A DNA stretch of 64,000 nt, from assembly GCF_046119375.1 (NCBI RefSeq), contig NW_027366100.1:1-64000 (forward strand), read 5' to 3'. The notes below the pieces were generated by a model. It worked only from the letters and a program-made list of their open reading frames with translations. It had not been told where the DNA came from and did not search any database. Of the stretch, positions 1-64,000 are shown piece by piece; position 1 is the first letter of the stretch; the number at the start of each line of letters is the position of its first letter. A program made the translations under genes and the position numbers. Source of the DNA: Phyllobates terribilis. Lineage: Eukaryota.

Positions 1-531
1 AATGTGTGTAGATGGATGATGGGAATAAATACCTCAGTCTATGCAGGAATATTAAATGTGATGGAGGAATGGAGATGACACCTTACCCTCACATGCGAGG
101 TCCGGTCCGGTCCGGTCGGGGTCGCTGGTCGAGGGTCAGTGGGCTCTTGGGAATGAGCCTTCAACCCCAGCAATAGCGTATCCTTAATTTGGAGAAGCTC
201 CCACACCCGATCGGTTCCGATTTTGAAGGCGTCGGTTACTCAACCGACACGCTTACTCGGTCACGATTTTTCTGAGATCTCCTCCATATCAAGATTTCCT
301 CAACAACCTCATTCAGAGCCTATATAAGAAATCGTTTATCTCCGAATTCAAACACCCCTCCTTTCATATTTGAGTCTGAGAGCTCACGTAGAATAGTAAG
401 GTTAGTCAGCCTTTCAAATTGAGTGCAAGAATTGGAAGTAGTTTTGCAGTTCTGTCTTGAGATTCTAAGCGTCGATAACCGCCTCACTAGCGGGAAGCTT
501 TCAGAATTTAAGGACAGGGATTCGTCTCGGT

Positions 532-1138
532 CACTGTTCTTAAAAACTCTAGGCGGGTTCTAGGCGGTGAGTGAGGCCTAGTGCCTAGGCGTCTAGGCGG
601 GAGCCTAGGTGGGGCCTAGGTGGATCAATATTATAACACTTATTTTCATATTTTAATACAATTTCCTTATATGAAAAGCTAAATAGAAATATACTAATTC
701 ATAATGTTCATACTAATTCATAATTTAACTATTTATTTTTTATATAAGCATATAATTTGCTAATTAATCATCCAAAATTCATAGACTTTATAACATTCTT
801 CATAAAAAAGATCTACAAGACCACAACAAGAAAAAATCTTACAGTTTTCAACGCATGCTTTAACTTAATAAAATAGAAATATAAACTAATCATCCATCTC
901 TTAGTTCTCATTATCCTCAACTTCTTGCTCCATGTCTGACTCATCAAGATCAAACTCATCATTATCTTCATCTACATCATCCTCTGTTCCATCCAATGTT
1001 CTAAAAAATGCGTCTAGACGGGGCCGAGGTGCTAGGCCGCAATCTAGATGGACGATTTTATTCTCACCACCTAAATGAAAAGGCTTAGAAAGTAATCGAA
1101 CGTTAGGGTGCCGCCTAGGCGTATTTTTAAGAACACTG
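532..1138 (-). mobile_element. Internally deleted hAT derivative
   Basis: Terminal inverted repeats CACTGTTCTTAAAAA (532) and TTTTTAAGAACACTG (ending 1138), and CTAGGCG-type subterminal repeats. The minus-strand acidic tail (DEDNDEFDLDESDMEQEVEDNEN) resembles a hAT transposase C-terminus. The 8-bp flanks match only 5/8. Confidence 0.65.
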
Positions 1139-1609
1139 GTCCAGGCTGTGCTCTTCCTTATTCTGTTCTCATATTTGGATACTCTAATTCGTTTACTGTT
1201 GTTCTTCAATTTAATAATATTGATTCAAATTCAGATTATGTGCATGCATAAAATACAGGTCCTACATACACTCCTCCAAGATTTTGTTGAAAATGGATTT
1301 CAATTAGATCTGGTATATGTAAAATAGAATGTCAATATGAATTGAAAAGGACTGCATTGAATTGGTTTGTAAAAACATACTACAGTGGCTTAAGGTTTAG
1401 ATTGACGTTGGTTCAAAAAAGAGCCTTGAGTGCCCTCTGAACTCTAAGAACAACATTTTGTCCCTTGAACTTCCGTAAGATCCTGACTTGAAGTTCCAAA
1501 ATGTGGTCACATATTATTGAGAAAGAAGATCACCTCGTGGAGAATTGGCATCCAATTGTGATATATGTTGAAGCTAGCCTCGAGCAAGATGTTTTCCTTT
1601 AACCACTTT

Positions 1610-2400
1610 TGTTGGATCGTATCGTTGTTTTGGTCACAGGTAAAGGAGTAATCTTTTCCTGAGATTGGTGCATCGGAATTTGATTTAGCACTTGATATGA
1701 CGAACACTCCTTATTTAGAGTGGGGAACCTCAACAAAACTATGTTGAGTAAAACCACTACCTTCTAGTTCTTCACTAGAAGGATTTTCAAACAATACTTT
1801 ATTGATATGGTTCGTTACAAAAGAGAGATCAGATTACACACACTAATCTCTTCTCTCACTCGTGCTCGAACATAAGCTAACAATATTGTTCTCTCTTTTC
1901 TAACCCTAGGTTGTGTTTTCTATTGTTCATCCACACGATTAATTACTAATCGTTCCACTATATATATCAGATCTCAATATATTTTCCATGATAATCTTAT
2001 ATCCTATAAACTAATATTAAATCCGTAGATTCTCTTATTAGTTTACTAGATACAATATTATCGATTACAACTATAATATATAATCCTAACAACTTATTCT
2101 AATCGCCTCTAATTTGATTCTGATTTCCTCTACCTTCATCCGGTCGTTCCAATTTAGTTAGGATTCGCCTAACCTCTTCTCACGCGCTTTGTCGTGATCG
2201 GCTTTCTCCTAGTTCTGGAACTCGTCCCTCGTTCCATCTCACGCTTCCCTTACTATCATTACGCTTCCCTCACTAATAGATATGCTTCCCTAGAATGCTT
2301 ACTTTTCCTAGAGTAGTACATTTCCTGTAAAGGGAAACTTCCCTCAAATGATACCTGCAATACTTCATTCATGTGCACTTCCTTAGATGAGCAAGGAACT
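1610..2400 (-). repeat. 3' LTR of the SIRE-like element (right boundary approximate)
   Basis: 1610-2050 aligns with 9157-9590, and the sequence continues to the PPT-like tract at about 2405. Confidence 0.75.
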
Positions 2401-3055
2401 CTAAAAAAAATTCCCTTTTGATGGTGACAAACACTCTTAACCTTTTAAATTAGAACTAAGCCTGAACATCCTAAACAAACTAGTCCTAGACAAATTCACT
2501 CTAGCACCTACACAATTCCCCCTACGATAAAATATTCCTAGATTCTCTAGTAGGTCATTCCTCCTCAAAAGGTTAACCTATCTAATCTTTCCTCTTTTGT
2601 AATCATCAAAAAGCAACATAAAACCATTAAGCAACAGATAATCACATCACTAGCGCAAAATAACCAAACCAAAGCATTCACAAGTGCCCAACTTTCCAGC
2701 ACTAACAAAAGACAGTTTAACAACACATAAGGGGAAAGTTTTGTCAAGCGTCAAGCAGTCATAGCAAAAAGATCTTGAAAAGAAACCAAAAATAGATTAG
2801 ATGATAAGGGCATGGATTACGGAAGGGACCGGGACAACCGCGGGGAGAGGATTATTCTGATTCAAAATTGTCGTCAGTTGAGGACTTGACCTTTGTGGGC
2901 TCCTTATGTGTCTTGAAGAACATGATATCTTCATGTAGGCTCAAAACCTTGTGATCCAGCCTCCTAACATGTTCAACCAGCAATGCACTCAGCTCACACA
3001 GTTGCCTCAGACGTGTCTGCACATCGACCTTCTATGGAAACTAGTCAAGCAGTTC

Positions 3056-4583
3056 CTAAATCTCGTCATGTTCATCAATCTTGCCCTTCCCTTTACCCTT
3101 TGTCTCAAGAACATGTCCCCAACCTTGTTCTCCCATTTGAAACAACACTTTCTTCAGAGTTGATCCCCCCAATTCCTTGCTATATATCCGATCCCTCTTC
3201 ACTTCCTTGTAGATACTATGATACTTGAGGACTTTCCTTACTGCAGAAGGGAATGGAAGTCCATGGTATTTGGTACCTCGTACGTGCACCATGTCCCGCA
3301 TCATCATCGTAGGAGACTGATCATTTCCTTACTGAGAAACTTCTCCATAAGCAGAACATCTTGAATCAATAGTTGGCTCTTCTTCTGCTCCCGTGGGATG
3401 ATGTTGGATAGCAGCTGGTAGTGGGAAATTCTGGAGGTGGTGGGCACCAGACAGACAATCACGTCCCCGATAATCATTGCCTTAGGATCCCCCAACATTG
3501 TGCGAACCGTAGTTACCTTCATGTCCCTAGGCCAACCTCCTTTGGTATACATCTCATACCCGTCATGTGGCACTTTCAGGATGCTTCCTAACTCTCCACT
3601 CATGAAAACTAGGGAAGTTCCCTGATCTTACACGAAGCTACCATAGCAGATGCATTAATATCAAGGTAAAGGGAAGTGTAGAACTCACGGATGAGGGATG
3701 AGTTAATTGAGGACTTTGGTGAGAAGATGGCAGCCAAACCTTGATGATCGATCAGCTCATGTACTGTCAGCTGGCCATTTTCCTTCAAGAATTTCCATAG
3801 TATAAACCATTTTTTATGATAGGACAAGTGCTGACCTCTAGGGCTGCCTGAACTTCCATGTCTGCCATTGCCTTCTCCGTTTTTGCAATCATCCCTTGTG
3901 TTAGCCTTATTGGTGGCCTATCAACTTTCATCTTCTTGGGAATTGATTATTCTTTGTCACTTGAGTCGATGGATACTATGGAGGTTCATGACGAGGCTCT
4001 GGTCTTCCTTTTCACTGGTGTAGCTGGGGTTCATTTCTACCCGCGCTTGGGAGCAGCTTTTTTCGCTTCTTTTTCCACTAGCGCTTTCATTTCTACCTCT
4101 TTCTCCTTTAGTTCTTCTTCAAGATTACGCATCGCATCTGATGCAGTTTTAGTAAGTATTGGCGGCGGTGAGTCTGATCTGGGAGGGTCGGCGGATGCCG
4201 GTTGAGTTTCTTTCAGGTTTTCTGTCGGATCTTGGGTGCTCTGTTTTTTTTTGTGTTTTTAGGGTGAGGTTAAGGTTATGGTTTTGCGGTGGAGAGGTAT
4301 GATGAGCGATGTTGGATGGGTATTTCTTTGGTTGGTAAAGTACCAGCACCGATTCTGGGTTTTGGACATGCATTTCTGGTTCGTCAATGGCGGTGTTGGG
4401 TATCGACATCACTTTGATGCCAGGGTTCGCTGGATTTTTGACTTCTTCGGTTGTTGATTCAGTGAATGCCGGGTTTAGGGATTCTTTGGGGATGATTAGT
4501 TTAGTAATATCAATGACGATCGCTAAAAGCTTGGTTCTTAGGTCTTCATGGTCGAATGTCGGGGTTGAGGATGAAGTGGCCAT
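3056..4583 (-). pseudogene. Broken env-like ORF of the Sirevirus
   Basis: ORF fragments lie between RNase H and the 3' LTR. The LIREFYTSL motif resembles the plant env-like/transposon protein family. Confidence 0.55.
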
Positions 4584-5291
4584 TGGGTTTTAGAGGGGTT
4601 GTGTGTTTGGGAGAGAAATTCTTGGGAGAAAGAGGATGATGGGAGAATAAGAGTGGTGAGAGAATGAGGGTGATGTGTTTTAGGTTTTATGATCTGTTTG
4701 AACTCACTGGCCAATGCACTAGATTTACTGTCCCGAGAGTGTAATGAGTTTTGTAGCTTTTCTGGCAGGGGCTCTTCATGCAGCTGTCACATCCATCGGT
4801 TTTAACTTTTTCCCAAAGTCACATTTCTACTTGTTCAATATCTGGCTTGACCTATTATTATTTCTCTCTGTTCCCACATTTGTGCATGCATAGTCTCCTT
4901 CTAACTAAATTCAAAAATATGACCTTTCACTTTCCCGCACATAGTTTGTACCGGTGGTGAAGTAGTGTAACGTGTTGGGGTATCGGTACCAAGAAGTGAT
5001 CATAGAGCTTTTCTATTACGAGAGGCTAGGGTGGCCTGTAGATTTCCTCCATCACTTGGTTTTGTAATGTTGGAATAAAAGGTCATCAGGAGGATTCTTT
5101 TGGGCCGAAATAAAAGCTTTTTACATATAAATACACAATCTTATCAACAAAATAGGTCAATCATGAGTACGAAACTTATATTTATAGTGTAGACACGGAA
5201 GGCACAAATTCATGTCAGGGAAGTGAGAATTAAGTATGACTCTGTTAGAATCAGTTAAGTAATGAATAAATTTGCTATTCTTCACTAGTCA

Positions 5292-7030
5292 TTAGAGACA
5301 CTCAAACAAGGAAAACAATTGGTTGAGGGAAAACATACCGAGTTTCATTCTTAATTTCTCGTATGGTTCCTTGTTCAGTGCTTTTGTGAAGATGTCGACA
5401 ATTTGATTTTCTGTGCGGGAAAATTCCATTGTCACCATCCCTTTGTCCACACAAGTCCGAAGGAAGTGATATCTAATCTCAATATTCTTAGTTTGTAAGT
5501 GTTGCACAGTATTCTTAGAGATTGTTAGTTGTATGAACTAGCCCCTTCGTTCGTATAACTGATAATGCCTTAGTTTTAATGATAACAAACTACCTTATGA
5601 ACTAATATGTGTATTGAGTGAGATATCGCAGGAAATCGATAGGCCTTTGAGTTACTAAGGAAGCTAAAGCGTGGAAAGCAACGAGCTTAAGAGAAGAGAC
5701 AAGAGCGAGTTCAGCGAGAAGACTAGCGCTCAAGGCGCTTAACTAGGAGCAAGGGAACCAAAGTATACTGAAGGGGAACAAACAATGAGAGTGAAGGATC
5801 GAGCTGCACAAAGTAACACGCTACACAAGGAGGACGCGCTCAAGGGGACCGAATACGCTCAAGGGGACCGAGCGCGTATTTATGGAAAGAAATCTTCCTT
5901 GAAGCTAAAAAAGGAAAGAGAGCTAAAGAAGGAAAGAGTTGATTCGCCAAGAGATTTACCAGATTCGAGATCTTAACAGTTGAAGCTAGTTTGTCATTAT
6001 ATTCGGCTAGTTTAGATTTAATACTTTATTTATTATTATTCACTTGATTTTAGGTAATTAGTTCCCGGTGATTATGCCATAGTATAAATAGTTTAGTTCT
6101 TTTATCAAAAGAGAGGTTGTCGAACTAGACTGAAAGAGTTAATCTTGATTTAGAGCTTAGGCAATAGCTAGGAGAGTTGAGAGAAACTAAGAACTGTGTG
6201 TTCTCCTAGTTGTTGTAAGTCTCAAGAGAAATCAAATCAACCAATCTTTTGGAATTGAAGTGTTTATTTGTTCTTAGTCTTATATTCCGCACAAAAATAT
6301 TATATCTTTAGTTAGACTAAGTACTTCACGATCCACAAAGATATTTATTGTTCTTGTGTTATCGCAAAATATTGGGACATACTTTGTTAAAATACCAAAG
6401 TCACTTAGTTGTTGCTTGAGCCATAGGAGTTGGGAGCAACATGTTGTTGCGGCATGATACTCGGCTTCAACTGTGGGGAGTGCCATAGACGTTTTGATCC
6501 CCATGATACTAGACAAGGTCCAAGGAATCGAGCCATGCCAGAGGTGGACTTCTTATCAACTGGATTCCCTGTAAAGTCTGCGCCCGTGTACCCAATAAGA
6601 TTTAGATCTCCTCCTCTGGGATACTAGAGACATAGGTCATTCGTCCCCCTGAGATATCAAAGTATCCTTTTGAATTCCCTTATGTGTATTTCCTTTGGAT
6701 TTTCTTGGAACCTAGCACATAAACACACACTATACATAACATATGGCCTACTTGTTGTTAGATAAAGCAGCGAGCAAATCATTCCCCTTTATAGCGTTTG
6801 ATCAACGTTTCCCTCATGGTCATCCTTCCCTAGTTATTCGTTTGGAGACATGGGTATTGAGAACGGTTTGTCATCGGTCATCCCGAACTTCTTGATGCAC
6901 TCTTGAATGTGTTTTTGTTCATGGAATTTTGTGCCTTCCTCTGTTTGTATTACTTGTAATCCAAGGAAGAATTGTAGTTCTCCAACCATGCTCATCTCAA
7001 ATTCACTTTCCATATTGACATTTTCCACGG
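5292..7030 (-). pseudogene. SIRE RT C-terminus and RNase H, split by a solo LTR
   Basis: EFEMSMVGELQFFLGLQV, TVEAEYHAA, IFCDN, and TKNIEIRYHFLR...DIFTKAL. Confidence 0.85.
5523..6337. mobile_element. Solo LTR (about 815 bp) inserted in the SIRE RNase H
   Basis: TG...CA ends with flanks GAGAT/AAGAT (4/5 TSD match). Removing it restores the frame TINISKNTVQHLQTKNIEIRYHF. Confidence 0.85.
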
Positions 7031-7039
7031 TGACATGAT

Positions 7040-9140
7040 TTGAGATGTTTACCTTCCCTATACCTGTGATTTCTCCTTTGCTTTTGTTTCTAAAAGTGAT
7101 TGCTCCGCTAGAGCATTGTTGAAGTGAAACGAACTAGCCCATGTTTCTTGCTATGTGATATGAGCAAGCACTACCTATGTACCAGGAACTCTTCGTCACT
7201 TTCCCCTGCATGTATAAAGTTAGTTTTTACGTACCCAAGTAAGCTTAGGCTTACTGGGTTTCGGGGTAACATTTTCCAGATTAGTTACTTTAGCAGGCTT
7301 TTCCCTTTTAGTTGTTGGTTTCATTTTATCCTTATTGATAGCATAGGCATTTTTATTTCTTTCAATCATACGTTTCCTAGCATAGCATTCGTGTTTGTAA
7401 TGACCTTGCTTCCCAAAGTGCCAACAAACTCTATGACATATTAGGTTTACATATTTACTTTGTGCCTGCCATATTGATTTATTTTCTTTACGTGCCTGGA
7501 AGTCAATCTTGGAAGGTTTCTCGTTTTGGACTTGACCGAGCAACATGGTGTATGTCTTTTGTCCATCAAACCATGGTTTAGTCAAATTTGAGGGAATTTG
7601 TTCCCTTCCTTTTCCCTCACCATGTTTTTGTCCATAATGTGGATCTTTACATGGTTCGGTAAGGATTTTAGGAACGTTTCCCACCTTGCCTAGTCCTGGA
7701 TGAGAAACAAACTTCTTTGTAAAATTTTCATTTTCTAGTTTTGCTTCCCAAACATGCTTTTTCTTTTCGTCATCAAGCTTAAGAGTTTATATTTTTTAGC
7801 AATTTGGTTTCGGAATGAGACAATGAATTTTTAAGAGATTTCCGAATATTTAGATTCTTGTTTAAGTAAGAGACTTCATCTACTAGTGTAGGGCACTTAG
7901 TACACATCCCTCAGATCGAGGAGGAGATTTTCTCAAGGTTCTTCACCTTTTCTGTCCAGATTTTATTGTCATGGATCAGATTTGAGATAACTTCCTCCTT
8001 TTCCTCAACAACAACTCGAAAGTTCCCCAATTTCATTTCCCTATTTTCTAATAAGATTGGTAAGATGCTCTTTAGAGTTTTCTTTTCATTTGATTAGAAG
8101 AATGGATTTCGTTACCTCTTCCTCTATTGGATCCTCGTTCTCCATTAGACACATGTCTCCTGTTGGCAGGGACGCTTCCTCGTCTGAGTCAGATTCTCCT
8201 CATGTTGACAGCATTTCACTTTTTCGAGTTTGTGCGGGCGGTTCTCTAGGCTTTTTCTTGAAGCAGTTCCTTGTGAAATGACCCTTCTTTTGACAGTGGT
8301 AACATATCACCTTTTTTCATATCTTTGTTCCCCTCATAGGTACAAGGTGTGTCACGACTTCCTTTCCATACCTTCTTGAATGCTCGGGTAATGAGGGCAA
8401 CTTCATCATCAACGTCCTCTTCTCCACCTTCGACTTGATCCAGATCGAACTCTTTCTCGATCTTAAGAGCAATACTTTAGGATTTTTCTGCTTCCCTTCG
8501 GGTAGTCTTCCTTTGTTGTATCCATGCATTGCTTTGAAGCCTTGCGACCAGTTTCCTCCAAGGTGGCGTCCCATTTTGAGTTTAGTGCTTGTAGGACTTC
8601 ATGGGTAATCTTCCAGTCTGGCATGACTTCTCCTAAGAATTTGAGTTGCCCGATGTATCCTTGGAATCGAGAGTGAATTCCTCCAAGGTCTCTCCTTTCT
8701 GCTGGGGCACATTGTTGTAGTCTTTTAGTACTACTAAGATTCCATTTTTCTTTACATCCTCGTTTCCACCGTGCATTCTTTTTAGTGCTTCCCATATTTC
8801 ATGTGCTGATTTGTAACGGAGAACTTTCCTCAAGTCAGATGGTTCGAGAGCCATGTGGAGTATCTTCTTTGCATGGTTGTTGAGCTCTAGTACATTGTAG
8901 TCTGTGTCGGTGTAGTCCTTTCTAACCTTATCAGCCGTCTTTCCCGCATCTTCCCGTACCTTTTCGTTTCCATGTTCGAAAACTTTCCATAGTTGGTAAT
9001 TCAGGGAATACACATAGGAATCGAATTGTTCCACCCACCAATCGTATTCGCCGGTCTTGAGAATTGAAGGCTTCCATAAGGAATCATTGATTGTTGAGCT
9101 TGACGAATTTTTTGAGTGATTGATTTTGATAATGACACCA
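7040..9140 (-). pseudogene. SIRE gag and protease, frameshifted
   Basis: AHEIWEALKRMHGG (Copia gag); Zn knuckle CYHCQKKGHFTRNC near 8265-8306; second knuckle plus KLTWVRK; degenerate protease WYIGSACSYHIA near 7145-7185. Confidence 0.85.
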
Positions 9141-10895
9141 GGCTCTGATACCAATTGTTGGATCATATCGTTATTTTGGTCACAAGGAAACGAGTTATCT
9201 TCCCCTGAGATTGTTGCAGTCGAATTTGATTTAGCATTTGATATGACGAACACTACTTATTTAGAGTGAAAACCTCAACAAAACTATGTTGAGTAAAACC
9301 ACTACCTTCTAGTTCTTCACTAGAAGGATTTTCAAACAATACTTTATTGATATGGTTTGTTACAAAGAGATCTCGGATAACACACACTAATCTATTTTCT
9401 CACTCGCGCTCGAACTTAACCTTACAATATTTTTCTCTCTTTTCTAAGCCTAGGCTGTGTTTTCTATTGTTCATCAACATGATTAATTACTAATCACTCC
9501 ACTATATATATCAGATCCCAAGATATTTTCCATGATAATCTCATATCCTATAACTAATATTAAATATGTAGATTCTCTTATTAGTTTACTAGAGGGTGTT
9601 GTTGGAGTTCATAGCCGCGCTCGTATTGACCGTATGGGTGTCGAGGTGGTGCAGAATGGCGCATCGGTCTTGCGCCGCGTTCAAGGTCATGTGGATGGGA
9701 GGTCGGTCGAGGTTGGTTCCCGATGTGCTTGAGTTCTTTTTCATGTAAGAGCCTCGTCTCTTCCTCCGACATGATTCTCTCTCTTCGTCTTGTCGACGTT
9801 GCCTCTCGTCGGCCTCTTGACGGAGCCTCTCCTCCTCTTCTTTTTGTTGTTTTCTTCTTTCCTTCTAGATTAGGTAGTCGTTAAACTCGGCGATTTCCCT
9901 GCTAGTTGCGTAGACTTGACTCTTGGCAGTGTTGTTCTTGGATTCAGACGTTGCTCGAGAATGGGACACTCGGCATCTGCTCAATGCGTTGCTAGCACTT
10001 TCCATCTTACGGACTCTTGGTTGGCTTAATTGCGTGAGAAAGAAACCACGGTCGACGCAAGTGTTGAAGCCCAGATTCTCGTCGAGAGGCTGAAAGTCTA
10101 AATTTGCTCGTCTTCACTGAGGGAGAGCTAGATTAAGGGCGCCAAGAGTCTTGTATGGATCGTCGATGATCTTCTGTTCCACCTCGCCGATGTACATGCA
10201 CAACCAAGCCTAGAGGGGATCTTCCTCTGGATTTGGCTCTCCGATGCTCAAGTCAGTCGAGGCTTGAACGAGGAGTAAAAGTGTTTAGAGAGAAGAATAA
10301 AGACAAAATAGGGCTCGAGTCTTGACCTTTGGAGTTTTCTAAAAAGGAATGATTATGCTGTCACTTTCTTTGCAAATTTTGGCAGAGTTTCAGTACTGCA
10401 AAAAGGAATGTGAATAGTGTACTCTGACTAACTACTATTTATTCGGGAATAAATGATCCCCTACCTTTCCATTTCTAACCAATCATATCAGATCATTCCT
10501 TTAGTTTCCCTTTCTCCTTTCTTGGGCTTTAGGGTAATGGGTCTTTTTCCCTCAAATCCGCTAATAAGAACCAATATCATGCACCAAGGAAATCCGCCCC
10601 AACAATAAGTTCATCAATTCTTCACTTAATCAACCCTTAAGCTGATAATATGCCTAAATCCATGGCCTTACCTTCTTTTACCTAAACAAAATTATAACTG
10701 GTCGATCGTAGATTGACAGCAAGAAAGAGCATTATGTACAAAGGTTACTTCGATGAGGGTTGCAACAGTGTTCCGAAGTAGGCTAGGCTCTTGTAAGAGG
10801 TTGTTCAATGGTGGTGGTGGGAAAAAACACAAGGCGACGAAAGTGTGACATGATACTTGTTCGAGTGGAGAGGCGAAGCAACAATGACTCACAGA

Positions 10896-12795
10896 CTGTG
10901 ACGGATTTAGGGGGGTATTAGGGGACCGGGGCCCCTTGTTTACCCGATCCCGGTAATTATATTTAGTGGAAAAAAACAAAAAATAGATATATTCTAAATA
11001 AATCCAATCTATAACAACAAAATTATCTAGCTAAGGTGGTAAGCTCTCATTGTACGATGGGAAGGTCTAGAGTTCGAATCTCATATCCATCCAATCTCTC
11101 CTATTTTTGATATTTTATTAATAACTTTCACTATATTTTTTATGGTTATATTTATCCTTATAGATTTTGGTTCTAGTAAAACAGCCTTTTATGGTAAAAC
11201 AGTAATACTGATGTGCAGCGTTGGATCAGGCAAAATCTAATGGCTGGGATTAAAATGAATTCGTCCTAATTAAATTTTAGTAAAATAAAAAGAATTTACC
11301 ACTAGAATCTAGGGATTTTACCTTCTCATAACACGCGCCTTCGTTCTATTTTATCACCCCACCTCACAGAAAATCGAAATTTGCCCCCTTTTTACCTTCG
11401 TTCTTCGTCTCCTTTATCGCATAGTTTTTTCGCCTATTCTACTGCCGAATTCGCCTCTGCCGCTGCTCTCTTTCACTCCTCATCGCCTTCGATCCTTCTC
11501 CTCTTCTTTCTACTGCCATTAATTCTTCATCGCGAGCCCTCAAAGTCGCTTTCGTCTGTTGTTGCCTTCGTTCTGCTTCAATCTCGATTTCGTCTTCTTT
11601 GTACCTACTCGCCTAAAAACGCAACCAAAGAATCGAAATTCAGCAAACCGTAGGTTGATATTGAAACGAAATTGAAATTCACCATGTACAACCAAGGTTT
11701 GAAGTATTGTAAATTTCCGAAAAACAGATACTGAATTTAGAAAATCGTTCACAGAAATAAGAAAACAATGTTTTCTCCGTGACTTAATGTTGATTTTCGA
11801 AAACCAATACGAAAACAGCGTTTTCCGAAAATTAACCAACAATTATATCTATGTTTTTCGCGTTTTATCGTTGGGTTTTCGTGACTTGTACTCTGTTTTT
11901 CTTGTGTTAGACAACAATTCCAACGAAGGGAACTAAACGATCAAAACGAAAACGCATTTGAAGAACAGAAATTCAGATGAACCGAAAATCGAAATAGCGA
12001 GAATCGAAATTCAGATGAATCTTAACAGATGAATCGATAATTTACAAATCAAAATTCATATGAATCTAAAATTTAACACATTGATCTTCAATAACCAAAC
12101 AAGTCGAAATAAAAGGATTTGCTATTGGAAAAATAGAGTTGTCTAATACACAATGATAAACGCATTCAAATAATCTAAATTCAACAAACCGCAAGTCGAT
12201 CTTGAATAGAAATTGAAATTCACCATGTACAACCAAGGTTAGAAGGACTGTAATTTTTCGAAAAACAGATCATGAAATGCGAAAAACATTCACAGATTTA
12301 CGAAAAACATAATTGTACACAGAAAAAACTGACCTTGATGGAACTTGAACGATTTGTGAACTCTCAACGGAAGATTTCTCAGATGATGAAGATGCAGCTC
12401 TTCTCGATTAAACAACAACAACTGATTTCGTTTTTCAATATCATGTATGGAGGAAGATTTGATTTTGTACGTCTTTTTTAAAGCCACGCGCCTGATTAGT
12501 GTCCAATTTAAAAAAAAATCCCAAGATTCTCTCCCTATTTAAAAATTATTTTTCATTTATTTTATCATTTTTTTCCTATCAGATCTAAACCATCCATTTG
12601 GTTCAATCTAATGGTCCAGATTAGTACTACCGTTTTACCACAAAAATCGTTTTACCGGAACCCACCTCTATCCTTATAAGTATATTTTATTTATTATAAT
12701 TACTAAATTAATAATAAAATTTATTATTATTATATATTAGATTAAATTTTTTAAAAATATAGTGACCCCCTTAAAAAATTCTAGATCCGCCATTG
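10896..12795. mobile_element. hAT-type MITE (GCGGATCTAG family) hosting a MULE
   Basis: Ends CTGTGACGGATTTAG and CTAGATCCGCCATTG. The 8-bp flanks CTCACAGA/CTCACGGT match 6/8. Confidence 0.7.
11163..12668. mobile_element. Non-autonomous MULE (about 1.5 kb)
   Basis: Perfect 10-bp TSD TATCCTTATA (11153-11162 and 12669-12678). Imperfect TIRs GA..GGTTC.AGTAAAAC. No convincing ORF. Confidence 0.85.
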
Positions 12796-13685
12796 CTCAC
12801 GGTAGACCGGATAGGCGGTTCTAGGATAGATGCAAGGAGCTAGAGGAAGAGAGAAGTAACTCGATGTGTTACGATGCTGTGCAAAGAGGACTCTAGGCTT
12901 ATGTTTGCAGGAAAAAAGGTTTTCGTATGAAGCATATGAGCTCTATAAAAAGACTACGACATGCTAACCGAAGGTAAAAGAGCGATAAAGAAAACTGTGG
13001 TTAAAGTGTGTACCGTGGTAGCCCGTAGATATAACAAAAGTCAAGAAAAATACCACAAAAATGTTGTAATTTTGCACATTTTGTAAAAACAGTTGTCAGT
13101 AGGGAAAGCGTGTTTTTTTTACTAGTTTATTAACGAGAACAACTTGATCATGAAAAAAACTACAATTAACCAAGAGAAAAAGGTAACTGACTAGGAAACA
13201 AGAGGTGTTGATCACTTATGCACATTCAAGAATTACTTTTTTCCAGCTTGTGATCAAGGATTAGCATAATCATGCAGCTCAGATGTTCTTGTCTAAAGAT
13301 GAACAAGTCAATCCCATTGGCAATCTGTTAAAGCTCATTCACCTCTTGGTGTTCTACAATGTCATCCCAACACTTGAGCTTGTTTATTTTAGTACTATTG
13401 AGCTCCTTCACCAACGGAGACTCTTTCTCAAGCATGTAGACATTGCCCTCCTTCAAGCGTTTTTTCACCAGCTCAACATAGAGGAGTCTATGCAATTAGT
13501 AGTTATTAATATGCTATTAGGGAGTTTTTGTATGTCTTTAGGAAGTATGATGAACTTAAGAAATGCTAAGAGAGCTGAAGAACGAAGGTTATTTAGGCCC
13601 CGTTTGTTATAATGTCCCGGAAACGTAAATGGAAAGGAAACAAATCTAGATTAACGTTATTGTTCATTGGTCGAGGTGATTTTGT

Positions 13686-13816
13686 GACTTGCAACTCACT
13701 AAAAGATGGTCTTATGACCCCTTCGGCAATGTTATTTGTTTCCGTAATACGAGGGTGTGGTTTCAACTACCCTTGATGAAGGGAGTCATAAGATCATCTC
13801 CTATGAGTTGCAAGTT
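13686..13816. repeat. Small hairpin/MITE-like element
   Basis: About 40-nt inverted arms (GACTTGCAACTCA...ATGACCCCTTC and GAAGGGAGTCAT...TGAGTTGCAAGT). A related copy lies at about 41160-41235. Confidence 0.55.
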
Positions 13817-13833
13817 GTGAAACCATCTCGACG

Positions 13834-16800
13834 TGTAAAACCAGATCCGATTTCGAACCTAAATTTTGACCTAGATCTAGCATGCAAATAATGAAAACAA
13901 CACAAACGAACAACACACACAAATGTTTACGCATTCCGGACAAATTGTCTTACATCTGCGGGCCTCAAGATGAGAGTCATATCCACTATGCACAATCTCA
14001 ACAAATACAGTAAGAGGAAGCAATCCTCAGTTTATCAAGCCAAACACACAAGACAAATGTAAAGCAAGATTAAGAGGTAAGAACACTTCCTAATCAAGCC
14101 AGATACTGAGGGAGCGTGCCAGCAGGAGCCCTCCGTTCAACCTCTTTGAGTTTCTGGAGTGAACACCGAACAAGGAAGGAGCCACAACCACCAAGAGAAG
14201 CTCAAACCACCGTCGAGCTTGCCAGATCCAGACTTAACACGAGATCTGCCAAGAATCACCACCAATCGCCAAAGGGAGCGCCGCAGAGACAGAAGGGAGC
14301 TACGTAGTGATAAGTGTGGAGTTAGGGTTTCAGAACCCCGATTCCAGCTTATATAATAAGCTCAACCGAACCCGGTTCAAACCGGTTCATTTAACCTCCG
14401 AGATGGGCCGAACGGAGTGGGCTTCTTGGGCTTCTTCACAAGAGTCTCCTTTGTTCTGGGCCTCAACACAATCATCGGACCAGATTTACATAGCTTGACT
14501 TATTACAAATTACATATAATCCTAACAATTACCCTCCTAATTTGTCATTCTGTGCAAAGCCCTAGTCCTTATCTGTCAAAATCACAACCATTGCATAGAC
14601 CAGAGAGTGGATACAACTCTCTCCATCGTCGGCCTCATCTCATTCAAGGAACATCCCATATGTGTAGAGAATCCCTACAAAAATGAAATTTATCAGCTGT
14701 CACAATCTTTGTACCAAGATCAGCAGGGTTATTGTCACCCTTAATTTTAGCAACAACAATATGTTTCTGTTCTACCAAATCACATGTAAAATGAAGTCTA
14801 ACATCTATTTGTTTTGACCTCTCATGATAGACAGGGTCTTTGCATAAATACAAGGCACTTTGACTATCAACAAATATAGTAGGAACATGAATAACAGACT
14901 GTATTTCATTTAGCAATCCAGAGAGCCATATAGCCTCCTTTGCAGCCTCAGTTACTGCGATATACTCAGCCTTGGTAGAGGACAAAGCAACCACATACTG
15001 TTGCTGGGATTTCCATGAGATCACATTTCCAGACCAAGTGAAATAATACGAAGTGGTCGATTTTCTATTATCCTTATTACTTGCATAATCAGAATCCACA
15101 TAGCCAATCAGCTCATTTTTATTAGCATGCTCAGTATAGTTTAATCCAAGGTTTTTAGTCCCATTTATATATCTTAGGGCATATTTCATCCCATTCCAAT
15201 GACTTTCACCAGGATTAGACATAAATCAACCTAACACACTAATAGAAAAAGGCAAATCAGGTCGAGTACACAACAAAAAATACATAATGGAACCCAAAGC
15301 AACATCATAAAGAACTTTAGACATTCTATCTATGTCATTCTGACTAGAGGGACAGTCCTCCTTAGTAAGAACTAAGTGCCCTCCTAAGGGTATGGATGTG
15401 GGTCTAGAATCCAACATATTAAATTTCTCTAAGACCTTTTTCACATATTCTTTATGAAACAACCACATAGTCTTATGTTTTCTATCCCTTATTATCCTAA
15501 CCCTTAAAATCATTTGAGCTGGGCCTAAGTCCTTCATATCAAAATACAGCTTTAAGTCCTTTTTAACCCCAGTTATATGAACTTTAGAACTGCTTATAAT
15601 TAGTATGTCATCCACATAGAGTAACACATACAAAGGATTGTTGGACTTAGCATTTTTAAAATATAGGCATGTATCATAACTGGTTCTAGTGAATCCTAAC
15701 TTTCTCATACAAGAATCAAACTTAAGGTTCCATTGTCTAGGGCTTTGTTTAAGTCCATAAATAGATTTCCTAAGTAAGCAAGCATGATTAGGATTAATCT
15801 TATCTATAAATCTCTTAGGTTGTTTCATATAGATAGTTTCATTTAGGTCACCATGAAGGAAAACAGTTTTTACATCCATTTGTTCTAAATCCCGGTCAAA
15901 CACAGCACACATAGCAAGCAACAATCTCATGGTTTTGTATGTAATCACAAGAGCAAATATATCATTATAATCCAGCCCCTCTCTTTGAGTAAAACCCTTA
16001 GCCACTAGTCTAGCTTTAAACCTAGGAGGATCCTTTTGACTATTTCCACTTTTTATTTTATAAATACATTTACAATCTATGAGTTTAGCCTTAGGTGGAG
16101 GTTCTACTAAGTCCAAGTCTTATTATGTTTCATAGACTCGATTTCATCTTTCATAGCAAAAATCCACATTTTAGCATGCTCACAGTTTATAGATTGTTCG
16201 TATGTATCAGGAAGAAAAGCATGATCAATGGAAGATGCAGAAATAAAAGCATAGTCAACAAGTCCTGGTGTAGAAGCTAACCTAGTATCATGCTCAACAT
16301 TATTGGATGAAAGCCACTTGTTTGGAATTCTAGTCCTAGGGGCCCTATCCCTAGTCAATTGGTAATTACTCAAGTCAACACCATCATTAGGTTCATAATT
16401 AGCATGCAAGTCATGATTAACAGAATTATCAGAATTAGCAAGCATATGAGATGGTTCGACATTACCAGATTGCGTGTTACTAGAATATACAGGAATAAGG
16501 GAAGTTTGAGAATTATTTTCTTCCCCAGTTTCTCCACCATAATGTTGCATCGCATGATCACTTTCTGAATTTTGGCCTCCATTATCAATGGGGCTATCAG
16601 AATTACTTCTCTCATTTGTGTAGTCACCACCCGAATCATTTGGAGTTAGAGTAATGCTACCCACATCTGGTACCTCTTCATTAGGCACTTCATGATTATT
16701 AGGAATATAGAACTGGGTAGTGTCACTAGTATCATTTTTCACACTATGATTATCTACATTCTCAAAAACAGGAGTCAGTTTCTTAAAGGGGAAATTAGTC

Positions 16801-19110
16801 TCATCAAATTTCACACTTCTAGAAACAATCATTTTATAACCATGGGGTTGTATAACTAACAGCTTATAACCTTTAACCCCTTCTGGGCAACCCATCATGA
16901 CACACTTTATGGCTCTAGGTTTCAATTTTTCTTGTGAAATCTGAGAATAAGCTGAGGACCCAAAAGTCCTTAAAAAACTAAGGTTGGGTTTTCTGTTATT
17001 CCACATTTCATAAGGTGCCTTAAAACCTATAGTCATAGAGGGTGATCTATTTACTAAGTATGCAGTTGTAACCATAGCTTCACCCCATAGCACATGATTA
17101 AGGCCAGAACTAATCAACATATATCTAGTCTTATTTAGAAGTGTTCTATTCATTCTTTCTGCTGTCCCATTCTGCTGAGGCGTTCCTGGGACAGTCAGAT
17201 GCCTTTTAATCCCATTTTGAGTACAATAATAATTAAGTTCCTTATTACAGAATTCTAACCTGTTATCAGTTCTTAAGCATTTAAGTTTTTTAGTACATTC
17301 ATATTCAACCTTTAATTCCCGGTTTAAGAAGGTAGTAAACGCATCACTCTTATTTCTAAGTAGAGTAACCCATACCTTTCTAGAATACTGATCTATAAAA
17401 GAGATAAAATATCTCTTACCTCCCACAGTACTCACTTGGGAAGGACCCCACAAATCTGAATGCACATACTCAAGAGCGAGATTAGCAACATATGAAGATT
17501 TATTGAATGAGCTACTAGTCATTTTACCATATATGCAATTCTCACAAAAACTTAAGTTAACAAGTTTTTTTATCTATAATACCATGTTTATACAAGCTCT
17601 CTAGTCCTTTATTTCCTATGTGCCCTAACCTATTATGCCAGATTCTGGTTTGATCGAGGTTTAGATTAACATTAGAATTTATAAGGTTTAATTCAAGTGT
17701 AGCCATAACATGATATAAGCCACCCTTCCTAATACCTTTAATAAGGGTGATTTGATCTTTAATAATCTCATTTATACCATTACTTGTTGCTTCTTGCATT
17801 TGGGTCACAGCCCTATAACATTTCTCCTTTATCAGTATAGCTCTTATTTTGACTTGCCACATAGAAAAGTCAGACGAGCCATCAAACAGCTTCATACGAG
17901 TGATGTTGTCTGCCATGTCAAAAGCAGTGGCTTTGTAAAAATGAACTTATCAGATGTACACACTTAAACAACAACCAAATGCAAGAAGTAACAAGTAGGT
18001 AGGCAACGCAGTGACTACCTAGGTAAGCCCTGTTTTTATCAAGTATGTTATACAACACTCAAGTTGTATTTATACTTAGAAATAAAAGCAAGATTTACTC
18101 AACACAACAGTGAGTCTCAACACAAGCCAAATATCGAGAATATATTCAGCAAGTCTCAATGAATCTGTCACACCAGACAGAATCACATATCTTCTCTAAA
18201 TAAAACCACACAAGGTCACAAAGAAGCACATATCAAGATTATATGCAACAATAACTCACACAAGAATCAAGGCATAGGTCAAGATCTCAGTCCAGCGGAA
18301 GCAAAGGTCACAGGCAAGATCAGAACAAGCACACGATTTCCTAAACATGCAACTCTACAATCACACAAGATCGAGAAAGACATGAAATCAAGGAAACCTG
18401 GCTCTGATACCAATTTGTAAAACCAGATCTGATTTCGAACCTAAATTTTGACCTAGATCTCGTATGCAAATAATGAAAACAACACAAACGAACAACACAC
18501 ACAAATGTTTACGCAGTTCGGACAAATTGTCCTACATCTGCGAGCCTCAAGATGAGAGCCATATCCACTCTGCACAATCTCAACAAATACAGCAAGCGGA
18601 AGCAATCCTCAGTTTATCAAGCCAAACACACAAGACAAAGGTAAAGCAAGATTAAGAGGTAAGAACACTTCCTAATCAAGTCAGATACTCAGGTAGCGTG
18701 CCAGCAGGAGCCCTCCGTTCAACCTCTTGGAGTTTCTGGAGTGAACACCGAACAAGGAAGGAGCCACAACCACCAAGAGAATCTTGAACCACCGTCAAGC
18801 TTGCCAGATCCAAACTTAGCACGAGATCTGCCAAGAATCGCCACCAATCGCAAAAGGGAGCGCCACAGAAAACACAAGGGAGCTACGTAGTGATAAGTGT
18901 GGAGTTAGGGTTTCAGAACCCTGATTCCAGCTTATATAATAAGCTCAACCAAACCCGGTTCAAACCGGTTCATTTAACCTCCGAGTTGGGCCGAACGGAG
19001 TGGGCTTCCTGGGCTTCTTCACAAGAGTCTCCTTTGTTCTGGGCCACAACACAATCATCGGCCCAGATTTACATAGCTTGACTTATTACAAATTACATAT
19101 AATCCTAACA
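13834..19110 (-). mobile_element. Tork/Tnt1-like Ty1/Copia with both LTRs; gag core and protease deleted
   Basis: LTRs 13834-14527 and 18416-19110 (about 33 differences by eye). Perfect TSD CGACG. PBS GGCTCTGATACCA at 18400-18412 and PPT next to 14528. Confidence 0.95.
14644..17916 (-). pseudogene. Disrupted Copia polyprotein: gag N-terminus, GAG-pre-integrase, integrase, RT, RNase H
   Basis: KLFDGSSDFSMWQVK, WHNRLGH, HSDLWGP, LRTDN, QNGTAERMN, FKARLVAKGFTQ, LYVDDILI, GYVDSDYA and AEYIA, with frameshifts or stops between domains. Confidence 0.9.
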
Positions 19111-19284
19111 CGACGAATGAACAATAACTCAAGCTTGTCTAAATTCATTTCCTTTCCGTTTCCAGAAAACTATAACAAACAGGGCTTAGATCGATCTTAA
19201 AGAAGGATAGTGATGTGAAGATGCCACACCAAGAAGAAAAGAAGTGTCCACGAATGAAGATGGAGACCGTGAAGATTGGTCCCG

Positions 19285-19485
19285 TTTCAGGCTAGGCGGG
19301 CTAGGCAATAGAATTAGATCTTTCTTTTTTTTCCTTTAAATTTAAATTTCTCCCTCATTCTATCAAAAAAAAAAAATTCTACCATCTACTTCGCTAAAAA
19401 TATTAAAAAGTCTAGGATCCCGTCTAAACATCCAGACGCTAGACCCTCACTGTCTAACACTCGTCTAGCGATTTTTAGAACTGTA
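19285..19485. mobile_element. Truncated hAT-type MITE
   Basis: Right end TAGCGATTTTTAGAACTG with CTAG-rich subterminal repeats. The left TIR was not found. Confidence 0.4.
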
Positions 19486-20757
19486 ACTATATGTATATGA
19501 AATTATTATTTATATTAAGATATATGGCTTCATAATTAAAGTTCGCGCGAAAACTTCTATATGTTTGGCTCTGGGCTGATGTGATATTATTTTTATCTGT
19601 CTAGAACTCTCTTGGATACAGTTGAATTGGCTTCGAGTTAACCTGATCAACAAAGTTTCCCAGTTCAATCAGATTCTGATAATGTTAGATTTTGATTGTG
19701 AGCCAATGCATAAAACTTCCATTTTAACTTACATTTATAGTTTTCTTGTGCGGATCGGCTGGATCAATGTGACTATAAAATCTAATTCGAACCGATTTTT
19801 ATCACACGGGTCTGGTTGATTTTAGCAGCAAACCAGACTTAGGCTCTGCTTGACGAAGCCCTTGCCTCTCCAGTCTCCACAAGTACTTGCCCTTCGTGTA
19901 GCGTAGTTGATTGGTCAATCAAAAGCGAGTCCTTTTCAAGTTTTGGTCGGCATTATATATTTTTTGGTTTTGGAGTCGGTATTATATAATACTGTATGAT
20001 GCAAAACAAAGTCAATTTGGCCACGCAAATTTCGTCGAAGTACTAGTATATAATTAGCATGTGGAAGGCGAGACCATAATGAAAACGAGTTGACTAAACA
20101 GTCTTGACCCGTTCTAACCCCTTCTAAGTCTAAACTCCCTTCTTACTACATCGTAAGTTGAGAGATAACGTGTCCGTTATATAAATTCATATATTACTCC
20201 TCCTGTTGTCAATTGGTTTTAAATACAATAATATTTTGTTAAGATTATTTAAAAAAAGAAAAATATGTATTTATATCCAGAGATACTACTTTTTTATATT
20301 TTGAATAATATTTTATTAAGATTATTTAGAAAAAAAAAGTATGTATTTATATCCAGAGATACTACTTACTAAAAGAAATTAATAACAATCTAAATGATCA
20401 TGATTTCTACCGTTACCTGATTATAGCATCATCCGATAATAATAAAAAATCTACCGTCAATGACACGAATAAGTAGTTTTTTTAAAAAACGTCCTTAATC
20501 TACAACAGGAAGATTCATAACCACAATAACAAGGGTTAAGATACTAAACTCATCCTATGTTGCTGATGTCTGTACAGAAGTTTTATTCAGGTAATAGCGA
20601 AAATCTCGCTAAAGAATGGTGAACAATAAATACAACATAAAGAATGTTAGGAAACTCTAATTAACCGTTCAATACGAAACTATGATTATGGACTACATAA
20701 TAATACCAATAATGGTCATCTAAGCTATCTCTGTTAACGCCAATGGTACATAGTAAA

Positions 20758-22087
20758 TCAGACATAATGCTGCAGTTGAATCACCATGACACTAATGTCG
20801 TCAAGTGAACCACGAGAAGCAGATAAATCAACCAGCTTTTTACAAGCAGCAAGTGAATCAAGAGGTCGTGCAATATCAACTGCCTCCTGATCAGTCACTT
20901 TATCCCACAATCCATCAGATGCAAGAATCAAGAACTCGTGATCTGATTCAATCCTATGAATTTTAGTTTCTGGCTCCGATATAACCCATTGCTTCAAGCT
21001 CCGGTCTCCAATTGACCTTGATACAGCTAAAGAGCCTTGGATTCTCCATACTCCATGGTAACAGTCAATGTATCCACCCTGAAGAGATTAAACAAGAAAC
21101 AATGTCAGTTTAAGTTGGAAATGGTGGGGGGTTTGTCATGAAATTGGGAATTAGGGTTTTTTGTTCTTACAGTGGCTTCAATTCGTTCTTTCTCGTCTGG
21201 CCGTGAAGGGCGGTGATCTGATGTTAATGGCTGAGCAGTGCCTGCTTTGCTTACAACAGCTCGGCAATCTCCGGCGTTTGATACCACAAGGTCCCCGTTG
21301 CTGATCAAGGCGGTAACACAGCATGATCCACCACGCAGATCTTCTTTTAGGAAGTCGGAATCTGTTTTCAAGTAGCCGCGTTTAACTGCTTCCTGGAGAT
21401 AAATCTCGGATTTGTTTCTAGATACTTCCTCCATTATGTTCTTCTCAATGTGCTTAGCAGCGAATTCAGCCGCTTTGCATCCACCGTGCCCGTCAAATAC
21501 ACCGAAGAATGCCTGAATTGATTCAATTAAACACGGTTTTGATTTGGTCAGAGAAAATTCCAGATCCCCAAATTGAACGGGAAACGTAAACGCTAATTTT
21601 ATACAGAAAACCCTAATCTTGCAACGGAACCAGCAATTACCTGTTTGGGATTGTGTTGAAGATCGAGAGAAGCACAGTATCGATCCTCCATAACCGCCCT
21701 CTTCTTCCCTCTCTTGCAATAAACGGAGTAATAACCATCTTTGTCCTCCTCGACAAAGCTATCCGGCGCCGGGCCCCTGGGCGTCGCAGCCTGACCTCCG
21801 AAACCTAACGAAATGATGGGAATATCGAGCCTAGCGGGCCTCTTCCTCTTCAACGGCACCGGAGGAGACAAATTGGAAGTGGAGGAGAAATCCTCATCTT
21901 TGAATGCAGTTCTCAAAGCGAGAGAGGAAGGAGAGGAGGAGCAGTTGGAAGGGGAAGAAGTGGAAGCAGAAACCCTACAAGAGAAGGGATTGTGCCTGTA
22001 GAAGAAAGCCGGAGAAGATGAGTTGGCAGAGGAAGATGGGGAGAAAGCAGGGGAATTGGAGATGGCGATCGTGCAACTGCCGGACAT
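20758..22087 (-). CDS. PP2C: Clade-B protein phosphatase 2C (AP2C1/MP2C-like MAPK phosphatase); exons 22087-21641, 21512-21171, 21078-20758
   Basis: Kinase-interaction motif LKRKRPARLDIP, plus MEDRY, FGVFDGHGG, SNAGDCRAV, SDHRP, LAVSRSIGD-type segment and LILASDGLWD. GT-AG introns are in phase. Confidence 0.95.
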
Positions 22088-22214
22088 GTCTTCTTCTTCG
22101 ATTTAGATCGGAAAATGTCTGTCTTCTTCGTTACTTTCCTGTGCTATTTGGTTTTGGGTGTTGTTGAGTGATTGAGAAATTAATTTGAGGGAGAAAGGAA
22201 AGGAAAGGACGGAG

Positions 22215-22345
22215 GTTTTTATATAACGGGCAAAAATAGATTCGTTTGTTACGGGAGTCAATGTGGTCCCCACTAGGGCTCCGTGTGTAAAGACTAAAGA
22301 GTGCGTGGCTGTTATGAGTTGTTTTTTCTTCTTTGACCAGTTTCA
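22215..22345 (-). promoter_or_regulatory. PP2C proximal promoter: TATA box and two W-boxes
   Basis: TATATAA at about 22219-22225, AGTCAA (TTGACT on minus) at about 22256, and TTGACC at about 22333. Confidence 0.45.
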
Positions 22346-22684
22346 ATTTCCCTGTATAGACTATTCCAATATTGCCCTTGCTTTTTGCTTCAGATACACT
22401 TGGTCTTATCTTAAGCCTATTCTGTCCGAACAAAACCACGTCGATACTTCGAATTTGTACATTAAATATCTCAGGAATTGCTTTTAAGTTTTTAACTCCT
22501 GATATCTTTTAAAAAAAACTCCTGATATCCCTTCAGTTTTTCTGATATAAGTCTTAAAGTATTACTTCTTTCGTTATATAATGTTGTTTGTTCCTATATT
22601 TTTAGAGTTTATTTATTGAGACATATTTTATATTTTAAATATTTTAAATATATATTATTAAAAATAATAAAATTTATATATAGT

Positions 22685-25600
22685 TGTGAGAGCATAATTT
22701 ATTCCTAAAACTAGCTCATTAAATTAAATAGAATTAAATGTAATTAGAAAAGATAAGGAGGGGCAATTTAGGAAAATATATGTTTAGGGTATTATTTAAA
22801 GACTCCCCTCCCTGCTCTTGGATTTATGTTTTTCTCATTCTAAGAAATACAGCAGTTCTTCCAGAAGCTCTTTTTCTCCATTAACAGGTGATCGAAAGTT
22901 CCTTTATCTATTTCACTTCGTTCAATTTTATGTAACGACATTTGGCGCCGTCTGTGGGAACGAGGTTGATCTATGTTAAAATTGATTTTATTGTTCGATT
23001 TGACTGTACGATTTTACTGTTCATTCTACTGTTCGAATTTTCCTGTTTGTGACATCGGCCGGTCGCGATGGCACCACCGAAAGGCCGTTCGAATTTTCCC
23101 CGTTCACAAGAGTCACGCAGAGCCGTAATTCACACAACTAAGTCAGAGGTAAACAATGAGGTTCTCGAATTGGTAAACAATTCTCAGAGTTGGGGTTTCG
23201 AATGCCGGTTATGAGATTGAAACCCGGGAACTCAAGGTGGTCGCCGGATTTCGAGTCCATATTCGAGGAAGTAGGGTCGAATTTGGTGGATTTGCGCCAA
23301 CAATTTGCCCCGGTATTTTCTCCAGCACTTTCCTCTGATCCGTGGTGGCTCGGATTTTCCCAATCGGGGCAGTAGGTATCGATTTCATCCGGTTTGCAGC
23401 GCCAGTTGAAGTCCATCGTCATCAATTTCGCGGTTTCGACCTCGGATCCAAAGGTTGAAGACAATCCAACCGAGATCGAGGTTTGGCTTCGTCCTCTTCG
23501 GCAAAATTCGGGCGTCATCGGCGTCGATTTGCAGGCCAAAACTAGGGCATTTGGTTCGGAGGAAGATTCTACCCCGGATTTCCATGCTAGGCCGCCGATC
23601 TTGCCAACTTTGGGTTCAGTCGATCAGTTTCTGGGCAGACCACCGCCGGGTCTTGAAACTTGGGAGGGCTGGCAATGGCGGACGTTGGCGTTGTGGGGAG
23701 GAAGATGGAGCCCCAATTCACGCATCAATAAACTCAGGCGAGATGTGCGGGAACGGCCGGCGTGATCTCCGTAACAAACTGCGTGTCTGGGTCGTCATGG
23801 AGAAGGCGACAGCGTGAAACAAGGAAGACGAAGTCGCCTGGATTGGGCCCAATTTGGACTTCACGGCGCAGACTGAATTGGAGAGGGCGGCCCAATTTTG
23901 GACTTTACAGTGCAGGCCCATTACTACTTGGGCCCATAACAAAATTGGCTTCGCCCAAGTTCAATGTGTTAGACTGCGCCGGATGGAGGCCATAAATCTC
24001 GAATTTGGGCCAATACCATATTGGGGAGGGAGAGGAAGGCCAAGAAAGAAGTCTTCCAACAAGCCCAATAACGAGTCTGAATTGGGGAGGGAGGCCATAA
24101 ATCTCGAATTTGGGGCAATACCATATTTCAGAATTGCATTTGGGCCAATACCATATTTCAGAATTGCAATTGGGCCAGTACAAATCCAAATTACAATTTC
24201 GTTATTGGGCCGGGAGCCACCATGTTTCAGGGGACATTCTCAATCTATCCTTTTTCCGTTATAAATATTTCGTATATTTAAGGTCGCATGATAGCGTAAC
24301 GTTAGATGGATTTTAGGCGATCGTATTTTTCGTTATAATAATCATGCGCACTAAGATTAGATAAAATGATATCTTTCATTATTTCTCATTAATTAATGTA
24401 CGTGAGGTCGCATGATAGCGTCACGTTAGATGGACTTTAGGCGATCGTATTTTTCGTTATAATAATCATGTGCACCAGGATTAGTTGGAATGATATTTTT
24501 CATTATTTCTCATTATTCTTTCGTCATTTTTCATTATTTTCCATTATACTAGTAAAATATCGTCGGGAAGTGGGATACTCGGCCGAGTATCCGGACGAGT
24601 ATACCCGGCAGCGGGATACTCGGTCCGTAGGTATCGGATCAAATAATAGATGGAAATTTTAGCATCTTCTTCGTTTTAGTTACTCACCTCGGTCTATCGT
24701 CTTATTTATGTGATTAATAGTAGCACTTTCGGAACCATGGTAGCTGACGAGGACATAGCAGCGATGGAGTCCGAATTCATTGAGGCGATCGAAGAGCGTG
24801 ATCGGCGCGTGTTGGCAGTCGAGGCAGCCTTGGAAAAAGCTCGTGCTGAAGCAGACGCCGCGCACCTGGCACTAGAAGAGGAACGCAGAAAGAACGAAAT
24901 ACTGGCGGGAAAGAAATCAGCGGATGACTCGGCGAAGACAACAGGACATCGCCGGTTATCAAGCGTCCTCGAGATCCTGAGACCCCCGAGCACAAAGGCT
25001 ATAGAGGAAACGGCGGCTCATCACGCTAGCGAGAATCGAGGGAAAGGTTCGGATCCCGGACGATTCACCAGCGGGAGGGAATTGGGCGTCGGCGGAGGAT
25101 CCGGGCACCATCGAGGCAAGACTTAGGTGAGCAAGGTCGTGAGAGTAACTCGGCGAGACGTTTGATCAACGTGATCGACGCGGCGATCAAGCAGTCTGGA
25201 GCGCACAGGCACAGTTACAGGAAATGCTGTCACGAGTTGGAGGTCCTACGAGTTGATGGTGGTCATGCAAAACGACCTAGCAACAAAGGACCTCTCGTTT
25301 TGGATTTCACACAGTCGGATATGGAGGGGATGCAGCACCCGCACAATGATCCGCTGGTCCTTACGGTTGGTATTAAAGATTGTGACGTTAGGCGGATCCT
25401 GGTCGACTCTGGAAGCTCTGTGGAGATCATATTTTACAGCATGTTCAAGAGCTTGGGGAAGAAACAGGAGGATCTGGTCCCGGTCTCTATGCAGTTGACC
25501 GGACTAGGGGCACACTCCGTTTGGCCGCTGGGGATGCTAAGGGAGATCGTCACCCTACACGGTAAATCCGTGGAGACAGAATTCCTGGTGGTCAATACCC

Positions 25601-28600
25601 CATCGTCCTACAACGCCATTCTCGGCCGACCGTGGTTGCATGCAATGGGCGCGATGCACTCTACCCTACACCAGTTGATCGTTTTCCCTCTTAAGGACCG
25701 CGTTGTGCGCGTGCGCGGTGACCAGCGAGCTGCGAGGCACTGCCTAGGGATCGAGGGCTCGGCAACTACGGTCTTGACGGTTCACGAAGATCCTCAGGTG
25801 CTGGACGAGGTTGGAATGCCACCGTACGAGCGAGTTGTGGAATCTCTACGCCGAATCCCTGTAAGTCCTTCTGAACCTGATAAATATTTTTTGGTAAGTG
25901 ATAGTATTACAGGTGACGAGTTGGAGTCCTTAATCGGTCTATTGAGAAGAAACAGAGAGGTCTTTGCTTGGACACCCTATGAGATGCCAGGACTAAGTCC
26001 GGATATCGCCTGTCATCACCTGAACGTCAGGCCGGGAGCGAGACCCGTGGTACTGCGCGGTAGGCGTTCATCCGTGCAACACACCGAAGCTGTCCTAAAA
26101 GAGCTGAAAAAACTGCAGGAAGCAGGAGCCATTTAGGAGGTGCAATTTCCTGAATGGCTAGCTAACCCTGTAGTTGTAAAGAAGAAGAATGGGGAATGGC
26201 GAGTCTGTGTGGACTTTACAGCCTTAACAAAGCTTGTCCAAAAGACCTGTTTCCCCTCCCCAAGATCGACCAATTAGTGGACGCGACGGCAGGGCATGAG
26301 CGATTAAGCTTTCTTGATGCTTATAGAGGATACCATCAAATACCTTTAGCGGAAGGGGATCGCGAGAAAACATCCTTTCTTACACCACGCGGCATATTTT
26401 GCTACCGGGTGATGCCATTTGGTCTGAAAAACGCTGGGGAAACATTCCAACGAATGATTGTAGGCTTATTCGGGGACCTGGTTGGCACCAAGGTAGAAGT
26501 CTACATCGACGATATGGTCGTAAAAAGTAAATACCGAGACTCGCACCTTCATGACCTTCAGGTAGTATGCGACATACTGCGACGCATGGGACTCAAACTT
26601 AATGCGGCAAAGTGTGCATTCGGTGTCGACTCTGGCAAATTTCTGGGGCATCTGGTAACTAAGAGGGGCATTGAAGCAAGCCCAGATCAAATTCGAGCTA
26701 TTTCTACCATCCAGAGTCCCAAGAACGTAAAGGAACTGCAGAGACTCACGGGGATGGCCGCAGCCCTGAACCGGTTTATCAGTAGGTCATTTGAAAAATG
26801 CTGCGCTTTCTTCAAGCTTCTCAAAGGAGGCCGTCTCTTCCAGTGGGACGACGAATGTGAAACGGCTTTGGCTGATTTGAAGAGATATTTGCAAGAGCCT
26901 CCTATACTGACAGTCTCGAAGCGGGAGAGACCTTGATTTTGTATTTGCCAGTCTCGGGCCGCGCAGTTAGTGCTGTCTTAGTACGGGAGGAAAAGCAGCA
27001 ACAAAACCCGGTCTATTACGTCAGCAAGACGTTATTGGATTCCGAATCTAGATATCCGCCCTTAGAACGTCTTTTGCTGGCATTAATCACATCTGCGAGG
27101 AAGCTGAACCATTATTTCCACGCACATCCTATTCGGGTGATGACTTCTTATCCGCTTTGTTCTTTGTTGGGCAGTTCAGATTTGTCAGGCAGAATCGCGA
27201 GATGGGCGGTAGAGCTGGGACAGTACGAGATCGAGTTCGTTCCGAGAACGGCCATTAAAGGGCAGGTCTTGGCAGACTTCATCGCGGAGTTTTTCCAAGA
27301 AGCCCCGATTTTGAGCTTGGGTTCTTGGAAGGTTTCGGTCGGACAACAGGAAACCTGGGAGCTACGTGTCGACGGTGCTAAAAACCGAAGGGGCGCTGGG
27401 GCAGGGCTAGTCATCATTCCTCCGGTCGGCGAAGTCATTCGAACTGCGGTCAAGTTAGAGTTCGAGGCTACCAACAATGAGGCGGAGTATGAGGCGTTGA
27501 TCTTGGGGCTTATTGCAGCCAGAAATCAGGGCGCTGAATCGGTGGTTGTTTACTCGGACTCCCAATTGGTGGTCAATCAATTCACCGGGGAGTATGTGGC
27601 TAAGTCCGAGAGGATGTCTGCGTACGCAGAAAAAGCAAAGAGCATTCTGGCGGGTTTCGCGGCATTCCGGATCGAACAGATTCCTCGCGAGCAGAATGAA
27701 GTGGCGGATGCGTTGGCCACATTGGCTTCGTCATGCATTTCCGGTTCGGAGCTCGTACGGATAGACACTCTAGGTGTTCCGAGTATCGAACAGGAGGAGC
27801 TTTACTCGGTAGATTCTGAGCCGAGTTGGATGGACCCGATTATGGATTTTCTAGTCAAGGGAACCCTCCCGCTCGATAAAAAGGAGGCTAGGCTAGTCAG
27901 ATTGAAGGCGACACGGTTTTGGGTGTCCCCGGATGGAGTACTCCACCGAAAATCTTTCCTCGGTCCCTACCTAAGGTGCATTCAACCATCTAAAGTGCAG
28001 GATACACTCTTCGAGATCCATGAAGGAGTATGCGGCGTTCATGCCGGTAGTCGAACTCTGGCTAACATCGCACGAACACAAGGCTTTTGGTGGCCCTATA
28101 TGCAAAGGGATGCAGAATGCTATGTTCGGAAATGTGAGAAATGCCAGAAGTTTGCTAGGCAGGAGCTTCTTCCAGCTGGGGACTTACGCCCACTGGCTAG
28201 TCCATGGCCCTTCGCTCAATGGGGATTGGACATAGTGGGACCGTTTCCGAAAGCAACCGGGAACCGCCGCTTCCTGATTAGTGCCACGGATTATTTCTCA
28301 AAATGGGTCAAAGCTAAGGCTTTGGCACACATCAGGGATAGTGATGTTATTGGCTTTATCTGGGAATTTATCATCACTCGTTTTGGAATTTCGTTTGCTC
28401 TTGTTTCTGATAACGGCACTCAATTTAGCAGTGCCGCTTTCAAGGAATATTGTGCTGGTTTTGGAATTAGAAACGTATACTCATCAGTGGCTTATCCGCA
28501 GGGAAATGGGCAGGCCGAGGCAACCAACAAGGCGCTCTTGGAGGGGATTAAGAAGAGGCTCGATCAAGCTAAGGGCAGATGGGTGGAGGAGCTCCCAGCC

Positions 28601-30077
28601 GTACTCTGGGCCCACCGGATTACGCCCAGGCGCTCGACCGGAGAGTCTCCTTTCGCACTGACGTATGGTACCGACGTGGTGATCCCCTTGGAGATTGGGC
28701 TACCTGGGGTTTGTACTTTAGCATACCAGCAAGGCGGAAATGACGAGGCTTTGTGTGCGAGTCTCGACTTATTGCAGGAGAGGCGAGAGATGTCGGCGGT
28801 GCGACTGGCTTCCTATCAGCGGGAGTTGGTTCGGGCAAATGGCAAGCGCATCAAGCCCCGTCAGCTCGTGATGGGAGATTTTGTCCTCCGCAAGGTGCTG
28901 GGAAACACACGAGATCCGACGGATGGCAAGCTCGGTCCAACCTGGGAGGGGCCGTACCGGATCGTCGCGGACTTGGGGAACGGTTCTTTCAAGTTGGAAG
29001 ATATGGACGGGAGGGACATCCCCCGTACCTGGAACATCTTCAACCTGAAGAAGTTCTATATATGAGATGCCAGGGGTACTCTTTTTCCTCCTCGTACGGT
29101 TTTTCCCATGAGGTTTTCCTGCGAGGAAGGTTTTAATGAGGCCCCGGGGAGAACTTTTCTTGTTTTAGACTGGTATTCTTTCTTGTATTCTTGGCATCAA
29201 AGACATTTATCGTTAATTTGATTCATTAATCGTTGTTGGATTCATTCTTTGTGCTCATATGACTTATTTGATTCGTTGTTTGCCTGTCTGATTGACGTCG
29301 TGATTGCACTTTTCTCTTATGTGGTTGGTGGTTATGAATTGTTGTATTGAATTTTTTGTGCGTTGTGTGTTTCATGCTTTCTCTCTTGAATAGTACTCCG
29401 AACTCGGAGGGTAGGGAATTTCTGGGCGCCAGCGGCGCGAGAAAAAGGCCTGCCCGGCTGGTGGTTTTTCTGGGCATGCCTAGGCTGCAGGGAAAATGGA
29501 ACAAGTTACGAGCGGGGGAGGGCGAGCCTACAAGCCGCCTTCGGATTCTGGACGGGCATCCCGTACGAATGGAAGGCCAGAGGTTTGCCCGCCGGCGAAC
29601 GATATTGTTCAGGCGGGCTTATTCGTGTGAATTCGAATCACGCGGATGTCATGGTTATACGCGCATGAAAGTAGCTGTGTTGCTGGGTAGCGGGATGCTG
29701 TTTTTTGCGGGCGGCTTGGAGCAGCAGGGATGGACATCTTGAGAGTGGCGTGTTCGGGAAAGGCGGTTTGTTCCTTCCTTCGTTCGAATTCTCGGGTTTA
29801 TGATAAATTCGAGGGGCAAATTGTGGGAGCATAATTTATTCCTGAAGCTAGCTCATTAAATTAAATAGAATTAAATGTAATTAGAAAAGGCAAGGAGGGA
29901 CAATTTAGGAAAATATATGTTTAGGGTATTATTTAAAGACTCCCCTCCCTGCTCTTGGATTTACGCTTTTCTCATTCTAAGAAATACAACAGTTCTTCCA
30001 GAAGCTCTTTTTCTCCATTAACAGGTGATCGAAAGTTCCTTTATCTATTTCTCTTCGTTCAATTTTATGTAACGACA
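22685..30077 (+). mobile_element. Tat/Retand Ty3/Gypsy retrotransposon
   Basis: 256-bp LTRs at 22685-22940 and 29822-30077 (about 10 differences). Perfect TSD ATAGT. PBS TGGCGCCGTCTGTGGG and PPT GAGGGGCAAAT. The 5' region carries tandem repeats (about 23990-24510). Confidence 0.95.
25162..29065 (+). pseudogene. Gypsy pol: protease, RT, Tat-type additional RNase H, integrase; one stop and one frameshift
   Basis: ILVDSGSS, FLDAYRGYHQI, VYIDDMVVKS, TNNEAEYEAL, VYSDSQLVV, WGLDIVGP, SDNGTQF and GNGQAE. Confidence 0.92.
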
Positions 30078-30180
30078 ATAGTTTAAAGTACTCGGCGAGA
30101 CGAATAAAACAATATGACTATGTTTTTTCATATATATTGAGAGAAATCGAGAAGATTCTCTATGAATGTGAATAGTGCAC

Positions 30181-30753
30181 GAACGGTATTGTTCGGGCGG
30201 ACTTATTTGTGTGAATTCGAATCATGCGGATGTCATGGTTATACGCGCAGGAAAGTAGCTGTGTTGCTGGGTAGCGGGATGCTGTTTTTTGCGGGCAGCT
30301 TGGAGCAGCAGGGATGGACGTCTTGAGAGTGGCGTGTTCGGGAAAGGCGATTTGTTCCTTCCTTCGTTCAAATTCTCGGGTTTACGACAAATCCGAAAAT
30401 TCGAGGGGCAAATTGTGGGAGCATAATTTATTCCTGAAGCTAGCTCATTAAATTAAATAGAATTAAATGTAATTAGAAAAGGCAAGGAGGGGCAATTTAG
30501 GAAAATATATGGTTAGGGTATTATTTAAAGACTCCCCTCCCTGCTCTTGGATTTACGCTTTTCTCAGTCTAAGAAATACAACAGTTCTTCCAGAAGCTCT
30601 TTTTCTCCATTAACAGGTGATCGAATGTTCCTTTATCTATTTCTCTTCATTCAATTTTATGTAACGACAATAGTTAAAGTACTCGGCGTATGTTTTTTCA
30701 TATATATTGAGAGAAATCGAGAAGATTCTCTATAAATGTGAATAGTGCACGAA
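30181..30753 (+). repeat. Tandem duplicate of the Retand 3' end, including a third LTR (30414-30669), the TSD and flank
   Basis: Near-identical to about 29596-30180. LTR2 and LTR3 differ at about 5 positions. Confidence 0.92.
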
Positions 30754-33171
30754 ATGAAATGGGAAGAAGATTATGGGACGGAGGGAGTAAGTAACTTAAA
30801 ACACTAAAAAGTAACTACTAATTAATTATTAAATTTATACTTTAAATTGTTTAATATGTGATTTTAGATACACATTAAAAAAATTGTATTTATATATTCC
30901 TAAAATTCCTTTTGAGTATATAATTTTTATAGATTTATGCTTATTTTGTTTTTTATTATTTGTGATTGTGGTTATAATTATCTTATGGTGGTTTTTTATG
31001 AAGTAATTTCAATAAAAAACTATATATATATATAATATTAAAGGAATATGGAAAAACAGTCTTAGAATCGTTTTTATCACATGTCGCTCTTAAAATAAAA
31101 GTTGAAATTTTTGCCAAGTGTCATTTTAGAGCTTTCTACTCATCAGTCACGTAGGACCCTGTAATCAATTTAATTTTCATTTTTTTCTTTAAATACTTCG
31201 TAAATGTGTAAAAGGAGAGTTAATGATTTTGAAATAATCTCTAAAATTGAAAAATTAAGATTTCTTTTAAAAAAAGAAATGTCTCAAAAAAACTTATAAT
31301 TTTTTAATCTTCCAAAAGAAGCATCCCTAAAACATCATTCATTTAAGTAATCATGAAAAATGAAATTTTGTTGATATTATTCTCAAAATTTTAAAAATTG
31401 AAGTTTAGTTTTTTCCAAATTAAAAAATCCAATTACACAAATTCGTAATAAATATGTTATATTTTTATTAGTATCTTTTATATATATTTAAAAACTATAA
31501 TATATTAATAATTATTTTTTAAATATAAAATTATGATAAATCGCGTGCATGAGCGCGATATAAACTAGTTTAAATTAAAACTGGTTTGTTAAAATTAAAA
31601 TTATTTTCTATTTCCGGTAGGAGGGAGTAGTAGCTTAATTAACGTATTAGAAATGCCCATAAATCGAGGAGTGTAAGGGACATAATGGTGAATTGAGGAA
31701 AGCAGTACCCTGGAAAGAAGGAAAGTCGGAGGGGATGCTTATTAATGAAGGGAAGTTTGGAATGGTCAAAGTGTCAAACACGTCATTAACGCTTCAGTGG
31801 TGAGAAGGGGTAAGTTACGTATTAGCCCTTGAATCGCGTAATGAAAGATAATAAAGGGAGTGGCTAACTGTCAGATTATAGTGTGGTTGCGGCGCCGCGT
31901 GATGACTGGTAGGATTTAAGTGAGGGAGGTTCGACGAAGTTACCGTTGCGAGGGTATATAATGTTTGTCGTCATCTGGGCCTCTACAGACCGTTGCTTCG
32001 CGGGCCCAATTCACATCATTTAAGCCCATCAGTCAGGGCATCAAATCACGTTTACATGAAGATACATAAACTACTTTTTTTTCTTAGGGTGTTTTTTAAC
32101 TATCCCTTATACACTTTTCGAACAAGTAATTATCTCCATACTTTAAGAAACTGATTATTTGACCCCCTTTATATCAAAATCCTAAAATTATCACCTATGT
32201 ACCACAATTTATTGTCATCGATAAATAGTTTTCCAAATTTTATTGTCATCAACCCAATTTATTGTCAGCAACACTAAAATTTATTGTCAGCAACAAATAA
32301 TTTTCTAAATTTTATTATCATCAACACAATTTATTGTCATCAACACTAAAATTTATTGTCAGCAACAAATAATCTTCCAAATTTTATTGTCATCAACACA
32401 ATTTATTGTCATAAACATTAAATTTTATTGTCAAAACAAATAATTTTCTAAATTTTATTGTCATCAATACAATTTATTGTTATAAACACACAAATTTATT
32501 GTCATCATCACTTAAATTTATTGTCACTAAGAAATGATTTTCAAAATTTTATTGTCATCAACACAACTTATTGTCACCATCACTAAAATTTATTGTCAGT
32601 AACAAATAATTTTCCAAATTTTATTGTCATCAACAATAAAATTTATTGTCAGCAACAAATAATTTTCTAAATTTTATTGTCATCAACACAATTTATTGTC
32701 ATCAACACTTAAATTTATTGTCAGCAACAAATGATTTTCCAAAATTTATTGTCATCAACACTAAAATTTATTGTCAGTAACAAATAATTTTCTAAATTTT
32801 ATTGTCATCAACATAAAATTTATTGCCAGCAAAAAATAATCTTCCAAATTTTATTGTCATCAACAAAATTTATTGTCATCAACACTTAAATTTTATTGTC
32901 AGCAACAAATAATTTTCCAAATTTTATTGTCATCAACACAATTTATTGTCATCAACACTAAAATTTATTGTCAAAAATAAATAATTTTCTAAATTTTGTT
33001 GTCATCAACACAATTTATTGACATCAACACTAAAATTTATTGTCAGCAACAAATAATCTTCCAAATTTTATTGTCATTAACACAATCGGCGTTTTTGCTA
33101 TATAGACCAGAAGCATAGATGAAACTAGGTAACTAACCTCCGTTTAGAAGTTTGCAAAACTAACCTCGTGA

Positions 33172-34195
33172 AGACACTTTCATGTGATGACACTTTCATG
33201 TGATGACAGTTTCATGTAATGACACTTTTTAGTGATGACACTTTTTCATGTGATGACACTTTTTCATGTGATGACACTTTCATGTGATGACACTTTTTAG
33301 TGATGACACTTTCATGTGATGACACTTTTTAGTGATGACACTTTTTAGTGATGACACTTTTTCATGTGATGACAGTTTCATGTGATGACACTTTTTTAGT
33401 GATGAGACTTTATTATGTGATGACGGTTTCTTTCATGTGATGACAGTTTCATGTGATAACACTTTTTAGTGATGACACTTTTTCATGTGATGACAGTTTC
33501 ATGTGATGAAACTTTTTAGTGATGGCAATTTTTCATGTGATGACACCTTCATGTGATGACAGTTTCATGTGATGACACTTTTTAGTGATGACATTTTTTC
33601 ATGTGATGACAGTTCCATGTGATGACACTTTCATGTGATGACACTTTTTAGTGATGACACTTTTTCAGTGATGACGCTTTTTGCAGTGATGACACTTTTT
33701 TACTATCATGTGATGACACTGTCATGTGATGACACTTTCAGGTGATGACAGTTTCATGTGATGACAATTTCATGTGATGACAGTTTTATGTGATGACAGT
33801 GTCACGTGATGACACTTTTTAATGATGACACTTTCAGATAATGACACTTTTTAGTGATGACACTTTCAAGTGATGACACTTTAATGTAATGACACTTTTT
33901 AGTGATGACAATGATAAGGTGATGACACTTTTTTAGTGATATTTTTAGTGATGAAGCTTTTGAAGCGATGACAATTTCTAAACATAAAAAGATTGTCATC
34001 AACCTTAAAAATAGAGTCATTAACCTTGAAAAAGTGTCATTAAACTTGAAAATAGTGTCATCAATCTTGAAAAAATTGTCATCAAATTTGAAAAAGTGTC
34101 ACCAAGCTTGAAAACATTGTCATCAACCTTGAAAATAGTGTCATCAATCTTTAAAAAATGTGATCAAGCTTATAAATAGTGTGATCAACCTTTAA
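33172..34195. repeat. Subterminal arrays of the Pack-MULE: GTGATGACAC 13-15-mers (33172-33965) and inverted GTCATCAACCTTGAAAA 17-mers (34010-34195)
   Basis: Visible directly in the sequence. Confidence 0.93.
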
Positions 34196-34326
34196 AAAGG
34201 TACAATTAATTACTTACGTCAAATTGCACTTTACAACTCTGCACCACCCCTATCCCGACTTTTCCTTTCATTTACTTGTTTCTTCATATCATCATGTATA
34301 TAAACTAGTAGCTACGCAAGACAAGG

Positions 34327-34832
34327 CTATGGTGTAGAATTTACAGAGATCTCATGAGACATTGAGCTTTGCTGGTCAGCACTGAAAGACTGGATCTTGA
34401 GATGCTGCAATGGCTTTAGAGCAACACAGAGTTGGGCGAATGAAGGACACAAGTTTGGGTCACTGTATAAGAAAGAGTTGAGAATATTAAAAGTGAAACA
34501 AAAGAAAACAAAGGTACAATTAATTACTTACGTCTGCCAGCATTCCCATATTATTCTTGCAACTAATGGATCAATCTCTTTAGGGATCTCAAGGCGTCGG
34601 TCCTGGAAACCAACTGCTCCAACAACTTGCATCGGATTCATTCCACTCCAAGGCTGCCTCAGGGTCGCCAGCTCCCATAATATTAATCCAAAGCTGTAGA
34701 TATCACATCTGACAGTACCCACAACTCATCACATTTTAATGCCACGCATAAAATCATTACAGTAATAAAATATTCAACTCACTTCTCATTGGATGGTTCA
34801 TTGCGAAGTATTTCAGGTGCCATCCACTCAGG
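34327..34832 (-). pseudogene. EDR1: Captured last three exons of an EDR1-like Raf MAPKKK (34832-34783, 34708-34532, 34462-34327)
   Basis: [52 protein letters not shown] and DPNLCPSFAQL...HEISVNSTP-stop, with GT-AG introns retained. Confidence 0.88.
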
Positions 34833-35371
34833 CTAATCAAATTATATACCAGATTAATGACAGCAACAATTTCATACTATCACAGTAACTCCCCCAATTT
34901 CATTCAATTGAAAATGATGACAACAACAATTTCATACTATGATAGTAACTCCCCTAACAAATTCAACTGAAAATCAGCAAACTCAGCTAACAAACTCAGC
35001 AAACTGAAAATCCTGCAAGCTCAACTATCAAATTCAACTAAAAATTCATCGAACTGAAAATTCCAAGCAGTTGAAATTCAGCTGAAAAAATTCCAAGCAA
35101 ACTCAGCTGAAAGAATTATTAACAAACTCAGCTGAAAAGTTTCCAAGCATTTGAAAATTCCAAGAAATCTCACTTGAAAAATTCAGCATAATACAAGGCA
35201 TGACAAACGTGTTCTTAACAGGAGATAATATGAGTTCAAGAGAACTTAGCATTGTGATGGGTTAATTATTTTCTCTTAGGGTTAAGAAATCTATCCATAG
35301 AATGTATCAACAACCTCTACCGAAACAAGAAATGAAATACTGGATGCAGTAGAAACTGAGTTGTAAGTTAC

Positions 35372-36250
35372 CTGCTCAGTCTTCTCCTCAACACCATCGG
35401 AGATGAATTTTTCAGTCTGCACTTAAATTAGACATCCTTGTTATGCACAATTACAAAAGCAGTAATCATTTCAGAAAAGAAATTGACTTGTAAGCATAGT
35501 ACCTCGGGAATAAGACCAAGACAGCCGGAGTAAAGAGCAAGTTGTTAGCTTTGATAGCCTGAGAATAAGGATCCAATGCAGTTGGTGCATTCTCAGTTTG
35601 AATAGCCTCTTTAATGCCTACGTTTCACACAGTTACAACAAATTTCATACTATCACAGTAACTCCCCCAATTTCATTCAATTGAAAATGATGACAGCAAC
35701 AATTTCATTCAATTGAAAACAATTAGAATAACTCATCCAATTTCATTTAGCAAATGCAGTTAAGCGAATGATCTTGCAATTTCAATCAATTGCAAGCGAT
35801 TATAGTAATAAAATGAAATGTGAGTCAAGAGAGAGACGATTGAGGAAGAAGGAACATAGGAAAAAGGGAAGCTAAATTACTAGGCTGAGCGGAGACGCTC
35901 ATGGAAGCGAAGGGGATGGATTTTCAACGAGAAGATGATTGCCAAAACTTGGAACCGACGAAGGAAACGCAGCCAACTCCAGTGAGAACAGGGCCCCTGG
36001 TTCTGACGGAGGCGTCGTCTAAAGCCGGAAAATTGAATGACGCCCTTGCTGCAGTCTATGCCATTGAGACTGTTCGTGCTATATACGGCTACGTCTCCGA
36101 CTCGTGCTATCTACGGCTTCGTCTCCGGCCGGTCGTCTTCGGCTCGTTGTCCTCTCAGCAGAACTCGATCGCCAAAACTTGGAAGCGCCGAAGGAAACAC
36201 AGCCAACTCCAGCGAGAATAGGGCCCCTGGTTCTGACGGAGGCGTCAGCA
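35372..36250 (-). pseudogene. RIDA: Captured exons 1-3 of plastid RidA (YjgF/YER057c/UK114); exon 1 ends 35881, exon 2 35617-35503, exon 3 35416-35372
   Basis: GVGCVSF...PFASMSVSA transit-peptide region, KEAIQTENAPTALDPYSQAIKANNL and TEKFISDGVEEKTEQ. One TGA in exon 1 and a 1-nt deletion in exon 2. A 77-bp part of exon 1 is duplicated (35941-36017 and 36171-36247). Confidence 0.88.
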
Positions 36251-39200
36251 GAGCTCGACCGCCGTCCTCGTTCGTTGTCTGGTGTCTTCAAGCGTGAAGG
36301 GGTGAAGAGTATGCCACTCATCAGCTCTGAGACCCACCGGAAGAAGAGATCGAAACCGTAAGCAACGAAGAGAGTGATGTGAAGCTTTGAAGCTTTCAGA
36401 GAAAGGAGGGAGTCCGTGGCAGGGGAGAAGGGAAGCAAGGGAAAATGAAGAAGAGAGAGAGCGTTTTCAGGATTAGGTTTTTTATATAAGGGTTAGTTTC
36501 TAAAATTAATAAAAATGGAGATTAGTTTGTTAAATAATATAGTAAAAAGAGTTAATTAATGATAATTTTTCTTAACACAATTTATTGTCATAAACATTAA
36601 AATTTATTGTCAGCAACAAATAATTTTCTAATTTTATTGTCATCAACACAATTTATTGTCATAAACACTAAAATTTATTATTAGCAACAAATAATTTTCT
36701 AAATTTTATTGTCAGCAACACAATTTATTGTCATCATTACTTAAATTTATTGTCATCAAGAAATGATTTTCAAAATTTTATTGTCATAAACACAATTTTT
36801 TGTCATCAACACTTAAATTTATTGTCAGCAATAAATAATTTTCTAAATTTTATTGTCATCAACACAACTTATTGTCATCATCTCTAAAATTTATTGTCAG
36901 CAACAAATAATTTTCCAAATTTTATTGTCATCAACACAACTTATTGTCACCAGCACTAAAATTTATTGTCAGCAACAAATAATTTTCCAAATTTTATTGT
37001 CATCAACAATAAAATTTATTGTCAGCAACAAATAATTTTCTAAATTTCATTTTCATCAACACTTAAATTTATTGTCACCAACAAATGATTTTCCAAATTT
37101 TATTGTCATCAACACTAAAATTTATTGTCAGCAACAAATAATTTTCTAAATTTTATTGTCATCAACACTAAAATTTATTGTCAGCGACAAATAATTTTCC
37201 AAATTTTATTATCATCAACACTAAAATTTATTGTCATCAAGAAATAATTTTCAAAATTTTATTGTCATAAATACAATTTATTGTCATCAACACTTAAATT
37301 TATTGTCAGCAAAAAAAAATCCAAATTTTATTGTCATCAACACAATTTATCTTCATCGACATTAAAATTTATTGTCAGCAACAAATAATATTTCAAATTT
37401 TATTGTCATCAACCTAACATTTATTGTCAGCAACAAATAAATTTCCAAATTTTATTGTCATCAACACAATTTATTGTCAGCAACACTAAAATTTATTGTC
37501 AGCAACAAATAATTTTCCAAATTTTATTGTCATCAACACAATTTATCTTCATCGACATTAAAATTTATTGTCAGCAACAAATAATATTTCAAATTTTATT
37601 GTCATCAACCTAACATTTATTGTCAGCAACAAAATAAATTTCCAAATTTTATTGTCATCAACACAATTTATTGTCAGCAACACTAAAATTTATTGTCAGC
37701 AACAAATAATTTTCCAAATTTTATTATCATCAACACAATTTATTGTCATCATCAATTAAATTTATTGTCATCAAGAAATGATTTTCAAAATTTTATTATC
37801 ATCAACACTAAAATTTATTGTCAGCAATAAATTATTTTTCAATTTTTTTATCATCATCACTAAAGTTATTGTCAGCAACAAATAATTTTTCAAATTTTGT
37901 TGTCATCAACATACTTTATTGTCAACACTAAAATTTATTGTTATCAACACAATTTATTGTCATCACTTAAATTTTTTGTCATCATTACTTAAATTTATTG
38001 TCATCAACACTTAACTTTGTTGTCATCAACATGAATGGTGCCAAAAACATTTAGAAATCGAGACATTTAGGTTATGTTATCTTCATCATATTTATTATGT
38101 CTTCAAAAACTCCAATGTGCAAACATCAAAAAAACACTTCTACACAAAATGTACCTCTAGAGAAGAAGTTGTAAACATCTTCAAAAATCTCCCTAGTAGC
38201 CAGGACATTAATAGGACCTGTAAACATCTTCAAAATCTCCCTGCAATAGCAGGCACACTAGATAAACATCCACATGTTCAATTTGCATCAGATCATCAGA
38301 AGTGGAGAGCATATAGTTTAAGACAACCCCCGAGATTTGCCTGGAAGAAAAGAAAAAACATCTCCATCAACAAGGATGCATCTAGATCTGCTCAATCATC
38401 TTCTAGCTACAAATAGTTGTTGTTATAAACAAAATTGAACAAAAACCTAACTAGCCATCGAATCAAAAGAATTGAGAGCGAAAAAATCATTCTCAGCAAG
38501 CTTAGGATGTAATAGCCTATCAATCACTGGTGAATCGATGGAGGAATTGAGCTTGCAGATCGAATCTTCGAGAGCGAGATGACGCTGGCGAGTCGATTGT
38601 TCATCTTTCGACGAATTTGCAGCGAAGGACGCAGCCGAAGGTACTCCCAGATTTGAGCTTGAGTTTACGAGATGATTTTGGCAGAACGGAAGCTTTCCCG
38701 GAAGCGGTGTCCCAGATAGGAGCTTCAAAAGGCATTCCTCTTATTTCCTTCATTCCTCATGTCGGAGGTACTCCACCATGGACGAGATCCACCACAGTCG
38801 ACACTGTCGGCGACAACGGTGATGGCCGAATCTCATTTGTATCCTCAGCGCACAGAGAGAGCGAGGGTTGGGGAGGGAGTAAGAGAGGGAGGAGAAAGAG
38901 CGAAGGTTTGGAGTTGCGTATCTCCGAGCTCATGTCTGGAGACGTGAATCCGACAATTTATGGCTTGCTTCCCACGGTTGTCGCCAAATCTAGGCACTCA
39001 AATTTCCGAACCGGTGACCATTGAATAGCTTAGAAATTGCTTCTGGAGCAGGAGAATCGGCTAGCCCTAAGTGGACAAGGTCTGAAAATGCTAGCGTGGT
39101 TGACTGGGTATCGAATTTGGCTCCCAAGCTCCGGTGAAGGTGAAAACAGGGGGTTGAGGTAGCGTCTCGTGTATGGGCTATGTCTTCTGCTTGTGATGGA

Positions 39201-39396
39201 GAATCGAAGATCGAGCGTGACAGAGAAGAGCTGGAGAAAATTGCATTTGTGTGATGGAGAAAGTGGCGAAGATCGTGCAGGATAGAGAACAACGTTTATT
39301 TATAGGGGTACAAAAATACAAATATCATAAAAAGAGGGTAAGTGATAAAAATAAAGTTTAAAAGTGGGCAATGGGCCCAAATTCTTCAATACAGAA

Positions 39397-39690
39397 ACAA
39401 GGCAAGCTCCTGAAATATGTCTACCTTACCAAAAAAGAGAATAGACTATTTGCCGAAACAAAGCCCAATAAACAGCAGCCCAAGAGGCCCAAAAGCCCCC
39501 GCTTACCAATTACGCACCCTTGATAGCCGAAAACTCCTTGCCGGAAGCGGGCAAAGCTGGAGATTTTGAAGGGTGTATCGCGAAGATTTCTGTTAGCTTG
39601 AGAGCGAGATTTGGGGCGGCAGATTCGTCGGAGATACTCCAATTTTCTCTCACCTCGCCCTATAAATAATCTCTCTCAAGAATCTTCAAG
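39397..39690 (+). promoter_or_regulatory. NRPB9 promoter
   Basis: Site-II-like AGCCCA/GGCCCA motifs at 39460-39495 and TATAAAT at 39661. Confidence 0.6.
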
Positions 39691-40477
39691 ATGAGTACGA
39701 TGAAGTTCTGCCGTGAATGGTTAACTCCCCACTGAACTCTCAGTTGTTGAATAAAACCGATTTCAGTGTCTTCTACTTCCTTTTTAACTCAAATTCTTTG
39801 ATAATCGTTAATAAACATTCGTTTCATCGTCAATTTTGCTCTGATGCGTTTTGATTATTGCTACAGCAACAACATTCTGTACCCAAAGGAGGATAGGGAC
39901 CAAAAAATCCTCCTTTATGCTTGCCGTAACTGCGATCACCAGGTCTTTCTTTCACTCTCCACTCTATGATTGTCCAATTGATGACTTAATGTTCAAATTG
40001 CCCTGGTGTGGTAAATTTGTATTCAGTTTGGCTTCCTGTGATCCTCCAGGCTCTTATCGAAAGAGCAATTGTGTAATTTGCAATTCTGTATTGAATGTCT
40101 TTTACCGGATTTGGATTGCATGTTATGCCTGAACAAACTACATGTCTCTTATTCCTCTTTTGGTTATACAGGAGGTTGCTGATAACAACTGTGTGTACAG
40201 AAACGAGATTCATCATTCAGCTGGGGAGAGGACTCAAGTCCTCCAGGATGTAGCTGCTGATCCAACTTTACCTCGTACCAAAGCTGTTCGCTGTGCTCAA
40301 TGCAGTCATGGAGAAGCTGTTTTTTTCCAGGTACTGTTTGATTCTGATCACTGCTGCTTGAGATTTCGCTCAATCACTCTGGTTTATTATTTACAGGCTC
40401 CATCAAGAGGGGAAGAAGGTATGACACTGTTCTTCGTTTGTTGCAACCCCAACTGCGGCCACCGCTGGAGAGATTAG
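39691..40477 (+). CDS. NRPB9: RNA polymerase II/IV/V subunit 9, 114 aa; exons 39691-39719, 39867-39942, 40172-40330, 40397-40477
   Basis: [19 protein letters not shown]...[10 protein letters not shown]...ADPTLPRT...RCAQC...EAVFFQ...[18 protein letters not shown], with two Zn ribbons and in-phase GT-AG introns. Confidence 0.97.
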
Positions 40478-40674
40478 TTCATGTAACTTCGTTCGTTAAA
40501 GTGCTGTGAAATTGTGTAATTCGAAATCTGGGTTCTTTTTTGGGACTATTTCTAATCCAGACATTGATGAGAAGTAGAAGTAAACAAAATCCGAAACTGT
40601 GATGCTTTTCAACATTCTGGTTTATGCATCTTATTTAGTCACAAACACAAAGTTCAGTAGTAAGACTTTTGTCA

Positions 40675-40990
40675 TTAAACACCGCCGCTGCTCATATTCC
40701 AAAACTTAACTTCATGCTCAAGAACACTCAACAACGCCACCTCAGCTTTGGCTCGAGCATCATCTGAAGCCTTCAGAAGACAGCGGTTTGCAATACTCTG
40801 AAGAGTATTACAGTACTGAGCAAAGCCCTCATTTCCCCATCTCTCACACGTTGCTTTAAGCTCTGTTGGTGTACTTGAGTCATCTTCAAGACAGTGAGCG
40901 AAACTTTGTTGATAGACTGCCACAATTGCCCAGAATGCTGTGATGGCCGCTGCGTACTCGGTTTCAGGTTGCATCAAACTCTCAAGAAAT
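40675..40990 (-). pseudogene. TENA_E: TENA_E (TenA/THI-4 thiamine-salvage hydrolase) last exon only
   Basis: Acceptor TTGCAG, then RFLESLM...TAFWAIVAVYQQSFAHCLED...RWGNEGFAQYC...HEVKFWNMS. No exon 1 was found in the window. Confidence 0.8.
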
Positions 40991-41270
40991 CTGCAACGGA
41001 GTTGAAATTGCTTAGAAATGATACAATAGAAGATTTTGGATTGCATAATATGGTAGAGTCAGTTGAGTCTCCGTTTGGTATACTTTTCCGGTAACGAAAA
41101 CGGAAAGGAAACGAATCTAGACAATTTTACGTTAGCTGTTCATTCATCGAGATAGTTTTGCAACTTGTGACTCCCTTCGTCAAGGTATTGTGGAAACAAA
41201 TACCCTCGGCAAGTCGTAAGACCATCTTGTTAGTTCCGAGAATCAAATTTGAATAACAATTTAAACAAGA

Positions 41271-42315
41271 TGTATGAGCAGGATCAACAGGTCCTCGACG
41301 AGCAGCGTGGAAAGATACTCGACGAGTAAGACCTACGCAGGATAGGCCGGATCAACGTAGACAGGTCCTCGACGAGCAGGACCTACACAGGATGAGCCGG
41401 ATCGGCGTAGACTGATCCTCGACGAGCAGCTTAGGGAGATACTCGACGAGTAGACAGTCCGTCCAAGAGCCTATCTGATCTTCGTATCTCTTTGGCCGTC
41501 GAGATAATTTCGTATATCTCGAATGATCATCCACAAAAGTAATGTAGTACTTCTTTCCACCTCTAGATTCGGTGTTCCTAAATTCTGCTAGGTCTGAATG
41601 GATCAATTCCAACGGTTCAGTTGTCCTTTCATTGACAGAATTAAAAGCCTTTCTCTTAAATTTGGCCTCTACACATACATTACACTTTTTATGATCATAT
41701 TTAGTCAAGTTCGAAATTAATCCCATTGCATGCATTCGATTAATGGATTTAACATTCACATGTCCTAATCTAGCATGCCATAAATTCAAATATTCAACGA
41801 TATAAGCAGAAGAACCAATTTCATTGACAACAACAACATCAATTTCAAGGAAATACAATAAGTTGTTCCTATATGCCTTTCCTAGGAAAACACCATTCTT
41901 ACTTAAAACTATTTTCCCGCATTCAGTTACTTGCTTAATTCCAGCAATCTCAAGCAAAGCACCAGATACTCGACGAGCAGACAGTCCACATCATCCGGCT
42001 TGTTAACCTGACCCCTTAATATATTTGTTATAACTCGACCCGTTCTGACCCGAAAAAATTTGACCTGAAATGACCGATCCGAAATAACCCGAACCCGCAA
42101 CTATGTAACCCGAACCCGACCCGACCGACCCATTACTACGTCTACTTGAATAGGTGGGTTTTCGGATCGGATTGACGGGATGGGATAATCTGGCTCACTC
42201 CCAAAACACCTTCAACGTGGCCTTTTTATTTAAGTGAAAATTGTTACTACAGACATATACTGTGACAGAAGTCACAAGAGTAAAAAGAGCACATTTCACC
42301 CAAAATAAGGAGAGA
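41271..42315 (-). mobile_element. Segment X, copy 1: TAR-like Copia pre-integrase/integrase fragment between CTCGACGAG repeats, a hAT-MITE end and about 170 bp of unique DNA
   Basis: LWHARLGHVN, CNVCVEAK, LIHSDL and YITFVDDHSRY. ACCCGAACCCGACCCG repeats end at about 42145. Confidence 0.8.
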
Positions 42316-42810
42316 AATACAGAAACAAGGCAAGCTCCTGAAATATGTCTACCTTACCAAAAAAGAGAATAGACTATTTGCCGAAACAAAGCCCAATAAA
42401 CAGCAGCCCAAGAGGCCCAAAAGCCCCCGCTTACCAATTACGCACCCTTGATAGCCGAAAACTCCTTGCCGGAAGCGGGCAAAGCTGGAGATTTTGAAGG
42501 TGTATCGCGAAGATTTCTGTTAGCTTGAGAGCGAGATTTGGGGCGGCAGATTCGTCGGAGATACTCCAATTTTCTCTCACCTCGCCCTATAAATAATCTC
42601 TCTCAAGAATCTTCAAGATGAGTACGATGAAGTTCTGCCGTGAATGGTTAACTCCCCACTGAACTCTCAGTTGTTGAATAAAACCGATTTCAGTGTCTTC
42701 TACTTCCTTTTTAACTCAAATTCTTTGATAATCGTTAATAAACATTCGTTTCATCGTCAATTTTGCTCTGATGCGTTTTGATTATTGCTACAGCAACAAC
42801 ATTCTGTACC
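42316..42810 (+). pseudogene. NRPB9: Duplicated NRPB9 promoter, exon 1 (ATG 42618), intron 1 and start of exon 2
   Basis: Identical to 39388-39890 except for one 1-bp indel by eye. It breaks off after NNILY. Confidence 0.95.
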
Positions 42811-43841
42811 TCGACGAGCAGCGTGGAAAGATACTCGACGAGTAAGACCTACGCAGGATAGGCCGAATCAACGTAGACAGGTCCTCGACGAGCAGGACCT
42901 ACACAGGATGAGCCGGATCGGCGTAGACTGATCCTCGACGAGCAGCTTAGGGAGATACTCGACGAGCAGACAGTCCGTCCCAGAGCCTATCTGATCTTCG
43001 TATCTCTTTGGCCGTCGAGATAATTTCGTATATCTCGAATGATCATCCACAAAAGTAATGTAGTACTTCTTTCCACCTCTAGATTCGGTGTTCCTAAATT
43101 CTGCTAGGTCTGAATGGATCAATTCCAACGGTTCAGTTGTCCTTTCATTGACAGAATTAAAAGCCTTTCTCTTAAATTTGGCCTCTACACATACATTACA
43201 CTTTTTATGATCATATTTAGTCAAGTTCGAAATTAATCCCATTGCATGCATTCGATTAATGGATTTAACATTCACATGTCCTAATCTAGCATGCCATAAA
43301 TCCAAAGATTCAACGATATAAGCAGAAGAACCAATTTCATTGCCAACAACAACATCAGTTTCAAGGAAATACAATAAGTTGTTCCTATATGCCTTTCCTA
43401 GGAAAACACCATTCTTACTTAAAACTATTTTCCCGCATTCAGTTACTTGCTTAATTCCAGCAATCTCAAGCAAAGCACCAGATACTCGACGAGTAGACAG
43501 TCCACATCATCCGGCTTGTTAACCTGACCCCTTAATATATTTGTTATAACTCGACCCGTTCTGACCCGAAAGAATTTGACCTGAAATGACCGATCCGAAA
43601 TAACCCGAACCCGCAACTATGTAACCCGAACCCGACCCGACCGACCCGATTACTACGTCTACTTGAATTGGTGGGTTTTCGGATCGGATTGACGGGATGG
43701 GATAATCTGGCTCACTCCCAAAACACCTTCAACGTGGCCTTTTTATTTAAGTGAAAATTGTTACTACAGACATATACTGTGACAGAACTCACAAGAGTAA
43801 AAAGAGCACATTTCACCCAAAATAAGGAGAGAAATACAGAA
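42809..43841 (-). repeat. Segment X, copy 2
   Basis: About 12 differences from 41293-42324 by eye. Confidence 0.92.
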
Positions 43842-46031
43842 GGGTGTTTTTTTTAACTACCCCTTTTCTACACTTCCAACAACCAATTACCTCCCTAATT
43901 TCAGAAACTAATTATTTGACTCCCTTTCTATCAAAACCCTAAAATTATCACCTATCTACCACAATTTATTGTCATCAACACTCAAATTTATTGTCAGCAA
44001 CACATAATTTTCCAAATTTTATTGTCACCAACACAATTTATTGTCATCAACACTTAAATTTATTGTCAGCAACACATAAACATTCCAAATTTTATTGTCA
44101 TCAACACAATTTATTATCATCAACACTCAAATTTATTGTCAACAACACATAATTTTTCAAATTTTATTGTCATCAACACAATTTATTGTCATCAACATTT
44201 AAATTTATTGTCAGCCACACATAATTTTCCAAATTTTATTGTCACCAACACCAACACAATTTATTGTCATCAACACTTGTCAGCAACACATAATTTCCAA
44301 TTTTATTGTCACCAACACAATTTATTGTCATCAACACTCAAATTTATTGTCAACAACACATAATTTTCCAAATTTTATTGTCACCAAACCAATTTATTGT
44401 CATCAACACTTAAATTTATTGTCAGCAACACATAACATTCCAAATTTTATTGTCATCAACACAATTTATTATCATCAACACTCAAATTTATTGTCAACAA
44501 CACTTAATATTCCAATTTTTATTGTCATCAACACAATTTATTGTCAGCAACACATAATTTTCCAAATTTTATTGTCACCAACACAATTTATTGTCATCAA
44601 CACTCAAATTTAATCTTTGGTTTCAGTTACTCGTTAGCCATTTTAGCAAAATCAGCTTTTGACATCTATCATAGACACTCGACGAGCAGTAGACACTCGA
44701 CGAGTAGTGGGTTAAAAACTTAGGGTTTATCTCTGACGAGCAGATAAGATACTCGACGAGTAGTAGACACTCGACGAGCAGTAGACACTTGACGAGTAGT
44801 GGGTTAAAACTTAGGGTTTATCTCGACGAGCAGTGAAGATACTCGACGAGTAGTAGACACTCGACGAGCAGTAGACACTCGACGAGTAGTGGGTTTATCT
44901 CGACGAGCAGTGAAGACACTCGACGAGTAGTAGACACTCGAGGATCAGTAGATACTCAACGAGTAGAGCGGAAGACAATGGTAGTGGGTTTAGGGTTTAA
45001 CTCGACGAGCAGAGAGGACACTCGACGAGCAGAGAGGACAATCGACGAGCAGTAGACACTCGACGAGCAGCAGACACTCGACGAGCAGTAGATATTCGAC
45101 GAGTAGAGCGGAAGACAATGGTAGTGGGTTTAGGGTTTAACTCGACGAGCAGAGAGGACACTCGACGAGCTGTAGACAATGTAAGGCTGATACAGGTCCG
45201 AGGTCTGTATCGATTGGCTCTGATACCATGAAAAGAGAAGATGGAAATGTAATTGTGTGTGTTTATTCATGGAGGAGACCTCAATACATACAAGTTATAC
45301 AAGTGTGAATGAGATATCTTCCTAGAAGATATCTCATTCAAAAAAATCCAAATTTTATTGTCAGCAACTTAAATTTATTGTCAGCAAAAAAAATCCAAAT
45401 TTATTGTCATCAACATAATTTATCTTCATCAACATTAAAATTTTATTGTCAGCAACAAATAATATTTCAAATTTTATTGTCATCAACCTAACATTTATTA
45501 TCAGCAACAATTAAATTTCCAAATTTTATTGTCATCAACACAATTTATTGTCAACAACACTAAAATTTATTGTCAGCAACAAATAATTTTCCAAATTTTA
45601 TTGTTATCAACACAATTTATTTTCATCATCACTTAATTTATTGTCATCAAGAAATGATTTTCAAAATTTTATTATCATCAACACTAAAATTTATTGTCAG
45701 CAATAAATAATTTTTTCAAATTTTGTTATCATTATCACTAAAATTTATTGTCAGCAATAAATATTTTTTAATTTTTGTTGTCATCAACACACTTTATTGT
45801 CAACACTAAAATTTATTGTTATAAACACAATTTATTGTCATCACTTAAATTTATTGTCATTATTACTTAAATTTATTGTCATCAACACTATAACTTTATT
45901 GTTATCAACATGAATGGTGCCAAAAACATTTAGAAATCGAGACATTTAGGTTGTGTTATCTTCATCATATTTATTATGTCTTCAAAACTCCACTGTGCAA
46001 ACATCAAAAAACACTTCTACACAAAATGTAC
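43842..46031. mobile_element. Second, truncated and composite copy of the array-bearing MULE
   Basis: The left end is about 80% similar to 32087. Arrays lie at 43960-44610 and 45340-45910. The segment 45340-46031 closely matches 37300-38150. Confidence 0.8.
44611..45340 (-). mobile_element. Copia 5' fragment: partial LTR, Met-PBS and a repeat-rich 5' UTR
   Basis: GGCTCTGATACCA at about 45217-45229 followed by TGAAAAG. 18-bp GACACTCGACGAGCAGTA repeats with embedded TTTAGGG. Confidence 0.7.
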
Positions 46032-46962
46032 GGGGTTTAAACTTGGCAGGTCACTAAACTATCCCACAGTTCATTTCGATCACCAAACTAAAAAACGATA
46101 CGAAGTGATCACTGAACTATCAACATTCAACTTCCGACGATATTTTTTTATTTCCGACTCAGAATTGCCCATGTGGCTCCCGGGAAGATGACTCACACCA
46201 CAAATCACTTGCCACGTCATTAAATCACTTGTTTTTAATTTTAAAAAAATGTTTATTTTTGTAACCTTGCCAGGTCATCCTCTTCTCTGACACCGCTCGT
46301 CGAGGGCCTTACACTGCTTGTCGAGGGCCTTACACTGCTCGTCGAGGTCCTCTCACTGCTCGTCGAGGTCCTCTCACTGCTCGTAGGACTATTTACACCG
46401 CTCGTCGAGGGCCTTACACTGCTCGTCGAGGGCCTTACACTGCTCGTCGAGGTCCTCTCACTGCTCGTCGAGGTCCTCTCACTGCTCGTAGGACTATTTA
46501 CACCGCTCGTCGAGGGCCTTACACTGCTCGTCGAGGTCCTCTCACTGCTCGTCGAGGGTCTCACACCGATCCTGCACGTAGGACTATCTACACCGCTCGT
46601 CGAGGGCCTTACACTGCTCGTCGAGGGCCTTAAACAACAAGAAGAGGGTGGGTGCGAAGAGGGTAGTGTCGCAAGAGAAGTTCAATTCACAGAAGGTGTC
46701 AGAGAAGAGGGTGACCTGGCAAGGTTAAAAAAAATAAACATTTTTTTAAAATTAAAAACAAGTGATTTAATGACGTGGCAAGTGATTTGTGGGTGTGAGT
46801 CATCTTCCCCGGAGCCCACATGGGCAATTCTGAGTCGGAAATAAAAAAATATCGTCGGAAGTTGAATGTTGATAGTTCAGTGATCACTTCGTATCGTTTT
46901 TTAGTTTGGTGATCGAAATGAAACTGTGGGATAGTTGAGTGACCTACCAAGTTTAAAACCCC
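46032..46962. mobile_element. Foldback MULE/MITE, copy 1 (no TSD)
   Basis: About 250-bp TIRs starting GGGGTTTAAACTTGGCAGG. Internal 21-bp CTCGTCGAG repeats occur in one orientation only. Confidence 0.85.
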
Positions 46963-47785
46963 TTATCCTCCAACACTATCTTTTTACCTTTAAAATACCA
47001 TAAAGGTGATCCGCTAAAAATTAGCTAACGATAATTATTATAATCTGAATTCTATTATTCTCATTGTTAAGAATACAAACTACTGTAAAAATCAATGTAA
47101 GAGAAGAAGAAGTAGTGAATATGTATATTTGCAAGGATCAATTTTTTACAAGGCGAAATGAATTATTTAAATATTAACCCAGTGCGCGGATTTTGAGAAA
47201 AAATTAGAAGTCGCATTTGCGGATCCTTAACTATAACATTTGCAAAATTAAAAAAAGAGTCGCGGTTCCAAAATCCATACCTGCAACTTTTAAACTATTA
47301 CGGTTGCGAATTTTGGAATGCGACATATGGATTACTTAAAGAATGATGCGGGTACGGTTTTAGGAGCTCTGGCATTATTATGTTTGCGGATTCAGAATCC
47401 GCGATATGTCTTGTTGTTGTGGATTGCGAAATTGTGATATTTTGAGGCTAAATAGCAAAGAAACGAATATAAACAACCGCTGGGTAGTTCTAGATCACAA
47501 ACTCCGAAGATATCATTACTACCTTAGAGCACTCTTACAAGATTATTGGAATTCTAACTCCTAAATACCTCATATCTCATTCCTCAAATTATAGGGTTTT
47601 CCTATATCTTGTTTGAAAACCTCAAAACTCATAAAAGATCCATATTTCATATTTAAATATATTTAAATATATAAAATAATTTACAATTCCAACTCTTATT
47701 TCCCATTTTATATTTAAAATATGGTGGACTATCTATTTAAGAGTATATTAGGGGAGTACAAATTTAGGAATAGATTTAGCTTTTA

Positions 47786-48160
47786 GGGCTTGTTTGGTAT
47801 CCATTTCCTGAAATCAGGTATGAGTATGTAAGAGCTCATACTCATACCTGGTATTTGATATATCAGTATATGGATATCAACTTGATGTACTTGATATCTT
47901 GATATACTCATTTTATGCATATTCCATATACTCATTTTTATTAGGATCTCATATCCCTTCTGCCTCTTATTCGTTTTACATATTGTTTTCTAACCAAACT
48001 CATTTGTTCTTGTTGATGAATAACATGGTTGTTCTAAAAAATGTCAATCGTTATCTATATCATATCAAATGCATATGTAAGATAATCCCATACCCATATA
48101 TATGATATTCATACCATACCTTATATTTGATATCTTAAGATATGAATACCAAACGAGCCC
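47786..48160. mobile_element. Tourist (PIF/Harbinger) MITE
   Basis: TIRs GGGCTTGTTTGGTA and TACCAAACGAGCCC with TTA TSD. Confidence 0.88.
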
Positions 48161-50316
48161 TTAGAGAGTTCTCAAATATAGGACTCAATTATTATGAGAC
48201 CAATTTATTTAGGAGGTCTTCAATTTTACTCGCTCCGTCCCCAATTGTTCTTCCTGATTCTTTTTGCGGTACTATTCATCGATTAAGGGAATCTTGCTAA
48301 TAACTCCCAATATGTAAGTAAAAACATAGTCATGAGTGATCTTGTTAGATTCGTCTTAATAAATTCTTTAAGAATATTCAAATTTTAAGATTTTTGGATT
48401 AACATATTTAGAGATATATACGATTGAAAACATGCATTGACAAATGTGAAAAAAGAAAAAAAAAAGCAGAAAAAGGGGCAAAAAAAATAATATTTAAAAT
48501 CATTTTTTTAATTCTATGTCTATATTTGACTTTAAAGAAGATTATATGAGTCTTCTAAAAAGTGATCTTACATATTTGAGTTCGTTATCAAGATATATTC
48601 TAAGTATTTTATAACCTAAATGCCCAGTTGATTATGTTACGTAGAAGATGATTCAGATTCAGCTATTTCAAGTTACTCACCAATGTTCGGCTTCTCTTTT
48701 CTTTCTATATTCACATGATATTGACTTGGTTTCACAAAATTGTTCTTTTCAAGAGCAGTATGACCATCTACTTTGCCTATCTTCCACTTATTATACAATC
48801 AATAGACACAGCTTCATTTTGGCTTATTAATTGCAACCTTGCTGCATGTGGGGAGTGCTGATACAGCTTAATTACTTCGAAACATTATTAGCTAAATAGA
48901 GCAACCTCGAGGGCTATCCAGACTCCAGAGTATCATATATAAAAATTTAAATATAAATTAGATATACGTGAAAGGGACAGATCATATGCGTACAACCCAT
49001 TCCGTGCTTACGTGCGGATATGAACTTCTCTATATATTTTAAAAGCATGTCTTATGTTTTGAACCACATATGTACTATGAACATGAAATTTAATGAACAT
49101 CGTGTCTTATTTGTTGAACTACCTAAAATTTCAGAAATGAAGGTTCATAGTAAATATGTGGTTAAAAACATAAGACATGAAGGTTCATTAAATTACACAG
49201 AGATGTTCATATACGTACGCACGATATAGCCTATACGCACCAGAACCTCCTACATACGTAAAAATGAGAAGTGAATCAATCAATAATTAGAAAATAAAGA
49301 AAAAGATCATACAGTTCATACTCAATTATTAGTTCACACACAAAATCTGCTTCTTTTTTTAGTTGTATATGTATGATATTCGCATGATTACGGATACTCT
49401 TACTATAAGATTGAGAGTATCGCAAAGAATTTTTCAAAACCAATTAGAAATTTAAAGGTCTCAAATAAAAAAGACAAGTGAGATACTGTTAAATTAAGAT
49501 AAATATTATTGTATGTATTGATAATGTACAAGAATTTATATAATAACTACCAACTCATTTTTCGTGCCCTACACGAGATTATTTAAAAATATAATTTTAT
49601 AAAAGTTTTATGAGAGATTTTAAAATTAGGTAAGATTGAATTGAGTGATGAGATGGTGAAGAATTGCTAGATAAAAAATAATGACATATGATGAATAGAA
49701 CTAATATATAAATATAATCTTAATATCTATGTGCAATCCAAATTTGATATAGATCGAACTTTATCCGTTTAGATTCTGAATCGTAATAATAAATTTCTTC
49801 CTTTAAATTTCATTTATGTAATTAAACCAAATTTGTTTTTTTTGTTAAATTTTGATATAAAAAGATATTAATATAGTGTTTTGTTCGGTAAAAGTTTTTT
49901 TTTTTGTAGGAAATGCATCAGAATAATGAATTTGGTTCAAAATAACATAAAAATAAATAATAAATATAACATATTGTAGGGTTTTATCTTTAGGAAAAAT
50001 AGAATTTATAAATTTTTAATTAAATGTTAAAATCTATGTTGATTATAGTAACTAATTCAGAAAATAAAAAATAACATAAGTTTAGAAAAGAAATTGATTA
50101 ATATAGTAATTATTAATTAAGTTTTAGAATAATAATTCAAATTCAATAATTGATTAATCTAAAATTCTAAATATCTTATTAATTCATTCCTAAATCGTTG
50201 GATTTTGTTGAGTTGAAAGAATAAAAATAAAAATAAAAAAGAAATTAGGTCGAAGTGAGAGAATAGTCTAAACCAATAGAAAATTTATAACTAAACAATA
50301 GTGGGGTCTAAACTAT

Positions 50317-53300
50317 TGATAAGGCCCGAAATAGTTTTATTTTAATAGATATTAAGATTAAGATGATCTTGTAGCCCAGATAAAAGATATTGTAAGGATA
50401 TAGTATCCTAACAATATCAATTAAATCAATAATATGTCTCTAATTATATTATTTCCCTAATACTCACGTTCAAGTTGTAGCATTAGATACTGGAATTGCT
50501 GCTTTCCTCGTGTCTTGGTGAAAAGATCAAATGGTTGCTCAGAACTCACAATGTGAGAAGTAGAACCGTCCCGCCTCTATGATGTCATGAATGAAGTGCA
50601 AATCAATCTCTATATGCTTCGTACACTCACGAACGATTGGCTTCGCTGCAATATAAATGGGGTTTAAACTTGGCAGGTCACTAAACTATCCCACAGTTTC
50701 ATTTCGATCACCAAACTAAAAAACGATACGAAGTGATCACTGAACTATCAACATTCAACTTCCGACGATATTTTTTTTATTTCCGACTCAGAATTGCCCA
50801 TGTGGCTCCCGGGAAGATGACTCACACCCACAAATCACTTGCCACGTCATTAAATCACTTGTTTTTAATTTTTAAAAAATGTTTATTTTTTTTAACCTTG
50901 CCAGGTCATCCTCTTCTCTGACACCGCTCGTCGAGGGCCTTACACTGCTCGTCGAGGGCCTTACACTGCTCGTCGAGGTCCTCTCACTGCTCGTCGAGGT
51001 CCTCTCACTGCTCGTAGGACTATTTACACCGCTCGTCGAGGCCTTACACTGCTCGTCGAGGGCCTTACACTGCTCGTCGAGGGCCTTAAACAACAAGAAG
51101 AGGGTGGGTGCGAAGAGGGTAGTGTCGCAGGAGAAGTGTAAGGCCCTCGACGAGCAGTGTAAGGCCCTCGACGAGCAGTGTAAGGCCCTCGACGAGCGGT
51201 GTAGATAGTCCTACGAGCAGTGAGAGGACCTCGACGAGCAGTGAGAGGACCTCGACGAGCAGTGTAAGGCCCTCGACGAGCAGTGTAAGGCCCTCGACGA
51301 GCGGTGTCAGAGAAGAGGGTGACCTGGCAAGGTTAAAAAAAATAAACATTTTTTTAAAACTAAAAACAAGTGATTTAATGACGTGGCAAGTGATTTGTGG
51401 GTGTGAGTCATCTTCCCCGGAGCCACATGGGCAATTCTGAGTCGGAAATAAAAAAAATATCGTCGGAAGTTGAATGTTGATAGTTCAGTGATCACTTCGT
51501 ATCGTTTTTTAGTTTGGTGATCGAAATGAAACTGTGGGATAGTTGAGTGACCTACCAAGTTTAAAACCCCAATATAAATAGTTCCCTGACTGTCACAAAA
51601 CAGTCGCATTGGAGATGCTAAGACCACGCCTAAAGAACGGAGGAGAGACCGGATCCAGAGAATCTCGTTACATGTTGTTGCCATCAAGCGATACTCTGCC
51701 TCTATCGATGAACGAGAGACGGTAATCTGCTTCTTCTTCTTCCAAGAGACCGGAGACGAACCAAGCATGATGAAATAGCCAGTCACATACCGACGAGTAA
51801 TAGGACAGGAAGCCGAATGAACGCGGAAATTGTGAGGGAACTAGTAATGGAAAATAAAAGACCTTGACTCGGTTGAGCCTTAATGTAATTTAATACACAA
51901 ACAGTTGCAACCTAGTGTGCTTCTGTCGGAAGCTGCATGAACTACGCAAGTGTATGAATCTAGTAGCATACCTTCGATCTAGTGATGGTGATATAAATAA
52001 GGCGCCCGATGAGATGTAACAATTTGGCTCAGCGGACGACGGATTGTCAACCGTAGCCAAAGAGTGATTCTACTCCATGGGAAGTGTAGCCGGATTTGTA
52101 CCTAGAAGACCGACCTCTGATAGAATATATAACACATGCTTGCGTTGAAGATAGATTCGCAGCATTACGAGCAATCTCAATGCTGAGAAAGTGCCTTAAT
52201 GAGTATCAATGGATCCTTTCATAGGAAAGTACAAGCTTAAGTAACGCCTTAAAGAGGAGATTGCAGCAGAATCATTACCTCAATGATTAGATCATCGGCG
52301 TACACCAGAACCTGAAGCATATCTGTCGCAAGTTGCATAGTAATGAATAGTCAGTGTAACTTGCTAAAATCAGAACGTGCAAATTGCAGTAGCTAATTTA
52401 GAGAACCAGTTCCGTGGAGCTGCCACAGACCATAAAAGAGACTTCCGAAGGCGGCATACCTGGCTGGGTCCGACACCAAGCAAACCAGGCGGAGCTTTCA
52501 TATACACTTCTTCATCTAGATAGCAGTGAAGAAATGCATTATGGACGTCCATTTGATGGAGTTCATACTCCTTAGTCGTTGCCAATGATAGGAAAAGAAG
52601 CACCATTGTCATCTTGACAATATGAGAGAAAGATCATGTGTAATTTGTCCCTTCTACTTGACGATTGTCAGAACAAAGAGACGAGCTTTGTAACCGTTCG
52701 ACCGACTCGTTTGCTTTACACTTGACTGTGATATAACCATTTTCAACCGATTGGTCGTTTTGCTTGACAATAGAGATGAGAGAGTCCAGGCTGTTGTTAC
52801 GAGCAAGTGCATCGAGTTCGGCTTTCATAGATGCTCGCCAATTATCATATTGAACACCTCGTAATATGATGAAGGCTCGACATGAGACTGAATAGCTGCA
52901 ATGAAAGCCACATGTCTATTCGAAAATTATGTAACTGATACAACTGAGTCAATACTATAATGGTGTACATGCAGTGTGGGACTTGGTCGTGAGTGAGCGT
53001 GATGTAGGAGAGGGTATCAATGACAGTAGATGAGCCACAGTGATAACTAGTAAGCCTAATATTCGGTGTACGAATACGATGTAGGTAGGGAGGCGACGCG
53101 GTCGATTATCCCAAAACAGGAGGCAAGTCAGCAACTGGAGAAGGAAAAGAAACAGGATCAGCGACAGGCACGGGAAGAGCGGGGGTGAGTTACTCCCCGT
53201 GTCTATAGAGATGGCTGAAGAGACCTCGTTGTAACCATAGACAACTGGTAAGGCAGGAGAAGATAGAGACGGTGACTCCGTAAATGGTGTAGCCAAGAAC

Positions 53301-55963
53301 GGGAAACGTTCTTGTAAAATGTAACATCCCGAGACACAAAAAACTACCTTGAATCAAGATCATAAAGGCGCCACCCACATTGATCAGGCAGATATCCCAC
53401 AAAACACAACGTCTATCTCGAGCCACAAACTTATCATCGAGCTTAGGTAAGTTAGATGCATAAGATAAACACCCAGAAACTCGAAATAAGTCATAATCAA
53501 GTGTCTTACCATAGAGCGATTCCGAGGGAGACCTACCATCGAGCAAAGGGGTCAGAATCTGATTGATAATATGAGTTGTTATAAGCATGTATTTCCCACA
53601 AAATACATTGGAAGTGAGGCATGAAAAATCAATGTACGAGCGATATTGAGTAGATGATAATGGCTTACTTTCCACGCGCCCATTCTATCCGAGGTGGTAA
53701 ACAGTATACACAAGAGTGCTCAAAGATAATACCATGTTGATTGAAGAAAGAGACTAGAGGAGCAAGTTTTCGCCCCTTGATCAGCATGACCACGCTGAAT
53801 ACCCATCTTGAACTGAGTGTAGACAAGAGCGTGAAACGCTCGAACCAAATCAGGAACCTGAGCTTTGGAGCAAAACAAACGAACCCAAACGGTGCGAGAG
53901 AAATCATCAACCATTATAAAAAAAAAGAAGAAGCACCACATGACAATGGACATTGTAGGGACCAGAAATTAAGATGTAATAACTCAAATAACTTGGTAGC
54001 TTTATTAGGACTAAGTGAAAAGGTAGCTTTATTAGGACTAAGTGAAAAAGAACAACAAGTTTTCTTTATGTTATTACATGCATCACAAGGAGAAAGAGTG
54101 TCTAAACTAATTTTGCTAACATTAAGACTAGAAATAGAAGAAACAACTGAAGAAGAAGAGTGTCCCAAATGACAATGCCAGAATAAAGAGGAAGATGATA
54201 TGGATTGCACATACGCGGCCCGAGCCATCGAGCCAAGATGACACAACGAATAAAACCCTCCACATTCTTCACTCACACCAATCATCATCCTCGTGGTGTA
54301 GTCTTATAGAACACAAAATGTCAGTGATAAATAACAAGACACATTAGATTCCGAGTAAGTTTTGCCAGAGAGATCGAATGACAATGCAATTCGGATATAT
54401 ATAAAACATGAGGCAAAGACATGGAGCCGAAGGTCATACGTCCAACCACTACAACAGAAGTTACCGCACCATTCGAAGAAAAACAAATGCCGTTTTAATA
54501 GGCTTTAGATCCGTCAAACGTGATCGGTCACTTGTCATATGATAAGAAGATCTGATATCAAGAAGCCAATGAACCAGGTTTCATACCATTTCCATTGTCA
54601 GAAGCAACGAAAGAGGATGCGAGGTTGTGGTACATGCCCATGACTAAGGACCTCTGCTCATTGGTCAAATTTGACCCAAACATCTCATGATCTTTATATG
54701 ACAGGACCACTGCAGCACGGATTGCTATATCGAACTAAATTAGCTTGACCCGTCCCACGATCACAGTCAAAGGGCACAGATCTTGAAGGAGCAGAGTAAG
54801 ACGCACGAGCTGCAACCTCAATCTCCCTCTTTTCTTTCATCCACTCGGGAACATCGCGTATTTCAAAACACAACACTTTATCATGTCTAGACCGTCCACA
54901 ATGATTGCACAAAAGGGACTTACGTTCAACTTTGCACAGGGAGGCCATAGAATTCGGACGATGTGCAGCCATAGCGAATGTGTCAACAATGTCGTCACGA
55001 GAGGTGATTATGACACATGATGTTCTTCTTGAACGACAGGGAGTACACTTTGTTGATATCAGTTACTAGCTCTTGAGCTAAAATATTGGACCGAAGGGTG
55101 CCAAAACCGTATCATCAAGTCTGAGCAAGAATTGATGAGTCATATCCTCGTCTCTATAGGCCGAATTTTAGATGTGAGAGAGCAAGAACATTTACCGCAA
55201 TCAGAAGCGTGCGGAGGAGAGTATGTATTGGGATCATCCCTTAGAATCCGGAACGCACCGAATTATTCTGAGATGGACTGCCCGACTTGCCGGAATCGAG
55301 CAATGTTGTCCTGTAATTGGAGTTTCCAAGAGTCGTTCCCCACGGAAAAACGAGTACGCAACGCCTCCCATAAAAGAGCAAAACACTCAGAATAAGGAAT
55401 GGACAAACAAAGGGTCGGATATATATCGACTGGCGAATCCACCCAATAAGCATGGAATTCACCATGTACCAATCATCAAGGTCGTCGACACCGACGTCTG
55501 GTTTCTGCAATGTGTCATCGACGAATATAAGCTTACGTTTGGCCTTAAGAGTGTTTCACGTATCTCTTGACCGTACCTGATAATTAGGTCCCTTCAAAAC
55601 AACCGGAAGATTGAAAGGTCCGGGTGTTCGGAGGGATATAAATAGTAGGGTAAATAGAAGTCATGCTTAAGATGTTTTGTTGGTGTGGCGTTGGGTTGGC
55701 GGGACGGGTGTTCTCTTCGTCGGTGATGGTCATGGCGGAAGGTGGTGGTCAGGTTGGTGATGGTCATGGCGGAAGGTGGTGGACAGGCCGAGTAGGTTTA
55801 GGTTAGAAAAATTGCGGATCAGTTTAAAGGTTTGATACCATGATAGTTGATATTATAGTTTATACATACACACGATTGAGATTATCTTATAGCCCAAGAT
55901 AGAAGATTTGTAAATGTACAATGTCCTAATAATATCAACTAAATCAATAATATATATCTAACA
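50317..55963 (-). mobile_element. Highly decayed Ale/Retrofit-like Copia with short (about 125 bp) LTRs; left boundary approximate
   Basis: PBS TTTGATACCA at 55831-55840. Gag LWEALRTRFSVGN, knuckle CNHCGRSRHDK, FWHCHLGH, VDDFSRTVW, ELHQMDVHNAFLH, EAEYRLMA and TKHIEIDLHF. TSD not resolved. Confidence 0.8.
50659..51570. mobile_element. Foldback MULE/MITE, copy 2, inserted in the Ale RNase H
   Basis: Perfect 9-bp TSD AATATAAAT. About 430-bp inverted arms. Removing it restores GTIYIAAKP. Confidence 0.95.
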
Positions 55964-58121
55964 ATTTTTAATTTTATCTTCCTAATAGATACTCACTTTT
56001 CTACCCGAATAAAAGATTTGCCTTATAATACGTGGAAAAATTTTATACAAGGATCTTTGTACATGTTAGGAATCAGGCTCCTTCAATGGTATGCAGATTA
56101 TTGACTTGTTAGCCTATGCACACATAATTTGCAACATAACATATATTATAACAAATAAACACATAATATAGCATATTAACGTACTCAGAATAACACAGTA
56201 ACAAAAAACAAAAAGATTTGGATAAAAATGGTCGGCTACGAAAACAATAATTTTGTGAACCAACAAAAAAACAAAAAACGCACGATAATAATTTTGTAAA
56301 GAAATTATTTTTTTGGAACATCATTCCATATGCACGATTTAATACTCTTAAGTTTAAGATTTGAGTAGCAGCAACGTTCGACTATAAAACTTTTAATGTC
56401 AATATATTGGTCAAACAAATGATGCCAATAAGGTTACTAAATGAGAAAATCACCAAACATAATTTGAATATTTACTTTTAATAGAAAGTCTTCGAACTTT
56501 CTAATTTTTTTATGAATTTACACTATTCAACTAAACAAGATATAACATGATATATGGTAGATGAAATTTCTCTCAAAAAGGCAGCATTACATGGAATTTT
56601 TCCATGAGATCTGAAATTGGAATGCAAATTTTAGGAGATATTAGATGAAACTTCCAACATTAGATGGAGTATTCAAAAGACAAAATCAAGTGAAACTTTC
56701 AAACAATAAACATTAGTGAAATAAAAGACGAAAAAAATATGAAGTTCATATGCAAATGTGATTTCCACATGATATTAGATGAAATAATTTATCATTTTCT
56801 CTTTCATTCCTTTCTCAAATTTTTAATTATAAATCGTTAAATGTTCTATAGTATAAAATCTGGCATGATTTTAAAAAGTGCACCTGTGATATAAGATGGA
56901 GGGAGTATATTTGAAAAAATAACAGGCCAGCATTAGCTAGCAATTAGCATATAATTTGGCTGGATCATGACACAACACGTCTTATAGAAGAAATTAACGA
57001 GTTTATAATTTGATTTGTTATCCAAGTATATGATTGATATAGGATACTCAACCACGTGCAACCTTCCCTGGATAAGCAGAAGATGAAGTTTGGCACACAA
57101 CAATGTCAATACGTATGAGAGCATGTGGGCGCAGTGGATAGGTAAAAACCTCACATGCGTTGTCGGTGTCTTTTTTAGTCTTCCCAGGATTTGACTTGTT
57201 TACCACTCCCTCTTTGTCAGTCAATAATGCCCTACAATAATTTGAATATCCTCCCGTCAGAAACCAATCCAAATTGATCTGACCTAACCGTATTAAAATC
57301 TGATTAATTCGATTAAATTGTTACAATTCGAATTGTCAAATTTGAACCTGAACTCAAAATATAAGACTTAATCAAAGCCATTTAGATCCGTTCGGTATCA
57401 TGATTTATATGTGTCTTATTTCGGAATATAAGTCATAGGGTCTTGAATTGTCATAAAAATCCGTGTCTTATGTGGAGTGTCTTATGTGGACTTAAATGGT
57501 CTTATTCAAGTCTTAAATAAGTCCAAATAAGTCCAGAAAAATAAGCTTCATATTATAGCTTATATGACTTATAAGTTTTTTCACTCGTCTGTCTTAAATT
57601 ACAATTTGGAGTATTTACACCTGATGTCATTAAAATCATTTTTTTATTAAATATCATTCGTTCTTTTCATTCTTACTACATTGTTTCTATATTGTTAGGT
57701 TATTTAAGGGGTATTTTTGGATTATTATTATTTTTTAAGATAATTTAAGACACTGGATGCAGAACAAATATTATAATATAAGTCACTAATTTCTGTTTCA
57801 GACCCAAATTATTCCAGACCCCATCTTATTTTGGATAATAAGTTTCAGATATATAAAATCATTTTTCAAACACAGGCCTATTAAGACACAGACATGTCGA
57901 GTGGACCCTTAATAAAAAAGTACGCAAAAAATATATAAAGAGTTAGGGTAAATAAGTTCAAGTATAAAAAATAAATATTGTTATTTGATGTAGTAGACCA
58001 ATTTAATTATTTAAGTATTAAGTTTTATTGTCAAAGACGTGATAGTTCGGTGGTAGGAGGGAGAGTCACTTCGCCGTCTTGTTCATGTTTGAATCTAGCA
58101 GACTGCATATTGTAGAAAAGG

Positions 58122-58871
58122 TATTGGATCGATTGAGCTTCTCCACGAGTAAAGACTTGTAAGCTTAGAACTCGTATCAAATGCGGAAGAGAGAAGCTAG
58201 ATTGATGAACGATTCAAGAACACTTTCTTTGTAACTCACTCTCTTGTGTATTGAAAACTCTCTTTTTCGTGTTTACAAAATATCACGTTCTCTCTCTTTT
58301 GTCACTCACAACGAAAAGCAATACACACACAGACTATGAATTACAACTCTTGATCAACTCCTATACAAGCTTCAGACTAAGCTATATATAGAAAACAAAA
58401 GAAGCTAGCTAATACTTAATGAAAAATTACAACGTGCTAAATTCCCATTGGCTCGCAAGAAGGGATTCCGTTGGCCGTTCAGCGCCTCTTCGCTTGGCCC
58501 AATCACTTCTCGACACGTCATTAGCTTGCTAACTGATTTTGCCGCGCGCGCTTCAACCACCTGTTGCAACTTGCACTTCCAAGAACTCATTTAACACGTG
58601 CAAATATTTGTTGCTTGGTTTCTACGCGCTTACTCGATTTCTAAGCGTTCTGGATCGCCTCTTGAGTCTCTTTCCAGACTGACTCTATTAAGCTCATTAT
58701 CTTCAGCGTGCTTAGTCTCGCTGAATTGATTTATCACTAAAAGCTTTAAGCGACCTTCAAATCACTTCAAGCTACCTTGAACTCTGTACACACTTGAGTT
58801 CCAATTAAATGTCTAAGTTTGTTAGCATCATAACTAAGAAAACTAGTCAAGCTACCTCAGCTTAACTAACA
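58122..58871 (-). mobile_element. Solo LTR, SIRE-like; left boundary uncertain
   Basis: Ends CTTAACTAACA (TGTTAGTT on minus, as at 5523), with a TTCCGC motif near the other end. TSD unresolved. Confidence 0.55.
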
Positions 58872-58936
58872 GTTCTAGGTGTTGGTCTGATTCAAAACTT
58901 ATTAATTTTTGTTGACAATTAACCATTATTATTATG

Positions 58937-59091
58937 CCAACTCTCCTGTAGCTTAGTGGTTGAGATCTCACCTCCTATATTGAAAGGTCGGAGGTTTGAT
59001 ATCTGGAAAATGACAACTCTCACCCATTTATTTAATGGATGTATGGGGGCTACCATGTTATTGGGACCCCGGTCTAGCTTGTAAAAAAAAA
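58937..59091 (+). mobile_element. tRNA-derived SINE
   Basis: A-box TAGCTTAGTGG, degenerate B-box GGTTTGATATC and an A tail. Flanking direct repeat AACCATTATTA(TTA)TG. Confidence 0.8.
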
Positions 59092-59814
59092 CCATTATTA
59101 TGAAAAAATATTATTTTATTTTTACTATTCTTTAATATTATAAATCTAATATAATATCAAAAATTAATAATTTAAACTTGTAGGTCAATCTAAACCCTCC
59201 GATAACTTGTAATGACCCGATTTGATTTTGACTTATTATTAAATTTGCCTTACTATTATATATTTTATCGGATACAAAAATAGTTGTTGTTTTAATACAT
59301 TTTTATTAAATACAAATAGTTATTATTTTATCAAACTTTTACTTATTTTACCATATTTATCTCTATATATATTAACTGTTTTATTTTTCTATACATTATT
59401 TTTTCCAATTTTTATGACAATTTATATAAGAAAAAAGAAGAAATTTCATGTAAATTTTTTATCTAAATTGAATCTCTATATATATTAATAACTGTTTGTA
59501 TCCGACCATGGTATAATCTGAACTAATTGAATCTCAATATCAATCCGATTTGCTAAACCTGTTTGGGAGGAAGTATAATAATGATATCATAATTTGAAAG
59601 GCAGGCTTGCCTCCCGCACCAATCCGCCGAAATTTCAGGCACTAATTGCTAATTAAATAATGCATGTGAAACTATGCTTAAATTAATTAACTTCCGGTTC
59701 CAGAAAAGAAAATTCAAAAAACAGACGATACACACACACACAGTATGTGTGGAGTATAAATATAACAGCTTTACAGACTTGGGTAAGGGAGGTAGCTAAC
59801 TAGGTCATTTGACA

Positions 59815-62271
59815 ATGTACAAGATGACGTTGTTCTTCGTTGTAATGGTGTTAGCTTCCTGGAGCTCCGTCCATGGAGCCAACCCTAAGAAGGCTCAGAA
59901 TGTTCCGTTCGGAAGAAACTATGTTCCGACTTGGGCTTTCGACCATATCAAGTACTTCAATGGCGAAACCGAGGCCCAACTTTACCTTGACAACTCCACA
60001 GGTACTGTCTAATTGGCTTAATTAAACATGTCTACTTGTATTAATTACGATGTTAATGTTTTCTAGGTACTGGATTCCAGACCAAAGGGTCGTACTTGTT
60101 TGGACACTTCAATATGGATATCAAGCTTCCCGCCGGCGACTCCGCCGGAACTGTTACTGCTTTTTATGTGAGTAGTGTAGATAGTTTTAGGTCAGATTAA
60201 ACTTAAACAAGCTAGTGTGTTAATCGATTAATAATGTTACTGTTGGTTTTGTTTACAGTTATCTTCTCAGAACTCCGAGCACGACGAGATAGATTTTGAG
60301 TTTTTGGGGAACAGAACAGGGCAGCCGTTCATCTTACAAACAAATGTGTTCACCGGAGGGAAAGGAGACAGGGAACAGAGGATTTATTTGTGGTTTGATC
60401 CTACCAAAGATTACCACTCCTACTCTGTTCTCTGGAACATGTACCAAATTGTGTAAGTACTACTACGAAATTAATTAATGTAGTAAGAAAGTAATTACTG
60501 TGTTTTTTATTTGCGCCTATTGCCTAGCTCGTCTTACTAGCTCCACTCCTAATTGACGACATTTATGTGGAAAAATGTGTTCTGAAAAAAGGTAGATGAG
60601 TGCGTAGAATATAATTCAACAAAGAGGAGTCCCTAAATAAAAATTCCATTTCAATTTTACACATTCGTCGAAACTATTTTATTTTATTAATATATCTAAT
60701 AATATAACTCTAGAAATTCTAAAATTTTAATATTATTAAAGTGCTTATTGAGACGAATAAAACTAGATCACTTATGACTATATTATTTCTTATATATTGA
60801 GATTAATCGAGGCAAAAATCATAAGCTACGAATAGTGTTGCGTTTTGAAATGAGATCTTTATAAAGGAACGGAGGGAGTAGTTTATTTCGTTTGGGGTTA
60901 CTTAGGGTTTCAAAATGCCTAATAGAAGAAATCTGAAGATTAATACAAGTACTAATTAGAGTAACATGGGATGATGCTTAAAACCAAAGAATGGCAACCG
61001 TAGGGAGTAATACTATCTGAAATTATTCAGATAATGTACCCCTTTCCCTTGAAAAAAATCCCGTAAAAGTCATATTTTTATTAATTTGTTTTAAAATTAG
61101 GCTTCTAATTTAATGTAATAATTTGATGTAACAACACTTAATTTAATGAAAGGATTTAATGTAACAAAACTTAATTTATTGTAGCGGTAACGATTAACTT
61201 TTCTCTTGTAACGATTTAATGTAACAAACTCAATTTAATGTAACGATTAACTTCTTTCTTGTAACAATTTAATGTAACAAAACTAAATTTAATATAAAGG
61301 ATCTAGTTTTGGAATAAATTAGTGAAAATATCTATTTTTGTCTTTTACCCCCTTGCCTTAGATCTGAAATTATCGAAAAATCTAGTATAATAGTATAAAA
61401 ACTCTCCAATCAAGTTTTAGAATGTTCAAAGAACTCTTGAACTCAATACTCCTCTCCAACAAAACTCTTACTATTTTTTATTTTTAGACATTTTATTACA
61501 GGGGAATTAAATTTGACTGGAATTAAACCTTAAAATATAAAAAAATTGCAGCCGAAAATCGTCATCCAAATAATAAATATAGAAAAACGAATTTATAAAA
61601 CTAATAAAAATATAAAGAAAATTTGAATTTTTAATAAAATTGTTACAGCATCACTTCTTCGTTACTTTTTTTTATAATAAATTTACAATTCTATACTATA
61701 CGTTCGTAATTTAATATTTTATATTCATGATTTGAATAACGAGAATTAGTTATTAAAATTTTATATTATAAGGTTTGAAGTTCAACAAAAACTTCCTGGG
61801 AAAAGTTTTAATGACCATACTATCGTTCTTTTCCTGTGTTATTGATACGATGGTTGAATAAATTGTAGGTTCTTGGTGGACAACGTACCAATAAGAGTAT
61901 TCAAAAACTGCAAGGAATTAGGAGTAAAATTCCCATTCAACCAACCAATGAAGGTATACTCAAGCTTCTGGAACGCCGATGACTGGGCCACTCGTGGTGG
62001 GCTGGAGAAAACGGATTGGAGCAAGGCCCCATTCGTAGCATCCTACCGAAGCTTCCATGTGGACGGCTGCGAGTCGTCCGTTGAGGCCAAGGTCTGCGAG
62101 AGCCAGGGGAAGAGGTGGTGGGATCAGCCTGCGTTTCAAGACCTTGACAACAGACAGTATAGGCTGCTGAAATGGGTTCGTAAGAGGTGGACTATATACA
62201 ACTACTGTACTGATAGGACTAGGTATCCTCGAATGCCGAGAGAGTGCAGAAAGGACCATGATAACCAGTGA
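59815..62271 (+). CDS. XTH: Xyloglucan endotransglucosylase/hydrolase (GH16, XTH4/5-like); exons 59815-60001, 60067-60167, 60259-60452, 61869-62271
   Basis: Hydrophobic signal peptide, catalytic [21 protein letters not shown] and YNYCTD. Canonical four-exon XTH structure and TATA at about 59756. Confidence 0.97.
60625..60880. mobile_element. Stowaway MITE in XTH intron 3 (left end degenerate)
   Basis: Ends GGAACGGAGGGAGTA. The body resembles the Stowaway at 30090-30789. Confidence 0.6.
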
Positions 62272-62881
62272 TCATCATCATCCCGCTCTTTTTTTGAATT
62301 ACTATTCATCTGCTACCTGCAGCTTTGCATTTGTCTGCCACTGATTTTAATTTATGTGTGATGTACAAATAATTACTCGTTGAAGGAACCGGGCAGTTTC
62401 ACAAAATCATGTGTCTTTGTATTTTGTTCAGAATTCATATCCATCATCCAATTTACCACTTACAAGTATAAAAAGAAAAAGGACCTCTTCCGTTCGGCGA
62501 CATTAGATAAAAGTATTAGATTGATGAATAAAAAGTAAATGAAAAGTAGATGAATTGAATGATAAATGAAATTTTAGGTAGATGAAATAAAGTAGATGAA
62601 ATTAATAAGGTAAAAAAGGTGTTTGGTAAATGGGGAAGATGAATTATATGTGGGAGGATATATAATTACCAATAGGGGCTTAATAAACATGTGCGAATCA
62701 AGTGAGGGGTTAAAACCTAACATTTTGCCGCCTCTGCTTCAGTGTTGCTCTGGCCGCCTCCGCTCTGCTCTGCTTGCCTCTGCTCTATGTGATTCTTTCC
62801 TGACGGAAGCAGCGCCGGCGACAGTGACCGTCGATCGATCGAGGTAATCATTCTACATCCTAAAACACTACTATCGTTTTA

Positions 62882-64000
62882 CACTACTAGAAAACTCTTG
62901 ATTGGCGGCGGATTATTCCGTCGCCAATCAACAGAGTACCGTCGCCAAAAGAGGTTAGCGACGGAAAACCGTTGCTAGCACCCCGTCGTTCGAAAAATGG
63001 TAGCTAAAGACGTTAGCGACGGGAAAAAAGAACCGTCGCTAACTAGCGACGGTTTTTGTGACGGAATTTCGTATCCAATTTTGGCGTCCGGAGACCGATT
63101 GTTTCGACGGCATTTGCGACCAAATTTCGTCGCTAATATGGACCCCCGGGAGACTGAATTTGGCGACGGTGTTGGCGACAAACTGTTATCACTAAAATGG
63201 ACCCTCATGGAGACGAATGGGACGACGGTTTTTGCGACGACATTCCGTCACTAATATATACCCTCTGGACACCCATATTTGCGACCGGTGTTGCAACGAA
63301 TTTCCGTCGCTAATTATGCGTCCATAAGCCCCCAAACTGAGACGGATTTCCGTCGCAAACCCCGTCCCAATTTCACGTCCATATCTTTATCACGTCCTCG
63401 ATTATCGTTATAAAATACGGCTTCACATGTTCGTTAACGTTAATATTGCGACGTTTTTTGCATTTTTATTGAATTGAAAATTATTATAAAATGAAACGTA
63501 AACAAAGATACAAATCATAAATTAAATCGAAATTGTTATTACAAAATCAAACGTAACAAACATAATTCGTACAAAACAAAAACAAAGATACATATCATAA
63601 AAAAACTAAGACTCGGGGGCAGAAGGGTCGGCATCATCCTGACCACCTCATCTCGGAGGAAATCGGACATTCGTACCGGGATATCATCATGAAGTCGTGA
63701 CTGCATTCACGCATACACTTGCGCTTCCATCCGCTCTTCCAATTGTTGCACCCGCGCTTGCAAGCACTCTTGCATCTGTGCATCCCACCGCACTTGCATT
63801 TCTTGCATCTGGTGCTGAACATCATCTTGGCTCATCCGAGAGGACGAACTGAATGAGATGGTCTGGCTCGACGCGTCCGGCCGCGTTGTGTGTCGATGTA
63901 TGCACCGGCCGCTGAACCGAGTCCGTACACCCGGTTCTTCTTGTTGGCGCCCTCGATCTCCATATAGATTTGCGTCGCGTCCACCTCATCCATACTCGCA
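62882..64000 (-). mobile_element. CACTA (En/Spm) element end, running out of the window, with a TnpA/Ptta-like C-terminus
   Basis: TIR CACTACTAGAAAA and many CCGTCGC subterminal repeats in both orientations. Minus-strand KKNRVYGLGS at about 63915-63945, followed by a frameshifted coiled-coil. Confidence 0.9.

What the first reader, a model, noticed from the sequence alone, without database searches (positions are those of the whole stretch)
39380..43860. Filled and empty sites of one MULE insertion side by side at NRPB9
AATACAGAA occurs three times: after a MULE right end and before the promoter (39388), once alone between segment X and the promoter (42316, empty site), and between X and a MULE left end (43833). 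The order is MULE-promoter-NRPB9-TENA_E / X-promoter-NRPB9 fragment / X-MULE. This implies serial template switching, alternative transposition with precise excision, or two alleles joined. The promoter copies differ by about 1 in 495 bp but the X copies by about 12 in 1030 bp.
Basis: partly seen in the sequence, partly recalled or inferred. Interest (0 to 1): 0.7.

Follow-up and report, generated by a model that had tools for sequence, protein, structure and literature searches.

The report
Transposon-flanked local duplication at NRPB9
Next to an intact RNA-polymerase subunit gene (NRPB9) in a plant genome, a 2.9-kb block lying between two Mutator-type transposon ends is present one and a half times, and all three block edges carry the same 9-letter word; it is a neat but ordinary kind of transposon-associated rearrangement, and its exact origin cannot be settled from this sequence alone.

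Summary
AATACAGAA lies on the + strand at 39388, 42316 and 43833. The promoter copies (496 bp) differ by one indel. The X copies (1033 bp) differ by 11 substitutions and one indel. The two repeat pairs overlap by exactly these 9 bp.

X's left edge (41293) is not a break in copy 1, because a 50-bp repeat array runs across it. So there is one 2,928-bp unit [9-mer, promoter, NRPB9, TENA_E exon 3, X] present 1.5 times. Copy 2 lacks 1,409 bp, at a junction with a 2-bp overlap (CC).

The 9-mer abuts a clear MULE left terminus at 43842. It also abuts a weakly supported right terminus at about 39387 (p about 0.01-0.08). The two MULE pieces cannot be shown to be one element.

- **Best reading (about 0.4):** the 9-mer is a Mutator target-site duplication, and the middle "empty site" was re-formed secondarily by joining two of its copies.
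- **Rivals:** alternative transposition, template switching on a chance 9-mer, parallel same-site insertions into an older array, and assembly error.

No reads or outside DNA of this species could be obtained. The kind of event is known; interest is moderate to low.

The parts
36575..39387 (+). Left-truncated MULE piece ('a2'): a 72-bp-period TTTATTGTCATCAAC array (36575-38031) followed by 1.36 kb of unique DNA. It ends ...AAATTCTTC directly before the 9-mer.
   Evidence: 37470-38154 is 93.8% identical to 45354-46031. Its unique 121 bp differ by 2 substitutions; the array part differs by 4.6%. A TIR-like anchored match to the family's left ends is best within +-10 bp of 39387 (p 0.013 and 0.08). 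No Pfam domain was found in its ORFs.
39388..39396 (+). 9-mer AATACAGAA, copy 1 (start of unit 1)
   Evidence: sequence
39397..39883 (+). P1: NRPB9 promoter region, exon 1, intron 1 and the first 17 bp of exon 2
   Evidence: Together with the 9-mer it is identical to 42316-42810 except for one G-run indel. GGCCCA / AGCCCA motifs lie at 39462-39500 and the ATG at 39692.
39692..40477 (+). NRPB9 gene: four exons (39692-39720, 39868-39942, 40172-40330, 40397-40477), reading frame open
   Evidence: Exon translations. Pfam Zn_ribbon_TFIIS, 5.8e-10. 99 of 104 residues of exons 2-4 are identical to the best plant NRPB9 hit. Exons were compared one by one and never joined.
40678..41001 (-). TENA_E last exon only, followed by about 270 bp of its intron 2 up to about 41273. 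Exons 1 and 2 are absent from the whole window.
   Evidence: Pfam TENA_THI-4 profile positions 104-208 of 210, 2.3e-16. tblastn with seven full-length TENA_E proteins finds only residues about 107-219. The acceptor site is read. The Beta vulgaris gene has 3 exons within 2 kb.
41293..42315 (+). X1: a CTCGACGAG-type 50-bp array, a copia gag-pre-integrase / integrase fragment (41352-41957, - strand), and 330 bp of unique DNA. The array starts at or before 41274, so 41293 is not a break in this copy.
   Evidence: Pfam gag_pre-integrs 7.4e-14. 41274-41328 aligns to 41392-41452. TRF reports the array at 41306-41429.
42316..42324 (+). 9-mer, copy 2: the 'empty site' junction X1|9-mer|P2, shared by both repeat pairs
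42325..42810 (+). P2: a second promoter plus a 5' gene fragment, cut 17 bp into exon 2
42809..42810 (+). The only non-homologous junction (P2|X2), with a 2-bp overlap CC. Compared with unit 1 it removes 1,409 bp (39884-41292).
   Evidence: BLAST ends overlap by 2 bp. Sequence read.
42811..43832 (+). X2: the second copy of X
   Evidence: 11 substitutions and 1 indel against X1, spread from 41350 to 42271
43833..43841 (+). 9-mer, copy 3, directly before the MULE left terminus
43842..46031 (+). MULE piece 'b'. It holds a left terminus GGGTGTTTTTTTTAACTACCCC, an array (43960-44612), an LTR-retrotransposon fragment (44613-45346), more array, and 120 bp of unique DNA. It is cut off at 46031 by a small MULE.
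   Evidence: Its left end is 83% identical to the left end at 32087-32203. Repeat structure. No inverted partner of the left end exists in the window.

Best explanation
**What it is.** A real, local, transposon-associated duplication in two layers.

1. Inferred: a Mutator-like element once inserted about 300 bp upstream of the NRPB9 start codon, between X and the promoter, and made the 9-bp target-site duplication AATACAGAA.
2. Inferred: an older duplication of that filled site followed. Its outer breakpoint was in TENA_E intron 2. It left a right MULE end, then [9-mer, promoter, NRPB9, TENA_E exon 3, X, 9-mer], then a left MULE end, with the two ends facing the segment from outside. Later deletions removed the outer halves. 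The right-end piece now has no left end, and the left-end piece is cut off at a small MULE with unmatched flanks.
3. Shown as structure, inferred as mechanism: the 2,928-bp segment between the two 9-mers was then duplicated head to tail, with the join falling exactly in the 9-mer. The join could come from single-strand annealing or end joining of two 9-mer-ended flanks after cuts at the MULE termini, or from slippage between the two 9-mers. Either way it re-creates the sequence X|9-mer|promoter, which looks like a never-filled site.
4. Shown: copy 2 lacks 1,409 bp (the rest of NRPB9 plus the TENA_E exon) at a junction with a 2-bp overlap. That loss happened either in the same event, as a second template switch, or later.

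**Result.** One intact NRPB9 gene, plus a second promoter and 5' fragment pointing into X2 and the transposon.
For: - Three 9-mers lie exactly at the edges of the two repeat pairs, which overlap by 9 bp and mismatch immediately outside. This is the r-S-r-S-r pattern of a tandem duplication between short direct repeats.
- Nine bp is the usual Mutator TSD length (8-11 bp, PMC6446971). Two other MULEs in the window have perfect 9-bp TSDs: TTTTTCTTA for 32087-36565 and AATATAAAT for 50659-51570.
- The third 9-mer abuts a terminus (GGGTG...) that is shared by two elements.
- A TIR-like match puts a right terminus within +-10 bp of 39387 (p 0.013 and 0.08). The subterminal ACCCC..TATA motif sits at the same offset as in the other ends.
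- The 50-bp array crosses 41293 in copy 1, so only one non-homologous junction exists.
- TENA_E is cut in intron 2 and abuts transposon-derived DNA, as expected at an older duplication breakpoint.
- The two MULE pieces are close relatives: 1.7% substitutions in 121 unique bp and 4.6% in the array. That is at least as old as the X pair (1.07%), which fits the proposed order of events.
- Both MULE pieces are visibly truncated. The small MULE at 46032-46962 has unmatched flanks, AAAATGTAC and TTATCCTCC.
Against: - The right terminus at 39387 is only weakly supported. It shows no significant local TIR, and its last 48 bp are no more like the other right end than chance (p = 0.43).
- A GGCCCAAAT promoter-type motif sits 5-15 bp before the first 9-mer, so this DNA might be native promoter rather than transposon.
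- The expected outer copies (X plus 9-mer left of the first MULE piece; 9-mer plus promoter right of the second) are not in the window. Two extra deletions must therefore be assumed.
- The left array of piece b (43960-44612) is only about 81% like piece a2's array.
- If units 1 and 2 arose together, P (0 of 495 substitutions) and X (11 of 1032) should be equally diverged. The difference has p = 0.013-0.02 and needs gene conversion or unequal mutation rates to explain it.
- No reads, other accessions or related genomes could be examined.
Confidence: 0.4

Rival explanations
1. Alternative transposition. The right end of one MULE and the left end of a different nearby MULE (reversed ends) were cut together. 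The segment between them was released and circularised, and the two ends re-inserted into it at the site X|promoter. This gives one 9-bp TSD with the two ends facing the permuted segment. Replication running round that segment, then aborting and being rejoined by end joining (the 2-bp CC junction), gives the extra half unit in the same event.
For: - One TSD-length repeat sits next to ends of two MULE pieces that are not demonstrably one element.
- Both pieces lack their own partner ends.
- The TENA_E intron abuts unrelated transposon-derived DNA near 41273, which could be the ligation joint of the circle.
- In maize Ac/Ds, reversed-ends transposition releases the inter-transposon segment as a circle and yields TSD-marked tandem duplications (PMC3744419). 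Re-replication there gives duplicated flanks joined at 0-4 bp of microhomology (PMC4270019).
Against: - The published Ac products put the transposon at the duplication junction, or the ends facing inward in a composite insertion. The outward arrangement with an intact target copy between the ends is my extrapolation and is not described in those papers.
- No such events are documented for MULEs in what I read.
- The partner TSDs that would prove two separate original insertions are lost.
- A single event predicts equal age for the P and X pairs, which is not what is seen.
Confidence: 0.17
2. The 9-mer upstream of NRPB9 is not a TSD but a chance match. MULE piece b inserted after X. A break or stalled fork at its left terminus then left a 3' end ...AATACAGAA. 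That end annealed to the same 9-mer 2.9 kb upstream, copied 487 bp of promoter and gene start, and switched again (CC) to the start of X. It then copied X and the 9-mer and rejoined the MULE. This is a templated 1,517-bp insertion made by two template switches.
For: - One event explains everything between 42325 and 43841.
- X follows TENA_E without a break.
- A GGCCCAAAT promoter-type motif lies just before the first 9-mer, and evidence for a terminus at 39387 is weak.
- Template switching at transposon ends with short microhomology is well documented (1-36 bp, median 2 bp, PMC8277862).
Against: - The same 9-mer within 4.4 kb on the same strand is expected with probability of only about 0.04.
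- The match length equals the Mutator TSD length.
- A MULE-like right end lying within about 10 bp of that 9-mer would be a second coincidence.
- A single event again predicts equal P and X divergence.
Confidence: 0.12
3. The tandem array [X, 9-mer, promoter...] existed first and the middle site was never filled. Two different MULE copies later inserted independently at the same 9-bp target in the first and third paralogous promoter copies. Deletions then removed their outer halves.
For: - The middle site is a perfect single-copy target.
- The array parts of the two MULE pieces are more diverged (4.6%) than X (1.07%).
- Mutator elements favour promoter-proximal sites (PMC6446971 notes their propensity to insert in or near genes).
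Against: - It needs two independent hits on the identical 9 bp.
- It also needs the same two later deletions as the best explanation, so it has more steps.
- In the 121 unique bp the two MULE pieces differ by only 1.7%, which is compatible with paralogy.
Confidence: 0.06
4. Assembly artefact. Two haplotypes (one with the MULE, one without), or a chimeric read, were stitched into one contig, so the 1.5-unit structure does not exist on any one chromosome.
For: - X1 and X2 differ by about 1.1%, a level typical of allelic divergence in an outcrossing plant, while the P copies are identical.
Against: - Haplotype stitching joins homologous sequence. The P2|X2 junction joins exon 2 of NRPB9 to a retrotransposon-type array with only 2 bp in common.
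- The order (right half-site, empty site, left half-site) is not what placing a filled and an empty allele in tandem would give.
- There are no N runs in the window.
Confidence: 0.1

Closest known systems
Tandem duplication between short direct repeats (microhomology-mediated duplication, replication slippage, or unequal exchange)
   Same: Head-to-tail copies with the same short repeat at the start, at the junction and at the end. A second junction has 2 bp of microhomology.
   Different: Here both outer copies of the repeat sit exactly at transposon termini, and the repeat has the length of that transposon's TSD. This suggests that the breaks were made at the transposon ends. Copy 2 is also internally deleted.
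Reversed-ends / sister-chromatid alternative transposition of maize Ac/Ds, including re-replication 'composite insertions' (PMC3744419, PMC4270019)
   Same: Termini of two separate nearby elements carry one target-site duplication. Flanking segments are duplicated and joined at 0-4 bp of microhomology. An intact copy of the target site persists beside a half-filled one.
   Different: - The superfamily differs: Mutator with a 9-bp TSD rather than hAT with 8 bp.
- Both half-sites and the intact site lie on one chromosome, with the ends facing the segment from outside. That arrangement is not among the products described in those papers.
- No reciprocal product or pedigree is available.
Ordinary MULE or Pack-MULE insertion with 9-bp TSD (for example 32087-36565 and 50659-51570 in this window)
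   Same: The terminus is GGG..., the flanking repeat is 9 bp, and the insertion lies close to a gene's promoter.
   Different: The two ends next to the 9-mer face away from each other and belong to two truncated pieces. No single element lies between two TSD copies.
Gap-repair or FoSTeS-type sequence capture at TIR transposons (PMC8277862)
   Same: Nearby sequence is copied next to a transposon end, with microhomology at the switch points.
   Different: The copied DNA lies outside the element, next to its terminus, not between its TIRs. One of the two overlaps is 9 bp, against a reported median of 2 bp.

Membership tests
Mutator-like element insertion (filled site) | A direct repeat of 8-11 bp immediately outside both termini | tested here: inconclusive
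   The 9-mer abuts the left terminus at 43842 exactly. On the other side the terminus can only be placed within +-10 bp of 39387.
Mutator-like element insertion (filled site) | The two termini belong to one element and are related as inverted repeats | tested here: inconclusive
   Local TIR search is no better than chance. Anchored alignment gives p 0.013 and 0.08. The two pieces overlap in content and are both truncated.
Mutator-like element insertion (filled site) | Transposase (MURA / DDE) or clear kinship with an autonomous element | tested here: not met
   No transposase domain was found in the ORFs of 34397-39292 that were searched. Assignment to Mutator rests on the 9-bp TSDs and termini of neighbouring elements.
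Tandem duplication between short direct repeats | Head-to-tail copies with the same short repeat at the start, junction and end | tested here: met
   Unit 39388-42315 is followed by 42316-43832. The 9-mer lies at 39388, 42316 and 43833. Copy 2 carries a 1,409-bp internal deletion.
Alternative transposition product (reversed ends / sister chromatid) | One TSD shared by termini of two different elements | tested here: inconclusive
   The pieces cannot be shown to be one element or two. Divergence is 1.7% in the unique part and 4.6% in the array part.
Alternative transposition product (reversed ends / sister chromatid) | A reciprocal product or a progenitor allele exists | not testable with these tools
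   No reads, accessions or related genomes of this species could be reached.
Haplotype-stitching assembly artefact | Joins fall within homologous sequence; depth is halved across the duplicated parts | tested here: not met
   The P2|X2 join is between non-homologous DNA with a 2-bp overlap. Depth could not be tested.

The most novel reading that the evidence does not exclude
This may be a natural footprint of alternative transposition in the Mutator superfamily. Under this reading, reversed ends of two neighbouring MULEs were cut together and re-inserted into the excised inter-transposon circle. That permuted the NRPB9 / TENA_E segment, and aborted re-replication added the extra half unit. It would show, in a wild genome, that the Ac/Ds-type mechanism also reshapes genes through MULEs.
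Probability: 0.15. Interest if true: 0.6.

Novelty: new member of a known kind. Interest (0 to 1): 0.33.

Why it matters
If the structure is real, it is a compact natural example of transposon ends acting as breakpoints for local gene duplication. It also shows that a sequence looking exactly like a never-filled insertion site can be made secondarily, by joining two copies of a target-site duplication. That is a caution for methods that date or polarise insertions from 'empty sites' found in paralogous copies.

The event also created a second NRPB9 promoter and 5' fragment aimed into transposon DNA, and it left TENA_E as a lone last exon here. It does not open a new class of mechanism.

Tried and rejected
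**Steps that gave nothing**
- Exact-protein look-ups found nothing for the TENA_E exon ORF or for the two 201-aa X ORFs.
- Two metagenome scans, one with the 9-mer plus promoter start and one with NRPB9 exon 4, found nothing.
- The scan's own notes, searched by sequence and by words, gave nothing.

**Readings I rejected or weakened**
- The genome is not from Brassicaceae. The TENA_E exon is closest, at about 70-75%, to Caryophyllales proteins. In Beta vulgaris, NRPB9 is not within 10 kb of TENA_E.
- I rejected a single upstream MULE spanning 32087-39387. Its left end pairs with the right end at about 36565 (TIR-like score 17, above all 400 control windows) and has a perfect TSD TTTTTCTTA. Its left end and array are only 80-83% like piece b, while 37470-38154 is 94-98% like it.
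- A competing nested-element reading (33087-36570, TSD TAACACAAT) cannot be fully excluded.
- I considered a right terminus at about 39357, from a short motif match. Anchored alignment does not favour it.
- CpG decay does not explain the X differences: 6 are transitions and 5 transversions, and only one lies at a CpG.


Full report
**1. The observation**

AATACAGAA occurs four times in the window. Three copies are on the + strand, at 39388, 42316 and 43833. One is on the - strand at 40084, inside an NRPB9 intron. About 1.25 copies are expected by chance.

Self-comparison gives two clean direct repeat pairs:
- 39388-39883 against 42316-42810: 496 bp, no substitution, one indel in a G run.
- 41293-42324 against 42809-43841: 1033 bp, 11 substitutions, one indel.

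In the middle copy the two pairs overlap by exactly the 9-mer. The bases just outside it differ on both sides. The window has no N.

**2. The genes**

NRPB9 is intact, with four exons at 39692-40477, an open frame and a TFIIS-type zinc ribbon. Exons 2-4 match the best plant NRPB9 hit at 99 of 104 residues. I compared exons one by one and did not join them.

TENA_E (- strand) is present only as its last exon, 40678-41001, with its acceptor site and about 270 bp of intron 2. Seven full-length TENA_E proteins find nothing else in the 64 kb. In Beta vulgaris the gene has three exons within 2 kb, and NRPB9 is not within 10 kb.

The closest TENA_E proteins are from Caryophyllales, at about 70-75%. 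The genome is therefore not from Brassicaceae, and I could not name the species.

**3. Segment X**

X consists of a 50-bp-period array of CTCGACGAG-type units, a copia gag-pre-integrase and integrase fragment on the - strand (41352-41957), one more array unit, and 330 bp of unique DNA.

In copy 1 the array begins at or before 41274, and 41274-41328 aligns to 41392-41452. The 'start of X' at 41293 is therefore not a discontinuity in copy 1. It is a breakpoint only in copy 2.

- the 9-mer junction X1|promoter 2;
- one non-homologous junction, promoter fragment|X2 at 42809/42810, with a 2-bp overlap (CC).

Formally, one 2,928-bp unit [9-mer, promoter, NRPB9, TENA_E exon 3, X] is present 1.5 times, and copy 2 lacks 1,409 bp. 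A short repeat at the start, junction and end is the standard signature of a tandem duplication between short direct repeats.

**4. The transposon pieces**

The upstream 'MULE' is two elements.
- **32087-36565** has the left terminus GGGTGTTTTTT... and a right end that pairs with it. The anchored TIR-like score is 17, above all 400 control windows. It has a perfect 9-bp TSD, TTTTTCTTA, at 32078 and 36566. It carries the RidA / EDR1 fragments noted earlier by the scan.
- **36575-39387 (a2)** has no left end.

Downstream, piece b starts at 43842 with the same kind of left terminus (83% identity over 115 bp). It is cut off at 46031 by a 931-bp MULE whose flanks do not match.

a2 and b share about 685 bp (37470-38154 against 45354-46031) at 93.8% identity. 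That breaks down as 4.6% substitutions in the array part and 1.7% (2 of 121) in the unique part.

Is 39387 a right terminus?
- Local TIR searches are no better than chance.
- The last 48 bp are no more like the other right end than chance (p = 0.43).
- An alignment anchored at the terminus is best within +-10 bp of 39387 (p = 0.013 against one left end and 0.08 against the other).
- A subterminal ACCCC..TATA motif lies at the same offset as in the three other ends.

That is weak but real support. Against it, a GGCCCAAAT promoter-type motif lies 5-15 bp before the 9-mer.

**5. Weighing the readings**

A 9-bp repeat lying exactly outside a MULE left terminus, and within error outside a MULE-like right terminus, is what a Mutator TSD looks like (8-11 bp, PMC6446971). 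Two other elements in the window have perfect 9-bp TSDs.

A chance 9-mer within 4.4 kb on the same strand has probability about 0.04. It would additionally have to lie next to a MULE-like end. I therefore favour the TSD reading overall, at about 0.6-0.65 summed over its three variants.

The two ends face the segment from outside, so the history needs more than one insertion. The variants are:
- **(a) Two-step duplication.** The most ordinary path is an older tandem duplication of a filled site with one breakpoint in TENA_E intron 2. It is followed by loss of the outer halves; both truncations are visible. A second duplication of the inter-MULE segment then joined two TSD copies and re-created an empty-looking site.
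- **(b) Alternative transposition.** Reversed ends of two MULEs re-insert into the excised inter-transposon circle, possibly with re-replication. This is modelled on maize Ac/Ds (PMC3744419, PMC4270019). The exact outward arrangement seen here is my extrapolation, not a product those papers describe.
- **(c) Parallel insertions.** Two independent same-site insertions into an older array.

Outside the TSD reading, a two-switch templated insertion primed on a chance 9-mer remains possible. Template switching with microhomology of 1-36 bp (median 2 bp) is reported in PMC8277862.

An assembler stitching two alleles is unlikely, because the 42809/10 junction joins non-homologous DNA. It could not be tested.

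**6. The divergence contrast**

X has 11 substitutions in 1032 sites (about 0.4-0.8 million years at commonly used plant rates). P has 0 in 495 (95% upper bound 0.6%). The contrast has p = 0.013-0.02.

It is suggestive, not decisive. It could reflect gene conversion within the 496-bp homology block, different mutation rates, or different ages. The X differences are not mainly CpG transitions.

**7. What could not be done**

Exact-protein look-ups and two metagenome scans found no other DNA of this species. The choice among mechanisms therefore rests on the window alone.

**8. Verdict**

It is a transposon-flanked 1.5-copy local duplication. The 'empty site' is more likely a secondary join of two TSD copies than an ancestral site or a precise excision.

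This is a new example of known kinds of event. Interest is moderate to low unless population or pedigree data show alternative transposition by a MULE.

Noticed in passing
32078-36574: Pack-MULE boundaries. The left terminus at 32087 and the right end at 36565 are flanked by a perfect 9-bp TTTTTCTTA and pair as degenerate inverted repeats of about 100 bp. The two readings are not fully resolved.
   Followed up: partly
46032-46962 and 50659-51570: Two copies, 97-98% alike, of a roughly 920-bp non-autonomous MULE. They have long inverted ends (GGGGTTTAAAC...) full of 21-bp CTCGACGAG-type repeats. The second copy has a perfect 9-bp TSD, AATATAAAT. The first has unmatched flanks (AAAATGTAC and TTATCCTCC), which marks another breakpoint: a deletion or a recombination between copies.
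   Followed up: partly
44613-45346: A fragment of an LTR retrotransposon on the - strand, sitting inside the MULE's repeat array. It holds the last 118 bp of an LTR ending ...TTTTCA, a tRNA-iMet primer-binding site TGGTATCAGAGCC (45216-45228), and a leader made of 18-bp CTCGACGAG repeats. It is not a simple insertion, because the MULE array to its left is only about 81% like the relative's array.
   Followed up: partly
41437-41460 / 41963-41986 and 42953-42976 / 43479-43502: The copia fragment in X is bracketed by a 24-bp direct repeat, AGATACTCGACGAG[T/C]AGACAGTCC. X1 has T in the first repeat and C in the second. X2 has C and then T, a reciprocal swap that hints at exchange between these short repeats.
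   Followed up: no
40678-41273: TENA_E is reduced to its last exon plus part of intron 2. Exons 1 and 2 are nowhere in the 64 kb, so this copy is a pseudogene fragment unless the rest lies more than 23 kb away.
   Followed up: yes
31190-31232 and 31796-31828: Two more inverted matches to the MULE left-terminal motif (AACT.CCCTT..ACAC) lie upstream of the Pack-MULE. They may be remnants of further right ends.
   Followed up: no
29596-30753: A tandem duplication of about 580 bp at 92% identity. It lies next to a gypsy-type retrotransposon (25162-29065: protease, reverse transcriptase, RNase H, integrase). A copia element lies at 14644-17916 and PP2C phosphatase exons at 21105-22439 on the - strand.
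   Followed up: no
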